A DNA stretch of 64,000 nucleotides, taken from Stegostoma tigrinum. Its lineage: Eukaryota. Of the stretch, positions 1 through 64,000 are shown piece by piece. The stretch is taken from the NCBI RefSeq assembly GCF_030684315.1, contig NC_081394.1, forward strand, positions 1,674,001 to 1,738,000. Reading direction: 5' to 3'. The notes under the pieces are model-generated. The model was not told where the DNA came from and ran no database searches. It saw nothing but the letters and a program-made list of their open reading frames with translations. Within the stretch, counting starts at the first letter, position 1. Each line of letters opens with the position of its first letter. A program made the position numbers and the translations under genes.

Positions 1-159
1 CTCAATCCTGCGCCTGTTCCCCATCCTTCTAAACGTCCACTGAGTCAAAGGTTCTTTTAAATTCATTCTCCTCCCCCACTCCCTACAGCCCCAAACCAAA
101 ACTCTCATCTCTACATAGGTTCTTTCCTATTGCCCCTTCATATCCCCCCCAGAAGAAGA

Positions 160-545
160 ATGGATGGTTGTGCTTCAAGTGGCACTGTCCATGAGGACTT
201 TTTGTGGGTAGCACATCAGATTCCTCTGACAGGAAATATAGAAATATGGACACCGCTAGCATTGATAAACAGGTGTTTTCGCTGGCAGTGTCATCACAGG
301 GATATGATGCAGTTTTTTTTACATCATGCCATGCTTGCCACATTGTGCGTAAACCTCAACACGCACCTTCAATACGCATACCAGTTTTTGCAGAACCATT
401 GAGTCCAGTGTTGCTGGACAGTGTAGAACCACTAACGTAACCAAACCAGAAAGCATAACACCAGTGTATCCTGACTATTATGGTGATGACAACTCATTTC
501 CCAGGGGTCATTCCCTTGAAAACAATTTCAGCTAAAATAGAAATG
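160..545 (+). mobile_element. Decayed Gypsy integrase fragment
   Basis: Across frames: AHQIPLTG...CHACHIVRKPQ...IPVFAEPL..LDSVEPL...ILTIM..THFP.VIPL, i.e. the HHCC zinc domain and start of the core. Confidence 0.7.
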
Positions 546-1054
546 AATAAATTAACACAAAATTGTTTGCATTATTGACTACCAATAAACAGACAGTCAG
601 ATTGTTAGGGATGCCTATAACTGAGCAGACAAAATGGCCAACGGCTTCCCAAGACTAATGCAGTTGAACAAGGCTGACACAGTAACATTTCAAGGTTGCT
701 GAATGTGCCTAATAACATTTAACTTTTGATTAATATAATAGAACAACAGTGACTCTGTAAAGACATAGATAATAACATTTTACATTTGACAGCATTAGCA
801 GCTCAAGGTTGCAGCTGACACACAAAATATAGATAAGGACATCTCACACTAATTAGTTGTTTAACCAATAACTACAGATCCGAATTTGTCGTAGAATGGC
901 TTTTTATCAGTTAAGAAGGTGACTACTAATTAAGATGCAGAAACCAGTTTCCTTTCAAGTCATTGTCCCGAGATAATTAAAGTTTTTTTTGAAATGTACA
1001 CAAGAGGTGGCATCTCTGGTCAGACAATTCATTTTAGGTGTGAGGTCTTGCTTA

Positions 1055-1711
1055 GAATCAGGGGTCAAGGCCATTCAGTCTCCAATCTTTGGATAAGTAA
1101 GCATCCTCCAAGGTGGACTTGGAGATACACAACAAAGCAAAAATCGCTGCGCAGAGGCTGACGACCAAGTTCAGTACCCATGTGGACGGCCTCAATCATG
1201 ATCGTGAGTTCATGTCACAGTACAGGTGACCCCACCCCAGACTCCCACAGACACACACACACACAAATTATTTCATCCATGATGTTTGTGTCGATGCAGA
1301 TACATTCTGTTGTGCTCAAAAACATGACCCCAGTTGAAAACATAGACAGATTTGAAGCAAGATCTCACACCTAAAATGCATTGCCTGACTGGAGATGTCA
1401 CCTCTTGTATACATTGATAAAACCTTTAATTATCTTGAGACAATGACTTGAAAGGGATCTGGATTTTGCGTTTTAATCAGTAGTCTCCTTCTTGAATGAT
1501 TAAAGATTCAACAAGAAAAGGTCAGTTTTAGGATTGTTACCTTTCTGTTTATAAACTCTGTGTCTTATATCCTCTCTCTCACACTACTCCTGAGGAAGTA
1601 GCTGAGCTAGGAAAGCTTGCATTTTCAAATAAACCTGTTTGACGATAACTTGGTGTCGTGTAATTTTTGACCTTGTCCACCGCAGTCCAATATCGGAAAC
1701 TCCACATCATT
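1055..1711 (+). mobile_element. Penelope-like element 3' fragment (GIY-YIG end plus 3' UTR with a degenerate hammerhead)
   Basis: GQGHS..ILQGGL...QRL..KF.TH.DGLN remnant; ctgaggaagtagctgagctaggaaagctt at about 1590-1618. Confidence 0.6.
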
Positions 1712-1994
1712 GCAGGAAGGATTGGTTTCAAAGGATTAACAGACATTGATGTGTGGATTGAATGAACATATTAAGACACAACTTGTTAGCTTAAGAATTC
1801 TAACATTAGGTGTAACCACATAACTTTGTTGGAATTGATCAAAAATCAATATTCTTTTGTATTTCCTGTAATAAGAACTTTAAAAGGTCCTAAAGCAATA
1901 GGCAAAGATCCAATAAATTGGCAGTTAACACTTGAATACGGTATCCATTGTGAAAAGCCTCAAGAAAGCAGATAAGAAACTGGGATACACCATG

Positions 1995-2360
1995 AAGGAG
2001 GTAGTAGGAACTGCCAATGCAGGAGAATCTGAGATAACAAGGTGGAGAGCTGGACGAACACTGCAGGCGAAGCAGCATCAGAGGAGCAGGAAAGCTAACG
2101 TTTCAGGTCTGGACCCTTCTTTAGAAATGGGGGAGGGGAAGGGGATTCTGAAATAGAGAGTGGGGGGAGGTGGATGGAAGATGGATAAAGGAACTGATAG
2201 GTGGAGAGGAGACAGACAAGTCAAGGAGGTGGAGATGGTGCCAGTAAAGGTGAGTGTAGGTGGGGAATTAGGATGGGGGTAGGTCAGTCAAGGAAAGAGG
2301 GACAGGTCAAGGAGGCGGGGATGAGGCTGGTAGGTTGGATGCAGGGTTGGGGTAGAGGTT
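1995..2360 (-). mobile_element. Neptune-type Penelope pLTR fragment
   Basis: Similar to 23462-23770. Confidence 0.8.
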
Positions 2361-2371
2361 CGTTCCTCTTT

Positions 2372-3786
2372 TCAGAAAAGGGAATAGGGAAATCCCTGGA
2401 AGTTACAGGCCAGTCAGTCTTACGTCTGTGGTCAGAAAGGTTTTGGAAAGAATTCTGAGGGATAGGATTTATGACTATTTGGAAAAGCATAGCGTGATTA
2501 AAGAGAGTCAGCATGGCTTTGTGAGGGGCAGATCATGCCTTACAAATCTTATTGAGTTCTTTGAGGAGGTCACGAGACAGGTTGACGAGGGTCAAGCAGT
2601 GGATGTGGTGTACATGGACTTCAGCAAGGCATTTGATAGGGCTCCCCACGGCAGGCTCATTCATAAAGTCAGGAGGTATGGAATACAGGGTGATTTGGCT
2701 GTCTGGATTCAGAATTGGTTGGCCGACAGGAGGCAGAGAGTAGTTGTAGATGGTAAGTATTCTACCTGGAGATCAGTGCTGAGTGGTGTGCCACAGGGCT
2801 CTGTTCTTGGGTCTCTGCTCTTTGTAGATTTTATAAATGACTTGGATGAAGAGTTTGAGGTGTGGGTTAGTATGTTTGCTGATGACACAAAGGTTGGAGG
2901 TGCATTGATAGTATCGAGGGCTATTGCAAGCTTCAGCGAGACATTGACACAATGCAGAGCTGGGCTGAGAAATGGCAGATGGAGTACAACCTGGATAAAT
3001 GTGAAGTGATGCATTTTGGAACGTAGAACTTAAATGCTGAATCTAGGATTAAAGGCTGGATTCTCGGCAGTGTGGAGGAACAACTGGATCTTGGTGTTCA
3101 AGTGCATAGCTCCCTCAAAGTTTCCACCCAAGTGGATAAGGTTGTTAAGAAAGCATATAGTGTTTTGGCTTTCATTAACAGGGGGATCGAGTTTAAAAGC
3201 CGCGAGGTTTGGCTGCAGCTCTACAAAACCTGGGTGAGACCTCACTTGGAATATCGTGTCCAGTTCTGGTCGCCCTATTATAGGAAAGATGTGGAGGCTT
3301 TGGAGAGGGTGCAAAGGAGGTTTACCAGGATGCTGCCTGGACTGGAGGGCTTGTCTTATGAGGGGAGGTTGACTGAGCTTGGACTTTTCTGTCTGGAGAG
3401 AAGGAGGAAGAGAGGTGACCTGATCGAGGTGTACAAGGTAATGAGAGGCATGGATAGAGTCGATAGCCAGAGACTTTTCCCCAGGGCAGGATTGACTGCC
3501 ACGAAGGGTCATAGTTTTAAGGTGTTAGGAGGAAGGTAGAGGAGATGTCAGAGGGAGGTTCTTCACCCAGAGGGCGGTGAGCGCATGGAATGCTTTGCCA
3601 GTGGTAGTCGTGGAAGCAGAGTCATTAGCGACATTTAAGCGACTGCTGGACATGCACATGGACAGCAGTGAATTGAGGGGAATGTAGGTTAGGTTATTTT
3701 ACTTTTGGATTAGGATTATTCCACAGCACAACATCGTGGGCCAAAGGGCCTGTACTGTGCTGTATTTTTCTATGTTCTTGTTCTAA
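2372..3786 (+). mobile_element. 5'-truncated CR1-clade LINE (RT, C-terminus, 3' UTR)
   Basis: SQHGFVRGRSCLTNL, YMDFSKAFD, GVPQGSVLG, MFADDTK, VRPHLEY..QFWSP; two frameshifts; ttctatgttct tail. Confidence 0.95.
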
Positions 3787-3879
3787 ACTCACCCTGCGAC
3801 TTGGACTCTCATTGAAAATATGAGCTGTAACACAGATCCAGAAGTTTTGAAGGTATAATGCATAAATTGAGTTTGCACA

Positions 3880-4290
3880 GTTCAGTCCTCAGTAGTGATC
3901 CTTTGACAGTAGAGGGTTAACTCATTACTGAACATCTGACAGTAGCCCTTCCTCAGTGCAGACTCTCCAACAGTGGTGCACATGCTTAGAGATGACCCGC
4001 TGGCAGTGCAGGACACCCTCTGTAGTAATGGTACCCGAGAGCAGTATTCACTCAGTACTGACTCAATAACAGTGCAACACTGCATCAGTATTCACCTTCT
4101 GACAGTGGAACAATCCCTCAGCATTAACCCTCCGATAGTGCACCACTCCCTTAGTACTGACTCTGATAGTGTGGCACGCCCTCAGTACAGGCCCTCTGAC
4201 AATGAAGCACCTCCTCAGTACTGACCCTCCCACAGTGCAGCACTCCCTCAGCACTGACCCTCCAACATCACAGCATTCCCTCAATACAGC
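3880..4290 (+). repeat. Degenerate 33-bp minisatellite (actgaccctccgacagtgcagcactccctcagc)
   Basis: Same unit as 33405-33700. Confidence 0.8.
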
Positions 4291-4839
4291 ACTGAAGTGT
4301 CAACAGGATTCATTTTGATGGATAATGCCCACTGCGATGTTTAATCGTATGTGGGTGCTTTGTAAATATGCATTTCTGCTGCTGTAGTTGAGTTCATTTT
4401 CATCTTGTAAACATTCATATTGAATGACAAAGTCCTCTTTATGAAACGTATACTTCAGGGAAAACAGGGTCTGATCAGAATTGGACCATGTCAGCATGAT
4501 GTCCTCACCACTCCAACAGTCTTCCCACATTTCGTTAATCGGCTAAGATTTACCTTTTGCAAATTCATGCTGGTTCTCTCTGGTTTCTCCAAAGTTCTCA
4601 GTCAGTCAGTCCCCAATAATTGATTCTTGACATGTGCCCAGAGAAGCCATTATTGAGCACCAAGTGCATTATTTCAACATGTCTCTCTCCACGCTCTTGG
4701 GTAAAGAGCATAGGTTCAGGCGTGGACTGAGGGAGTCTTGATGAAAGCCAAAGAAGAAGATTAGATACTCCAATTATGGCTATGGGTGACCATACCATGA
4801 CCCAGGCCATTCTTTTAAACCCTGCAGTGGCGTGAGTCG

Positions 4840-5030
4840 TTTTCCTTACCCAATGTGGCAAATCCTGAATGAAGAACATTTTTGAAGATCGTAATTGATG
4901 CATCGACAATTTTCCCATCGGCTCCTCATGGCAGTCCGAGCTGGAAACCATCAATCCAGAACAGTTTATCAGCTTCAATCCTATTAGTTTCTCCATCGTT
5001 ACTGAAACTTACACTGAGTCTGTTCAGCTT
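4840..5030 (-). mobile_element. CR1 ORF2 fragment
   Basis: MEKLIGLK/ADK..DG...IVDASITIFKNVLHSG resembles the CR1 pre-RT tether region. Confidence 0.55.
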
Positions 5031-7184
5031 CCAGTTCTAAAATATTTCAAGACTCCATTAAATAATTGTTGCGCCATAAGGATAAAAGTCTACTGACCTC
5101 ACCATGTCATCCAGCAGGTAACATGTTGCAAACTCTAGTTGGCCACGATCCTGGAATCGTTGTCTTCTAGCATTTGCACCTTCAACGGTCCATTGACCCC
5201 TGCCAACCTCCAGCTCTCCTGCCATTCCCATTGGCCACTGAGCATGACTGACCACAGGGCTCTAGACCACGCACATCACAACTGGACATTGCTTGCCCAC
5301 CAGTCAATGCCAATACCTCAAGCCTCCAACATGACGATAACTGATGAAGGAGGGGCGATGGAGGGACATTTTAGCATATTCCATGTCTATTAGGATTGCG
5401 TCGAAAACTTTGTCGCCATTGGCGCCACAGGGCCAATCCGGGACAGTTGGTAACCAGGAAGGGAGGGAAAGTTTAAATCTCCCGTGAGAGCAGCCGCTCC
5501 GCGTGCGAGGAAAGCCAACCATCGCCTCTTAGCCCCCACGAACATGGCCGAGTTCCCCCGGTTCTGTGAGCCTGACCCTGCGCAATACTTCCGATGCTGG
5601 CCCCCTCGGGTGGCAGTTATTTTGGTCGGGAGAAGTTCGAGCATGATTTGTCCGGAATCAGAGACAGAGATCCCGGGAAGAGAGTGTGACTCAGGTTCTG
5701 GGGGGAGAGGAGAAGGCGGGGGGAAGCGGGGGCGTGCTCTAGGTAGAGAGAGTGACTCTGAGGAGGTTGGGGAGGGGATTGTGATGAACGGAGATGTCTA
5801 GGAGGAGAAGAGGGATGTGAGGCCTAGGGGTTGGTGAGGAGGATAGGGGGTGAGGAAGGGAGGGAGGGACAGGGGGAGGGGATGTAAGTGGTTGTGGTAT
5901 GAGTAGAAGGAGGTAAGGGGATGCGAACGGTGGGGGTGGAACTGGACGTGAAGGGGCTGGGGATTGAGGAGGAGAGAAATTGCAGAGTGGTATGAGGGTG
6001 AGGTATCTGTGAGGGGATCAGGGCTGAAAGGCAGGGTGCTGTGAGGGGCTGAGATGAGTGGCAGGCTCTGTGGGCAATGGGTGCTGTTATTACGGATGGG
6101 TCTGCCAGGGGTGGGACATGACTCATTCCCTTTTCTAAAACAAACATCGTGGGGAAGCGGTAACTGTTCTCCTTGGCAATATTTCAACCAGAGTTCAGTT
6201 GCTGTCTGACCGGCCCCGTTTCTCATACAGTATATATTGTTGTTTCTCTTGAAACTTGGTCTTCTTACATCTGTCCTGGTGAGTACAAGATGGAAAAACC
6301 CAGTGCCGTGTCACTTCTTACAGCAAGATACCAGTTCTGTTCAGCCAAGTAACAGTGGAGTGGGTTTTCACGGGATGAGAGACTGTGCTAATGAGAGAGT
6401 GCGGGAGAAGCCTTGGAGGTGAAGCTTCTGGGTCAAGTCCTGCCAGCCTGGATTGGTGAAGCTTTCCTTCCCTACCCTCTTTCTTCCCCTCCCCTTAGTT
6501 GATACAATTCACCAACAATCTAGAATCACCCAGAATTTGGCCACGGTTTGTACTCTGATCCCAATCATTTTCATGGTGTTGGTGTGATGAAAAATTTATA
6601 AGTCACATATAGTAATATTTTTGGAGTTTAAATTTCAAAATAGTGTCATATGTGTGACTTTTGTGAGGAAGTTACGCCAGTAGTAGGAAAAGATGGTGTG
6701 AGAATCCTCCTGGAATAGTGACTTCATCCAATATGTATCAAATTACAGATGAATGTAAGCCCTGAATGTTAATGGAATGACGTGTTTATTGTGTGGGATT
6801 TACAACAAGTTGGATAAACATGTAAAGGCTAGGTTTTGTTTTCAGTTCAGTTGAATTTGTCATCAGCAATAATTCAGTTCAGCATGCACCAATATTGAGT
6901 TCAGAAGCCTATTGTTTCTGCTCCCAGAGTTTCACTCTGGGGTCTGACCTATCCAACAGTCCCGTCAGCTGGTATCAGAACAAGTTGGAACTCTTTACCA
7001 GGATCTGAATTCATTGTATTTCAGAGGAATCCATGTATATTTTAAAGAAACATGCCTGTGGATATTCGAGCATGACGGGAGCATTGTAGTGAAGTTTGAA
7101 CGAGCTTTGAATCTTGCTAAAATTTTTCTAAAATGTGAGACATTAACAGCCAAGTCTAATCCTAACTACCTGTACAGGATAAGA

Positions 7185-7355
7185 AAGTGTGAAGCTGGAT
7201 GAACACAGCAGGCCAAGCAGCATCTCAGGAGCACAAAAGCTGACGTTTTGGGCCTCGACCCTTCATCAGAGAGGGGGATGGGGAGAGGGTTCTGGAATAA
7301 ATAGGGAAAGAAGGGGAAGAGGACCGAAGATGGAGAGAAAAGAAGATAGGTGGAG
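7185..7355 (-). mobile_element. Penelope pLTR fragment
   Basis: Matches 23505-23670. Confidence 0.8.
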
Positions 7356-7725
7356 TTTTAAGGTTTTTTTTAAAGTTGTAACAATAGAAGCAGCCTGTGT
7401 GGGTGTGGTGAAACTCTCAGAACGAGGATTTTTAGTTAGCTTTCAGCAGGGTTGGAAGGCAGTGAATCTCTCCTGACTGCTACGCTCTCTCTCTCTGAGA
7501 TTTCTCTCAATTGTCTTTCGATGTTCTATCTCCCTGGATTGGAGAACTCCATGTGAGGCAATCTGTTTTCTGAGTATGCCTTTTTGCCACGGGTGTGTTT
7601 ATGGGATGTCACTAATTCTGGAACAGTTACTGTTTAGTAGTAATATAATCTATTATTCTGTTCAGTTTTCCAATAGAGTTAAGTCATTCCAACTTCTTTC
7701 TTTTTCTGCATTTTAACTACGGTGT
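7356..7725 (+). mobile_element. LTR-like repeat, also present at about 29940-30600
   Basis: Shared blocks such as gcctttttgcca..gtgtttatgggat and ctattattctgtt.agttttccaatagag; it truncates the pseudogene. Confidence 0.6.
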
Positions 7726-8710
7726 TCAGCCTAGTGCGCTGTCGGGGTCAGGGAGATCATCACTGGATGCCCCTCTCTGAGCTGCTGTGACACAAAAGTT
7801 CTGTGTTTGGTTACCGCTGAGGTTGGCATCGGGCAGGTGCCAGATGACTTCTCCCGGAGGATTAGAGTAGAAATCTGCATCATTTCCCCCTGTCACTGGA
7901 GTGAAGGAGAGAACCTGGCTGCTTGTGTTTAACTGGGTGCTGATGTTTCCCTCGATTGTGAACCAGGTGTAATGAGATATCGGTGGGACACTCTCACTTG
8001 AACATGTTAATGTGACATTGTGTGCCTCTGACGCTCTACTGATGGACACTGTGGTCTCCCGTGTGATATCTGGAACAAGAGCAGAGGAGAATCGACAGGA
8101 ATCTGCATGCCCCAAAACCCTCTGAGATCTGTCCACTTCTCCAGTTCCAGCCTCTTGAGTATTTCCTGATGTCCATTGATCCACCTTCAACTATTTGGAT
8201 CCCTATGCTCTGGAATTCATTTCCCCATTTTTCACCTCCTTTAGTCAATCATGATCCTGATCCACATGAGGAGATCTGCTGTCACTGTCCAAAAGCATCG
8301 TCCAAGAGGTTGAGCGTAAAAGTGACTTAAAAGAGCAAACTGTGAAAAAATATTTGCATCTGTGGTTACACACGTCCATATGCCTGTCACTGACAACATA
8401 AATCTAACAGTCTGTCAGGGATATTAATTTGTTTGGAGAGATTTGGCTGTGGAATATCTAGTGTGCAGACATTACCAAGCACGGAAACAGAACAAAGGAG
8501 GATAAGGCGAGTATGATGGACCCAAACAAAAGACCAGAGAGACAGTTGGACTGAGTGTGAATCAGGCAGTGGTTAACGTACTGACTGCAAATGGCAATAG
8601 GGATATCAAGATTGGTGCACCCAGGGAGGGAGAGTGGACAAATTTGAATATTTGGGTCAATGTTAAACATCCAGAACTGAAATGTCACTTAGAAAAATAA
8701 CAGCAAGAAC

Positions 8711-8809
8711 CATTTCTGAAGAAGGATCCAGACCCGAAATGTCAGCTTTCCTGCACCTCTGATGTTGCTTGGCATGCTGTGTTCACCCAGCTCTACACCT
8801 TGTTATCCC
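8711..8809 (+). mobile_element. Short Penelope pLTR insertion with 10-bp TSD CAGCAAGAAC
   Basis: TSD at 8701-8710 and 8810-8819; contains ctgaagaagg...cccgaaatgtcag. Confidence 0.75.
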
Positions 8810-9246
8810 CAGCAAGAACTATGACCAGTGAGATCAGCCTCAACCTCTGAAAACATTAGTCTGAAGCTGGGAAAACTTGGGTTCAGAAACTGATGTGGGA
8901 GGTCGTACTTGATGGAATTGAGAGACAGATTCTGAAGAACGTGGATGAGAGGAGAGTAACAGATTTGACATGGATATGGCCAAGGATGCTCAGATTCAGT
9001 TAGAACCACCTTTTGAGCAACAATTTTTGGAGAAATTGGGATAAAAACAGAAAAAGGTGAAGAAAAATCAGATGGTGGATAACACTACAACTGTAGAATG
9101 AAGGAAGCTTGAAGAAATCCAGAGAGGAAACAAGACAATGCCAATAGCCCTCTAGCGATTATTGTAATAGTGAATAGAAGCAACAGTAGCCTCAGATTGC
9201 ACAGTGACTGGATGTGAGTTTGCTCGCTGAGCTGGAAGGTTAGTTT

Positions 9247-9286
9247 TCAGATGTTTCATCACCATTCTAGGTAACATCATCAGTGA
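9247..9286 (-). ncRNA. Minimal hammerhead ribozyme motif in the Poseidon 3' end (CpG-decayed)
   Basis: UCA-CUGAUGA-U-GUUACC-uagaau-GGUGAU-GAAAC-AUC-UGA. Confidence 0.7.
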
Positions 9287-9757
9287 GTCTCCAGTGAAGT
9301 GCTGGTGTTATGTCCCGCTTTCTATTTATTTGTTTAGGTTTCCTTGGGTTGGTGATGTCATTTCCTGTTCTTTTTCTCAGGGGATGGTAGATTAGCTCCA
9401 AATCAATGTGTTTGTTGATGGAGTTCCAGTTGGAATGCCATGCTTCTAGGAATTCTTGTGTGTGTCTCTGTTTGGCTTGTCCTAGGATGGATGTGTTGTC
9501 CCAATCAAAGTGGTGTCCTTCCTCATCTGTATGTAAGGATACGAGTGATAGTGGGTCATGATGTTTTGTGGCTAGTTGATGTTCATTTATCGTGGTGGCT
9601 AGCTTTCTGCCAGTCTGTCCAATGTAGTGTTTGTCACAGTTCTTGCAAGGTATTTTATAGATGACGTTTGTTTTATTTGTTGTCTGTATAGGGTCTTTTA
9701 AGTTCATTAGCTGCTGTTTTAGTGTGTTGGTGGGTTTGTGGGCTACCATGATGCCAA

Positions 9758-9989
9758 ATGATAATGGAAACTGCAGATGTTGGAGAATCCAAGATAACAA
9801 GCTGTGGAGCTGAATGAACCCAGCAGGCCAAGCAGCATCTCAGGAGCACAAAAGCTGACGCTTCGGGCCTAGACCCTTCATCAGAGAGGGCGCCCCCCTC
9901 TCTGATGAAGGGTCTAGGCCCGAAGTGTCAGCTTTTGTGCTCCTGAGATGCTGCTTGGCCTGCTGTGTTCATCCAGCTCCACACTTTGT
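9758..9989. mobile_element. Fold-back pair of Neptune pLTRs nested in the Poseidon element, 14-bp TSD TACCATGATGCCAA
   Basis: Inverted arms around cgcc at about 9891-9894; TSD 9744-9757 and 9990-10003. Confidence 0.9.
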
Positions 9990-12284
9990 TACCATGATGC
10001 CAAGAGGTCCGAGTAGTCTGGCAGTCATTTCGGAAATGTCTTTGATGTAGGGGAGAGTGGTTATGGTTTCTGAGCCTGTTTTGTCTGTTTGTTTGGGTTT
10101 ATTGCTGAGGAATCGGCGGACTGTGTTCATAGGGTACCCATTCTTTTTGAATATGCTGTATAGGTGATTTTCCTCTGCTCTGCGTAGTTCCTCTGTGCTG
10201 CAGTGTGTGGTGGCTCGTTGGAATAATGTTCTAATGCAGCTTCGTTTGTGGGTGTTGGGATGGTTGCTCCTGTAGTTCAGTATTTGGTCCGTGTGTGTTG
10301 TTTTCCTGTAGACGCTGGTTTGAAGTTCCCCATTGGCTGTTCGCTCCACTGTGACATCTAGGAATGGCAGTTTGATGTTGTTTTGCTCCTCTTTTGTGAA
10401 TGTTATGCCAGTAAGGGTATTATTGATGGCCTTGAAGGTTTCCTCTAATTTGTTTTGTTTAGTGATGACAAAGGTGTCATCCATGTAGTGGACCCAAAGT
10501 TTGGGTTGGATGATTGGCAGAGCTGTTTGTTCGAGTCTCTGCATTACTGCCTCTGCTAAGAACCCTGATATCGGAGATCCCATGGGTGTACCGTTGGTTT
10601 GTCTGTAGGTTTTGTTATTGAAAGTGAAGTGGGTGGTGAGGCATAGGTCCACTAGCTTGATGATGTTGTCCTTGCTGATGAGGTTGGTGGTGTCTGGTGA
10701 ATGTGTCTTCGGTTTTTCTAATAGTGTGGTCAGTGTTTCTTTGGCCAGGTTGATGTTAATGGACGTGTACAGGGCTGTTACGTCAAAGGAGACCATTATT
10801 TCATCCTCTTCTATCTTGGTGTCTTTGGTGTTCAGGAATTCTTGAGTGGAGCAAATGGAGTGGCATGAGTCTTCTACTAGGTGTTTTAGTCTTTTGTGTA
10901 GTTCCTTGGCTAATCTGTAGGTTGCTGTTCCAGGTAGCGACACTGTGGGCCTGAGGGGGGCTCCTGGTTTGTGAATTCTTGGTCGTCCATAGAAGCGTGG
11001 TGTGTTGGATCCATCTGGTTTCATTTTTTGGAAGTCTCTCTTGTTTAATTCTCCAGATTTTTGAAGTTTTTGAGTAAGGCTGCGATTCGGTTCTCTAGTT
11101 GTGGGGTCGGGGCTATCGTCACCTGTTGGTAGGCGTCGGTACCTGCAAGCAGTGCGTTCGCTTTCTCAATGTAGTCTGTTTGGTTTAAAATGACTGTCAA
11201 GCACCATCAAGTGCACAGTGATGGCTGTGAAACTCTTTTCTGCTGCATGTTCATTCTGTGCTGGTAGTCTCCAGTCTCCCTGAATGTAATGTGAGGAATC
11301 CCCAACGACAGCTCATTGTTGGAATTCATTCTGTTCATTGTGGCATTAAGAAATCTCCACATCAGGTTAGAAGCTGGGGAGCTCTCTACAGAGCAGATTA
11401 CCACTGTAGAATCTCTCTTAGTTATACTATTTGATAAATCTTCAATTATAGAAGGAAAGTAATTGAGATTCCATGGTGCAACTAAAAACAAACGCCGATA
11501 TCATTGTGACGAAACAGTGCACAACAAGACTCCACGCTGATTCTTCCGTGTTTGAAGGTTTAGAATTTCCAATCACCTTCACTCTATGTAAGTTTCTATG
11601 TCAAGTGTTTGATGGACATTGCCCATGTAATCTTTTATTATATTCGCTCACCACTGGAGCAGCTGTCCATCTAGAACAATAGAAAGTTACTTCTTTGTCC
11701 TCAGGAAGTCCACAGGTGCTGTCAGCCATTGGACAGTATTTATTCAATGGAGTACAGAGTGATGAGTGTACATAGAGTGATATAGTATGATTTCCAGAGC
11801 TGACCAGATCAAAATCTGCCCCCGACATTTATTGAGGGCAGTTGTCAACATTTGTGACGTCAAACACTAAGACAGTAAAGCCAGCAGATTCAACAGTTTT
11901 AAATAAACAGAAAAAAGATTTATACTACAAAGGTGATCCAATAGTGCAGTCTCCATTGTATGTACCAGATATATTCTAACATCCAGAGTTAAACTGAGGT
12001 CAAGCTGTGATTAAAGACCCTCCAGAGGATAGCAAATGAAAATGGAGTGAAGAAAGATCCCACAGATTTCTCTGCAATACCCAAACATAATGACACTGTG
12101 AGTCACCATATCTCAGAGTTGCAAACAGAATTTTGATTAATCTCTTTGTAAGCTGTTAAGAGTTTTTTTTTGAGACCTCAATAGATTCCAGGCTGATCTG
12201 CAAACTTACTAATGATGCTTTTTATATTCTCATCTAAATCATTTATGTAATGGCAAGCTAAAGTTTTGCAAAAGACGCCAAGAT

Positions 12285-12500
12285 TGGTGGTAACAAAGTG
12301 TGGAGCTGGATGAACACAGCAGGCCAGGCAGCATCTTAGGAGCACAAAAGCTGATGTTTCGGGCCTAGGCACTTCATCAGAAAAGGGAGAGGGGGAGGCA
12401 GATCGAAGATGGATAGAGGAGAAGATAGGTGGAGAGGAGACAGACAAGTTAAAGAGGTGGAGATGGAGCCAGTAGAGGTGAGTGTAGGTAGGGAGGCAGA
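12285..12500 (-). mobile_element. Penelope pLTR fragment
   Basis: Same pLTR family. Confidence 0.75.
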
Positions 12501-13345
12501 GTGGACAGTAAAGAAAGCTATGTAAGATTATAAAGAGATCTCGATCAATTGGTCAATGGGCTGTGGAGTGGCAAATGGAGTTTAATTTAGATAAATACGA
12601 GGTGTTACATTTTGGTAAAACAAACAATGGCAGGACCTAGTTAGTATTGTACAACAGAGAGATCTAGGCTTTGAATATATCATTCTTTGAAGTTTACATC
12701 AGATATAGACAGGGTGGTCAAGAAGGCATTTGGCATGCTTGCCTTCATTGCTAAGTGCTTTGAGCATAGGAGTTGGGATGTTACGTTGAGCTTTTGCAGG
12801 ACACTGATGAATCCTGTTCTGGAGTACTACTTCCAGTTCTGCTCTTGCTATTATAGAAAGGATATTATCAAACTGGAGAGGGTTCAGAAGAGATCTACCA
12901 GATGTTGCAGGGAATGGAAGTTTTGAGCTAAAAGGAGAGGCTGGATAGGCTAGGACTGTTTTCCACTGGAGCTTGGGTGGTAAAGAGGTGATCTTATAGA
13001 GACTCGGAAAATTACGAGAGGTATATAATAAGAGATAAGGCAAATGGCAGGTGTGGTTTCCCTTTCCTGGGTGGGTGATTTCAAGACAAGGGTGATTATT
13101 TTTAAGGTGAATGGAGAAAGATTTTAAAAAGACATGAGGAATTTTTATTTTTCACAGAGTGTAGTTCATGTGTGGAATGAACTTCCAGAGGAAGTGGTGG
13201 TATGTGTACAGTTACAATGTTTAAAAGACCTTTACATAAATAGCATGAAGAAGAAATGTTTGGAGGGATATGGCCAAATGTGGACATGTGGGACTAGTTT
13301 AGTTTGGTGTTATGGTCAGCATGGGCTGTTTGGATTGACGGGTTT
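12500..13345 (+). mobile_element. Decayed CR1 3' fragment
   Basis: VVKKAFGMLAFI...LEY..QF...KLERVQKR. Confidence 0.85.
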
Positions 13346-13599
13346 ATAACAACGTAAGAAATAGCAGCAATAGTAGGCCTGCTGGCCCCTTGAGCCTGCT
13401 GCACCATTTAATAAGATCATAGCTGATCTTTCTGTGGACTTAGCTCACAATCCTGCCTGCTCACCATAACCCTTAATTCCTTTGCTGTTCAAAAATCTAT
13501 CCATCTTTGCCTTAAAACATTCAATGAGGTAGCCTCAACTTCTTCACTGAAATTCCACAGATTTCTAACCCTTTAGGTAAAGAAGTTTCTCCTCAACAT

Positions 13600-14290
13600 G
13601 ACTGGAAATCATGGCAGATCAGACAGCACCCATGGAGAGAGCAAGCAAACGGGGAGGGCAGCACTTATACTATAGTAGGGAGGGGTGTGTGGGGGCTGGG
13701 GCTAGTGGATGTGGGGTGATGGAGAAGAAAAGATGTTGGTAGCTCAGATTAAGTGGGAAAGGCAGAACAATGGTGTCTCCCCCGACAGACTTGAAAGGAC
13801 AGTAAGTGAGATGGGGGGAGGGGAAGACGTGATAACAAGCTAAAAGAAAGGGAAATGTTCACATTTTAAAGGCGTTTAACTCTAAGTCCAGAAGGCTGTA
13901 AGTACCTCTTCTGAAGTTGAGATGTAGCTCTTACAGTTTGTGCTGTGATTCACTAGAACACTGCAGCATGCTGAGGACAGGCATATGAGCATGTAAGCTG
14001 GATGCTGTGGTAAAATGACCAGCTACAGGAAGGTCAGGGTCATGCGTGTGCACCGCCTGGAGGTGTTCTGCAGAGCAGTTACCCAGCCTGCATTTGATTT
14101 CTCCAGTGTACAGTTGGTCACTTTGGATGCAGCATGTACAATACACAAAGATTGGAGGAGGTGCAGGTAAAGTGCTGCTTCACCTGGAAAGACAGTTTCG
14201 GCCCTTAGTAGACAGGGAGGCGGTAAAGTGGCAGGTATTGTAGCTTCTGCAGTTATATGGGAAGGTGCTGTGGAAATGTGGGGTGGTATT
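13600..14290 (-). mobile_element. Old Neptune-type Penelope fragment (GIY-YIG)
   Basis: YC..C...LYTGE.K.RLG...AEHL....PDLPVAGHF. Confidence 0.7.
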
Positions 14291-14850
14291 TATGGTTGTG
14301 GAATGGAATACGGTGTTCTGGAGAGAATGATTTCTCCTCACTTTGTTTCTGTGCTGTATGACTATATAACCCCACAGAGGCTAGCATCCTGTCACCAAGT
14401 CGCCCTTTATTTTCAAATAAACACTCTGACTTTAGTACTGATGCACAATTAGGTACCAGAGTGTCAGTGTCTCAGACATTCATTCTTTTTATATGTCAAT
14501 CAGGGGTCCCTAGTTGGGTACATTAGTCTGATCCAATCAGGAATTCCTATCCCATGACTTCTAGCTGGCTGACCTTATTACAGTGACTACATGCCTCCCC
14601 TTCTGAATCTATGGACATGGGCTGGTCCTTTCTCTGTAATAGAAATGAGGAGCAAAGAAGTTAATTCTGACAAAAAGGCAAGCTGCAGGTTCAGTGTTTC
14701 CAGGGGAGTAATCAATATTTTGGATGAAAAAATCTAGAAGATCATCAGTGATGTCACAACATAGACCTAAAGGATGAGAACTGTGTAAGAATCCAATAGC
14801 AGAATTCCTCCACAGTTGAACTTCAAAGTAACCACTGCACAAGGATCCAT

Positions 14851-16792
14851 GATAACAAAGTTTCGAGCTGGGTGAACACAACGGGCCAACCCGCATTTTA
14901 GGAACAGGAAAGCTGACGTTTCGGGCCTAGACGCTTCATCAGAAATGGGGGGGAAGGGGGTTCTGAAATAAATAGGGAGCGAGGGGGAGGCGGATCAAAG
15001 ATGGATGGAGGAGAAGATAAGTGGAGAGCAGACAGACAAGTTAAAGAGGCGGGGATGGAGCTAGTAAAGGTCAGTGTAGGTAGGGAGGAGATAGGTCAGT
15101 CCAGGGAGGACAGTCAGGTCAAGGGGGCTGATTGAGGCTAGTAGGTAGGAAATGGGGGTGCGGCTTGAGGTGGTAGGAGGGGATAGGTGAGACGAAGAAC
15201 AGGTTAGGGAGGCGGGGACGAGCTGGGCTGGTTTTGGAATGCGGTAGGGGGAGGGGAGATTTTGAATCTTGTGAAATCCACATTGATACCATTGGGGTGA
15301 GTGTGCTGTTCCTGCAACCTTTGGGTGGAATGTTGTGGCATTGCAGGAGGCCCAGGATGGACATGTCGTTTGAGGAATGGGAGGGGGTGTTGAAATGGTT
15401 CATGACCGGGAGGTGCAGTTGTTTGTTGCGAACTGAGCGGAGGTGTTCTGCAAAGCGTTCTCCAAGCCTCCACTTGGTTTCCCCGATGTAGAGGAGGCCA
15501 CATCTGGAACAGCGGATGCAGTATAACACATTGGCAGATGTGCAGATGAACATCTGCTTGACATGGAAAGTCTTGGGACCTGGGATGGGGGTGAGGGAGG
15601 AGGTATGGGGCCAGGTGTAGCACTTCCTGCGGTTGCAGGGACAAGTGCAGGGTGCGGTGGGACTAGAGGGGGGTGTGGAGCAGATAAGGGAGTCACAGAG
15701 AGAGTGGTCCCTCCACAAAGCAGACAAGGGTGGGGAGGGAAAAGTGTCTTTGGTGGTGGGGTCGGATGGCGGAAGTGTCGGAAGATGATGTGTTAGATCC
15801 GGAGGTTGGTGGGGTGGTACGTGAGGACGAGAGGGATTCTTTTTTCGTCGCTATTGCGGGGACGGGTTGTGAGGGATGAGTTGCGGGAGACATGGTCAAG
15901 GGCGTTCTCGACCACTGCGGGGTTGTGGGGGGAGCGGAGTTGCAGTCCTTGACAAACAAGGACACCTGTGATGTACGGGAGTGGAATGCCTCTTCCTGGA
16001 AGCAGATGCAGCGGAGGCAAAGGAATTGGGAATAGGGGATGGCATTTTAGCAGGAAGGTGGGTGGGAGGAGATGTATACTAGGTAGCTGTGGGAGTCAGT
16101 GGGTTTGAAATGGATATCCATTTCTCGGTGGTTGACCGAGATGGAGACAAAGAGGTCCAAGAAGGTGAGAGACGTGTTAGAGATGGTCCAGGTGAACTTA
16201 AGGTTGGGGTGGAAGTTGTTGAAGTGGATGAACTGTTCAAACTCCTCATGGGACCACGAGGCGGCACTGATACAGGAGGAAGAGGTGGGGTTTAGCGCCA
16301 ATTTAGGTACGGAAGAGGATTGTTCCACATAACCTACAAAGAGGCAGGCATAGCTTGGACCCATGTAGGTACCCATGGACACCGCCTTTGTAGGAAGTGG
16401 GAGGAATTGGAAGAGAAGTTGTTGAGGGTGAGGACGAGTTCGGCTATGTGGTTGAGGGTGTCAGTGGAGGGGGACTGATCGGGCCTGCGGGACAGGAAGA
16501 AGCAGAGGCCCTTTAGGCCACCTGCATGTGGAATACAGGTGTATATGGACTGGACATCCATGGTAAAAATGAGGTGTTGGGGACCGGGGAATTGGAAGTT
16601 CTGGAGGTTGTGGGAGGGCTTGGGTGGTGTCACGTATGTAGGTGGGGAGTTCCTGGACCAAGGGGGAGAAAACTGAGTCAAGATAGGTGGAGATAAGTTT
16701 GGTGGGGCAGGAGCAGGGAGACAATGGGTTGACCAGGGTAGTCGGGCTTGTGGATTTTGTGAAGGAGGTAGAAGTGGACGATAGTCCCAAGG
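14851..16792 (-). mobile_element. Neptune-type Penelope-like element, decayed, 12-bp TSD ACAAGGATCCAT
   Basis: MGTYMGPSYACLFVG, Cys linker CPCNRRKCYT, CTSANVLYCIRCSRCGLLYIGET; TSD 14839-14850 and 16793-16804. Confidence 0.9.
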
Positions 16793-16835
16793 ACAAGGAT
16801 CCATCCCCAGACACCAGAGACAGAGAACCGGTCTA

Positions 16836-17080
16836 TCCTCTCTCACTCCCACCTACACTCACCTTTACCGGCTCCAATCCCACCTCCTTGACCTGTCTGT
16901 CTCCTCTCCACCTATCTTCTCCTTTATCCTTATTCTATCCACCTCCCCTTTTCTCCCTATTTATTTCAGAATCCCCTTCCCCTCCCCAATTCTGAAGAAG
17001 GGTCTAGATCCGAAACGTCAGCTTTCCTGCTCCTCTGATGCTGCTTGGTCTGCTCTGTTCATCCAGCTCGACACCTTGTT
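16836..17080 (+). mobile_element. Penelope pLTR with hammerhead motif at 16992-17019
   Basis: ctgaagaagggtctagatccgaaacgtcag. Confidence 0.8.
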
Positions 17081-17498
17081 GTGGAATATTGATTGGAATT
17101 GTTGCTAAATTCCACCAATAATTGGATAATGGCCAAGTTGAATTGTGAGGCTTAACTCACTTACTTGAAGGGTCTCATTGGGTTGCTACATGCAAGAAAA
17201 TTTAAATCATTGTTTCATAGATCATAGAATCCATAAAGTGTGGAAACAGGCCCCTCAGCTCAACAAGTCCACACCGACCCTCAGAGTATCCCACCTAGAC
17301 CCATCCCTCGAATCTACACATCTCTTATCACTACCCCCACCCCTCTGAGCCCCATGGAGAATTGGGCTCCATTGTTCTACCTGTACCCCTCAGCAAGGGA
17401 GCCTTGGCTTGTCTTCTCCCTCACCCCCTACCATACAGCTCTACCAACAGGCAGCAGCAAGGACTCCATCCTGTGGACTAGACCAGCACAACGTTGGC

Positions 17499-17775
17499 TC
17501 ATAGAATCCCTACAGTCTAGGGAGGAGTCGTTCAGCCCATCAGCTCTGCGTCGACTGTGTGAAGAGCATCCCAAACAGACCCACTGCATCTCCAACATCC
17601 TGAATTTCCTGTGAATAACCCACCTAACCTGTACATCTTTGGGAGGGAACCAGAGAACACATGTGGAAACCAGGAGAATGTACAAATTCCACAGTCGCCC
17701 AAGGCTGGAATTGAATCTTGGCTCTTGGTGCTGCAGAGCAGCAGTGCAAAGTACTAAGTCACGGCGTGCTGTCCC
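17499..17775 (-). mobile_element. HE1/V-SINE-like tRNA-derived SINE (further fragments 17215-17330 and 19340-19510)
   Basis: Reverse strand: A/B-box-like head, cccaaagatgtacaggttaggtg core, CR1-like gattctatga tail. Confidence 0.7.
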
Positions 17776-18159
17776 AGTTGCTGATTGACAGTTGTTAAGG
17801 TTCAGGCTCAGGCTTGAGGTGTGATGCCCCCCACTAAACTTCCCTTTCTGCATTAGATTCAATCTGTGTGCCTACACTTGGGAGTTATTAGAGAACAGCA
17901 CAGAGCACAGAACCTGCACAAATCAGCCCATTCAGCTCCTCAAACTTGTTCTTGTCTGACCCGATTGCTCAACTTTTCTGTCAGTTCCTCATGAACCTTG
18001 ATTCGTTCATCAACCAAAAATCTGCCTGACTCAGAGCCGAATACGTGGGAAGATTCTGCTGCCAAGTGCTTTCTGGGGAAGGGATTTCCGCAGATCAGAA
18101 GGTGGCCACTCAGCCCCTTGAACAGTTAGGGCAGTGGTGTATCAACCTCTTGAGTCTGC

Positions 18160-18467
18160 AACACAGGAACAGGAGGAAATTCATTCAGCTCCTCAGGTCT
18201 TTGAGGGAGGAACAGGAGAAGCTTCATTCAGCCCACTCAGACTTTATTAAATATTGCACAGGGCCGCACAAAGGGTTAACAGTTTGTCTGAAGTTCCGGC
18301 AAACATCTGACTTCTCTCTTTGAGCTGACTTCCTGATCTCACTGACAGTGACACAGCCACCCCTTTGAATCACATACATAGGGGACCAGCACAGGAAGAG
18401 GCTATTCCACACACAGGCAAAGTGTGTGGGCAGTTCGTCCCCAAGCAAGCTGTCAGACAGGTCCAGG
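18160..18467 (+). promoter_or_regulatory. Putative promoter and non-coding first exon of gene A
   Basis: Cluster of ETS/PU.1-like GGAA/TTCC sites (gaggaaat, gaggaac, acttcctg, caggaag) ending at a strong donor AGG|GTAAGT (GT at 18468), 378 nt before the leader-exon acceptor. Confidence 0.5.
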
Positions 18468-18887
18468 GTAAGTAACATAACAACAGAAGTTCACTTCCAG
18501 GACCAACATTATCCTGTGTTGACATTGTAACTTTGGAAAGACAGGCTCCAATGATTTGAAGACTTCAAAACATTTCTATATAATGCTAACTTCTGAGTCT
18601 CAGTTCATACGGACCATCTTTCTTGATCAAAGGACAAGGGACGCTCAGAGACATGGGCATTGTGATGTGGTAAAGGTACTGTACAAATGCAAATCTTTCA
18701 TTGTTTTACTTCCTTAAAGCTTTGTAACGCCACAAAGCACCTGTCATCCCATGGGGAATCAAAGCAGTCTGTGAAGATATTGTCTAAAAGTAGCGCTGAT
18801 CTCTCTGACAAGAGGTGATGTCTCATTAACCCCTTTCTCTTACAGAGCTTGAGAAGGAGAAGCTGATAAAATATCTGGGAGTAGACA

Positions 18888-18927
18888 ATGTTCGGGAAAT
18901 ATCACTTGCTGTTGTCATTTCTACAAG
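18888..18927 (+). CDS. Gene A leader exon (exon 18846-18927): MFGKYHLLLSFLQ
   Basis: Acceptor ccctttctcttacag at 18845; donor CAAG|GTAATG, phase 1; joins V1 to give signal peptide MFGKYHLLLSFLQAGLA|QEW. Confidence 0.85.
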
Positions 18928-21900
18928 GTAATGTTGTGGTCAGGTTGGGCAATTTTAAGGTTTATAGTCTTTGGAACAGGGATTTTTTTCTTTATTCATT
19001 CATGGGATTAGGGTATCGCAGACTGGGCAGCATTTATTGCCCAAAGGGCAGTTTAGAGTCAACCACCTTGCTGTGGGTCAGGAGTTACATGCAGTCCATA
19101 CCAGGTAAGGATGGCAGTTTCCTTCCCTAAAGGACGTGAGTGAACCAGATGGGTTTCCCCCCAACAATCGACAATCGTTTCATGGTCTTCATTAGATTCT
19201 TATATTTTATTGAAGTCAAATTCCACCATCTGCCATAGTGGGATTCGAGCCCAGGTCCCCAGAATATTGTTTGGGTCTTTGGATTAACTGTCCAGTGATT
19301 TAATAACGGTAGACCATTGCCTCCTCATGGAACATTCTTCATAGAATCACCACAGTGCAGACATTTGGTCCACTGACCCTCCAAAGAGTGCCCTGCCCAG
19401 ACCTCTTTCCCCCCACCCCCAACTGTATCCCCTGCATTTACCGTGGCCAACCCACACATCACTGGACGCTACAGGACAATTTAAGTACCTGACCTGTACA
19501 TCTTTGGACCCACGCTGACATGAGGAGAATGGCTGACTGGAGTGAGGCAGCAATGCAAACGATGAGCCATTGTGATAATGGGAACTGCAGATGCTGGAAA
19601 AGCCAAGATAACAAAGTGTGAAGCTGGATGAATGCAGCAGCCCAAGCAGCATCTCAGGAGCACAAAAGCTGATGTTTCGGGCCTAGACCCTTCATCAGAG
19701 AGGGGGATGGGAGAGGGTTCTGGAATAAATAGGGAGAGAGGGGGATGGGGGTGAGGGATGAGGTGTGGGGGCAAGTGTAGCACTTCCTGCGTTTGCAGGG
19801 GAAGGTGCCAGGTGTGGTGGGGTTGGAGGGGAGTGTGGAGCGGACAAGGGAGTCACGGAGCGAGTCGTTTCTCCAGAAGGCAGACAAGGGTGAGGATGGA
19901 AAAATGTTTTGGTTGGTGGGGTCGGGTTGTAGATGGCAGAAGTGTTGGAGGATGATGCGTTGTATCCGGAGGTTGGTGGGGTGGTATGTGAGAATGAGGG
20001 GGTTCCTCTTGGGGCGGTTGTGGCAGGGGCGGGGTGTGAGGGATGTGTTGGGGGAGACGCGGTGAAGGGCGTTATCGACCACCGCGGGGGGAAAGTCCCT
20101 ATACACCTGTATTCCTCATGCAGATGGCCTCAAGGCCTTCCGCTTCTTCCTGTCCCGCAGGCCCGATGAGTCCCCGTCCACCGACACCCTCATCCGCCTA
20201 GCTGAACTCGCCCTCACCCTCAACAACTTCTCTTCTGATTCCTCCCACTTCCTACAAAGGAGGGGGCCATGGGTACCCGCATGGGCCCAAGCTATGCCTG
20301 CCTCTTTGTAGGTTACGTGGAACAGTCCCTCTTACGCACCTACACAGGCCCCAAACCCCACCTCTTCCTCCGTTACATTGATGACTGTATTGGCACCGCC
20401 TCTTGCTCCCCAGAGAAGCTCAAACAGCTCATCCACTTCACCAACACCTTCCACCCCAACCTTCAGTTCACCTGGGCCATCTCCAACACATCCCTCACCT
20501 TCCTGCACCTCTCAGTCTCCAATCTAAGGCAACCAGCTTGTAACTGATGTCCATTTCAAGCCCACCGACTCCCACAGCTACCTAGAATACACCTCCTCCC
20601 ACCCACCCTCCTGCAAAAATTCCATCCCCTATTCCCAATTCCTCCGCCTCCGCCGCATCTGCTCCCAGGAAGAAGCATTCCACGCCCGCACATCCCAGAT
20701 GTCCACGTTCTTCAAGGACCGCAACTTTCCCCCCGCAGTGATTGAGAACGCCGTTGACCGCATTTCCGGCAATACATTTCCTGTTGATTCGCGCTCTGCT
20801 GGAAACCTCAATGAGGGAAGGAGAAGCAATCAATAGCGAAAGATGTCAAATTCACAGTTCCATATTTGCCTTTTACTGTCAACACATGCCTGGCTCAGGC
20901 TAAAGGCACTTTGCTGAAATGTTTCACAGCGTCTGTAGGCGTAGGCTCAGTGCTGAACTTGGGGACCAGTCGATCTCCAAAGTTGCATCAGAGTCAACAA
21001 TAATAAAATGGGTAGTATCTTCCCAGCCCCTGAATGACTTGATCCATGGTGTGAAAGTTGGAAAGACCAGGTGAGATGACCAGAGAGCAGCTCCACAATG
21101 TCAAGATCAAAACCTCCCATTTTCCAAAAGCGAGACAGATTCTTTGGCAGATGTCCCTGCCATCTTACAACTTTGGTGTCAGCTTCCTCAGACAAACCTG
21201 CCTGCTGCCCCTGCGTCTTGCTTGCTCATATCACTGAAGTCTTCAATTTCAAGTTCATGTGGGCTCTCTTCTGCATGAGGCTGAGCTGGTTCCTGGTCGC
21301 TGGCAATCCTCTGGATGCCAGGAAACTGGAATGTTTCTCTCTCTGCCAACTGCAGAGAGGTGGCAGTGAAGTGCTCACCAGTGCGTGCACTCATAGAGAT
21401 GTCTAAAATAGAAACAGGAGCCCACTTTGTCATTTAATACGATGACAGATGACCATCCAACTCAGTCCCCACACCCTTTGATCCCTTTATGCCTAAGAAC
21501 CATATCTGACTCCTGCTTGAAAGCAGCCAATGTTTTAGTCTCAACCACTTTGTGTGATACAGAATTCCACAGGCTCCCCATTCTCTGGGTGAAGACATTA
21601 CTCCTCAACACAGTCCTGAATGACCTACCCCATATTCTCAGACTGTGACCCCCCCAGCTCGGTTCTGGATACCCCAAATCATCAGGAACAACCTTCCTAT
21701 GTCTCGTCATGTAAGACTTTTATATTCTATGACACTCCCCCTAAACTCCAGTGAATATAGCCCTAACTGTTCAGTCCTGCCATCCCAGGAATCAGCCTCA
21801 CGATTCTAATGTTACTAACATTCTCACAAGGGGCTGGTGTCTAAGCTGTTGGAAGGTGCAGGAGGTAGCCTTACCAGTGTAACGTCTGAGGATTCTGTGC

Positions 21901-24900
21901 TCTTTGCCTCAGAGATGAGGAGATGATGCCTTGCAAGGATGCCCTCTTGGCTGTGGAGACAGAGAGTGTGCTGCGATTGGTTGTAGAAGACTAGGCATTG
22001 TTAAGGCTAAACTCAGAGTGCGATGATGCGCAATTAGACTGCAATGGGCAATGCTTCTTAACTGGTTGCTGCGACATTTTCTAAAATTCATTCACAGGAT
22101 GTGGGCATCACTGACTTGGCCAACACTTATTGCTGTGAGGGCAGTTTTGAGTCAACCACAGTGCTGTGTGTCTGGAGTCACACCACATAAATTTAGCAGT
22201 GTCCTTCCCCAAAGGCCATTAATAAACAGGTTCGGTTTTCCCTGACAATTGACAGTGCTTTCATGAGCACCATTAGATTTTTCATTCCAAATTTCTCTTG
22301 AATTCACATTCCATCAGCTGGCCATAGTGGGATTTGAACCTATTCCCCAGAGTCTCAACATTACAAGTGTAGCGGTAGTACCACTTAGCCATCAACTCCC
22401 CAGGCACACAGTTGGTTTCACCACAGGGTCGGTCCCGATCCTCGCTAGCAAGGGCAAAGAAGCTTGCTCCGTAGGGGTGAAGAGCTGAATATTAGGCATC
22501 CTACATCTACCCTGACTTGCTTGCCCCACTATAGGCGTCAACACCTCACTGACTCAAGTAATGAGTTGAGGACCAGGCTGGCAGGGTCAGGTGGCACAGC
22601 CTTCTCTGCCGGTCCCAGGGACATAGGCAGCCGTTGTCCTCAAAGCGGTCGCCAATTTCCCCTTGTCTACCTCACCTAGGGCAAAGGTGATGAAACATGT
22701 TCTAGACAACCACAGCTCAACTGGGTGAATGGTGGCCTTTTAAACTTGGTGGAAGACCGACTTCGCTAAACAGGGTCCTGAGGACCATGAGTGAATGTAG
22801 GATGAACTTGTCCACTCCTGCGTCCAGGATTGCCCTCCATCTGCTGTGTAACTTCGGAGAGCTCCTTGTGTGCCCTGTAGGTGGTCCATACAACACCCAC
22901 TGTGTACTAGTGACGGATGGAATGGATATTGAGTCTAGTGAATCCATAGGCCATCCAGAACTAAATACTGATATTTCTCTCCCCAGCTGGACTGGCGCAA
23001 GAGTGGAAAATCCACACTCCACGTGAGGTGACAACTCAGGAAGGTTCCTGTGCTCAGATTCCGTGTAATTATAGTTGTCCTTCACATCTGACAAACCAGC
23101 CGCGAGTCGGAGTCTGGTATTATCAAACAGGAATTAAAAGATGGTCAGTAGCCTCTCACTCCGAGAGTCTTAGTAATGAATCGCCACAGTTCCGCTATCG
23201 GACCTGGCTGTCTGGAGACCTGCAAGATGGAGACTGCTCACTGATTATAAACAACATCACACGGGAAGATGCAGGATATTATTATTTCAAATTAACATTT
23301 GTCGACAAAGTGAAATATAAATCCAAACCTGCAACTCAGCTTCAAGTTTCTGGTAAGCGCTGTGTAAATAATTACTCAAATTCACATCCTACATTCAATG
23401 GAAAATAATGCAAACTGAGACATTTCCAAATTAACACAAAACACAACCTGTTACAACTCAGTGATAATGGGAACTGCAGATGCCGGAGATTCCAAGATAA
23501 TAAAATGTGAGGCTGGATGAACACAGCAGGCCCAGCAGCATCTCAGGAGCACAAAAGCTGACGTTTCGGGCCTAGACCCTTCATCAGAGAGGGGGATGGG
23601 GGGAGGGAACTGGAATAAATAGGGAGAGAGGGGGAGGCGGACCGAAGATGGAGAGTAAAGAAGATAGGTGGAGAGAGTGTAGGTAGGGAGGTAGGGAGGG
23701 GATAGGTCAGTCCAGGGAAGACGGACAGGTCAAGGAGGTGGGATGAGGTTAGTAGGTAGCGGGGGGTGCGGCTTGGGGTGGGAGGAAGGGATGGGTGAGA
23801 GGAAGAACCGGTTAGGGAGGCAGAGACAGGTTGGACTGGTTTTGGGATGCAGTGGGTGGGGGCGAAGAGCTGGGCTGGTTGTGTGGTGCAGTGGGGGGAG
23901 GGGACGAACTGGGCTGGTTGAGGGATGCAGTAGGGGAAGGGGAGATTTTGAAACTGGTGAAGTCCACATTGATACCATATGGCTGCAGGGTTCCCAGGCG
24001 GAATATGAGTTGCTGTTCCTGCAACCTTCGGGTGGCATCATTGTGGCAGTGCAGGAGGCTCATGATGGACATGTCATCAAGAGAATGGGAGGGGGAGTGG
24101 AAATGGTTTGCGACTGGGAGGTGCAGCATGGCCTCCTGCACTGCCACAATGATACCACCCGAAGGTTGCAGGAACAGCAACTCATATTCCGCCTGGGAAA
24201 CCTGCAGCCATATGGTATCAATGTGGACTTCACCAGTTTCAAAATCTCCCCTTCCCCTACTGCATCCCTCAACCAGCCCAGTTCGTCCCCTCCCCCCACT
24301 GCACCACACAACCAGCCCAGCTCTTCCCCCCCACCCACTGCATCCCAAAACCAGTCCAACCTGTCTCTGCCTCCCTAACCGGTTCTTCCTCTCACCCATC
24401 CCTTCCTCCCACCCCAAGCCGCACCCCCCGCTACCTACTAACCTCATCCCACCTCCTTGACCTGTCCGTCTTCCCTGGACTGACCTATCCCCTCCCTACC
24501 TCCCCACCTACACTCTCTCCACCTATCTTCTTTACTCTCCATCTTCGGTCCGCCTCCCCCTCTCTCCCTATTTATTCCAGTTCCCTCCCCCCATCCCCCT
24601 CTCTGATGAAGGGTCTAGGCCCGAAACGTCAGCTTTTGTGCTCCTGAGATGCTGCTTGGCCTGCTGTGTTCATCCAGCCTCACATTTTATTATCCTGTTA
24701 CAACTCAGTGTCTGACTCTCAATAACCTGGCGATAGCTTCCAAAACCGTCCTAAGTGACATCCAATACTCCTGTTGATATCAATAACTTGATGTATTGAC
24801 TACGATGTCAGGTTATCTACTCCTATCCATCTCTTTAATTCTGATTAAAAGTCAGAAAAAGAATTTGTATTTTCATAGTGCCTTTTGCTACCTCACGACA

Positions 24901-27900
24901 TCCCACAAAGCATTGAAACAAATGCAGGCATCCTTTAAATGTAGAATCTCCCCACTCTCTGATTAAAGAATTTTCTCCTCAATTCCTGATTAGATTTATT
25001 AGTGATGATCTTATACTAACAGCCCCTAGTTCTGGTCTTCCACTCCCACAAGAGGAAATGGTGTCTCTGTATTTCATTTTAATACATTTATTGCCGGCTG
25101 GGCCAGCACCTATTGCCCAGAGGAGAGTTAAGAGTCAACCATATTGCTGTGGGCCTGGAGCCACATCTAGGCCAGACCAGGTACAGACATGCATTTTCAT
25201 TTCCTGAAGGACATTAGTGGACAGATGGGTTTTTCCTGACAATCAACAACAGATTCATGGTCATCATAAGGCTCTTAATTCCAGATTTTTTTTAAAAATC
25301 AGATTCAAATTTCACCATCTGCCATGGCAGGATTCAAACCCAGGTCTCCAGAACATTACCTGAGTTTCGGGATTAACAGTCCAGCGATAATACCACTAGG
25401 CTGTTGCCTCTCCAATCAAAATCTCTTTGAAATTAAAACCCCTCTAAGAGAAAATGGACCAGCCTTTCTTCCACTCCTGATAGGTTCACTCCTGCACTTT
25501 TGGGATCATCATCACTGATTATTTTCATACTCTTGCCAGTACCTCCATATCCTTTTTGTAATATGGAGACCAGCACTGCTTCCAGTATCCCAGGTGTCGT
25601 CTGACCAAGGTTCACAGCAAGTTTCACAGTGTTTCCTGACGTTTTCATTTTATCCCTCGGTATGGAATCACTAATGACTAGCTTGTTTGTTCATTTTTGT
25701 GACCAATGCTATTTCCATAAGGAGTGCTGTGTGTATATCAGCAAAATCGGAATGGTCCCTTCAAATATGCATCCAACAGCAAAGTGCTGGAATTCTAAAC
25801 ACTTGTAAATAAGGTCAAGAGGGCCAGAGTAATGAAACTACTTTGGAATGGTCATTATTCTATTAAACATAGGAGCAAAAGTAGGCCATTCAGCCAGTTG
25901 AGTCATTCAATGAGATCATGGTTGATCTGATAATCCTCAACTCCACCTTCATTTGTTTTCGCCATAACCCTTGATTCCTTTCCTGATTAAAAATCCGACT
26001 ATCTCAGCCTTGACTGTACTTAATTATCCAGCCTCGACAGCCCTCTGGTAAAGAGGGTTGACAGAGCAGATGTTACCCCTGAAAGCCAGTCTAGAATAAG
26101 AAGTAATAATATTAGACAGAGGCGTGGCAGATTTGAATCTATAGAAATCACTACCCTTGAGTATGGTGTCCACTGGGACACTGAATACATTTAAGAAGAA
26201 GGTAGAAAGATAATAATGGACTAAAAGGTTATGGAGAGCAGGGGCTGGGGAAGTGAAGTTGAGGCAAAAATGAGTCATGATTAGATTAAATGGCAGAGCA
26301 GTCTTGAGGGGCTGAATGACCTATTTCTGCTCCTTGTTATTATGTTTTAAAGAATTCCACAGTTTTACTATGCTTTTTGAGAAGAAATTCTGCCCCATTT
26401 GCTGTCCGCTGTTTTGTGAAAAGTTGCAACCTCACTATAAAAGCTGATGTGAAGAAGTTATCTATTAACTCAAATCCACCAGCTGCCAGTATCTCTCTCA
26501 AGATAACCAAGTCCCTTTTCTCGAATCATTACGTAACCCATGTAACCGACAATTGATTACCACCCAGCTCCATTTTAACTTCCGAATGCTGTAAGCGAGC
26601 ATTGCACAATTCACCAACCATACATATACCAGCCCATGGGGAGGAGAGGAGTTATTCACAAAATAATATGACCAAAGGAAGCCTCTATTAAGGGACAAAG
26701 AACAAGGGAAGTGAGATTTTCTGAATAATCATAAAGTATAGTCATATAGAGACCTAAAGATGGAAGTAAGCACACTGGAACACAAAGGCCCTTCTGGTCA
26801 AGGGTGGAGAACTGCTAAATATACCATTAAAAAAGAAATCAGGATATCATGGGACTATCATCTTGACCAACTGTGTCAGTGGTGTGAGGAATGGCCGATA
26901 GACTTTAACTTAGATAAATGCAAGCTGTTGTGTTTTGATGGGTCAAACCAATAAATGCTAGGGTACTGTCCAGAACGTACAGCTGTAGGGGTACAGGTTG
27001 ATAGCTCCTTGAAAATGGAGTCAAAGGTAGACAGGGTGGTGAAAAAGGCTTTCAGCATGTTAGCTTTCATCTGTTAGATCACTGAGTGTAGGAGTTGGGA
27101 TGTCTTGTTGCAGCTGTACAAGATGATGGTGAGGCCACATTTGGAGTATTGTGTGCAGTTCTGATTGCTATACTATACAAAGGATATTATTAAACTAGAA
27201 AGAGTGCAGAAAAGATTTACTGTGATGTTACCTAGACTAAATAATTTGAGTTATAAGGAGAGTCTAGATAGGCTGGCACTTTTTTCCCTGGACCATAGGA
27301 GACTGAGGGTGAGGGGGATCTTATAGATAACATCATGAAAGGCATTGATAATATAGTGGAGAGCTTTGTCAAATGGTCTGGGAATCAAAAACTAGAGGGC
27401 ATAAGGTGAAAGGGGAGAGATACAAAACACATGGTTGGGCAATGTCTTCACACACAGGGTGGTGAGTTAAATGTGAGGCCAGAGGTACTGGAAGAAGTGA
27501 GTACAATTATGTCACTTAAAAATACATTTTGTCATAGCTGAGGTAGGTATAGAGGGGTGTAGACCAAATGCAGGCAAATGGGATTAGATTAATTGTGAAA
27601 AATAGGTGGGATGGACAGGTTGGGCCGAAGGGCCTGTTTCCATGCTGCAGGCCTGTTATGACTGTGTGGATGCTTGGAGAACTGAAAGACCATGGATTGA
27701 GGCAATTTCAAGTTATTTTTCTGAGAGATAGAATACAGAAAAATTGACAGTTGACTGTGGTCAGGACTGTGAGGTAAAACCCTCAGAGACAAGCAGATTT
27801 TGAAGGATTGTGGGTGAAATGTGTTGCATGTGTACGAGTGGTTGATCAACCAATCACTGAAAACTGGACAATGAGGTTGACCCATCAAGGTCTGATCACA

Positions 27901-30900
27901 TGTAAACAGGAGGGGGTTATGAAAATATGCTCTAAGTTCATGGCTAACTTGCTCAGTTAGTATGATCAGGTACTTGGAGAACATCCACTCCAATCCAACT
28001 CTTGGACAATCCAATCCAACAGGCAACCCAATTCACATGGACACCTGCACATATCAACTGCAGGATTAAGATTTTGGAAGCATTAAATAAGCTTGCTTGT
28101 GTGACTAATCTTGGTAGATTTGAGTTGTTAATGTGCAGAGTAAGCTCACAGGCCAAGGGCAGTCTAAAACAAAAAGCCGCTGGTTGATTGTCTGCAATGC
28201 AGCATTATCCAAACTTCCATCTTCCAGTTTACACTTGTAAACAGAGGTACACAACTCTTATAGTGTGCTTCAACGGTGTGCCTTCATGCCATGGGCACTA
28301 TTTTTAGTGATGGCACCCACCCGTCTCCTGCATTGGGAGCAAATAGTTTGTTTAAATAATCCCTTTATTCACTTGCATCACTACTTTTAGTGATGAATAT
28401 AGTTGTCTAATCGCCTTATTGATAACCAACATCCCTCCTTTTCGGAATAAGTGTATTTGTCATGCAGATTCTGTTACTCTTCAACCCCACTTAGACTCTT
28501 GTTTTTAGCACATTTTGCAAGCTCCATATTTTTCCACCTCAATGTTGTACATTAGATTGATTATTGAGAAAGTTCAATTCTAAATCTATTCTGTAGGATT
28601 ATTGATATCATTCTGTAACTTATTGGAGTCCTCTTCAGTACTGACCATTCACCCAATCAAGACTTATCTGTAAATTTGGAGTCTAGTGGATCTACGAGCT
28701 ATCTGTTTCTAAGCACTAATGCTTTTTTTTAAACTAATGCTTCTTTGCCCAGCTGAACCATCACCAGAGTGGAAAGGCGACTCTCTTGGAGAGGTGACAG
28801 TGCAGGAAGGTACCTGTGCACAGATTCCATGTCGTTACAATTATCCATCGTGTCTGGAAAATCGACCACGAGAAGGCGTTTGGCTGAAATTTGAAAGCCA
28901 GACGGTCTTGTCTAGCGTAGCCTTTCACTCCAAGGGTCACAATCATGAATCACAAAGGTTCCGCTATTGGACCCAGCTGTCAGGAAGCCTGAAAGATGGC
29001 GACTGCTCCCTGATTATAAACAACATCAGACGGGAAGATGCCGGCCATTATTTTTTTAAAATAGAATTTGACGACGGACCTAGTCATAACCTGGCTTCAT
29101 GTTTCTGGTGAGTGTTGTGTTGGAATTACTCAGCAATTCTCTCAACAGTCAATGGGAAGTGACACAAAATATGGCGTTTACATATTAACACAACGTACAG
29201 CTTCTGATAACACAGTGTCTGATTCGATTGGTACCAAGTGGTCAGGCTCTGGACTTTGTTCTGATCCTGGCAGACTGCACCACATGACAAATCAGATCCC
29301 ACAATAAAACCTGGCTTGGTGGACATAAGTTTAAATCTTTGAAGTTGGTTAACGTGTTGGTTAGCCGCTAAAGCACAGTCACACGAGGCTTCAGTTTTGC
29401 TTCAAATAGAAAAACAAAATTTATCAAAGGCTATATTCCAGTTACAAATCAATGTGACAACCTGTTTCCCAACATACTCTGTTACAGTGACTCAAACTCC
29501 TATCTCAACTCTTTAAATTACTGCCTCCATCCAGTTTCCTTTATTCAAATTATGAAGATAAGTTTACAAATCCTTTGAGTTCAGTGGCATGAACCTTTCA
29601 CAATTCTAATGGCTTAAACACTTTTTAGTTTCACACAACCTAAAGATTTCCATCTCACATCTCCTGGCTTGAAAGCTTCATAAACTCACTATGGTGACAG
29701 GTTACCATTAAACTGAACTGAAAATTAAATAAAAATCGCTGATAAAGCTAAAAATAACTTCTGCTAAGAATAAGTCTGTTCCCTTTTGAACAGAACACTT
29801 GTTACCTTCTAAACTGAAGTCATAACAAAACTAATGGCTTTGCTGAGTTTACACAGCATGTCATGATCTCAAATTGACAAATATCTTATTCCATTAACAT
29901 TGCAGGGATCAGCCAGACATTTAGCTGGGGGATTTAGGCGTGACAATGCTATGATTTTAAGAGGTTATTTTGACCTGTAATTTTTTTAAGGAGAGGTTTT
30001 AAGAGGTAGCGAGCTGTCCAGTTGGAATACCAGTAAAGTGAACAGATGAGCAACCTTAAGTTTTTTTTTAATGTGGAACAACAGAAGCAGCCTGAACGGG
30101 TGCATCCAGCTCTCTCAGACAAGTTTTCTAGATCTTTTTAGTTTTAAGGTTTAGCTGTGAGCAGTTCTTGTTGGAGTTTCAATAGGGTAGGTGTTGCTGG
30201 AGTTTTGAATAAGTAGAAACTATCTTCTCCCTCTCTCGGTTACAGCTAGAAGCTAGGGTTTCTCTCTGCTGCTGAGTTATGTGTGAGAGAAATGTATTTT
30301 TCTGAATTTGCCTTTTTGCCATGGGTTGTGTTTATGGGATGGTACTATATTTGAACAGTTAATTAGTAGTAGTTAGTGTCTATTATTCTGTTAAGTTTTC
30401 CAATAGAGGTGTTATTCTGAGTTCTTCTTTCTTTCATTGCATTTTAACCATAGTGTTTAAATAAATTATGTTTTGTTTAATGTCAAGTTGTTTGACCAAA
30501 CAAATTGCATCTGGATCACAATACGTTACATTTACCTTTAAAATGAGAAAAAGAGTTAGGATCTAGGCTACCTTCTTGATCTGGTCTTATGGTCCATTAT
30601 TAGGTTACTGCTGTAGAATGACTTTCTGATGTTTTTAACATTAGCTGTCATGGAACTAACCCAAGTCTATTTCCTGCTTTTTTGACATCTAGATCCATCT
30701 TAATCATTATATAATTTTTATCACAGTTAATAGTCCAGTGACATTACCACAGCAGTGCCACCTCCTAATGAACTGAGCTTCTGAATTTCTGAAGAAGAGC
30801 CTGTCAGCCCCTGCTCCTCTGACGCTGCTTGGCCTGTTGTGTTCATCCAGCTCTACACTTTGTTATGTGATCTCCCAATCTATTTACTTTGTCCATCAAT

Positions 30901-33900
30901 GTTAGCGCCTTCCATTTATCTCTGTATTTATACGTTGAACATGGAGATAAGTATCACTACAATGTGTCATCGGAAATCTCTATTCAGAGGGTGATCAGCT
31001 GAATATATAATAATAACTTGAACTATTTGAAAGCAGAGGTGACTAGCGGTGGCAGTACTACAGAATGTTACATTTGCAAAAGGCACAAGCTGCTCAACCG
31101 AGTCAGTAAGTCTGCAACACTTTCAGAGAGAGATCACTTGACATGGTTTTTTGGGGTAAAGTAGGCTTTGAATACAGAAGATCCCACAGGGAAATAGCCT
31201 TTGCGTTGCTTCCTTTTCTGAAAGTTCTTTCCTCACAGTTTGTGATGTGAAAGAACACTGGAAAGCCTCATCAGCACAAGTGGATGGCTCTTAAATGAGA
31301 AATCGGAAATGGAAGGGATCACATTTTTACATTATGAATTAGAAAGTGAAATGGAAGTTAGACTCTGCCTTACAGCTGAGATGTCAGGAATAGACAAACC
31401 AAGTGGCACTCATTTTCAGCTGTGCAAGTTGCTTTTTGGACCAGTGTCAGCAATATTTTGAGTAAAGGAAAGACTTCCTGAAGATAGACCTGGAATGGGC
31501 TGAGCTGCCGTTTGCTGCAAATCTATAAGTGCAGGGTAGCTAGTGACATCCAGACCCTGCGAATTATAAACAGAACTCTCTCACCTCTTCTCTCCTTCTG
31601 ACTGAAAAGACAAGAAAACAAGAAAGCTTAAAAGAAACACTCTAACAAGTAAAAGTCTAAACTCTAACAAGTTGAATCAACTACTGAACTAAAAAATGAC
31701 CATCATTTTACAGACAATAGCATGTCATCATTCTCAATCAAAAAGGACTGAGAGAGACAATTTAAGCCAGATTTGTGTTCTGGTCTTTCAATTTTCAGAA
31801 TGTTCTTCCCTGTCAATGATTTTGTTTTCCACCCAAAATATCTGTTCAAACCATCTGTCTTTTGTTTGCCTTAATCGTGAAAAGGTGTGTGACTGTTGGG
31901 GTTTTGTAGGTACATAGCTTTGTAGGTACAAGTTAAAAAGTAGTGGGCTTATTGTTATTTTCTTTCCTTCTCTCTTGTTTATGGTAGAGTATGTCACAAA
32001 TAAATGGAGCTATTTTCTGTTAATGACAAAACCTGGTGTGAGTTGTCTCTGTCCTTAACAACAGTCAGTCAGGCAAATTGGTACCATAAGTGGGAATTTA
32101 TATGTTTTGCGATGGCTTGTAGAACGGTGGAACATGAATATTGGTGCACACTTCCCAGTTAAGTTATGACAGAAATTATTGTTTCTAGATAAAGAGTCAT
32201 CAACCAGCCATAACTGATCTACAAATATGCCTCAGCGCAAACAGGTTGTGTGGAAAGCAGCATGGGCTGCAGATCGACGCTTGGGGCAATCTATGACTTA
32301 AGTACATTTTTAAATGTAGCTGTTACTAGACCAAGCTATTTCTCAAATAAAACTTTGCAGAGAGCCATTGTGTATACTTGTGTGCACGTGTATGCGTTTT
32401 CGTTTTAATTGAGGAGTGGAATTGGAAATATTTACACTTTTTAAGCCTTTTGTTAATATCATTTTGATCTTTGGCTGAGTAAGATTCTTTGCAATAACTT
32501 GGTTATTTTATGGAACCTGGAGGATTTGTTTTTGATCCTAACCTTTATGCAGATTGATTATATATATAATATGTTCTTGTGAATTAAGGCAAAATCATGT
32601 GGTCAGAAGAGGAGTGCAACAAGGAAATAATCAGTTCATCCCTTCCAACTGAATTATAACGCAAAAGAAAGGCTTGCATTTCAATAGTGCCTTTTACCAG
32701 CTCAGGATGCCCCACATTGACTCTCAGGCAATTAAGTAATAATTTAACTGTAGTGGCACTGCAATACAGGAAACATCAGAGCAAATCTGAGAAAAGCAAG
32801 CTGCCATACACAGGAATGAAATAAATCAGCCAGTCTATCAGACCATGAGAAGCCAGTGAATACGATGGTGTGATGAGCTCCTGCGTCTTCATTCAGGATT
32901 AGCAATCACAGTGTCTTGGAATGAAAGTGTATTAAGCTGAGGGAAAGATACACTGTCTAAAAAGATGAAATTATTTTGAGATGTTTGTAACCTCATGGTG
33001 ATGTAATCATTATAAACCTGCTTTCTTTTGTGGTACTGTGACTTCTATTTGAGCTGATGCTTCAGGTTATATTTATCTAAAAGGATCCTCTCCCTGTCTT
33101 TAGATTTCACAGACAAACCAATGATACTCCCAGTGGAAATTATCGCAGGAAAGCATGTGAGCCTCAGGTGCACCTTCAACACAACGTGCAATGGAATACC
33201 ACCTGTCTTAACTTGGGACATTCCCACTGCTATACATGGAACAGTTTCAGAAGCTATTACACAACATGGTGTCACTCTGACCTACACTTCCATCCTGAGC
33301 CTGATACCATGGCGAAGACACCACGGACAGACTCTTACCTGCAGAGTAGGTTATCCGCATGCTTCATCAGAGCAGACCCTTGTAATAAATGTGCAATGTA
33401 AGTACCAATGCAGCGTTTCCTCAGCACTGACATTCCGACAGTGTGGCGCTCCCTCAGCACTGACCTTCCGACAGTGCAGCACTCCCTCAGCACTGACCCT
33501 CCGAGAGTGCGCCACTCTCTCAGCACTGATCCTCTGATATTGCGGCACTCGCTGAACACTGATGTCCGACAGTGCGGCGCTCCCTCTGCACTGATCCTCC
33601 GACAAAGCAGCGCTCTCTCTGCACTGACCCTCCGACAGTGCGGCGCTCCCTCTGCACTGACCCTCTGGTGCTATCTGCCTTCTGTACTGATTCCCTGAGC
33701 ATTTTGCACTCCCTTAGAATTGATGAATTTTGAGACCACCCCTATGAATTTGCTGCAGCCTCTCATTTTTGACTGTCAAATATGGATAACATATTTGGTG
33801 CCAAATTAACCCAGATTGATATTATATCTTTCACAGTCTTTGGGTCTAGCACAGACTCTTGCTTTGCTATGTGATTGCTCACAATATTCTCTTCTTTTGT

Positions 33901-36900
33901 TTTCAGACACACCAGAGAATCTTGCAATTACTTCCCTTGATGGGTCAAAAGTTTCTTCAATCAATATAATTGAGGGAGAGTCTGCAGTGATAATCTGTTC
34001 TGTCGAGAGCTTCCCAGCTTCTAATCTGATGTGGAGACATCTTAATGTCACAATCAGCAGAACAACTTCTAACAATGAGCTGCGGTTGGTGATTTCTTAC
34101 ATTACATCCAAGGACACTGGAGACTATCAGTGTGTGGCAGAGAATGAGCATGGAGCAGTGATGGGCTCCATAACCATTACTGTGCAACGTGCGTACATGC
34201 CAACTTCTATTTCTCTGACATGGTTCGAGGGACAAGCAAAAACACACAAACACATCAATGAAATTCACAGAAAGAAAAACAATTGAAAGATCATATATAA
34301 TCATGCATGCATAAACTGACTCTCTGTGATTAATCTTGTCCAATATTTACGTTACTTTTATTATTTTGAAGCAGAGAGATTATGGATATGAATCAGTCCT
34401 CATAAGGGCTTCTTTGTCACCAGAATATAATTTCGGAATAGTTGTGTCTCAGTATCAATTCCCAGAAATCATGTGACTGCAAGTGGTGGCCTGGGACAAC
34501 CCCTGTTGTGTTAATGGATGAAATAGTTGTTCTGTTGAGTTTATAACAGGCAAGATAAATGTATTATGGCTCTGTGTTTACTTCTGACTTAAGAACAGAA
34601 ATTCAAAGTGCGAGTTGATACACACCAGAGTTGAATTCAGAAGGTCGAACAGATTCACCTGGCAGCGGATTCAGTGCAATTCAGTGGGAACTATCAGCGC
34701 AGCGTAAGAGATTTGTAGTCTGTGAAGCTTCTTATCCAGGAGAGTTTGAGTGGAAATCATCAACTGTTTAAAATTGAACAGGTTCAGGCCTTTGTAACTT
34801 TGAGAGGCTTACCACCAACAACATTGGAAAGAATCATAAAATAAATGTCACACTTCAGGGTAAACATTGTCAGTAAACTAATGATTAAAGAGCAGAAAAG
34901 GGAATGATACGTCTCTAGAATTGAGTTTATAGCGATGGTGTGGTGAAAGAGGCTGAAACTTCGTTTTGATGATTATGTTAAGAGCTTTCTCACTATTTTC
35001 TATATAAATGTAGCTTTCTTTGAGAGTAGAGAGCTTGCATATTTGTGGAAAGTCACATTTTGTCAAAGCTTTTCACCTTACACTCATCAGGACAGTTTAC
35101 GAGAATACAAATTCAAGGAGGAAACCAACCTTTATTGTGCATGAGAGGAGAGTTCCAATTAGTTGACGAATGGGCTCTTATTGGTAGTGGTGTTGTGATG
35201 GAAAACTCATCCACTCATAGAGTCGCACAGCATGGAAACAGACCCTTCGGTCCAACTAGTATATGCCAACCATAATCCCAAGCTAAACTAGTTCCACCTA
35301 GCTGAATCTTCCCAAGCTGGAAAGGGTTCAGAAGAGATTTACTCACGAAAGGAGGGTTTGAATTAGGTGGATCTAAAAGAGACATGAGGACAATTTTTTT
35401 ACATAGTTGTTTGTATGTGGAAATAATTTCCAAAGGAAGCGGTAGATGGGGTTACAGTTACAACATTTGAAAGACATTTGGATAAGTACACGAATAAGAA
35501 ATGTTTGGAGGGATAATTATGTGTATCTAATTATAATATTTATCTGCTATAATTGACAGTTTCATCCATTATACCGTTTGTCACTCACTTTATCTATTAC
35601 CCTTTGTAAGTTGCATCTGTCTTCCTTATAACTTACTTTCCTACTTATCTTTGTGTCAAAGGCAAATTTAGTTGATATACCTTGGATTCCTTCATCCAAA
35701 TCGTTTACAGAAATTGTAAAGAGTTGAGCCATAGTACCTGTCCCTGTGGCACACCACTCATGATAATCTGCCAACCTGAAAAAGACCCATTCATTCCCAC
35801 AAAAGAACAAATTGCTGGCAAATCTCAGTAGGCCTGGCAGCATCTGTGGAGAGAAAGCAGAGTTAACATTTCAAGCCTAGGAACCCTTCTTCAGAATTCC
35901 TTTATCAGGGTGATATTGCAGTAAGATGTTGACTGTCCAGGATAGCTGTTATCCTGCAGGATGGCATAGATGCAATCTTTTTTAGCCTCAAACTTCCACA
36001 ATGAGCAAAAGCATTGGACCCTATTTACAAGAATAGGATCTGATCCATTACAAGAATTTTCATGAAAGAGGGATGACTCGTGGTGAGTTTAACCCGAGGG
36101 TCAGCACACCTCGGGGAAGTGGAGATGCTCAGAAGATTGGACTCCTATAAAATTGAACCTGTGCTGTTGGTTCGATGTGCAGCACAAACCAGGCACCCAG
36201 TCAACTGAGTTAACCAACCCACAGCATCATCTGCGGTTCCGATGAAAGTCTCGCCTCCTCAAACATCCCCCCTCGCCTGAGGCCTGGTGATTCTCATCTT
36301 AAACTCACCACCAACTGTTTTGCTCTAATGAGACATCAATCCTATGGTCCTTTGGGACAATGATGACTGACACACGCACACACACACAGTCTCACACTCA
36401 CACGGACACACACACACTCTCACACTCACACGGACACACACACATTCTCACACACGCACACTCTCACTCACAAACACACACACATACACTCTCTCACACA
36501 CTACTAGAAATGTGACATCGCACTTCAGATTGAGATGAACGTGACAAGAGGTCCATTCACATAGCAGATTCAGAGAGAGATGAAATGAAGGGTAATAGGC
36601 CTGAAACATCAAACTTCCTGCTCCTATGATGCTGTTTGGCCTGCTGCGTTCATCCAGCTCTACACCTTGTTATCAAGAATGGAGTCTTGTTGTGCTGCAT
36701 GACTGCTCACAATATTCTCTTCCTTTGTTCTTAGATGCACCAGAGAACCTTGCAATTACTTCCCTTGATGGGTTTAAAGCTTCATCAATCAATGTAACGG
36801 AGGGAGAGTCTGCAGTAATAATCTGCTCTGTTGAGAGCTTCCCAGCTTCTAACCTAACATGGAGACATTTTAATGTCACAATCAACAAAATAAGTTCCAA

Positions 36901-39900
36901 CAATGAACTGTGGTTGGAGATTCCTCGCATTACGTACAGGGAGACTGGAGACTATCAGTGTGTGGCAGAGAATAAACATGGAGCAGTGGAGAGGTCCATA
37001 ACCATCACTGTAGAATGTGAGGCTACTGTTACATTTGTTCCTTGTTGCAATGTCTTTAGGGGGGCTGTTATCATTGTCTTGTTTCTTCTCTCGATTTCTT
37101 CAAGCCTCCCTCATTCCATGGCTCCAATGCTACCCACCATCCAATTCTTCTTCATCCTTTTCTGCTTTCACCCCCAATTTCTCCAACAATTGTTGCTGAG
37201 ACAAAGGTGGTTTTTCATCTCCATGTCCGCACTTATCTGTCTGTCTCACTTTAACTGGACGTAATGCTCCTTTTTGACTCCTGACCTTCAAATCTTTCTC
37301 TAAGGCACTTGCTTGGCTTGTTCTCTATTGAGGTGAATCTTGGCATCCTCGGCCATACCCACATTTCAAAAACTGTCACCCTCCTCTCATCCACTTTCTT
37401 TAGAATCTGACTCTCAATCCATTAAGTGTGACCCTCCACATTAGTGACCGTACCTGACATTTCCTCAGCTGCAGGCTGATGTTTTCAGATGCTCAGAGTG
37501 AAGCCAGTGGTCGCAGTGCTTGCTGTTATTTTTCTAGTCCTCATGTAACTTTTGATGTTGACTGTTGTGTCAAATATTGAAATTTGACCACTGTCCCAAC
37601 CTTGATATCTCCATTGCCATTTAGAGTCATTATGTTGGCTGTTGCCTCATTCGTATTCAGTTCAAATGTCTCCCTGTGTCTTTTGCCTGGGTCCACCATA
37701 CTCTCCAGTTCCTCATTTATTCCATTTCTGTCTGAGGTATTGTCTGCACACCAGATATTCCACAGCCACATCTTTACAACATTTACAGTGCTTGTGACAG
37801 GGATATGAATATGTGTAAAGACAGATACGGATACTTCAATACAATTTCCTTTCGCAAGTCACTCCTTATATTAACCCTCAGTGGCCAAAAATATCCTTGT
37901 CTGAAGGAGATGACAAACAAGACAACAAGATGTAGGAGTAGAAGTAGTAGTTCAGCCCATCAAGTCTGCTTCTCTGTTTTTCGAGATCGTGGCTGACCTG
38001 AAAATGCTCCAATCCACTTTCCTGCCTTTTCCTCCATAACCCCCGATTCCCTTACCAATTAAAATGCTGTCTATCTTAGCCTTGAATACATGTAATAACC
38101 TGGCCTCAACAGCCTCCAGTGGTAAAGAATTACACAGATTCACTACCCAAAAGAAAAAAAAATCTTGCTCTTATCTGTCCTAACTGGGTAACTCTGTACT
38201 CTAAAATTATGTCCCTCTAGTCCGAGACACTCCCAGAAAGGGAAACAAACTTTCCACATCTATCTTGCCAAGCCCCTCAAGTTTCCTACATGTTTCATTG
38301 AAGGTTGCCTCTCATTCTTTGAAACTCCAGTGTGTACATGCCGAAGCCACCCAACCTCTCCTCATAAGACAATCCGTCCATACCTGGGATCAGTTGAATG
38401 AATCTTCTCTGGACTATCTTCACTGTAACTTTACTGAAATAAGGGGACCAAAACCAAGATAAGGCTCCCGAAACTATTCATTATGTTCTAGATGTGATCT
38501 GACTTTTTTTAATAGTTTCAGCAAACACCCCCACATTTTACTACTCCATTCCTTTTGAAATAAAGAGCAATATTCCATTTTCCTTCCCTATTACATGCAG
38601 AGTTTGGATACTAGTTTGTTTGGAGATGTATACCTGAGTACCTCCAAATCCCGCTGTGTTGTAGCTTTTTGCTTTTTATATGATATTCAGCTCTTCTATT
38701 CTTTCTGCCAAAGTGCACACTCTCACATCTTCTCACATTATGTTCCACCTGCCACATTTTTGCAAACAAGCTTACCCTGTCTGTAAACGTCTGCAGATTC
38801 TTTGTGCTATCTTCACCACTTGCCTTCCCATCTATTCTTACATTGTTCCCAAATTTGGTTACAGTACATTCACCATCATCATGTATTCCATTAACATTTA
38901 TTGTGAATAATTGTGCCCCCAACATTGATCCTTGTGATATTCCACTTGTTATAGACTGCCATGCTCAAAATGCCCCTCTTCATCCTAACTCTCTGTTTTC
39001 TAATAGTTAGCCAGTCCTCTATCCATGCAAATTTATCATCTCCAATACTATGGGCTGTTATCTGCATGAGTGCTATCTCATCATGCACCTTCTGAAAATC
39101 CAAGTGTATTACACCCACTGCTTTTCTTACATCTATTGTACTTGTTACTCCCTCAATGAATTCTGAGATATTTGGTAGACATGATTTCCTCTTCCTTAGG
39201 ACATGGTCATTCTGCTTGATCATTTTTTGTTTGTATTTCTCAATATTCTACCATTACAGCATTTCAAATGGACTTGAACATGTTCCTAATAATGATGTTC
39301 TCTAGGTAGGTCACAGTTATCTAGTATTGGTCTCTTTCCATTTTACAATAAAGGCATTACGTTGGCGGTATTCCTATCCTCTGTAACTTTTCCAGAAAAT
39401 GAGCAAGGGATTTCAGAGCTTAGGGCTGCAGGTAGTTGAAGGTGGATCAATGGATATCAGGAAATACGCAGGAAACCAGAACTGGAGTGTAGAGATCTCA
39501 AAGGATTATGGGGCATGTGGATTCCCTGCTGATGCTCCTCTGCTCTTGTTCCAGATCCCCCACGGGAGACCACAGTGTCCACCAGTGGAGCCTCAGGTGG
39601 GATCAGAGAGGGACACAATGTCACATTAACTTGCTCCAGTGAGAGTGTCCCACCGATATCTCATTACACTTGGTTCAGGGTCAAGGGAAACACCAGCACC
39701 CGGTTAAACTCAAGCAGCCAGATTCTCTCCTTCACTCCAGTGACTCGGGGAAATGATGCAGGTTTCTACTGCACAGTGACAAACCCACTGGGTAACAGCA
39801 GCTCCAGCATGACCCACCTGAATGTAGAATGTAAGTTTTTTTCTGTCTGCCTGCCTCTTAACACTCGGGGTATCTGTGTGGGAACCACTTACTGACTGTA

Positions 39901-42900
39901 CTTTAGATGAGAGTAACCTCACTGCAAGAACCTTGCCCTCACTGAGATACAGAGAGCGATACCAGGATTGGCGACGAACAGCTCAAAGAGGGATGGTTTT
40001 AAGTGGTATCTTCAATGACAACATAGAGACAGAGAGAATAGTGGAGAGGTTTAGAAGGGAAATAATTAGCCTAAGGGTCACGGCAGCTGAAGACCTGGCT
40101 GACGGATGGAAATCAGAGGATGCTTGAGAAGCCGCAATTAAAGGAGGCAAAGGGACCTCAGAGGGTTGAGGGGAACTGGAGGATGTTACAGAGATAGGGC
40201 GGGGATGTAGGGGCTGGAGGAGATGACAGATCGGGAGGCGTTTGGGGTCTGGAGGAGATTACAGAGATAGGGAGGGTATGTAGGGGTTGGAGGAGTTAGA
40301 CATAGGGAGGGGTTTAGGGGCTGAAGGGGGTTACACAAATAGAAGGGGTGTAAAGGCTGGAGGTGGTTACAGAGATAGGGAGGGGGTGTAGGGGCTGGAG
40401 GTGTTACAGAGATAGGGAAGGGTGTAGAGGCGGGAAGTGTTACAGAGATGGGGAGGGGTGTGTTCAGATGAGGGAAGGGGCTAATGGTTGAACAGGACTG
40501 GAATAGCTAGATGACTGACTGGCCAGGAGGGCATTGTGATGATGCTCAGTAATAGCAGGAACTGTGACCATTGGCAAGTGTTTTAATGTTACGGTTCTAT
40601 CGTACGGCCCAACTCTGCTACTCTTGACTAATTGCTGCTCTTCCCACCTCAGATAAGCCAGAAATTTCCCAGGCGTCGAAATGTGCTCAGCGGGCAGAGG
40701 GGATCACCTGTGTCTGTGCAGTCAATTCCAACCCTCCTGGAGACCTCACCTGGCACCTGCCTCATACCAACCTCAGCGGTAACCAAACACAGGGAGGTTT
40801 TGTGTCGCTGCAGCTCAGAGAGGGACATCTGGTAACAGGCTCCCTGTTCCTGACAGGACCCCAGGATGATGAGGAAGTGACGGTATCCTGCTCAGTTCGA
40901 AACCTACATGGGACAGCCACGTTCAAGGTCTATCAGGTCAAAGGTGGGCTCAATCTGGGGAGGCGATGGCCCAGTGGTATTATAGCTACTGTTAATCCAG
41001 AGACCCAGATAACATTCTGGGGCCTGGGTTCAAATCCCACATGGCAGATGGTGGAATTTGAATTCAATAAATGTCTGGAATTAATAATCTAATGATGACC
41101 ATGAATCGTCAGGGAAAAACCCATCTGGTCCACTGATGTCCTTTAAGGAAGGAAACTGCCATCCTTACCTGGTCTGGCCTACATGTGACTCCAGACCCAC
41201 AACAATGTGGTTGACTCTCAACTGCCCTCTGCGCAATTAGGGATGGGCAATAAATGCTGGCCAGGCCAGTGATGCCCTCATCCTGTAAATGAATGAAGAA
41301 AACAAAAATCTCTGTTTGACACCCTCAACTCTAGAATCCTCTACTTCTTTTAGATGTTCTTTCCTACTGGCTCTTTCACCAACGCATCCTCATGATAAAG
41401 ATAGCACTGGATACAATTTGAGTCAAGCCATTGAGGGGAAAATGTCAAGCACTTTCTTCACACAAATAGGGGTTGGAAATCTGGAACTCTAACCATCATA
41501 TCCCCCGTCCCCAAAAAAGTCTTTCATTGCGAATAAATATGGATGAGTCAAATGTAACTACTGCCAATAATTTAGAAGTGTAATCGGTGATTTTATTGAA
41601 GTTTTGATGATATTGAGGTGACCAGAAGTAGGTGAATTAAGAGAAACTGTTCCCGTTGACATGATATCCAGGACTTAGGCAGTCTAAACATTGGAATAGG
41701 CCCTTAAGCAGTGAAATGTGGAAGCACTTCTGCACACACACTCTGGTCAAAGTTTGGAACTTCCTTCCAAAATTGGCGATTGGTCCATTGTTAATTACCT
41801 CAGCCACTGAAGATTAGTGAAGGTAATGATTTATCTAGACTCAAAACACTAGTTTACTGTCTCTCTGTGGATGCTGCCTGATCTGCTATGATTTCCAGTA
41901 TTTTTTGTTTTCAGTAATGATTCCTCTTGATTGTTAATCTGTGAGTTTGTAAACTAAATTTCTCAAATGCGAAGGGAGGAATGTTGATCAAAATCTGACA
42001 CATAAGCTTATTGTTTCCTTAGGTTTATAAATTGACGCATAACATATAAAAGTAAGGAAGTGATACTACACTTCTACAAATCATTGGAGTATTGTGATCA
42101 TTTATGCGCACTTTAAGAAATAATGTTCAAGCCCTGGAGAGAGTTCAAAGGAGATTTACCAAAATGATACCCGGAATGAGCAATTTTTGATACAAGGAAA
42201 GATTAGAGAAATTGAGCTCATTCTCGTTGGAACAGAAAGAATTTAAGAGGTGACCTTACCAGGGTGTTCAAAATTACAAACAACTTTGACAGGGTAAAGG
42301 AGGATAAACTTTCTGCCAGATGATATGGCAGTAATTATGAGTCACAATTTTACGATTATCAGCAAGAGAGTTACAGGTGAGAAGAGGAGGAATTTCTTGA
42401 TTCAGAGAGCTGTTAGGATTTGGTATGTTCAGCTGGAGAGAGTGGTGGAGGCAGATTTCATAGGACCTTTCAAAAGAGAGTTGTAAGACAACAAGGAGAA
42501 GGGGAGCAGTCAACACAGGACTGAAAGAGTTGTACATTAATGCAGATGATGTATGAAACAAACCAAATGAACCTGTTGGTGCAGATTTAAATTGGCAGGT
42601 ACAATCATGTAGGTATGAAGTTAATCAGGTTTGGGAACTAAGGAGACAAGTCTTATCGAAAGGACAAGGCAGAAGGACAGAGAAGGTGGGTTGCCTAGTT
42701 TGTAAGGAATGAAATTACATCGATAGCAATAAATGATATGGGGTTGGAAAACGTGGAATTTGCGTTAAATTGAACTTAAAGTTGAGAAACTGCCAATGAA
42801 ATGAGTCCCCGATGGGAGTTATGTAGAGGCCAGAATTCCTTTCAAAAATCAGGATGTAGGGAAGAAAATAAATCAGGAGATAGATAAGGCGTGAAGAAAG

Positions 42901-43672
42901 GCCCTACTGCAATAATCATGGGGGACTTCAATGCACAGTTGGACGGGGTAAATCAGGTTGGCCGCGGATCTCAAGAAATGGAGTTTGTGGAATGTCTATG
43001 TGATGGTAGTTTTGAAGAAAACAGGCACTCCTGGATTTGGGTGTAATGAGGCAGACTTGATGACAGGAGCTGGAGGCGAAGGAACCCATAAGGGCCAGTC
43101 ACCATAGTATGACAGAATTCACGCTGCAGTTTAGTGAGGGAGAAGTCTGAATCACGTGTCATGGTATTACAACTGAGTAAAGGTAGCTACAAAGACCTGA
43201 GGAAGGAGCTGGCCAGTGTTGATCGGAAGGGGAGCCTAGCCAGGAAGATGGTATGAGTTTCTGAGGTTAATTTGGGAGGCCCAACAGAAATTCATTCCAA
43301 GGAAGAGGAAACATATTAACAGAGGACAAAGCAACCATGGCTAACAGGGCAAGTCAGGAATAACAAAACTGCACAAGAAAAATCATACAATATGATGAAG
43401 ATTAGTGGGGAACTGGAGGATTAGGAAACCTTTAAAAACCAACAGAGGACTACTAAAAAAGCAATAAGGTGGGAGAAGGTGAGATATGATGGTAAATTAC
43501 CTAGTAATATTTAGATATATAAAAATTAAGAGAGAGCCAAGAGTGACATTGAACCACTGGATAATGAGGCTGGAGAAATAGTGATATGGAACAAAGAAAT
43601 GGCAATGGAACTGAATAGGTACTTTGCATCAGTTTTCCCAGTGAAAGACACCAACAGCATACCAGGATTTTG

Positions 43673-43726
<54 letters not shown>

Positions 43727-46700
43727 GGGGGGGGTGGTTGGGGCAGGGGGGTGCGGGTGGTAGGGAAGAGGTGAGTGTAGTGGCCATCATTAAGGAGGAG
43801 GTGCTGGGGAAGCTGAAAGGTCTGAAGGTGGATAAATAATCTGGACCAGATGGTCTGTACCCCAGTGTTCAGAAGGAGATAGTTGAGGAGATTGTGGAGG
43901 GATTGATGATGAGCTTTCAGTAATCATTGGAGTCGGGGAGGGTCCCAGGGGACTGGAAAGTGGCTCATGTAACCTCACCCACTTGTTTAAGAAACAAGGA
44001 AGACCGAAGGCCAGCCTGACCTTGGTCATTGGTAAGATTTTAGACTCTATTACTAAGGATGTAATGCAAAGTACTTGGTCGTACGTGGCAAAATAGGACT
44101 TAATCAGCACAGCTTCGTCAAGGGAAGGCCATGTCTGAGAAATCTGTTGGAATTCTTTGAACAAGGAATGAACAAATTAGAGTAAAGGAGAGCCAATGGA
44201 AGTGATTTATTTGGATTTCCAAAAGGCCTTTGACAGGAGGCTGCTGAATATGATAAGATAAGAGCCCATGGTGTTAGGGACATGGCACAGCATGGATAGC
44301 AGTACAGAGGTGTACTGCTGACGCTGTGTACTGCTGACGCTGTGACTGGCTAGCAGAGACAGAGGGTGCAGATAAATCGGTCTTTATCAGGACAGCAGCA
44401 GGTGACTAGTGGAGTACTACAGGGGTCAGTGTTGGGACCACAACTATTTATGCCATGTATTAGTGATTGGGATGAAGGAACTGAGTGCACTTTTGCTCCA
44501 TTTGTAGATGACACAAAGATAGGTGGCGGCACAGGCAGGGTTGAGGAAGTGGGGAGGCTGTGGAAGAATTTGGACAGGCCAGGAGAGTGGACAAAGAAGT
44601 GGCAGATGGAATACAATTGGGGAAAGTGTGAGGTTGTGCACTTTGTTAGGAGAAACAGAGGTGTGGACTATTTTCCAAATGGGGAATCACTTTGGAAATC
44701 TGAAGCACAAATGTACTGAGGAGTCATTGATCAGGAGTCTCTAAGGTTAACGTGCAGATTCAGTTGGCAGTTAGGGAGGTAAATGCAATGTTAGGATTAA
44801 TTTTAAGAGCGTTAGAAGAGCAGAGGTGTACTGCTGACGCTGTATAGGATTTGGTCACACCATTTCGAATATAGAACATATTTGGAATATTATGAACAAT
44901 TTTGGCCATGTATCTAAGGACGAATGTGCTGCTGTTTGAGGGGGTTGATGTAGGGGATGACAAGTTTATCATATGAGGAATGGATACTGGATCTGTACTC
45001 AATGGAGTTTAGAGGGATCTGATTGAAACTTACAGAATGCTGAGAGGCCTGGATAGAGTGGAAGTCAAGAAGATATTTCCACCAGTGGGACAGACTGCGA
45101 CCGGACAGCACAGCCTCAAGAGTGAAGGGATGACCCTTCAGAATGGATAATGAGGAGGAATTTCTTCGTCCAGATGGTAGTTAATCTGTGGAACTCATTG
45201 CCACAGAGGGCTCTGGAGATCAAGTCATTGAGTGTATTTGAGACAGAGATAGATAGGTTATTGATTAGTAAGGGGATCAGGTGTTATGAAAAGAAGGCTG
45301 GGCAATAACGTTGAGAAACATATCAGCCATGATCGAATGGTGGCACAGGGCCATCAGGCTAAATAGCCGAATCTTGCTCCTATGTCTTATGATCTGATGA
45401 TCTACCAGTCAGTCCCGGATGTTTCAATAAGGTTGTTTCTCATTCTTTGAAACTCCAGTGAGTAAAGGCCCAACTTATGCAGCTTCTCCTCATAAGACAA
45501 TCCCTCCATATCACGTATCAGCCAAGTGAACCTTCGCTGGACTGCCTACAGTTCCGGTCTGCCTTTCCTCAGATAAGAGGACCGAAGCAGCACATTGTAT
45601 TCCACCTAGGATCTGCCAAGTGCCTTCTATAGTTTTAGTAAAACCTCCCAACTCATACACTCCATTCTCTTTAAAATGAAGGCCAACATTCCATTTACCT
45701 TCACCTGTTACCTGGTGAACTTGGATGCGAACTGAAATAAGGCTGTCAGTTTGTGGACAGCAAGATCCCAAAGCAACAACGTGATAATGAGCTGACAACC
45801 AATTGCTTTAGTGAGCTTGTTTGTTGCACGGACAAAGATGGCAAGGTGGGTCACTAATGTCCCATTCGTGAAGGGAATCGGCTGTTTTATTCCAGTCTAT
45901 ATGTACAGGCAACTCGTCTCAAACTCCAGTGAGGCTACCTCATAGTGCTCCTCTGAACTCGCCTGTCAGTTTGTGTGGTTCAGGAAAACACCACCACGCC
46001 ACCTTCTCAAGGGGCAATAAATGCCAACGTTTCTCGAGAATAACTGTTTAAATGTGGAGTGAATTGTTCCTCAATATACAGCAGGCCATTGTTCCAAAAT
46101 GATAGCACAGTATTATTGGTTACTTTTTCAGGCAGAGACTACAATAATTGGACATTGGGATTCATCATGACTGGAAGTGTGTTAAGTGTTTTCCTGGCTG
46201 GAATCTTATTCTTTCTCTGTGCGCGCAAGTAAGTGTGAATGCTTCATTTGATTTCACTCTGAATATTCAGTTCCACTTTCTTCTCTATAGCTGGTAACTG
46301 TTCCCTTGGGTTGAGGCAGCAGACACTTCTGTAAGTGGTCTCCATGTCCCTATGACCCAGGGAGGGCCTTTCATTGTGCATCCAGATGAATAACTACGAG
46401 TTGTTGTGATCTAGAACACGCTGCCTGATAGGGAGGTGGGAGCGGATTCAACAGGAACTTCCAAACGTGTAACTGTGTCTCTGCTGCACTGACTCTCTGA
46501 TGTACAGTAACCACACTGAAATATTGTGTTCTTGCAGGAGAAAGACAGCAACTGAGGTGACAGCTTCAAAGACCAATGATGTTGCAGTGACCTACAGTCA
46601 AATCACTGTGAAGTGCAAGGTGCAGAAATTTTTGACTCATTCCAAACCATCTACTTCAGCATGTCCCTGACAAACAGTTAACCACTGATTCTCATCTCTG

Positions 46701-47444
46701 GAGACAACACTCGCTGAGTCAATTGTGCTGTCTCTCTGAATCAGGCTGAACATAACATCAGAGAATTGTACTGTCAGTGGGTCAGTGCTGAGAGAGCCCC
46801 ACACTGTCAGACGGTCGGTGCTGAGGGAGCGCTGCACTGTCAGAGGGTCATTGCTGAGAGAGCACCGTACTGTCGGACGGTCAGTGCTGAGGGAATGCCG
46901 CACTGTCAGAGGGTCAGTGCTGAGGGAGCGCTGCACTGTCAGAGGGTCAGTGGTGGGAGAGTGCCGCATTTTTATTCTGTCCTTCAGATGAGTTGTTAAA
47001 CTGACAGTGTTTTCTATCAGGTAGATGTGAACTATGAACTTAATTTTTGTGATTATGATTCAGGCTCATAACTTTAGCCTTCAAGATATGAAAGAGAGTG
47101 TTAATCCCACTAAACCATGACTGATTCCCTTGAGACTGTGCAATAATTTAAACCTATCCCTGCCGGTAAATGATGTGAGATCGTCTTCTGTTTTCTTTTC
47201 TCTGCAGGGTTCCCAAAACATGGTAGTTACTGACTCTCAGAGCACAACCAGGGACACAACTAGAGATGAGGGGACACCAGCTCCCTGGGATGAGGGCCCA
47301 GTGAGAGGAGATGCTGTACAACCCAAGAGAACTGAGGACCTTGTCTATGCCAACATCACCTTCTCAAAGCCATCTCACCATGACAGGACTGTGCACAGGG
47401 GCATGGATATAGAATACGCGGAGATCAGATTCCATACAAACTGA
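18888..47444 (+). CDS. Gene A: MAG/CD33-related-like inhibitory Siglec (leader-V-5xC2-TM-3 Tyr motifs), spliced; 748 aa if the V2 exon is skipped
   Basis: Coding exons 18888-18927, 22987-23352, 33104-33397, 33907-34188, 36735-37016, 39555-39830, 40653-40943, 46132-46228, 46538-46619, 47208-47444 all have AG/GT boundaries with compatible phases (sum 2247 nt). Siglec-type V domain (CxxIPC, E-strand GDCSL, no F-strand Cys); MAG-like last Ig domain (SKC..CVCAVNSNPP); C-terminal EYAEIR as in L-MAG and CD33-related Siglecs. Confidence 0.9.
18990..19325 (-). mobile_element. tRNA-derived SINE (family also at 22085-22400 -, 25085-25413 -, 40957-41295 +)
   Basis: Head ggaggc.atgg..tag, B box ggttc.aatccc, tail gggcaataaatgctg. 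Confidence 0.8.
19572..20775. mobile_element. Rearranged Neptune-type element with internal inversion
   Basis: 19572-20095 reads on - (pLTR plus linker); 20096-20775 reads on + (RT: MGTRMGPSYA, RYIDDCIG). Confidence 0.85.
22987..23352 (+). CDS. Gene A V-set Ig exon V1
   Basis: tttctctccccag acceptor, TCTG|GTAAGC donor, 366 nt phase 1-1; GSCAQIPC...GVWYY...LSGDLQDGDCSLIINNITREDAGYYYFK. Confidence 0.92.
23462..24693. mobile_element. Fold-back Neptune Penelope insertion; 564-bp inverted arms; TSD CCTGTTACAACTCAG(TG)
   Basis: Arms 23496-24059 and 24131-24694, no indels, about 6 mismatches; TSD 23447-23463 and 24694-24710. Confidence 0.95.
24601..24632 (+). ncRNA. Minimal hammerhead ribozyme motif (mirror copy 23558-23589 on -)
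   Basis: CU-CUGAUGA-A-GGGUC-UA-GGCCC-GAAAC-GUC-AG. Confidence 0.75.
26840..27660 (+). mobile_element. Decayed CR1 3' fragment
   Basis: FNLDKC, VVKKAF.ML, VRPHLEYCVQF and 3' UTR. Confidence 0.85.
28753..29107 (+). pseudogene. Gene A second V-set exon V2, frameshifted near its 3' end
   Basis: Paralogue of V1 with intact acceptor (ttctttgcccag) and donor (TCTG|GTGAGT), but 355 nt long; the terminal TWLHVS is in a different frame (about 14 nt missing relative to V1). Confidence 0.8.
29940..30600 (+). mobile_element. Solo-LTR-like repeat
   Basis: Homologous to 7356-7725; contains AATAAA. Confidence 0.5.
33104..33397 (+). CDS. Gene A C2-set Ig domain 2 exon
   Basis: DFTDKPMI...RCTFNTTC...LTW...HHGQTLTCRV; extra Cys typical of Siglec domain 2; 294 nt, phase 1-1, donor GTAAGT. 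Confidence 0.92.
33405..33700 (+). repeat. 33-bp minisatellite (reverse copies at 46770-46965 and 52425-52725)
   Basis: About 8 units of tcagcactgaccctccgacagtgcggcgctccc. Confidence 0.9.
33907..34188 (+). CDS. Gene A Ig domain 3 exon
   Basis: EGESAVIICSVESFPASNLMW...DTGDYQCVAENEHG; 282 nt, phase 1-1, donor GTGCGT. Confidence 0.9.
36370..36502. repeat. Compound (CA)/(CT) microsatellite
   Basis: Direct inspection. Confidence 0.9.
36735..37016 (+). CDS. Gene A Ig domain 4 exon (duplicate of domain 3)
   Basis: About 76% aa identical to the previous exon by manual count; 282 nt, phase 1-1, donor GTGAGG. Confidence 0.9.
37030..37860 (-). mobile_element. Ancient RTE-like LINE fragment, shared with the pseudogene intron (8300-9180)
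   Basis: CADN...ELNTNE...KFQYL and FEMWVWPRM motifs on the reverse strand. Confidence 0.55.
37920..39400 (-). mobile_element. Decayed CR1 RT fragment
   Basis: KSCL.N..EF, LDFQK, LGAQLFTINVN, KFG(D)N. Confidence 0.85.
39555..39830 (+). CDS. Gene A Ig domain 5 exon
   Basis: YPPRETTV...EGHNVTLTCSSESVPPISHYTWF...DAGFYCTVTNPLG; 276 nt, donor GTAAGT. Confidence 0.9.
40170..40460. repeat. Degenerate 38-bp G-rich minisatellite
   Basis: Same unit as 63745-64000. Confidence 0.8.
40653..40943 (+). CDS. Gene A membrane-proximal Ig domain 6 exon (MAG domain-5-like)
   Basis: YKPEISQASKCAQRAEGITCVCAVNSNPPGDLTW...VTVSCSVRNLHG; 291 nt, donor AAG|GTGGGC. Confidence 0.88.
41950..45720. mobile_element. Cluster of CR1 fragments, including a long decayed ORF2 (about 42560-45400, +) with (TG)n at 43675-43722
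   Basis: IIMGDFN endonuclease motif, SGVLQGSVLGPQLF, FVDDTK; a - strand fragment at 45420-45720. Confidence 0.85.
46132..46228 (+). CDS. Gene A transmembrane exon
   Basis: tactttttcag acceptor; GRDYNNWTLGFIMTGSVLSVFLAGILFFLCARK; AA|GTAAGT phase 2; no charged residue in the TM. Confidence 0.88.
46538..46619 (+). CDS. Gene A cytoplasmic exon 1 (VTYSQI)
   Basis: Phase 2-0 exon RKTATEVTASKTNDVAVTYSQITVKCK; acceptor ttcttgcag, donor AAG|GTGCAG. Confidence 0.8.
47208..47444 (+). CDS. Gene A terminal exon (LVYANI, IEYAEI)
   Basis: Long pyrimidine tract ttttcttttctctgcag; phase 0; ends EDLVYANITF...DIEYAEIRFHTN*. Confidence 0.9.
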   Translation, partial: GSQNMVVTDSQSTTRDTTRDEGTPAPWDEGPVRGDAVQPKRTEDLVYANITFSKPSHHDRTVHRGMDIEYAEIRFHTN

Positions 47445-48394
47445 GACAGAAACAGGGAGAGTGGTCCGAGGGGCTTGTGCAGCCATACAGTTAAATAATT
47501 ATGAAAAGAAAATGATGTTGCTTTATTTTGTTTTGAGATCTGAACAAGCCCTTTCCATAATGCACCTTCTAAACACTGAGAAACTGCTCAAAGTCTTTGG
47601 CTTTTGTACACACATGATTAAACTGCTGAAACACTTCTGTGCACATGGATTTAGCATAAATTCTATACCCTGGAGAATAATTTTTGTCTCCAAAACTAAT
47701 GCTGGCTGTTACCATACTCCCTTCCTGTTCGCTAAATTCTGACAGAAATAACTGCGCAGGCTGACCTTATTAAAATTACTATGTCGCTGTTCCCTGCGGG
47801 GATCTAGGCATGTCCTTCCTCTTGTCGCCTCTCAGGCAAATCGTGTACCAAACCATAACCTGCATCTTGCGCCTGGAGCGTCTCGGAAGAAATCCATTCC
47901 CTGCTCAAGCAATAAAGGTGTTGAGGAAGCAGCATCCACAATGTTCATCTCAGACTTCGAGATTTCTTTAATGCTGGATGGTGAGGGAGAGCACTCAGAT
48001 TCCAACAGCCTTTCCGGCTGTTTGGAGGGGCTGGGTATGTTTGGCTCCTGCTCAGTTGGTGAGTTTGCAGCTTTTGTGTGGTCTAGGTGCTTGTTCAGCA
48101 TTGCCTCGCCTGCCGAAACTTTGTACGTCACGGCACATGACCTCACATTGACCTTGTCCCTTAACCAGGCCAGGCCATTTCTATGGTTTCAATACCAAAC
48201 ATCATCCCCTGAAGTAAACCGTCTCTCTCCCTTAGATGAGTCTTAGTATCCGGCATTGGCATTCCTGATGTCATTTCACTATCTCTCCCAGGTCCTAGCA
48301 GATCAGATTTCATCTGTTGTGGCATCTCCTCCCCCATCAGCAACTCTGCTGGAGCTATTCCTAGTATTATGTGAGGGGTAATCTGATAATCAGA

Positions 48395-49670
48395 TAGGAC
48401 CTCTCTGTCTCCATCTCTGGTGACTGCCTCAAAACTGACATCTATTTCAAGCCCACCTGGAAACTGGAGGAGCAGCACCTCATATTCCCACAGCTACCTA
48501 GAATACCTGCTCTCACCCACCTTCCTGCAAGAATGCGATCCCCTATTCCCAATTCCTTCACATCCACCACATCTGTGTCCAAGATGGGGAGTTCCACTCC
48601 CAAACATCCCAGATGTCCTCATTTCAAGAACTGCAACTTGCCCTCGTCAGTGATTAAAAATGTTCTCGTCCGCACCTCTTGCGTTTCTCACACCTCTGCC
48701 CTCACATCCCTGACCCTCAACAAAATAAAAGACAGAGTCCCCTTTGTCCTCAGGTATCACCCCACTGACCTCCATATCCAATGTATCATTCTCCGCCACT
48801 TGCGCCACCTACAATCCAACTCCACAACAAAAGATATATTTCCTTCCTCACCCCTGTCTGCCTTTTGTAGGGACCACGCTCTCCACGACTCTTCATCCGC
48901 TCCAAACTCCCCACTAACCCCTCCACCCCTGGCATGTTTCCCTGCAATTTCAGGAAGTGCTATACCTGCCCCTACACTGTCCCCCTCACCTCCATTCCAG
49001 GCACCAAAATGACCTTCCAAATTAGGCAGGGGTTCACCTACACGTGTCAACATGGTCTATTGCATCCGCTGCTCCTGATGTGGCCTCCTCTACATCGGTG
49101 AGACCAAACATAGACTTGGAGACCATTTTGTAGAGCACCTGTGCTATGTTTATGACAAACAACAACACATTCCAGTTGTACACCATTTCAGCGCCATCTC
49201 TCACCCTGGGCAACATGTCCATCCTGGGCCTCCTCTAGTGTCACAACAACGCCACCTGGAAACTGGAGGAGCAGCACCTCATATTCTGCCTTGGGAGCCG
49301 ACAACCAAATGGTCGAAATGTGGACTTTACTAGCTTCAAAATCTCATCCCATGACCAACCCTCCCTCTCATCCCTGCCTCCTTGACCTCTCAGTCTTTTC
49401 TCCCAGCTATCCACTCCTCCCACCCTCACTGACCATTCCCCACCACTCCCTTCCTGCACTTGCTTATAACCATCCTACCCACCTTCCCCAGCCCCATTCC
49501 TTCTTTCTCAGTTTATTTCAGAGCTCCCTTCGCCCTCCCCATTTCTGAAGAAGTGTCCCAACCCAGATGTTAACTTTCCTGATTATCTGATGCTGCCTGG
49601 CCTGCAGTGTTCCTCCAGTTCCACACTGTGTTATATCTGACTCCAACATTGGCAGTCCTGACCATCTCTT
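48395..49670 (+). mobile_element. Neptune-type Penelope fragment
   Basis: RVPFVLRYHPT, YCIRC..CGLLYIGET, pLTR end. Confidence 0.85.
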
Positions 49671-49923
49671 GGTATCGAGTGAAGCTGTAGGCTGTTTCTC
49701 CAAGCCTTCCTGCAAACTTTGGACTGCTCTTTCTACCAGACCATTGTAGGATGAATGGTATGGAACTGCCCTTACCTGCCAAAAGTCATCAACGTTAGGA
49801 AATGCTCAAATTCCTAGCTGGTAAACGATGACCCATTGCCTGTGACCAACACTTTTGGGAAACCGTGTATTGCAAAAGATGCTCGCAGCTTTTCTATCGT
49901 ATCCCCGTATTTGATGAATGAAC

Positions 49924-50070
49924 TTTAAGCGACTGAAAGACATGCACATGGACAGCAGTGAATTGAGGGGAATGTAGGTTAGGTTATTTTATTTTTGGAT
50001 TAGGATTATTCCACAGCACAACATCGTGGGCTGAAGGGCCTGTGCTGTACTTTTCTATGTTCTATGTTCT
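49924..50070 (+). mobile_element. Short CR1 3' end, nearly identical to 3633-3785
   Basis: Direct match; AACTTT on both flanks (49921-49926, 50071-50076) is a possible TSD. Confidence 0.85.
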
Positions 50071-52864
50071 AACTTTGTGCACATTCAGCCGCTCTGAACA
50101 GGTGTCCACGATGGCTAAGAACATTGACCCCATGAAAGGACTTGGCATAGTTGACATGTAACCGAGTCCAGGCTATACACAGCCATTCCCACAAATGGTA
50201 GCGTTCAGCCAGTATCTGGCAGTGACCTTTGCGCGGGACGATCGCTCTTCCTCCCAATAATAATATGCCATCTCTACGGTGATCTGCTCTGGCAGGGTCC
50301 AGAAAGTTATCACTTCCAGTTGTGATAGCCCTTTTGTTTCCCCCATTACTACCGGCTGTTTTAGTTTGGACCAGAATGGATTCCTTTGTGTCCACAGTCC
50401 GAGATGGTCAGCGGTGACTGGAAGGGCGTCCAGAAAGTGTAAAACCATAACAGAAGTTCCCAATAGCGGCCCCATGGGTGGTGTATCTGCCAGCGGGAAG
50501 TTGCTCAAGGCATTTGTTACTTGGTGTGGCAGACAATGTTCCAACTTGTAATTGTGCGCATGCAGAATGAGAGCCCACTGCTATGGGGCAGTACAGCCTT
50601 GTCCTTAATCCTAGCAGAGGCTTGTGGTCTGTTACTATTGCAGATTTATTTCCATTCAAGTATTGATGGAATTTTCTCACGTCAAACCTTCCTTCTGGGT
50701 GTATTTGCGCACTGCATGAACCGAAGTCAGGCAAGCAGAACGCTCCTTAAAATCCCGACAAAGGCGAACTGAGCCATTGGACTTCACAATCAGTATGATC
50801 GGTGCTGCCCGTTCTGCAAACTGGACGAGTTTGATTTCTTCGCTTTCCACCCATCTGGTTTCGCTCTCTACTTTCACCTCAAATGGCACAGGGAAGGCCT
50901 TGCAGAATTGTGGAATTACTTCCCTGTCAACTTGCAAGGCGCCTTTGCTCCTTTCACAGTCCCTAGACTGCGATGAAAAACTTCCAGGAAATTAATGGGG
51001 ATTTCATGCCGATAGCCATTTTCTAATTGGAAAATGTTGCACCAATCAAGGTGAATCATTCTCAACCAATTTTGCCCCACCAGGCTTGGGCCCAGTTATT
51101 TTACTACAATCAGCGGGAACTGAACCAGCTGTTTCTCATATGAGACATGATCCAAAGCTGTATCCTTAACCTGTAAAGGTTCCCCGATGTAGGTTCTCAG
51201 TCTGGCCAAGGTCTTACACTAACTTAAGGTTTGGAGCCCGGAGTGAATTTTGTTACAGACTGGTTCAGCGATCACTGACACAGTCTGGTCAGTATCAACC
51301 TCCATTAGAACCTGGTGACCATTTAACCTGATGTTCATTTTGATTGGCTCTGATTTGGATGTTGCTGAGCAATGTAACTGCTCCAAGCCAGGTATAGGTG
51401 GGTTTTTCAGGGTGTGCACTTTCCTGGATGCCAGCCTATGAGCTCTCTTACACAATTAAGGGCTAGTGGGACTCTATTACTGTCTCGATCCGCATTCCAG
51501 CAGCAACTGCGATGACTTGCTGGCTCGGATCCTGAAGAAAGTTATAACCGTGTGGCCAAAGCTTGGTTTTGTTTCCGTGTTTTGCTGTGGACTGATCTAG
51601 AGTTCCTCTGTGAAGGATATGTTCTGATTGAGGCTGTGCAATTGCCTTCACTCAAGTGGTGTTCCCGAAGCTCAGGTGGCCTGGCGAGGGTGTTCACTTC
51701 CATTGAATACCCTGTAACTCATATTCCCCAATTGCTGCATTTCCTCATGACAAAGCCAGTTGTTGAGCCTGTTTGAAGTCCAGTTGGGATTCTGCTGGCA
51801 GGTGCTTGTGCATGGTTACCTCATTAACCCCACAGATCAAACAGTCTCTCAGCATCTCATTAAGGGCCTGTGCCAACCATCGTAACCTCATCAAAACTCC
51901 TAACGCAGCATCCCCTGGCTCTCGAACTTCCAATGAAAACTGATAGCACCTCAGGAGTGGAGGAGGCTTGGAGTCCTAATATTCCTTAATTAGGTCCATC
52001 AAATCTTGAAAGGTTTCAGGATCTGGTGCCTCAGAAAATGTCAGGCTCCTAATAATCACAAAAACTGAGGGTCTACAATCTGTCAGGAGAATCGCTTGTT
52101 GCATTTCAGCTGCTGCAGTGTCATTTGCCCAGGGGAAAACGAGCATTATTTCCACGTGCTGGGCCCAGGCTTTAGCAACAGGATTGAAGGAGTCAAGCTT
52201 CCCAAATTACGGCATGATACCATGCAAACATGTCAAGCTGTAATGAAACACTCCTGCCAGTGGTGATACCCTGTAGTCATCATTTTGGTTTTCTCAGATA
52301 CGGGGAGTAAAGCCATACATCTGTTTTTCACTGGCTCCATTCATGGTCAGAGGATACTCATCACCCTGATTCAAGTTTTCACTTTCTCCTCCAATCCTGA
52401 GGTACAGTGACCCTTGGGTTCAAGATGCCACTGTCGGAGGGTCAGCGCTGAGGAAGCACTGTGCTGTTGGAGGGTCAGGGATGAGGGAATGTCGTTCTGT
52501 TGGAGGGTCAGCACTGAGGGAGTGCAGCACTGCCAGAGAGTCAGCACTGAGGTGGTGCCACACTGTTGGAGGGTCAGCGCCAAGGCAGCACCGCACTGTC
52601 AGAGGGTCAGCGCTGAGGGTGGGTGGAGTGTCAGTGCTTAGGGAGCATCGCACTGTTGGAAGATCAGAGCTGAGGGAGCATCGCACTGTCAGAGGGTCAG
52701 CACTAAGGGAACGTCGAACTGTTGGAGTCATCTCTAAAAGATGTGGTCTGGCTGTCACCATGTTGCTGTTTCTCAGAGTTTGCTCTGCACCCATTGGTTG
52801 TTCCAATTTTTACATAACTGTAGCAACCATTCACAATAACATTAGTTAAGCTTTTAGGGACTTT

Positions 52865-53700
52865 ATTTTTGAAGCAAAAAGAATACTTTATTCATAAAAG
52901 CCTTGCATAATCAATGGAGGAGTTCAGTTCAATACAATCTTTACATACATAAAACAAACAAATCCAAGCCATCTCTTATGCTTACGACACTATGTTTACA
53001 CGCATATGAGGCACCGGAAGGGCCTGATAATTGAACAAATCCCTATTTACCTTTGGCGGAAAGACATTAGACAGTGGTCTTTCCCCTCGGCATTTTGGTG
53101 ACTGCTTCCTGAAAGTTACATGCATGCCACTGCATGTAGTCCTGGACCTTGGAATGAGCCAGTCTTCAACATTCGATCAGGGTATTTTTTCTTGCTCTGA
53201 AAGACCAATAAGGTTCAGGCAGACCAAAGAGTATCTTTCACCGAGTTGATGGTCCTCCAGGAACTGTCAACATTTTGTCTTGGTGCGTGCGGCGGGGCGC
53301 AGACCATTGAAACAGAACCCACATCACGGAGGTGCTTAGGATGGACCTTGACATAAACCATCGCACCGTTCTCCCGGCTTCCTTTGCAAATGTACATTCC
53401 AGCAGGAGATATGTGATTCTCCCTGGTTTCGAGGGAGGTGTCCAGTGGTGCAGACAGGGCGGGCATACAAGAAGGATCCCGCAAATAGTGCCCTTCTCAC
53501 TGCTAGCCAAGTGATGTCCTTATGCTTGTTAGAGGGTTCTGGTTGTAGGGCATTCTGCCAAATGACTTTGCGACTCGGACCAGGGAACAGCGCAACAGTA
53601 TTCCCCCTCTCCTTTTCCCTCGGGGTCTCGAAGATGCCACTGGAGTCATTCAGAGGTCATGAAAAGTGCGAGAGAAACACGGAGTCTGTCTCTGTGAATT
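52865..53700 (-). mobile_element. Tx1/L1-clade LINE 3' fragment
   Basis: YLLLECTFAKE zinc-knuckle remnant; atgaataaagt plus A-rich tail. Confidence 0.6.
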
Positions 53701-54489
53701 GCTGTGCGATTGTGGCCAGGCTAATTCTCTGTGTGTTTATTTGCAGCAGCTGCTGGTGTAGCTTGCATTTACTCAGGCACGTTCAATGCTGACTGGGAGG
53801 TGGGGCAGGGAGAGAAGTGTTTTTCTAAAGTCCTGTCATGGAACTGCAACATAAATGGTGCCCAACCAGAGTACAGCTTTGCAAAATACGTTCGTACATT
53901 CTTTCAGCTGTCTGCAAACAAAAGGAAAATAGTCGTGTTCCGTCCCGGTACCAACCCCACCACACTTTATCTACTCCCTTACTGTCTCGTGTGTTTGTAC
54001 AGCTTCATCCTCTTCAATACATCAACAGGATATTTCTCAACTACTTTCTATGGGAGTGAGTGTCACATTCCGATCTCATACCCTGTGGGAGTGAGTCCCA
54101 CATTCCCACAACCCACTCTGGTCGGAGCATGTGCCACATTTCCACAACCTACCCCCTGTGGGAGCGAGTCCCACATTCTCACAACCCAATCCTTATGGGA
54201 TTCAGTCCCATATTCTCACCCAATCCCTCTGAGAGTCAATCCCATAGTCCCCGTCCCCATTCCCTGTAGGACCGAGTCCCACAATCTCCCACCACCCTCG
54301 TGGAAACATTTCTATATCTCCCTGATCGAAACCTCTTTCAGAATTTCAAACCCCCTGGTTAAGACATCCCTCAGACACCTCCTTTCGAGGTTCAGACTGC
54401 TGACCCTGTTATGATAGTTGTAACTTTAAAATTCTGGATTCATTCTTGGTAATCTTTTTGCAACTTCCACGAGCTTTGATGTCCTTTGT

Positions 54490-55040
54490 ATAATATGGAG
54501 ATCAAAACTGTGCACAGTGCTCTGTGTGTGCATCTAACAGGGGGATATGGAGACTGGAACTGTGCACGGTGCTCCACGTGTGGGTCTAACTGAGGGATAC
54601 AGAGACTGGAACTGTGCACGGTGCTCCGAGTGTGGGTCTAAGTGAGGGATAGGGAGACTGGAACTGTGCACGGCGCTCCGAGTGTGGGTCTAACTGAGAG
54701 ATACGGAGACTGGAACTGTGCACGGTGCTCCGAGTGTGGGTCTAACTGAGAGATATGGAGACTGGAACTGTGCACGGTGCTCCGAGTGTGGGTCTAACTG
54801 AGGGACACAGAGACTGGAACTGTGCACAGTGCTCCAAGTGTGGGTCTAACTGAGGGATACGGAGACTGGAACTGTGCACAGTGCTCCAAGTGTGGGTCTA
54901 ACTGAGGGATACGGAGACTGGAACTGTGCACGGTGCTCCGAGTGTGGGTCTAACTGAGGGATAGGGAGACTGGAACTGTGCACGGTCCTCCGAGTGCGGA
55001 GACTGGAAGTGTGCGCAGTGCTCCGTGTGTGGTATAACTG
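54490..55040. repeat. 52-bp minisatellite, about 10 units
   Basis: gagggatacggagactggaactgtgcacggtgctccgagtgtgggtctaact. Confidence 0.95.
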
Positions 55041-55189
55041 AGATTCGAAATGGGCAATTGTAGATGTGCATTGAATGTTGGCTGAGCTAGTGCTGCCCAC
55101 ATTCCGTGCAGGAATATCACCAGGAAAGAGAGGGCAGACATCCTGCAGCTGTGATGATGTATCCAAACGGGTCAAGAGCCCAGATGTCC

Positions 55190-55462
55190 AATATTGCGGC
55201 TGCAGTTGGCCAAAGTCCGCGGAACTGTAAACAGGATTTTGGCCAGGTTGGAATCCCTCCTACGTATTTCTGCCACCTCCTGCCCATGGTCTGTACCCAC
55301 AGCCCAGGAGAACAGGCTGAGAAAGAACCAAAGCGCAAGCCTCAGTGTTTATCAATCACGGTTCTGTGCCTTTTTCAAGTTCAATGCTCCCGCCTGACAA
55401 TTCACGAGCCAAAGAAGATATTTGTGAAACGTTTTTTTCACCCCTGGTCGTACTCAGTATTG
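55190..55462 (+). promoter_or_regulatory. Possible promoter and non-coding first exon of gene B
   Basis: Non-repetitive, mildly CpG-enriched segment ending in donor TTG|GTGAGT (GT at 55463); same layout as gene A. Confidence 0.35.
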
Positions 55463-55974
55463 GTGAGTGTGTGCGGTTTATTTCTGCGCAAACCATTCCC
55501 TGTAACTCTCACTGCAGTCTGCCGGATTTTAAGCTATTTTCTCATTCCATCTGTTTGGAGGTGTTATCAGACGCTTCTGGAGCAGGTAGGACTTGAATCC
55601 TGGCCTTTTGTCTTAGCGTTAGGGACCCCTCCACTGCACTGCAAGAGAGTTCAGTCAGCCAGCAGCACTGTTCCTCCCCAGTACTGGACTGGGACGTGTG
55701 AGGTGTCTGAGATACTGCACTGTGGAAGCACAGTGCTGGGCTTTGGAGAGAGTGATGGATGAGGGGCTTGTAGGGGAGGCCTCAGATAAGGCACGGGGTG
55801 GAGGGGAGAGTCAGGGCATTTATGTTTGAAGGGTTCAGGTTCAGAAACCAAGGGTTGGATCCTCATTCCAACTGCATTCTCTATCTTTTACTCTGAAACA
55901 AAGTGTGGTAGAGGCTTGGTAGATTATTAATCCAGAATGTTGAGCCAATGTTCTTGGGGTCATGGGTTTGAATC

Positions 55975-56700
55975 ACAGAGTCAAACTGCACAGAAGCAGA
56001 TGATTCGGTCCAACCAGTCCGTGCTGACCATAATCCCAAACTAAACTAGTCCCACCTGCCTGCTCCTGACCCATATCCCTCCAAACCTTTCCTGTCTATG
56101 TCCCTATCCAAATGTCTTTTAAACTCTGTAACTGTACCCACACCCACCACTTCCTCAGGAAGCTCATTCCATACACGAAACACTCTTTGTGTGAAAAGGT
56201 TGCCCATGGTGCCTTTTTTAAAAATCTCTCTCCTCTCACCTTAAAAATATGCCGCCTAGGTTTACATTCCCCTACCCTGGGGTGAAAAGACCTTGTCTAT
56301 TCACTGTATCCATACACCTTATGATTTTATAAATCTCTAATTAATAAGCCCAGCCTCAGCCACTCCAGGGAAAATAGCCCCAGCCTATTCAGCCTCTCCC
56401 TGTAGCTCAAACCCTCCAACCCTGGCAACATCCCTGTAAATCTTTTCTGAGCCCTTTCAAGTTTCACAACATCCTTCCTGTAGCAGGGAGACCGGGATTG
56501 AACACAGTATTCCAAAAGTGGCCCTAACCAATGTCCTGTACAGCCCCAACATGACCCTCCCAACTCCTATACTCAATGCACTGACCAATAAAGGCGAGCG
56601 TACCGAACACCTTCCTCACCGCCCTGTCTACCTGCAACTCCACTTTCAAGGAACTATAAACCTAAACCCCAAGGCCTTTTTTTGTTCAGCAACACTCTGA
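55975..56700 (-). mobile_element. CR1 3' fragment
   Basis: LEYCVQ..SPCYRKDVVKLERAQKRFTGMLPGLEGLSY. Confidence 0.9.
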
Positions 56701-56885
56701 CTGTGCTGTAACCTGGTGCTCTCACTCAGAGTCAAATCTCCTTTGTAAAGCTCCTTCAAAGTGTCAATGTGAAAGGCATAAGATAAATGCTGGTTTTTGT
56801 TGTCGGTTGAAATGTAAGCTTTTCCTTAGCTGGTTGTTTGTCCGTTTGTGTTAAGGGTATAGCTCGTGTTGGATTATCTGAAGAG

Positions 56886-56931
56886 ATGAACTTGCTGCTA
56901 ACCCTTTTCCCACTGGCCTGCTCATTCACTG
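56886..56931 (+). CDS. Gene B leader exon: MNLLLTLFPLACSFT
   Basis: gagATG; hydrophobic leader; ACTG|GTAAGT phase 1; continues as VAVC|MQW in the V exon. Confidence 0.85.
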
Positions 56932-58454
56932 GTAAGTCTCATACAATCCTTTCCTAACATACAGGCACAAAAATGAATCCTGCTCCCTTTCATAAACAGG
57001 GCCATTTAATTTCCCTACTATCAACATCCTGAAGGTTACCATTGACCAGAAACTCAACTGGGCTCACCACATAAACACAGCGGCTACAAGAGCAGGTCAG
57101 AGGCTGGAAATCCTGCAGCGAGTAACTCCCGTCCTGACTCCCCCCAAAGCCTGTCCCACCATCGACAATACACAAGTCAGGAGGGGGATGGAATATTCCC
57201 CACTTGCCCTGGATGGGGACAGCTTCAATAACACTCAAGAAGCTTGACACCATCCAGGACAAAGCAGCCCCACTCAATTGGCTGCACATCCATAAAACAT
57301 CCCATTCCCTCCCCCCCACCGATGCTCAGCCACAGCAGTGTGTATCATCTACAAGATGCTCTGCAGTAATTCACCAAAGATCCTCAGGCAGCACCTTCCA
57401 ATCCCACGACCTCATCTATCTAGAAAGACGAGGGCAGCAGATATTTGGGAACATCAGCCCCCTGCAAGTTCCCCTCCAAGCCATTCACCATCCTGACTTG
57501 GAAATATGTTGGCAGTTCCTTCACTGCCACTGGGTCAAAAACCTGGAACTCCCTCCCTAAAGGACATTGTGGGTCAACCCTACAGCACATGGACTGTAGC
57601 GGTTCAAGAAGGCGTCTCACCCCCACCTTCTCAAGTGGGCAACTCGGGACAGGGGCAATAAATGCTGGGCCCAGACAGCGACGCCCACATCCCAGAACAG
57701 AATTAAGAAAAGGCTTTGAGATAACAAGGTGTACAGCTGGATGAACACACCAGGCCAAGCAGCATCAGAGGAGCAGGAAAGCTGTCGTTTTGGGTCTAGG
57801 CTGATGCTGCTTGGCCTGGTGTATTCATCCAGCTCTGCACCTTGTTATCTCAGATTCTCCCGCATCTACAGTTCCTACTATCTCCAGCAACCTCTGTTTG
57901 TGTTCCTGAATTACAGCATCCACAGTTCTTTCGGTTTTTATCATGCACATTCTTACTGAGGGGCAGAACATGCTGGAAGTGCCTCCTCCTGCTCACATTC
58001 CTTCTGCTTTTCTTAAATCTTCCGCAGTTGCTGTCTGCATGCAGTGGAGAGTTCATTACCCACCGAGAGTGATTGGCCTGCAGAATTCCTGTGTGCTCAT
58101 CCCATGCTCCTTCGACTACCCGAACCATGAAGAGAGCGGGCAGCTTACCATCACTGGCATTTGGTATCACGGAGTGAAACAAAGCAGAGTCACTGTGTAC
58201 CACTCGAGATCCAGCACTCAGATGAATTCAGCCTACGTTGGCCGGACCGAGATCATTGGAGACCTCAGCAGGCAGAACTGCACCTTCAAAATCCAAAACC
58301 TGCAGCTCAGTGACCAGGGGAAATACTTCTTCCGTTTTGAGATCAGAGAGATTGGCAACTGGGAGGACGTACGGGGCATTATTCTCAACGTCACACGTAT
58401 GTTCACACCACCCCACACCCCCCTCCCTCCCGGGGGAATACACAAAGTCCAAAG

Positions 58455-58491
<37 letters not shown>

Positions 58492-61400
58492 GACAGACAC
58501 ACACACACTTACTCAAACATTCACTCACATTCAANNNNNNNNNNNNNNNNNNNNNNNNNNNNNNNNNNNNNNNNNNNNNNNNNNNNNNNNNNNNNNNNNN
58601 NNNNNNNNNNNNNNNNNNNNNNNNNNNNNNNNNNNNNNNNNNNNNNNNNNNNNNNNNNNNNNNNNNNNNNNNNNNNNNNNNNNNNNNNNNNNNNNNNNNN
58701 NNNNNNNNNNNNNNNNNNNNNNNNNNNNNNNNNNNNNNNNNNNNNNNNNNNNNNNNNNNNNNNNNNNNNNNNNNNNNNNNNNNNNNNNNNNNNNNNNNNN
58801 NNNNNNNNNNNNNNNNNACGCACATGCACATAAACACACACACAAATACCTAGGCATGCACAAACATGCANNNNNNNNNNNNNNNNNNNNNNNNNNNNNN
58901 NNNNNNNNNNNNNNNNNNNNNNNNNNNNNNNNNNNNNNNNNNNNNNNNNNNNNNNNNNNNNNNNNNNNNNNNNNNNNNNNNNNNNNNNNNNNNNNNNNNN
59001 NNNNNNNNNNNNNNNNNNNNNNNNNNNNNNNNNNNNNNNNNNNNNNNNNNNNNNNNNNNNNNAACTCACATGCACATGCACATCGAATATACACACTCAT
59101 GCACAAATTTACACACACTCACACGCAAGTGCTTNNNNNNNNNNNNNNNNNNNNNNNNNNNNNNNNNNNNNNNNNNNNNNNNNNNNNNNNNNNNNNNNNN
59201 NNNNNNNNNNNNNNNNNNNNNNNNNNNNNNNNNNNNNNNNNNNNNNNNNNNNNNNNNNNNNNNNNNNNNNNNNNNNNNNNNNNNNNNNNNGCACACATAC
59301 TCACACACACTTATGCTCTCACACGCATGCATACTCACACACACATGTTCACTCATATGGTGAGTAGTTAGAAGCCTACAGAACAGAAAGCGACCCTTTG
59401 GCTCATCTAGTCATACTGATCAAAAAACATCTACCGAACTATTCTAATCCAGTTTCCCAGCACTTGGCCCAGAGCCTTGTCAGCCTCACAAGTGCACCAA
59501 CTAAACACTTCTCCAGTGGTCTGAGGGTTTCTGCCTTTCCCACCCTGACAGACAGTGAGTTCCAGTTCCTCACAGTCCTCCGGTTGGAAATGATTTTCTT
59601 CACATTGAAACCTCCTGTCCCCTTCCCTTAAATCTATCCCCCACACCACTATTTATAGCACCCAGGGGAAATAATTCTTCCTCCACCTTATCTATGCCCC
59701 TCATCATTGTATCCATCTTAACCATGACCCCATTTCTCAATCTCCTCTGCTCTAAGGAAAACCACCCCGGTCAATCCCAATCTCTTTCTGTCATTGACAC
59801 TCTCCAGCCCAGACAACATCCTGGTAAATCTACCTGTGCACCCTCTTCCAATCCTATCACGTTCCTCCGATAATGTCTATTCCAGAATGAAGCACATTAT
59901 CACCCGCTCGGATAGAAACTGGCGGGAGGCTATGTACCTGCTGCCCCTTGTCCTTCCCGATGGAAGTGGCCGTGGGTTTGGAAGGTGCTGCCTGACGGGC
60001 CTTGGTGACGTTCAGCAGAACACCTTGTAGATGGTACACACTGCTGCGGCTGAGCGTGGGTGTTGGAGGGTGTGGATGTATGAAGTTGCTAAGAGCTGTG
60101 GAGAAATCCAGTGAACAGCCATAACTATGGCAACCCGAATGCAATAAAATATGACAACATTCATGTTGGATACAGAATAAAGTCCTTTCTAAATGCTGGA
60201 AAATTCCAAATGAGTGAAAGTCTGAAACTACTCTGTGCAAAGCTGGGGGGGAGTCGGGGGCAGGGACTGTGTGGGCAACTGATCATTAAATGTTCCAGAG
60301 GCAGTACTGTGCACTGCAATCAGAGACATCAATGATTGCTGGCCCACTTGTCTTGTGGAATAGAAGACAAGGAATAGGTGTCTGCAGTGTGGTGACACAG
60401 AGTCTTGGTTGGACCATGACTGGAGTCACTGGGAGTGACTCTGGGCTCCACAGTTCACAGTGCTCCAAATGTGGGTCTAACTGAAGGATATGGAGCCTGG
60501 ACTGTGCATGGTGCTCCGAGAGTGGGTCTAACTGAGGGATATGGAGCCTGGAACTGTGCACTGTGCTCCAAATGTGGGTCTAACTGAGGGATACGGAGAC
60601 TGGAACTGTGCACGGTGCTCCGAGTATGGGTCTAACTGAGGGATACAGAGACTGGAACTGTGCACAGTGCTCCAAGTGTGAGTCTAACTAAGGGATACGG
60701 AGACTGAAACTGTGCACAGTGCTCCGAGTGTGAGTCCAACTAAGGGATACAGAGACTGGAACTGTGCACTGTGCTCCAAGTGTGGGTCTAATTGAGGGAT
60801 ATGGAGCCTGGAACTGTGCACGGCGCTCCGAGTGTGGGTCTAACTGAGGGATACCGAGAACAGAACTATGGACTATGCTCTAAGTGTTGTCTGATCATAG
60901 CTTACCTGTGCTGAATGCAATTTTGTTTTGTTTCCCCCAGAATTTCCGCAGAAGCCAACAGTAAGGGCCGTGACTGAAGTGATGGAATTGGAATCTGTTT
61001 CAGCAACTTGCTCAACCCCTTACAATTGCCCTGAAAACCCCTCCCGGCTCCGGTGGCTGGGCATCAACATGGACAGCCCTGAGTCAACTGTGAAGAGCTG
61101 CAGCTATAACGGCACCAGTTCCCTGGAGGTGTCCTTCGTCAGCTCGCACCTAGATCACAACCTCGTACTGACCTGTGTGGTCACTGTCGATGGGCTACAC
61201 CTTTCCAGCCACACTGAGATTACACTGCGTGTGAAACGTGAGCCTGGGTGAAAGGAGCTGACATAGGGAGGGAACAACCTCGGTGGAATTGAGGGAGGCA
61301 CAGGAGGAGGAGGGGCAAAGTAAGGAGGATTTGTAAACTAGCATCTGTCCATCCATCCTATCTGTCTGTCTGTGTTTCATTCTCTCTTCATTTCTTCCTT

Positions 61401-63575
61401 TCTGTTATCTCTCTCTATCTCTCACACACGTGCTGTCTCTCATATACACACATAATTTCTCTCNNNNNNNNNNNNNNNNNNNNNNNNNNNNNNNNNNNNN
61501 NNNNNNNNNNNNNNNNNNNNNNNNNNNNNNNNNNNNNNNNNNNNNNNNNNNNNNNNNNNNNNNNNNNNNNNNNNNNNNNNNNNNNNNNNNNNNNNNNNNN
61601 NNNNNNNNNNNNNNNNNNNNNNNNNNNNNNNNNNNNNNNNNNNNNNNNNNNNNNNNNNNNNNNNNNNNNNNCACATGCACATACTTATACACACAGACTC
61701 TCACACACACACTTACACATTTACTCAAGCACACATTTACTCACCCACACTTTTACACACACTGACACACACAATCACATACTCACACGCACACACCTTC
61801 AGTGGTCGTGTCCAAAAAGGAATTTGGCGATTAACTGAAGAAAAAAGATGGGTTGGGTAGCTATGGGTAGAAGTCAGGATCCTGCGAAGGCCGGGTTGCC
61901 TGAGCAGAGAGCCAGCATGGATTAGATGGGTCAACTGCCTCCTCCTGTGGTCTTACGAGTTTGTACGAATGGAAAGAAGCCAGAAGGCGTGGTGCTGCAG
62001 CGATTCCCGACCTGACCAGTTCCCCTTTGCCTGCCTATAGATCTCGCCAAGAACGTTACTGTGTTGGTCTTCCCACATGCGGAGCCCATCGAGGAAGGCA
62101 GCGCTGTCGCGCTGTTCTGTGACACTTCAAGTAGTGAGCCGGGGGTCAGCGCCTACAGCTGGTACAAAGACGGCCAGGCCTTGGCCCCCGGGAAGATCCT
62201 GCGGTTTGACAGTGTGCGGACCCAGGACGGGGGCATGTACTACTGCTCAGCCAGGAATGAACTGGGACAAGTGGCCTCCCACAACATCTCGCTGATCGTG
62301 CTGCATAGGAACAGTGAGCCTGGGTGGGGAGGGGTGTGGGTGGTGGTGGGGGTGGGGTGGGAGTGCGAAGGGTCGGTGATGTGGGTGGGGGTGGGTGAGG
62401 GAAAATGTGTGGGATGATGGGTGGGTGAGGTGAGGTGGACTGGGTGGGGCAGGGGAAGTGAGAGGTGTGTGTGGGGTGGGGAAATGGGAGTGTGTGGGGT
62501 GGGGGAGTGAGGGGTGGGGGAGTGAGGGTGGTGTTTGGGGTGGTGGAATGAGAGGGTGGGGGAGTGAGGGTGGTGTATGGGGTGGGGAAATGAGGGGTGT
62601 GTGGGGTGGGGGAGTGAGGGGTGTGTGGGGTGGAGGAGTGAGGGGTGTGTGGAGTGGGGGGTGCGGGTGTGGGGTTGGTGAGGTGTGTGGTGGAGGGCGG
62701 TGGGGTTTGGTTTGGGCGGTGGGAGGTACTGGTTCCAGGCAAGAGACCTGGCAAGTCCTGTGGTGGGGTGGAGGGTTGGGCGGAGGGAGGGAGAAAAAGG
62801 CTTGCATTCATCTAACACCTCAGGGCTTTGAGCCACTTTGTCACCAGGAAAGGATATTATTCAGACCACAGCCACAGGGAGGGAATGGGAGGAAAATGGA
62901 GACCAATGGCTGCAGACAGACTGATACAAAGACAGACGCAGGAAGACAGACAGGGTCAGACAGATACACAGACACATAGGCATTACAGTGATGCATTGGC
63001 TATTGAACGGACCGAGCAAACCTCAGGCCGAGATGAATGATCAGGAACCACAATGTATGGATTACACTGGGCCCACTGGACAATTTAGATTCAGTTCATT
63101 AACATGAGCCTGGAATCCAGAGCTAATCTCAGCACACACAGCCACACAGCAACTGTTGTTTCAGTACCCATCGGGGAGTGGAAGAAATTTGCAGTCCCTA
63201 ACCAGGACTGGGCCGACATGCAACTCCAGACCCACAACAACGGTGCTAGATTCCAAACTTAACGGGGGGCATTTAGGGACGGAGAAGACATGTAGACCTG
63301 ACCTGAGAGATACCCCTGTCCTGGGAATGAAGGAAGAGTCTGTGAGGTTGGCAATGAGCTCAATGAAGCCTGAAATCTGTTCAAACTTGGTGATAATATC
63401 CACCCAGCACAGTCCAACAACTTTCTGTTGTGTGTTAACCAAGTATGACACTACTCCTTAATCCAGGTTACCAGATTAACCACTGGAGGACTGCTGTTCT
63501 GTGGCTCATTGGGATCGTCAGCGTGTGTGTCTGTGCTGGGATCGCACTGTGCCTGATTATCCGCTATTACAGAAA
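56886..63575 (+). CDS. SIGLEC1: Gene B: sialoadhesin (SIGLEC1/CD169)-like Siglec with three Ig domains and a TM; 3' end outside the window; orthology unproven
   Basis: Exons 56886-56931, 58028-58396, 60941-61237, 62041-62313, 63467-63575 splice in frame. Motifs YFFRFEIREIGNWEDVRG, CSTPYNC, TEITLRVK, SSEPGVSAYSWYKDG, SHNISL parallel recalled mammalian SIGLEC1 d1-d3 (YNFRFEISEVNRWSDVKG, CSTPYVC, SEIHLQVK, SSYPAVSSIKWLKDG, SPPISL). Confidence 0.75.
56985..57710 (+). mobile_element. CR1/L2-group LINE 3' fragment with a SINE-shared tail
   Basis: LKKLDTIQDKAA, SF....SKTWNSLP; tail gggcaataaatgctgg. Confidence 0.8.
57718..57883. mobile_element. Short fold-back Penelope pLTR pair
   Basis: Inverted arms 57718-57768 and 57802-57852. 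Confidence 0.85.
58028..58396 (+). CDS. Gene B V-set Ig exon with essential Arg (CGT 58333-58335)
   Basis: SCVLIPC, GIWY, GRTEIIGD..NCTF, DQGKYFFR; 369 nt phase 1-1; donor GTATGT. Confidence 0.93.
58456..59350. repeat. (CA)-rich tract with N gaps 58535-58817, 58871-59062, 59135-59290 (another at 61464-61671)
   Basis: Direct inspection. Confidence 0.95.
60445..60880. repeat. Second 52-bp minisatellite array, about 8 units
   Basis: Same unit as 54490-55040. Confidence 0.95.
60941..61237 (+). CDS. Gene B C2-set Ig domain 2 exon
   Basis: PQKPTV...CSTPYNCPE...LRW...DHNLVLTC; 297 nt; acceptor ttttgtttcccccag, donor GTGAGC. Confidence 0.9.
62041..62313 (+). CDS. Gene B Ig domain 3 exon
   Basis: EGSAVALFC...YSWYKDG...DGGMYYCSARNELG; 273 nt; donor GTGAGC. 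Confidence 0.9.
62320..62790. repeat. G/T-rich low-complexity tract
   Basis: Repeated ggggtgtgtggggtgggg units. Confidence 0.85.
63467..63575 (+). CDS. Gene B transmembrane exon
   Basis: ccttaatccag acceptor; SYQINHWRTAVLWLIGIVSVCVCAGIALCLIIRYYRK; AA|GTGAGT; phase 1-2, the same as the gene A TM exon. Confidence 0.85.
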
Positions 63576-63744
63576 GTGAGTTACCGGTATCACAGCTCAG
63601 TCACTTGTTGCTACGAGAGTCTCAAGTGAGAAGAGAGAGTGAAACAGTGGCAGGGAGGGAGTCCCTTGGGCTCAGGACCCCAAGGGTGGGCCACCAGTGG
63701 CAGAGCGATGGGAATTGGGGAATGCTGGAGGAGCTGAGATTGGA

Positions 63745-64000
63745 CAAGGGGACAGAGATAGGGAGGGGGTGTAGGGGCTGGAGGGGGTTACAGAGATAGG
63801 GAGGGGGTGTAGGGGCTGGAGGGGGTTACAGAGACAGGGAGGGGGTGTAGGGGCTGGAGGAGGTTACAGAGATAGGGAGGGGGTGTAGGGGCCGGAGGGG
63901 GTTACAGAGACAGGGAGGGGGTGTAGGGGCTGGAGGAGGTTACAGAGATAGGGAGGGGGTGTAGGGGCTGGAGGGGGTTACAGAGATAGGGAGGGGGTGT
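63745..64000. repeat. 38-bp G-rich minisatellite running off the window
   Basis: cagagatagggagggggtgtaggggctggagggggtta. Confidence 0.95.

Follow-up and report, generated by a model that had tools for sequence, protein, structure and literature searches.

The essential arginine on the F-strand of the Siglec V-set domain is regarded as indispensable, and its change to lysine is the standard laboratory knock-out. According to the accessible part of one report, Siglec-9 R120K serves as a non-binding control (PMC11884560), and the accessible part of another describes this mutant as retaining partial T-cell inhibition (PMC12596597). In the great apes, the paired receptors Siglec-5 and Siglec-14 lack the arginine, as far as the available sections of two studies go (PMC7379906, PMC6288428). 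Siglec-6 has a binding pocket that does not depend on the arginine (PMC10122656), and 6-O-sulfated glycosaminoglycans are bound by many human Siglecs, as stated in the available portion of a further source (PMC13331776). According to a paper on bony fish, inhibitory CD33-related Siglecs are missing from fish genomes (PMC7226832).

Natural arginine loss in primate Siglecs is known already; what appears new in the present analysis is recurrent lysine in a shark family that is expanded, paired and multi-V. Our literature searches found no paper on this recurrence or on the essential arginine of shark Siglecs.

Architecture of gene A

The window, by which we mean the whole stretch of 64,000 nt that was analysed, is the forward strand of Stegostoma tigrinum (zebra shark) assembly GCF_030684315.1, NC_081394.1, positions 1,674,001-1,738,000. 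Its plus strand carries gene A, whose ten exons hold an open frame of 748 codons. The encoded protein is identical to RefSeq XP_048379701, a Stegostoma tigrinum Siglec-like protein. The leader exon (18888-18927) contains the ATG and a signal peptide, ends in phase 1 at a GT donor and matches the start of XP_048379701. It is followed by the V1 exon (22987-23352; 366 nt, in frame), which supplies the sole V domain, and by a C2-set exon, d2 (33104-33397), with the second cysteine expected for a V-d2 disulfide. Further Ig exons are d3 (33907-34188), its duplicate d4 (36735-37016), d5 (39555-39830) and d6 (40653-40943). The transmembrane exon (46132-46228) encodes a helix without a charged residue, and of the two cytoplasmic exons the first (46538-46619) carries VTYSQI and the second (47208-47444) LVYANI and IEYAEI, then the stop. 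Gene A is a one-V, six-Ig, tyrosine-motif-tailed Siglec-like receptor gene, and its whale shark orthologue is open as well (81-94% per exon in the eight exons compared in frame). At 7.7-11.5 kb of the window there is a broken paralogue in inverted orientation. Gene B, also on the plus strand, has a sialoadhesin-like V domain (approximate limits 58042-58392; sialoadhesin match with E 1e-21) that kept its arginine; judged from its sequence, it is a distant comparator and not a close paralogue of gene A.

The sequence-only reading had taken the receptor to be intact with both V exons. This part could not be upheld, because the V2 exon (28753-29107, plus strand) is frameshifted: at 355 nt it is 14 nt short of the 369-nt whale shark exon, near 29086-29090, and its inclusion leads to a stop right after the d2 splice. 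The stop falls at codon 254 when V1 and V2 are joined and at codon 132 when V1 is skipped, which for the window sequence rules out both an intact two-V receptor and one in which V2 replaces V1. The 748-aa frame, confirmed as such, exists only with V2 skipped, and the receptor therefore has one V domain. The AG/GT sites of V2 are intact, and the exon is in none of the three RefSeq isoforms; it is likely skipped. In sequencing runs X1 and X3, the single-copy contigs part from the window at precisely the point of the deletion (29086-29090) and continue with 20-31 letters that do not match it; other individuals may carry another allele there.

The two V exons also differ in how fast they have changed. 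Zebra-derived changes number 3 of 121 in V1 and 12 of 112 in V2 (Fisher p=0.014), and V2 has Trp in place of a structural arginine that is retained in 122 of 126 domains. V1 thus appears to be still constrained relative to V2. This comparison bears on the possibility of plain decay, according to which gene A would be a redundant copy in a birth-and-death cluster and lysine the easiest conservative step from AGA, the codon that the paralogues use at the essential-arginine site. The frameshifted, fast-evolving V2 fits such decay, as do the absence of V2 from both brownbanded bamboo shark models, its partial state in the whitespotted bamboo shark and the inverted broken paralogue. Zebra shark V1 itself departs from the family consensus at 8 of 61 conserved columns, including a new free cysteine and a Phe-to-Ser change at a column conserved in 120 of 124 domains. 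Nevertheless, the 748 codons are open in the zebra shark, the whale shark orthologue is open too, and the lower number of derived changes in V1 than in V2 is not what decay predicts. We therefore consider plain decay of the receptor unlikely.

Lysine 115 and its surroundings in V1

The F-strand motifs read earlier were all recovered: DAGYYYFK in V1 (motif start 23268, lysine codon AAA at 23289-23291), DAGHYFFK in V2 (start 29037, AAA at 29058-29060) and DQGKYFFR in gene B (start 58312, arginine codon CGT). The V1 lysine, K115, and its V2 counterpart both fall on Arg97 of mouse sialoadhesin in the alignment, and the same position holds the F-strand arginine in Siglec-5 and CD33; these three proteins are the best PDB sequence matches. 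An assembly error at the lysine codons is ruled out by the whale shark, which has lysine in both V domains, and by the run contigs. Contigs from X1 and X3 span the V2 lysine codon and, elsewhere, show silent differences only; V1 contigs, from X1, X3 and X5, are set apart from V2 by the same 30 differences that distinguish the V1 of the window. The bisulfite run X9 gave four partial reads and was uninformative.

In other respects V1 resembles a Siglec. It matches the Pfam families V-set and Ig_CD22, and its predicted structure (pLDDT 88.9) has sialoadhesin as best Foldseek match (TM 0.88), with all top ranks taken by Siglecs; Pfam, PDB sequence and Foldseek comparisons thus concur on an N-terminal V-set with the Siglec fold. 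By alignment, W20 and Y124 occupy the positions of sialoadhesin Trp2 and Trp106, which we take to be the sialic acid-binding aromatics of Siglecs. On the sequence level Cys35, Cys40 and Cys97 align with sialoadhesin cysteines, in line with a B-E pair and, together with the additional cysteine of d2, a V-d2 pair; V1 also has an extra Cys44. C2-set domains and a single transmembrane helix are present. Since Lys115 replaces the essential arginine, we class gene A with the Siglec-like receptors on grounds of descent, as is done for Siglec-XII, and not as a shown sialic acid lectin.

Inspection of the V1 F-G segment revealed no compensating arginine. V1 also has the second arginine that matches the Siglec-6 pocket, but as every Siglec carries it, this is no specific evidence. 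T117 and S126 stand in place of a conserved Glu and Tyr, and K123 sits at the position of sialoadhesin Arg105. The net charge of the F-G segment is +4 in zebra shark V1 and +6 in whale shark V1, values of at least +4 being reached by only 4 of 126 domains (mode -1); two Arg-bearing domains are equally basic. This Lys-rich hairpin, which appears to have been gained in zebra/whale shark V1, is tied to one of six lysine origins: brownbanded bamboo shark V1 has +2, and V2 and the ray lysine domains are not raised.

Distribution and origins of the lysine

Among 127 named shark and ray V domains, 112 have arginine at the essential site, 13 lysine and 2 tyrosine, both in distant rows. Named close family members that lack the arginine all have lysine instead; Ser, Glu or Gly are found at the site in 3 of the 19 domains that are unnamed and more distant. 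The other four named zebra shark family proteins that were retrieved all have arginine, as do three further domains from a short-protein search, which found none from nurse shark or wobbegong. Alignment across sharks and rays, proposed earlier as a check on fixation, shows that lysine is not fixed: V1 has arginine in the epaulette and whitespotted bamboo sharks. The sequence-only reading was to fall if arginine appeared in raw reads or in close relatives; the contigs carry lysine, but two of five orthologue species do have arginine in V1.

Arginine being held in 112 of 127 domains, lysine is not freely exchangeable at this site. This speaks against lysine as a near-neutral substitute in the shark scaffold that would let sialosides be bound normally, as does the use of the same change in human Siglec-9 to remove binding, described in the accessible part of PMC11884560. 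That lysine arose six times in an otherwise retained pocket, and that K123 could add charge, would agree with near-neutrality, which we nonetheless regard as very unlikely.

The V-domain tree, built with the Arg/Lys column removed, implies at least six Arg/Lys changes. Zebra shark V1 falls into one group with the V1 domains of whale, epaulette and bamboo sharks, and two of these carry arginine. V2 clusters with the V2 of the orthologues inside a V2-type group that has arginine in lamniform and carcharhiniform sharks; V2-type domains outside the gene A orthologue group have arginine. These groupings suggest that V1 and V2 are old, separate lineages. The earlier proposal that the lysine predates the V duplication is not supported: both groups contain arginine members, and an AU test rejects a single zebra and whale shark V1+V2 clade (p=0.021). 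A wider carpet-shark V1+V2 clade was not rejected (p=0.067), but it would contain arginine members, so that lysine would still not have been fixed since before the duplication. The companion claim that the lysine was retained stands for V1, whose open frame is common to the whale shark and which has fewer lineage-specific changes, but not for V2, with its frameshift and lost structural arginine. Recent gene conversion of the lysine codon between V1 and V2 is unlikely, as flanking codons differ on both sides, although an old conversion may have occurred.

A single transition, AGA to AAA, would have occurred once in the V2 lineage of the gene A orthologue group and twice in V1. Lysine accounts for six of nine non-Arg events, which exceeds AGA-codon expectation under two of three mutation models (p=0.010 and 0.025); under the third, a G-to-A-biased model, the excess is not significant (p=0.13). 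By parsimony, the last arginine of the orthologue was lost twice, in zebra/whale and in brownbanded bamboo shark, with the frame staying open.

Possible function and comparison with known Siglecs

Wider ITIM motifs end in Ile, Leu or Val, and VTYSQI, LVYANI and IEYAEI fit this form. All three tail motifs end in isoleucine, and none fits the strict signature [I/V/L/S]xYxx[L/V] (PMC7226832). Each of the four orthologues has a degenerate middle motif. In brownbanded bamboo shark, near-identical lysine V1 domains occur on a tyrosine-motif receptor (P0025) and on a short-tailed one with a membrane arginine (P0026), which by their sequences form a paired-receptor pattern.

Such pairing would suit a receptor that left sialic acid behind for a protein or microbial ligand; repeated arginine loss would then have served to evade sialylated pathogens, as has been suggested for the paired Siglecs of primates. 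The double loss of the last arginine in an open frame fits this idea, and the arginine-less, paired great ape Siglec-5/14 (available sections of PMC7379906 and PMC6288428) and the Siglec-6 pocket (PMC10122656) offer precedents. However, an abandoned pocket predicts other residues as common as lysine, while the named close relatives show lysine alone; moreover, W20 and Y124 are kept. We find this explanation rather doubtful.

Tentatively, we favour gene A as a likely inhibitory receptor whose sialoside pocket is predicted to be weakened and retuned, not lost, a reading that we rate as nearly, if not quite, probable. Where the guanidinium group makes a two-point bridge to the sialic acid carboxylate, lysine would keep a single charge contact, which would lower affinity. 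In zebra and whale shark, loss of the Glu at +2 together with the Lys-rich hairpin may favour densely anionic ligands, for example sialic acids in clusters or sialoglycans that carry sulfate. Through its tail the receptor would still engage SHP-type phosphatases, resulting in reduced or tonic inhibition, and the spare lysine-bearing V2 would have decayed. We propose that the change was tolerated because routine sensing of sialic acid would be left to Arg-bearing paralogues. The zebra shark V1 departures from conserved columns also fit relaxed constraint.

A bolder proposal, which we put forward as unlikely, is that in carpet sharks the zebra/whale V1 pocket was, after repeated Arg-to-Lys swaps, rebuilt as a Lys-rich, Glu-free face. 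Its ligands would no longer be single sialic acids but a protein, or glycans of a sulfated or polyanionic kind, and the receptor would read another signature, whether of self or of microbes. It would belong to a shark family not described so far, whose Siglec-like receptors are multi-V, with up to seven V domains, and paired as inhibitory and activating forms. If so, this would be a natural case of lysine selected, not tolerated, at an 'essential' site; if binding is only reduced or lost, it would amount to the usual birth-and-death of immune gene clusters that primates also show. The approximately six lysine origins provide natural Arg/Lys orthologue pairs (epaulette versus zebra shark, whitespotted versus brownbanded bamboo shark), with which one can ask how much binding and signalling lysine supports and whether neighbouring residues redirect specificity. 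The family also points to a shark Siglec-like cluster that is expanded, paired and multi-V, in contrast to the bony fish of PMC7226832.

The nearest database entries, RefSeq XP_048379701, XP_048379703 and XP_048379705 ('sialic acid-binding Ig-like lectin 11' isoforms X1-X3), are the same protein (X1, 748 aa), with V2 omitted in all three; the name is automatic, is not evidence of Siglec-11 orthology and is silent on the lysine. With the V-set domains of sialoadhesin (Siglec-1), CD33, Siglec-5 and Siglec-7, V1 shares the fold (TM 0.78-0.88), the cysteine pattern and the A- and G-strand aromatics, whereas it differs in Lys for Arg, Thr for Glu at +2, the extra cysteine and an identity of 22-30% in structural alignments. 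Engineered Siglec-9 R120K has the same substitution at the same site of an inhibitory Siglec, but is a laboratory mutant without a basic hairpin, while gene A is natural and has one. Siglec-6, with its non-canonical glycolipid pocket, is a precedent for binding without the canonical arginine (PMC10122656), yet itself keeps that residue. Human Siglec-XII (R122C), great ape Siglec-5/14 (Arg to His or Tyr) and SIGLEC17 (Arg to Trp) are, like gene A, natural losses of the essential arginine in an otherwise open immune Siglec, and frameshift alleles and paired receptors within one cluster are common to both systems, as far as the available sections of PMC7379906 and PMC6288428 show. The primate changes, however, are non-conservative and abolish binding, whereas the shark changes are to lysine, arose about six times and spare both aromatics.

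Lysine at the essential-arginine site

A six-frame scan of the window located three F-strand motifs: DAGYYYFK (from 23268) and DAGHYFFK (from 29037) in the V-domain exons V1 (22987..23352) and V2 (28753..29107) of gene A, a Siglec-like receptor gene, and DQGKYFFR (from 58312) in gene B. The Lys codon is AAA in V1 and V2 alike. Sialoadhesin was the top match of V1 among solved structures (E 1.5e-12), and the V1 Lys (K115 in precursor numbering) aligned to sialoadhesin Arg97 and, in Siglec-5 and CD33, to the Arg on strand F. The predicted V1 structure (36 relatives in the input; pLDDT 88.9) matched sialoadhesin with a TM score of 0.88, and Siglec chains took the top ranks of its structural matches. 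This part of the sequence-only reading, Lys in both V motifs of gene A and Arg in gene B, is confirmed. Gene B (58042-62300; sialoadhesin-like, top match E 1e-21), which retains Arg, shares its strand with gene A and follows it downstream by ∼10.6 kb. Mammalian SIGLEC1 is separate from the CD33-related cluster.

Within the V1 pocket, W20, K123 and Y124 align to the sialoadhesin positions W2, R105 and W106. Zebra shark and whale shark V1 have in common a new Cys, a Thr two residues past the site, where 108/126 domains have Glu, and a Ser in place of the G-strand Tyr (Tyr in 110/125). Their F-G segments have net charges of +4 (zebra) and +6 (whale), while the mode is -1; only 4/126 domains reach +4 or more, and the other two carry Arg. 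No further Arg was found within the V1 F-G segment, nor was a basic F-G segment found in the other Lys lineages. The unpaired Cys44 of V1, common to whale shark (Tyr in 109/117 of the family), completes an NYS-C context around an N-glycan sequon and might allow the receptor to dimerise.

V1 words were present, partly or fully, in 8 of the 11 listed sequencing runs, and the V2 region was compared against four runs. A single-copy contig spanned the V2 Lys codon in each of runs X1 and X3; their other letters (two and one, respectively) lay away from this codon and were all silent. V1-derived contigs of X1, X3 and X5 differed from V2 at 30 positions over 28917-29075, the same count as for the window V1, from which we infer the V1 Lys in three samples from two studies, one possibly the assembly's source. 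Contigs of these runs bear out the V2 codon directly and the V1 codon indirectly.

Gene A structure and decay of V2

All eleven mapped exons of gene A (leader-V1-V2-d2-d3-d4-d5-d6-TM-c1-c2) have AG/GT ends. Without V2 they form 748 open codons, whose product is identical to zebra shark RefSeq XP_048379701; the membrane helix carries no charge, and three Tyr motifs, each with Ile at its end, lie in the tail. V2 is 355 nt long versus the 369 required for whale shark V2, creates a stop at codon 254 when included or at codon 132 when replacing V1, and is missing from 3/3 RefSeq isoforms. It also has Trp for a structural Arg retained in 122/126 domains, and zebra-derived changes at 12/112 residues versus 3/121 in V1 (Fisher p=0.014; ambiguous differences, 4 and 6, excluded). 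Judged by the frameshift and stops, the absence from isoforms, the Trp and the faster change, the receptor encoded by this sequence has a single V domain and V2 is an exon in decay. Of the proposed intact gene with Lys in both V exons, the codons and the 748-codon frame stand and the intactness of V2 does not. One RefSeq isoform starts at a Met within d2, for which a frameshifted transcript with V2 may be the source.

In X1 and X3, the match of the flanking contigs to the window ends precisely where V2 has its deletion (29086-29090), with 20-31 unlike letters thereafter, and no bridging piece was found among those listed. Given this divergence the frameshift may be one allele, and the X1/X3 animals may have either the missing 14 bases or more inserted sequence than that. 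If the contigs have no common 31-mers, their overlap does not agree with a mere return of the 14 bases, and the allele may instead hold a longer insertion. These contigs also have the Trp and the remaining decay changes of V2.

At 23493-24697, 140 bases beyond the V1 donor site, a repeat element forms a 1.2-kb palindrome that is nearly perfect (96%); it might influence how V1 and V2 are spliced, or represent two inverted copies of a retroelement. A smaller palindrome lies at 9795-9991. The minus strand carries a broken gene A paralogue in inverted orientation (7737-8216 and 11261-11534), with one piece resembling d3/d4 and another in which a deletion has joined d5 to d6.

History of the Arg/Lys changes

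Relatives came from two longer-protein searches (62 and 63 matches), a short-protein search (3 matches) and a representative-protein search (150 of 956 matches listed). Domains below 40 bits were left out, as were duplicates, bird proteins (five) and the RefSeq copies of the window itself. Among the matches listed, the 127 named V domains from sharks and rays, including V1, V2 and gene B, had Arg in 112, Lys in 13 and Tyr in 2, the latter being distant domains (P0072 and P0076, from sawshark and sevengill shark). Another 19 domains, in 16 hand-picked high-scoring unnamed proteins, had Arg (14), Lys (2), Ser, Glu and Gly (1 each); 156 weaker unnamed domains were excluded from the counts. The remaining named zebra shark family proteins retrieved had Arg in 4/4.

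This expanded Siglec-like family of sharks and rays (P0001-P0085) has 1 to 7 V domains in tandem, with maxima in basking shark (P0001, seven) and cloudy catshark (P0069, six). The site reads Arg, Lys, Arg, Lys in turn in a devil ray four-V receptor (among P0004, P0065 and P0091) and Arg, Lys, Ser, Lys in its unnamed relative. Tails are of two kinds, Tyr-motif or short with a membrane-helix Arg, the short kind occurring in great white shark, two catsharks and brownbanded bamboo shark. Judged by sequence, the family includes paired receptors.

In a d6-TM-tail tree, gene A clustered (95/96) with single proteins from four other sharks: whale, epaulette and two bamboo species. The whale shark orthologue has Lys in V1 and V2, both in frame; the epaulette and whitespotted bamboo shark (partial model) orthologues have Arg in V1 and Lys in V2, and the brownbanded bamboo shark model has Lys in V1 and lacks V2. 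With Arg in two orthologous V1 domains and in most family domains, Lys is not fixed. A V-domain tree (trait column removed, 42 of 146 rows, partial V2 omitted, bootstrap not fully settled) placed the orthologue V1 domains in one group (100/97), in which zebra and whale shark (Lys) were sister to epaulette (Arg), whitespotted (Arg) and brownbanded (Lys). The V2 domains formed a separate group (99/95) nested in a wider V2-type group, not starred (88/87), in which all remaining domains have Arg. AU tests rejected a single clade of zebra and whale shark V1 and V2 (p=0.021) and did not reject one of all carpet-shark V1 and V2 (p=0.067). The separate groups, with Arg members in each wider group, and the rejected clade contradict the earlier idea that Lys predates the V duplication. 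The simplest account would be one gain of Lys in V2 and two in V1 within the orthologue, where change counts alone cannot separate gain from reversal. A quick tree of all 146 rows, with few columns relative to rows, had at least six Arg/Lys changes; great white shark accounts for one of these and devil rays for two.

Since a zebra shark paralogue has AGA at the site, Lys is a single transition away. Lys accounts for six of 9 non-Arg events (p 0.010-0.13, varying with the assumed mutation model), an excess suggestive, and no proof, of conserved charge at the site.

Possible function and known Siglecs

We tentatively propose, short of an even chance, that gene A encodes an inhibitory receptor that would have retained signalling, whose weakened K115 pocket might favour dense anionic ligands and whose Lys change would be tolerated among Arg-bearing paralogues. 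Siglec-9 R120K has been termed non-binding (PMC11884560) and inhibits in part, for which residual binding or tonic signalling is invoked (PMC12596597); 6-O-sulfated glycosaminoglycans are bound by many human Siglecs (PMC13331776). Normal sialoside binding despite Lys seems improbable, and decay of gene A unlikely. A lesser possibility is that the receptor escaped pathogens and binds some ligand independently of sialic acid; this is favoured by brownbanded bamboo shark, in which one Lys V1 is common to a receptor with Tyr motifs and another with a short tail and a membrane Arg. For the proposed weakened receptor as for these alternatives, natural Arg/Lys orthologue pairs make the functional consequence of Lys testable.

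Literature searches, which covered few subscription journals, found no paper on the expanded shark and ray family and none describing a shark Siglec with Lys at this position. The whale shark genome paper mentions Siglecs once, within a list, and its supplements may include these genes (PMC8455134). A bony fish paper describes fish without inhibitory CD33-related Siglecs and leaves sharks unmentioned in its main text (PMC7226832). A review treats the Arg as essential and lists its mutation as one evolutionary response (PMC13358205), and Siglec-6 binds independently of it (PMC10122656). Natural loss of the Arg is already known from Siglec-XII, ape Siglec-5/14 and SIGLEC17 (PMC7379906, PMC6288428).

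Follow-up and report, generated by a model that had tools for sequence, protein, structure and literature searches.

A frameshifted and probably skipped second V-set exon in a SIGLEC11-like gene of the zebra shark

Introduction

The SIGLEC11-like locus of the zebra shark Stegostoma tigrinum carries, between its first V-set exon (V1) and the exon of the second Ig domain (d2), another V-set exon (V2) that has kept its splice sites and lost its reading frame. Is such an exon dead and skipped, or does it still act on the receptor, by disabling an allele, by tuning the receptor level or by giving rise to a shortened product? The question is addressed here in a window of 64,000 nucleotides (contig NC_081394.1, 1,674,001–1,738,000), from whose first letter all positions are counted and for which an initial annotation, made from the sequence alone, had drawn attention to V2.

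Results

Gene structure and the V2 exon

All exons of the gene other than V2 are open, with no disabling change (Table 1). Three RefSeq isoforms, all computer-made models, belong to the locus. Isoform X1 (P0047, 748 aa) runs from the leader through V1, d2–d6, and the transmembrane exon to two tail exons, the last of which ends at 47444; isoforms X1 and X2 (P0047 and P0014) both join V1 to d2 in frame, as the initial annotation had expected of a full receptor made by skipping V2; and isoform X3 (P0046, XP_048379705, 607 aa) begins within d2, at its first in-frame Met (33121). Such a start would be accounted for by an alternative first exon as well as by an out-of-frame exon upstream. V2 is present in none of the three isoforms, and no Stegostoma protein was found among 48 hits to V2 (197–2000 aa). 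A pattern search for another leader exon, located between V1 and V2, returned the start at 18888 alone.

Table 1. Features of the SIGLEC11-like locus, in positions of the window
Feature	Position	Strand	Remarks
Leader exon	18850..18927	+	ATG 18888 (MFGKYHLLLSFLQ), phase-1 donor GT 18928; N-terminus of P0014/P0047
V1 block homologous to V2 block	22967..23463 vs 28733-29217	+	blastn 69% over 507 nt, intron flanks included
V1 exon	22987..23352	+	366 nt (0 mod 3), phase 1-1, V-set; 100% to P0014
V2 exon	28753..29107	+	355 nt (1 mod 3), frameshifted V-set exon of SIGLEC11-like gene, Stegostoma tigrinum
Deletion scar	29087..29090	+	lone surviving TAAC of 4-nt direct repeat; run X9 contig vs window
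Unspliced-V2 stop TGA	29109..29111	+	read when V2 donor unused
Upstream AGs	33064..33083	+	acceptors 33066, 33084 would restore V2-d2 frame; candidate sites
d2 exon (C2-set_2)	33104..33397	+	CTFNTTC with Siglec interdomain Cys
Ig exon d3	33907..34188	+	AG/GT read from flanks
Ig exon d4	36735..37016	+	d3 paralogue, 84% over 300 nt
Ig exon d5	39555..39830	+	
Ig exon d6	40653..40943	+	
Transmembrane exon	46132..46228	+	
Cytoplasmic exon 1	46538..46619	+	VTYSQI, ITIM-type
Last coding exon	47208..47444	+	LVYANI, IEYAEI; stop 47442-47444

V2 is flanked by an acceptor AG (28751–28752) and a donor GT (29108–29109; GTGAGT from 29108). Its donor, CTG/GTGAGT, agrees with the consensus at 8 of 9 positions (7 of 9 for V1), and its acceptor holds 12 pyrimidines per 17 positions (13 for V1), so that the splice sites are intact, as initially reported; the end given for V2 in that annotation, 29111, is the last letter of the stop read in unspliced RNA and not the end of the exon. 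Aligned with V1, V2 shows one 3-nt insertion and a single 14-nt gap near 29087–29090, which matches the loss of about 14 nt originally described, and its length in the absence of the deletion would be 369 nt. When V2 is spliced to 33104, its translation ends in HNLASCF before a TGA straddling the junction (TG/A), and when unspliced in HNLASCFW before the TGA listed in Table 1; both readings had been proposed and both were reproduced. The product of V2 inclusion comprises 253 aa, is devoid of the V2 G strand, and contains nine Cys residues including a new one at 252.

Since the V1 and V2 blocks are alike through their intron flanks, V2 appears to be the product of an old tandem exon duplication. 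Both exons score above the Pfam cut-offs for V-set and Ig_CD22. V1 has Lys at the position of the essential Arg and an extra Cys 4 residues past the B-strand Cys, common to whale shark, and V2 retains the Cys typical of internal V domains (YPSC), which is described below.

The 14-nt deletion in sequencing runs

Four of the 16 listed runs (X1, X9, X14, and X15) were mapped to 28400–33399, a stretch downstream of V1; those left out were X2–X4 (sample S1), X5–X8 and X10 (share 0.05), X11–X13 (bisulfite, estimated at ~0.6x of the expected), and X16. In the DNA run X1 (organism A, sample S1), one contig of 883 nt spans 28548–29430 with 0 gaps and one differing letter, 28884 C>T, and the read-level check of the deletion site thus left the gap unchanged in this one DNA run. 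T at 28884 is the base found also in the relative (run X9) and in V1. Because the contig combines the deletion with the relative's base, two haplotypes likely carry the deletion, as judged from a single contig at a depth of 5.16, a form of assembly in which alleles collapse. Sample S1 may be the assembled animal, and its four runs, one of them mapped, contain 0.91–0.94 of 64 sampled words.

Run X9 (organism C) is RNA by software guess, and its contig of 769 nt does join exon to exon: it follows V2 to 29090, continues with 30 other letters, and proceeds into d2 from 33103. Of these 30 letters, 16 match 29091–29106 of the window (1 mismatch), and the other 14, which code for YYPV in the relative, are missing from the window and flanked by a direct repeat of TAAC. 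This repeat at the break suggests that the deletion arose between the two copies in a microhomology-mediated manner. Among the X9 letters listed, the residue of P0006 (Rhincodon typus) is found at 16 of the 16 changed codons shown. A further 29 letters of the contig precede V2; as the mapped stretch begins downstream of V1, the contig attests the V2–d2 join only. Neither V2 nor d2 is covered by runs X14 and X15 (organism A; kind not on record), which are silent on splicing, and no RNA run was listed for V2.

An error of assembly or sequencing, with a real exon that is intact at 369 nt, is hardly tenable in the light of these contigs. The mapped DNA run may come from the very animal that gave the window, and a contig can mask a second allele, but the contig of 883 nt crosses the deletion site without a gap, the four S1 runs contain most of the sampled words, and the break coincides with a 4-nt direct repeat rather than a homopolymer. 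The error reading is thus already largely refuted.

Origin of the stop at the V2/d2 junction

A 14-nt deletion simulated along the intact V1/d2 join produced a junction stop at 33 of 350 starts, these being all of starts 319–351 of 367, while 316 starts led to a stop earlier in the exon and 1 to no stop. Such a deletion within the last ~48 nt, the G-strand region, always results in a junction stop. The stop arises when TCT G/AT (Ser/Asp) is read out of frame, and the residue following V at the junction is Asp in 52, Asn in 4, and His in 2 of the stored proteins. Since the Ser/Asp junction of the family itself holds an out-of-frame TGA, the junction stop is no sign of design, and a designed feature is ruled out by the simulation. 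The coincidence of stop and splice junction emphasized in the initial annotation is therefore correct as a position and loses its meaning, being expected from the place of the deletion.

Orthologous V2 exons and decay of V2

The orthologue models P0006 (Rhincodon typus, whale shark) and P0008 (Hemiscyllium ocellatum, epaulette shark) read V1–V2–d2 in frame, with complete V2 G strands (NYYPVTWLRVS and HYYPVTQLRVS, respectively) and V2 starts of AEPSPEW and AGPSQEW. In a tree of 58 V domains, whose bootstrap had not settled, V2 of the window is sister to the whale shark V2 (100/97) and next to the Hemiscyllium V2 (99/95). With V2 intact in both orthologue models and in the X9 contig, the frameshift is specific to the zebra shark lineage. 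These two models and the V2–d2 contig also bear out the ancestral V–V receptor that had been proposed, although its supposed marker, the AEPSPEW start, is not diagnostic: the internal V domains of P0009, P0013, and P0020 begin with xGLSQEW, and the extra Cys is a better marker of an internal V domain. In Chiloscyllium, the orthologue models P0022 and P0023 are without V2, and P0017 has only its 3' half (45 of 54 residues identical to the Hemiscyllium V2); V2 may have been lost there independently, or the models may be artefactual.

With Hemiscyllium as the outgroup, amino-acid changes on the zebra and whale shark branches number 11:1 in V2 (112 columns, 5 ambiguous), 3:4 in V1 (122 columns, 7 ambiguous), and 39:23 over the protein outside V2 (735 columns). 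The asymmetry of V2 differs from that of V1 with p = 0.038 and from that of the rest of the protein with p = 0.089 (Fisher), and the zebra-branch rates (11/112 vs 39/735) differ with p = 0.081. Terminal branches for zebra and whale shark are 0.25 vs 0 in V2 and 0.063 vs 0.12 in V1. Among the zebra shark replacements, R73W affects an Arg found in 58 of 59 V domains (Trp in none), and P12L a Pro found in 55 of 59. Between V2 and the X9 contig, dN/dS is 0.47 (9.5 synonymous and 16.5 non-synonymous, from 26 of 27 differences listed); polarised by V1, the zebra-derived changes comprise 8 non-synonymous, 5 synonymous, and 8 unresolved ones. The decay of V2 thus appears one-sided, but its signal is modest and leaves neutrality unproven. 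For part of the zebra shark branch, V2 was likely under relaxed constraint, which set in either ahead of the deletion or at about the same time.

Multiple V domains and the internal-V cysteine

Of the 44 hits to V1, 18 have V domains next to each other, as have 11 of 19 further hits to V2; the commonest form is the single-V member (25 of the 44). Gene models with multiple V domains come from Cetorhinus, Carcharodon, Scyliorhinus, Mustelus, Chiloscyllium, Hemiscyllium, Rhincodon, Pristiophorus, and Mobula, and the number of V domains per shark protein model ranges from one to seven. The seven V domains stand in one Cetorhinus model, which may have merged neighbouring genes.

An extra Cys located 7 residues past the B-strand Cys distinguishes internal from first V domains: it is found in 21 of 26 vs 0 of 41 among the V1 hits, in 16 of 18 vs 1 of 13 among 19 later-added proteins, and in 37 of 44 vs 1 of 54 in both sets, counts that are made on related rows with overlapping isoforms, hence not independent, and from which V domains lacking a recognisable B strand had been dropped (5 in the first set, 8 in the second). 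The one first V domain with this Cys is that of P0075, a model beginning at a linker-type V; seven internal V domains are without it. The Cys-bearing domains are spread over several clades of the tree. In d2, the interdomain Cys is located 6 residues past the B-strand Cys (CTFNTTC). It is likely that the internal-V Cys takes the A'-strand Cys of the preceding V domain, so as to repeat the Siglec d1–d2 disulfide. Such a V–V disulfide would render the V exons modular, V1 bonding to d2 when V2 is skipped.

An AlphaFold model of the V–V–d2 paralogue P0015, made from a 12-row alignment, has a pLDDT of 71.9 and a pTM of 0.52, with the linker 139–142 below 50; in fold comparison, its Siglec matches cover V2–d2 only, and the V1–V2 geometry is neither supported nor excluded. 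On the whole, we lean slightly towards a shark and ray Siglec lineage in which two to seven V-set domains stand in an array, linked by disulfides of position-specific Cys residues, and V exons would serve as cassettes. A wider proposal adds that in the zebra shark one cassette has become a regulated or polymorphic NMD switch controlling how much of an ITIM receptor is made; taken as a whole, it is quite unlikely.

Relationship to Siglecs

The Siglec arrangement of V-domain Cys residues (A', B, and E strands, with no F-strand Cys) is present, CAQIPC and GDCSL aligning with CVSIPC and RNCTL of MAG, and d2 CTFNTTC aligns with CMVPDNC of MAG, consistent with a putative interdomain bond such as C37–C165 in MAG and C39–C167 in CD22 (available parts of PMC5150538 and PMC5624926). 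Also present are C2-type Ig domains, one transmembrane segment, and the Tyr motifs VTYSQI, LVYANI, and IEYAEI (ITIM signature as defined in the accessible text of PMC7226832). The essential Arg of strand F, YYFR in MAG, is Lys in zebra shark V1 (YYFK) and V2 (YFFK) and in both V domains of the whale shark, in agreement with the loss of this Arg reported at the outset; across 65 shark V domains, it is Arg in 58 and Lys in 6, with 1 unscored. Canonical sialic-acid binding by the Lys-bearing zebra shark V domains seems doubtful. From the Cys pattern, the C2 domains, and the ITIM motifs, the protein is predicted to work like a Siglec-type inhibitory receptor, and it belongs to a Siglec gene family, as a candidate and not an established sialic-acid lectin.

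Among proteins of solved structure, the whale shark orthologue best matches MAG (E, 1.8e-55), Siglec-8 (2.9e-34), and CD33 (3.3e-25), the sequence favouring MAG overall and Siglec-8 and CD33 for V–d2. The V2–d2 part of the paralogue model superposes on d1–d2 of CD33 (Z, 14.8; rmsd, 3.3; 206 aligned) and on MAG (Z, 16.5; rmsd, 5.4; 211 aligned). MAG, CD22, Siglec-8, and CD33 have one V domain each, unlike the shark models with up to seven; the Cys pattern of V and d2 aligns between them, whereas the extra Cys of internal V domains stands on the shark side, and the kinship is one of sequence and fold.

Discussion

Fate of V2

We consider it probable that V2 is a pseudo-exon that is mostly skipped and that the gene makes a single-V receptor, V1–d2 to d6–transmembrane–ITIM, although the skipping itself is read from computer-made RefSeq models. 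The ancestral Siglec-like receptor had both V1 and V2, and in the zebra shark its V2 was broken by the 14-nt deletion. The V exons are phase 1-1 cassettes, and skipping of V2 would therefore keep the frame, with the A'-strand Cys of V1 pairing with the d2 Cys as in ordinary Siglecs. A stop upstream of later exon junctions makes a transcript a target of NMD (junction rule). Transcripts including V2 would end at the V2/d2 junction, with six junctions downstream, and leaky inclusion would be lost to NMD. This pseudo-exon interpretation agrees with the presence of the deletion in the X1 DNA contig and its absence from the spliced X9 contig, with the intact V2 of P0006 and P0008, with the skipping of V2 in isoforms X1 and X2 and the openness of the other exons, with a decay mostly confined to V2, and with the single-V receptor being the commonest form of the family. 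Against it stand splice sites of V2 that are as good as those of V1, and the start of isoform X3 inside d2, as an out-of-frame V2 upstream would cause.

The same two observations bear on other outcomes. If V2 were mostly included, as it is in the spliced contig of the relative, the deletion would remove most of the full-length receptor and the locus would be a null or weak allele, possibly polymorphic like SIGLEC12; strong splice sites, the X3 start within d2, and a dN/dS of 0.47, indicative of a fairly recent loss, all point this way. We nevertheless regard a null allele as rather unlikely, as the rest of the gene is open while V2 alone shows its 11 lineage-specific changes, the deletion likely sits on two haplotypes (28884 T in the X1 contig, at a depth of 5.16), and RefSeq isoform models X1 and X2 skip V2. 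Co-option of V2 inclusion to tune the receptor level by cell type or activation via NMD, that is, a regulated poison exon as suggested in the initial annotation, would draw on the premature stop with its six downstream junctions, the retained splice sites, the hint of inclusion in isoform X3, and the regulated skipping of a V exon known for human CD33 exon 2 (PMC9954446 and PMC6712934, as far as their available text goes). The conservation expected of such an exon is missing, the frameshift being absent from both orthologue models and from the X9 contig; the stop lies where it does because of the junction sequence common to the family; and over a short time the splice sites would be retained without selection. 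Regulation of this kind is improbable.

A functional product from V2 itself meets with still greater difficulty. Joining of V2 to d2 through a cryptic site (acceptors 33066 or 33084, donors 29083 or 29101) could rescue the frame as a V–V receptor with a replaced G strand, since each of the four leads into d2 in an open frame and acceptor 33066 yields ...HNLASCFWLYLSKRILSLSLDFTDKP. Their strength is low (4/9 and 5/9 for the donors; 10 and 9 pyrimidines for the acceptors vs 14 at 33104), they are used in 0 of 3 RefSeq isoforms, and V2 has lost conserved residues, which makes such a rescue very improbable; at the annotated sites, V2 cannot read through to d2. A touch less probable than the rescue is the secreted V1–V2 product raised initially, in which leader, V1, and truncated V2 (253 aa) would escape NMD and act as a soluble ligand trap. 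Such a product would keep the signal peptide and a whole V1 and lack any membrane anchor, but the missing G strand and the nine Cys residues, with the one at 252 new and free, would likely cause misfolding, the junction rule makes its transcript a target of NMD, the 48 hits (197–2000 aa) include no protein of this kind, and its V1 has Lys in place of the sialic-acid Arg.

Comparison with known systems

Human SIGLEC12, with which convergence had been suggested, resembles the shark locus in having two N-terminal V-sets (ancestral in the shark, as in models P0006 and P0008), a replaced Arg, and a frameshift that removes the full-length product if read (PMC7876704 and PMC6288428, available portions). 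The likeness holds on these three counts and is otherwise superficial. SIGLEC12, described as the sole Siglec with two V-sets in the part of PMC7876704 at hand, contrasts with a shark family in which tandem V domains are common; its substitution is R122C, while that of the shark is a Lys common to the whale shark and hence older than the frameshift; and its frameshift is polymorphic, while the deletion in the zebra shark is known from one DNA run of one sample. Unlike in SIGLEC12, the shark frameshift is located in a skippable second V exon of phase 1-1, and skipping can restore a full-length receptor (P0047). For splicing, CD33 would be the nearer parallel: its exon 2 (V-set) is skipped in frame to give a short isoform (PMC9954446, PMC6712934, and PMC7992807, from partial texts), although CD33 thereby loses its only V domain with both forms in frame, whereas the shark drops its second V, keeps V1, and has inclusion out of frame.

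Classic poison (AS-NMD) exons are deeply conserved and regulated. V2 resembles them in that inclusion leads to a premature stop upstream of several junctions, and differs in that its stop is lineage-specific and derived from the decay of a coding exon.

According to the accessible text of PMC7226832, which makes no mention of sharks, CD33-related Siglecs are missing from fish genomes, and the available parts of PMC8455134, PMC13262535, and PMC13358205 contain no description of the shark multi-V family. Within a literature coverage exclusive of subscription journals, no account of shark multi-V Siglecs, which supplements may mention, and none linking Stegostoma with Siglecs were found.

Implications

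The frameshift most likely marks the ordinary death of an exon in a rapidly evolving family of immune receptors, for which intact orthologues are at hand; skipping would give the zebra shark a receptor with one domain fewer, in a family where stacks of several V domains are frequent. Perhaps more important is the setting, namely many shark and ray models of Siglec-like proteins that combine ITIMs with stacked V domains and a Cys tied to the internal position, and this multi-V family with its position-specific Cys might be the part that specialists find new. The stacked shark V domains contrast with the statements, in the available text of PMC7876704 and PMC7226832, that two V domains are unique to Siglec-12 and that bony fish are without inhibitory CD33-related Siglecs. 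If the Cys forms a V–V disulfide, the number of V domains can vary through gain, loss, or skipping of exons without leaving unpaired cysteines, and the zebra and whale sharks would represent a natural pair of one-V and two-V receptors for probing the role of the second V domain.

Related genes around the SIGLEC11-like locus

Both of the related sequences in the window lie outside the intact SIGLEC11-like gene (Table). The remnants of the inverted paralogue are oriented head to head with that gene. One is a fragment of a C2 exon; the other is an intronless fusion in which a d5 exon runs straight into mid-d6. The second Siglec-like gene has a V domain matched by the Pfam V-set and Ig_CD22 models, in which the Arg residue is retained (YFFRFE) and whose identity to V1, the N-terminal V domain of the SIGLEC11-like gene, is ~30%; four N runs are found in its low-complexity introns (58535–59290 and 61464–61671).

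Features located in the window
Feature	Position	Strand	Description
Remnants of inverted paralogue of the SIGLEC11-like gene	7749–8075 and 11261–11446	minus	
Inverted repeat	23493–24697		V1–V2 intron; 567 nt, 99% complementary, arms 71 nt apart
Start of second, more distant Siglec-like gene	57994–58413 and 60940–61233	plus	

Surroundings of the V2 exon

The inverted repeat in the intron preceding V2, the frameshifted second V-set exon, consists of retroelement-end sequence and sits 140 nt beyond the V1 donor, where it was inserted; it could affect splicing or, alternatively, could be an assembly fold-back. The acceptor region of V2 (28714–28750) carries a short duplication, ACTAATGCTT present twice, which creates two branch-point-like CTAAT motifs; V1 has no such duplication. 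Past the TGA formed at the junction of V2 and d2, the shifted frame is open from 33134 across all of the remaining d2 exon (33104–33397).

V domains of sharks and rays

Two Scyliorhinus canicula isoform models, P0003 and P0005, share a common C-terminus and differ in the first V domain and in V number (four versus three). The 15 isoform models of Cetorhinus maximus (P0002 and P0048–P0061) retain the same seven V domains, with eight in one, and therefore do not demonstrate V-exon skipping.

In V1 (23065–23080), the zebra and whale sharks have a further Cys four residues past the B-strand Cys (NYSC); the Hemiscyllium and Chiloscyllium orthologues carry Tyr at this position. Among the shark and ray Siglec-like proteins (P0002–P0082; corresponding region of the window, 28752–28860), an extra Cys seven residues past the B-strand Cys occurs in 37 of the 44 internal V domains, i.e., those preceded by another V domain, and in one of the 54 first V domains. 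The position of this internal-V Cys resembles that of the d2 Cys in the Siglec interdomain disulfide.

What the first reader, a model, noticed from the sequence alone, without database searches (positions are those of the whole stretch)
56886..63575. A three-domain 'mini-sialoadhesin' sitting inside a Siglec cluster
Seen: leader-V-C2-C2-TM exons splice in frame with no other Ig exon between 62313 and 63467. Known: mammalian SIGLEC1 has 17 Ig domains that lift the binding site above the glycocalyx, lacks ITIMs, and lies apart from the CD22/MAG/CD33 chromosome; its binding triad is Trp2, Arg97, Trp106. Gene B keeps the equivalents (QWRV, YFFR, GNWED) and the signatures FRFEI...W.DV.G and CSTPY.C. 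Inference: a short SIGLEC1-lineage receptor next to a MAG/CD33-like gene could be the ancestral pre-expansion, still-clustered state, or a shark-specific truncated paralogue acting more in cis signalling than in long-reach adhesion.
Basis: partly seen in the sequence, partly recalled or inferred. Interest (0 to 1): 0.85.

Follow-up and report, generated by a model that had tools for sequence, protein, structure and literature searches.

The report
Short sialoadhesin-like Siglec gene in a shark
An intact shark gene encodes a sialic-acid receptor whose binding domain carries the hallmarks of macrophage sialoadhesin (Siglec-1), but it has only three Ig domains instead of 17 and lies next to another Siglec gene; this bears on how Siglec-1 arose, although orthology and the full transcript remain unproven.

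Summary
On the + strand, five exons join in frame with consensus splice sites: leader 56886-56931, V-set 58028-58396, C2 60941-61237, C2 62041-62313, TM 63467-63575. Profile scans find no other Ig exon in 47.5-64 kb, and none between 62313 and 63467. All four N runs lie inside introns, within CA-rich simple repeats.

The V domain is a Siglec lectin domain. Its best match by sequence and by fold is mouse sialoadhesin D1. It keeps the Trp/Arg/Trp triad and the Siglec cysteines.

Two signatures support a SIGLEC1 affinity:
- FRFE[IV]x5W occurs in 139/146 tetrapod sialoadhesin V domains. Among 354 other Siglec-like V domains it occurs only in the two shark orthologues, which are auto-annotated "sialoadhesin-like".
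- CSTPYxC in domain 2 occurs in 118/137 sialoadhesins and 0/164 other proteins.

Trees do not resolve the question. A clade with tetrapod SIGLEC1 is as likely as the best tree (AU p 0.52) but is not demonstrated. A clade with the neighbouring gene A is rejected (p 0.028).

The tail exons lie beyond the window.

Verdict: a real, short, sialoadhesin-like Siglec and a new variant of a known kind. The claim of an "ancestral pre-expansion state" is untested. The scan had not noted this gene on other DNA.

The parts
56886..56931 (+). Exon 1: start codon and hydrophobic leader (15 codons plus 1 base), donor GTAAGT
   Evidence: the leader resembles that of the orthologue P0007 (...VAVC-xQW)
58028..58396 (+). 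Exon 2: V-set sialic-acid-binding domain (phase 1-1)
   Evidence: Pfam V-set and Ig_CD22. Best PDB sequence match is sialoadhesin, E 6e-22. AF2 model pLDDT 92.6, with sialoadhesin D1 as top fold matches at TM 0.87-0.92
58045..58047 (+). Trp codon aligned with sialoadhesin Trp2
   Evidence: alignment to 1url/1od7
58333..58335 (+). Arg codon aligned with the essential Arg97 (YFFRFEI)
   Evidence: invariant column R102 in alignment A1
58360..58362 (+). Trp codon aligned with Trp106, nine residues after the Arg (signature FRFE[IV]x5W)
58397..60940 (+). Intron 2. Holds N runs at 58535-58817, 58871-59062 and 59135-59290 inside a CA-rich repeat, and a 52-bp tandem repeat at 60456-60887
   Evidence: no Ig-like ORF
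60941..61237 (+). Exon 3: C2-set domain 2 (phase 1-1), with CSTPYNC at 61009-61029
   Evidence: motif specificity
61238..62040 (+). Intron 3, with an N run at 61464-61671 inside a CA-rich repeat
62041..62313 (+). Exon 4: C2/I-set domain 3 (phase 1-1)
   Evidence: Pfam Ig_2 2e-12; PDB best match is CD22 d6-d7
62314..63466 (+). Intron 4: G-rich minisatellite (62322-62692) plus unique sequence, no N and no Ig exon
63467..63575 (+). Exon 5: stalk, uncharged transmembrane helix and RYYRK stop-transfer. Strong donor AAA|GTGAGT; TGA at 63577-63579 if not spliced
22965..47444 (+). Context: neighbouring Siglec gene A, with two V exons, at least four C2 exons and a tail
   Evidence: earlier notes s1-882182 and s1-882310

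Best explanation
Gene B is an intact gene for a type I membrane Siglec. It has a signal peptide, one V-set lectin domain, two C2-set domains, a short stalk, an uncharged transmembrane helix and a basic stop-transfer sequence. A cytoplasmic tail is probably encoded beyond the window.

The V domain should bind sialic acid as sialoadhesin does (inferred from homology). The Arg at 58333-58335 would pair with the carboxylate. The two Trp residues at 58045-58047 and 58360-58362 would pack against the N-acetyl and glycerol groups.

The gene belongs to a shark lineage that also includes Heptranchias XP_067831570.1 and a Pristiophorus protein. Its nearest known relative is tetrapod SIGLEC1.

With only three Ig domains, the binding site would sit within the cell's own glycocalyx. 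The receptor is therefore expected to be largely engaged in cis, or to need clustering or unmasking, rather than acting as a long-reach adhesin (inferred). The TM helix has no charged residue, so pairing with a DAP12-type adaptor is unlikely. Whether the tail is inhibitory or silent is unknown.
For: - Exon anatomy and phases.
- Only three Ig exons, then a TM exon.
- Pfam V-set, Ig_CD22 and Ig_2.
- Sialoadhesin D1 is the best solved relative by sequence (81 bits, against 53 for MAG) and by fold.
- The triad and three Cys are conserved.
- In a 1.8-billion-protein library the best single-domain hits are shark 'sialoadhesin-like' proteins (52% identity), then tetrapod sialoadhesins (41-43%).
- FRFE[IV]x5W occurs in 139/146 sialoadhesin V domains. 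Among 354 other V domains it occurs in 2, and both are the shark orthologues. CSTPYxC occurs in 118/137 sialoadhesins and 0/164 others.
- Without CD22 in the set, a starred split (99/93) puts the shark clade on the sialoadhesin side.
- A clade with gene A is rejected (p 0.028).
- Sialoadhesin truncated to four or fewer Ig domains fails to bind red cells because of cis interactions (PMC10027830).
Against: - Rooted on true CD22, the V tree places the shark clade in a zero-length trichotomy with tetrapod sialoadhesin and the gene A/teleost group.
- The D2 tree puts it with the other fish Siglecs at 88/79 support.
- A clade with V2 of the elasmobranch CD22-like family is not rejected (p 0.215).
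- The two shark orthologues lack the CSTPYxC motif.
- Domain 3 is generic.
- There is no RNA evidence, and the tail is unseen.
- The orthologous protein models are truncated, so the three-domain count rests on this one locus.
- The comparison set for the signatures lacks mammalian CD33-related Siglecs and MAG.
Confidence: 0.6

Rival explanations
1. Gene B is an elasmobranch-specific Siglec paralogue and not an orthologue of SIGLEC1. On this reading, its sialoadhesin-like features are ancestral characters kept from the common Siglec ancestor, or are convergent.
For: - The backbone of the V tree rooted on CD22 is unresolved.
- D2 groups with the fish Siglecs.
- A clade with V2 of shark CD22-like proteins is not rejected.
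- Path distances to teleost short Siglecs and to tetrapod sialoadhesin are about equal.
- The gene lies in a Siglec cluster.
- P0007 and P0009 lack CSTPYxC.
Against: - The signature FRFE[IV]x5W is shared only with sialoadhesin among 500 V domains.
- Best-hit scores and the fold match favour sialoadhesin.
- The SIGLEC1 clade costs no likelihood.
Confidence: 0.28
2. The real product is longer than three Ig domains. Either the TM exon is optional and exon 4 (phase 1) splices to Ig exons beyond base 64000, or an exon is hidden in an N run.
For: - All Ig exons are phase 1-1, so any number can be added without breaking the frame.
- The window ends 425 nt after the TM exon.
- The 283-nt N run could just hold a C2 exon.
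- Elasmobranch CD22-like proteins show V-C2-C2 followed directly by another V-C2-C2.
Against: - The TM exon is well formed and in phase, with a polypyrimidine acceptor, a consensus donor and a basic anchor; it is a rare feature in this window.
- P0007 joins V, C2 and C2 with no extra domain.
- The N runs sit in CA repeats.
- The window V is only 34-39% identical to the CD22-like V domains.
Confidence: 0.17
3. The locus is an unexpressed or decaying gene copy.
For: No RNA run held the stretch on record. No annotated protein from this or any closely related species was found.
Against: All five exons are open. All splice sites are consensus. All structural Cys and binding residues are intact.
Confidence: 0.07

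Closest known systems
Tetrapod sialoadhesin (SIGLEC1/CD169), e.g. mouse D1 structures 1QFO/1URL and Pelodiscus XP_025042337.1
   Same: - V domain 37-43% identical, with TM-score about 0.9.
- Trp/Arg/Trp triad with the same Arg-to-Trp spacing.
- FRFE[IV]x5W and CSTPYxC signatures.
- The three Siglec cysteines.
- V-C2-C2 collinear with D1-D3.
- Uncharged TM.
   Different: - 3 Ig domains instead of 17 (tetrapod models are 1,480-2,500 aa).
- Lies 9.4 kb from another Siglec gene, whereas human SIGLEC1 (20p13) is away from the 19q13 Siglec genes (from established knowledge).
- Secondary contact residues differ (positions of Tyr44, Ser103, Arg105 and Leu107 read Val, Ile, Asn and Glu).
- Tail unknown.
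Shark 'sialoadhesin-like' models: Heptranchias perlo XP_067831570.1 (278 aa) and Pristiophorus japonicus UPI00398EA09E (172 aa)
   Same: Orthologues: 51-52% identity in V, 47% in D2, same domain order and joints, and the same FRFE[IV]x5W signature. They form a clade with the window V (99/99).
   Different: Both models stop inside an Ig domain, so neither shows a TM or the domain count. Their D2 motif reads CSISHSC or CSTRYSC.
Elasmobranch 'B-cell receptor CD22-like' family (e.g. Carcharodon XP_041037097.1, 1,282 aa; found in at least 11 species)
   Same: Begins with V-C2-C2 units. Its V2 falls on the sialoadhesin side of the unrooted tree.
   Different: - Two V domains and about 11 Ig domains.
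- Tails of 170-177 aa with 4-5 ITIM/ITSM-like motifs.
- V domains only 34-39% identical to gene B.
- Trp lies 8, not 9, residues after the Arg.
Gene A of this window and its relatives (Scyliorhinus 'Siglec-8', Mustelus 'Siglec-13')
   Same: Neighbour on the same strand, with a Siglec V fold.
   Different: Tandem V exons. Lys replaces the essential Arg in both window copies. A clade with gene B is rejected (AU p 0.028).

Membership tests
Siglec family (I-type lectins) | N-terminal V-set domain with the essential F-strand arginine | tested here: met
   Pfam V-set and Ig_CD22. Arg aligned to Arg97 of 1QFO. Invariant R102 in alignment A1.
Siglec family (I-type lectins) | Cysteine pattern: B-E intrasheet pair plus an extra Cys for the bond to domain 2 | tested here: met
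   Cys at 58090, 58105 and 58279 align with the three Cys of sialoadhesin D1. D2 carries the CxxxxxC pair. The disulfides themselves are inferred.
Siglec family (I-type lectins) | Binds sialic acid | not testable with these tools
   Needs a recombinant protein and a glycan array.
SIGLEC1 / sialoadhesin | V domain closest to sialoadhesin among Siglecs | tested here: met
SIGLEC1 / sialoadhesin | Forms a clade with tetrapod SIGLEC1 | tested here: inconclusive
   V tree rooted on CD22 gives a trichotomy. AU p 0.52 (V) and 0.42 (D2) when held together. The D2 free tree places it elsewhere at 88/79.
SIGLEC1 / sialoadhesin | Lineage signatures FRFE[IV]x5W (V) and C[ST][ST]PYxC (D2) | tested here: met
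   139/146 against 2/354, and 118/137 against 0/164. The window has both.
SIGLEC1 / sialoadhesin | 17 Ig domains (one V plus 16 C2) | tested here: not met
   Three Ig exons, then a TM exon. Caveats: intron gaps and the end of the window.
SIGLEC1 / sialoadhesin | Short tail without ITIM | not testable with these tools
   Tail exons lie beyond base 64000. If exon 5 is not spliced, the tail is RYYRK.
SIGLEC1 / sialoadhesin | Locus separate from other Siglec genes | tested here: not met
   Gene A ends about 9.4 kb upstream on the same strand.
CD22 (Siglec-2) | V domain and D2 group with CD22; long ITIM tail | tested here: not met
   CD22 V scores 22 bits and sits on a long branch as the outgroup. 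A separate CD22-type family exists in elasmobranchs.
Gene A type / CD33- or MAG-like fish Siglecs | V domain groups with gene A and its relatives | tested here: not met
   AU test: log-likelihood 14.7 lower when held together, p 0.028.

The most novel reading that the evidence does not exclude
Gene B is the cartilaginous-fish orthologue of SIGLEC1 and preserves the ancestral state: a short V-C2-C2 receptor still linked to other Siglec genes. On this reading, the 17-domain, cis-escaping, unlinked sialoadhesin of tetrapods arose later by internal C2 duplication and relocation.
Probability: 0.22. Interest if true: 0.7.

Novelty: new variant of a known kind. Interest (0 to 1): 0.48.

Why it matters
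Sialoadhesin's 17 domains are thought to exist so that the lectin domain escapes cis ligands. Truncation to four or fewer domains abolishes cell binding (PMC10027830). A natural three-domain receptor with a sialoadhesin-type binding site would test that idea directly. If orthology holds, it would also date the domain expansion and the break-up of an ancestral Siglec cluster to after the split of cartilaginous and bony vertebrates.

No ray-finned-fish protein among the 150 best library hits carries the sialoadhesin signature. Sharks may therefore be the only non-tetrapods that keep it.

Tried and rejected
- **Read laying.** The first call failed because of short pieces between N runs. Those 37 letters were sent to no search tool afterwards.
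- **Searches for an annotated protein of this gene.** A search with P0007 (153-486 aa range) found only P0007, P0009 and one teleost protein. No protein of this gene from this species or a close relative turned up.
- **Search for a long shark SIGLEC1.** The search with turtle sialoadhesin residues 1-350 listed only tetrapods among its best 120 of 204 hits. That neither shows nor excludes a long shark SIGLEC1.
- **TM exon.** It has no significant match to any collected protein.
- **Domain 3.** It is no closer to sialoadhesin D3 than to other C2 domains, so I built no D3 tree.
- **Literature.** The 2018 review of Siglec evolution is not held. The fish Siglec papers I read do not mention cartilaginous fish.
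- **Joined protein left out.** Every search, fold and tree used single exons by reference, so I did no D1-D3 concatenated phylogeny and no whole-protein search.
Full report
**Observation**

I read 56500-64000 and translated each proposed exon by reference. Five + strand exons join in frame:
- E1: 56886-56931, ATG plus a hydrophobic leader, ends in phase 1.
- E2: 58028-58396, 369 nt.
- E3: 60941-61237, 297 nt.
- E4: 62041-62313, 273 nt.
- E5: 63467-63575, 109 nt.

E2 to E4 are phase 1-1, as is usual for Ig-superfamily exons. All acceptors end in AG after a pyrimidine tract. The donors are GTAAGT, GTATGT, GTGAGC, GTGAGC and GTGAGT. The joint codons read Val, Gln, His and Ser.

Pfam calls E2 V-set (1.3e-9) and Ig_CD22 (1.2e-8). 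It calls E4 Ig_2 (2e-12). E3 gives weak Ig_2 and C2-set_2 matches.

E5 encodes a short stalk, a 23-residue uncharged hydrophobic stretch and RYYRK. If its strong donor (AAA|GTGAGT) is not used, a TGA follows at once.

All searches, the fold and the trees used single exons by reference.

**Is it more than chance, and is anything hidden?**

tblastn with the four exon translations, and profile HMMs for V, D2-type and C2 domains run with filters off on all 1,596 six-frame ORFs of the window, gave the same result. Between 47.5 and 64 kb only the three Ig exons score (141, 86 and 98 bits). Nothing scores between 62313 and 63467. That stretch contains no N and is largely a G-rich minisatellite.

The hydropathy of the TM exon (2.80 over 21 residues) is reached by only one other stop-free segment in the six frames of the 64 kb, and that segment is a translated CA microsatellite.

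The four N runs are all intronic and at least 138 nt from an exon, so no reading frame crosses a gap. They are embedded in CA-rich degenerate repeats that continue on both sides and in the short pieces between them. Because the Ig exons are symmetrical, frame continuity cannot exclude a hidden exon. Only the 283-nt run is long enough for a small one. The orthologous Heptranchias protein joins V to C2 to C2 directly, with the same His at the second joint.

I could not test continuity with reads. Read laying first failed on short pieces between N runs. They were part of the window file read by my local scripts.

**What the V domain is**

Against all PDB sequences, the best match is mouse sialoadhesin D1 (E 6e-22, 81 bits, full length). 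Next come MAG (53), Siglec-10 (52), CD33 (44), Siglec-7 (43), Siglec-15 (39) and CD22 (22).

In that alignment, the window's Trp (58045-58047), Arg (58333-58335) and Trp (58360-58362) fall on Trp2, Arg97 and Trp106. The three cysteines of the Siglec V domain are also in place. Secondary contact positions differ.

An AlphaFold2 model built on a 22-row alignment has pLDDT 92.6. Its six best Foldseek matches in the PDB are all sialoadhesin D1 (TM 0.87-0.92, rmsd 1.8-2.0 Å). Siglec-10, MAG, Siglec-7 and CD33 follow at TM 0.80-0.85.

**Relatives**

A full HMMER pass over 1.84 billion representative proteins gave two best single-domain hits, both at 52% identity. They are 'sialoadhesin-like' proteins of Heptranchias perlo (P0007, 278 aa) and Pristiophorus japonicus (P0009, 172 aa). 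Tetrapod sialoadhesins of 1,482-2,505 aa follow at 41-43%.

P0007 has the same leader-V-C2-C2 order but stops inside domain 3. P0009 stops inside domain 2. Neither shows a TM or a domain count.

I did not check that.

**Phylogeny**

A V tree of 100 rows without CD22 has a starred split (99/93). One side holds the window V with P0007 and P0009 (clade 99/93), 48 tetrapod sialoadhesins and the second V of an elasmobranch 'CD22-like' family. The other side holds gene A with its relatives and the short teleost 'MAG-like/Siglec-5-like' proteins.

After I obtained true CD22 sequences and rooted on them, the backbone collapsed. The shark clade (99/99) then sits in a zero-length trichotomy with tetrapod sialoadhesin (100/99) and the gene A/teleost group.

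AU tests on the V domain:
- Shark clade held with sialoadhesin: costs no likelihood (p 0.52).
- Held with gene A: costs 14.7 log units (p 0.028).
- Held with the CD22-like V2: costs 6.3 log units (p 0.215).

A domain-2 tree puts tetrapod sialoadhesin D2 as sister to all the fish groups, gene B included (88/79). The sialoadhesin grouping is not rejected there either (p 0.415).

Domain 3 is a generic C2 domain. Its best hit in a given sialoadhesin is sometimes D3 and sometimes another domain.

**Signatures**

- FRFE[IV]x5W, that is a Trp nine residues after the essential Arg, occurs in 139 of 146 tetrapod sialoadhesin V domains. It occurs in 2 of 354 other V domains, and those two are P0007 and P0009. 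The window has it too.
- C[STI][ST][PQ]YxC in domain 2 occurs in 118 of 137 sialoadhesins and in none of 164 other proteins. The window reads CSTPYNC, but P0007 (CSISHSC) and P0009 (CSTRYSC) do not match.

The comparison set was gathered by likeness to this V domain, to turtle sialoadhesin and to shark CD22-like. It lacks mammalian CD33-related Siglecs and MAG, so the specificity holds within that set only.

No ray-finned-fish protein among the 150 best hits carries the V signature. Teleost 'sialoadhesin-like' models with 7-10 V domains rank high only through summed scores.

**Context**

Gene A lies upstream on the same strand. It has V exons at 22995-23348 and 28764-29084 and C2 exons at 33127-39829, with a tail noted by others at 46538-47444. 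Its V exons are Siglec-like and carry Lys in place of the essential Arg. The two genes are 9.4 kb apart, so the description as a cluster is fair.

Elasmobranchs also have a conserved long family of 919-1,288 aa, found in at least 11 species. Its architecture is V-C2-C2-V-C2-C2-C2..., with a TM and tails of 170-177 aa carrying 4-5 ITIM/ITSM-like motifs. That is a CD22-type receptor, not a sialoadhesin-type one. I found no long shark protein with a sialoadhesin-signature V domain, but the searches could not exclude one (one search listed only 120 of 204 hits).

**How it likely works**

Shown: an intact gene for a membrane protein with a Siglec lectin domain, two C2 domains and an uncharged TM.

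Inferred from homology: sialic acid is bound through the Arg/Trp/Trp site. No DAP12-type adaptor is used.

Inferred from Klaas et al. 2023 (PMC10027830): sialoadhesin cut to four or fewer Ig domains no longer binds red cells, because the site is masked in cis. A three-domain receptor should therefore act mainly in cis or after unmasking.

Unknown: the tail and its motifs, the expressing cells and the ligand linkage.

**Verdict**

The gene is sialoadhesin-like by best hit, by fold and by two near-exclusive signatures. Orthology to SIGLEC1 is allowed by the trees but not demonstrated. The three-domain count rests on one locus with no transcript evidence. 'Ancestral versus truncated' is undecided. 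I class it as a new variant of a known kind, of moderate interest.

Noticed in passing
window 22965-23406 and 28713-29109: Both V exons of the neighbouring gene A read Lys where Siglecs have the essential Arg (YYYFKLTF, HYFFKIEF). Their shark relatives P0004 and P0017 keep Arg (YYFRIEF).
   Followed up: partly
P0008, P0291-P0297, P0022, P0027 (elasmobranch 'B-cell receptor CD22-like'): A conserved elasmobranch family of 919-1,288 aa has two V-C2-C2 units in tandem ahead of further C2 domains, a TM and a 170-177 aa tail with 4-5 ITIM/ITSM-like motifs. This would be a CD22-type receptor with two lectin-like domains. I did not check whether this architecture has been described.
   Followed up: partly
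window 7870-8061 and 11231-11434, minus strand: Two weak Ig-like ORFs lie on the opposite strand (profile scores 31 and 15 bits; Pfam Ig_3 below its cut-off). They may be exons of a third Ig-superfamily gene.
   Followed up: partly
P0001, P0002 and other teleost 'sialoadhesin-like' models: Teleost proteins auto-named sialoadhesin-like carry 7-10 V-like domains, and none has the sialoadhesin F-G signature. The name may be misleading, or the gene models may merge tandem genes.
   Followed up: no
window 60456-60887, 62322-62692, 63752-64000: Three minisatellites lie in or after gene B: a 52-bp unit x8.3 in intron 2, a G-rich array in intron 4, and a 38-bp unit x6.6 that runs off the end of the window.
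   Followed up: no
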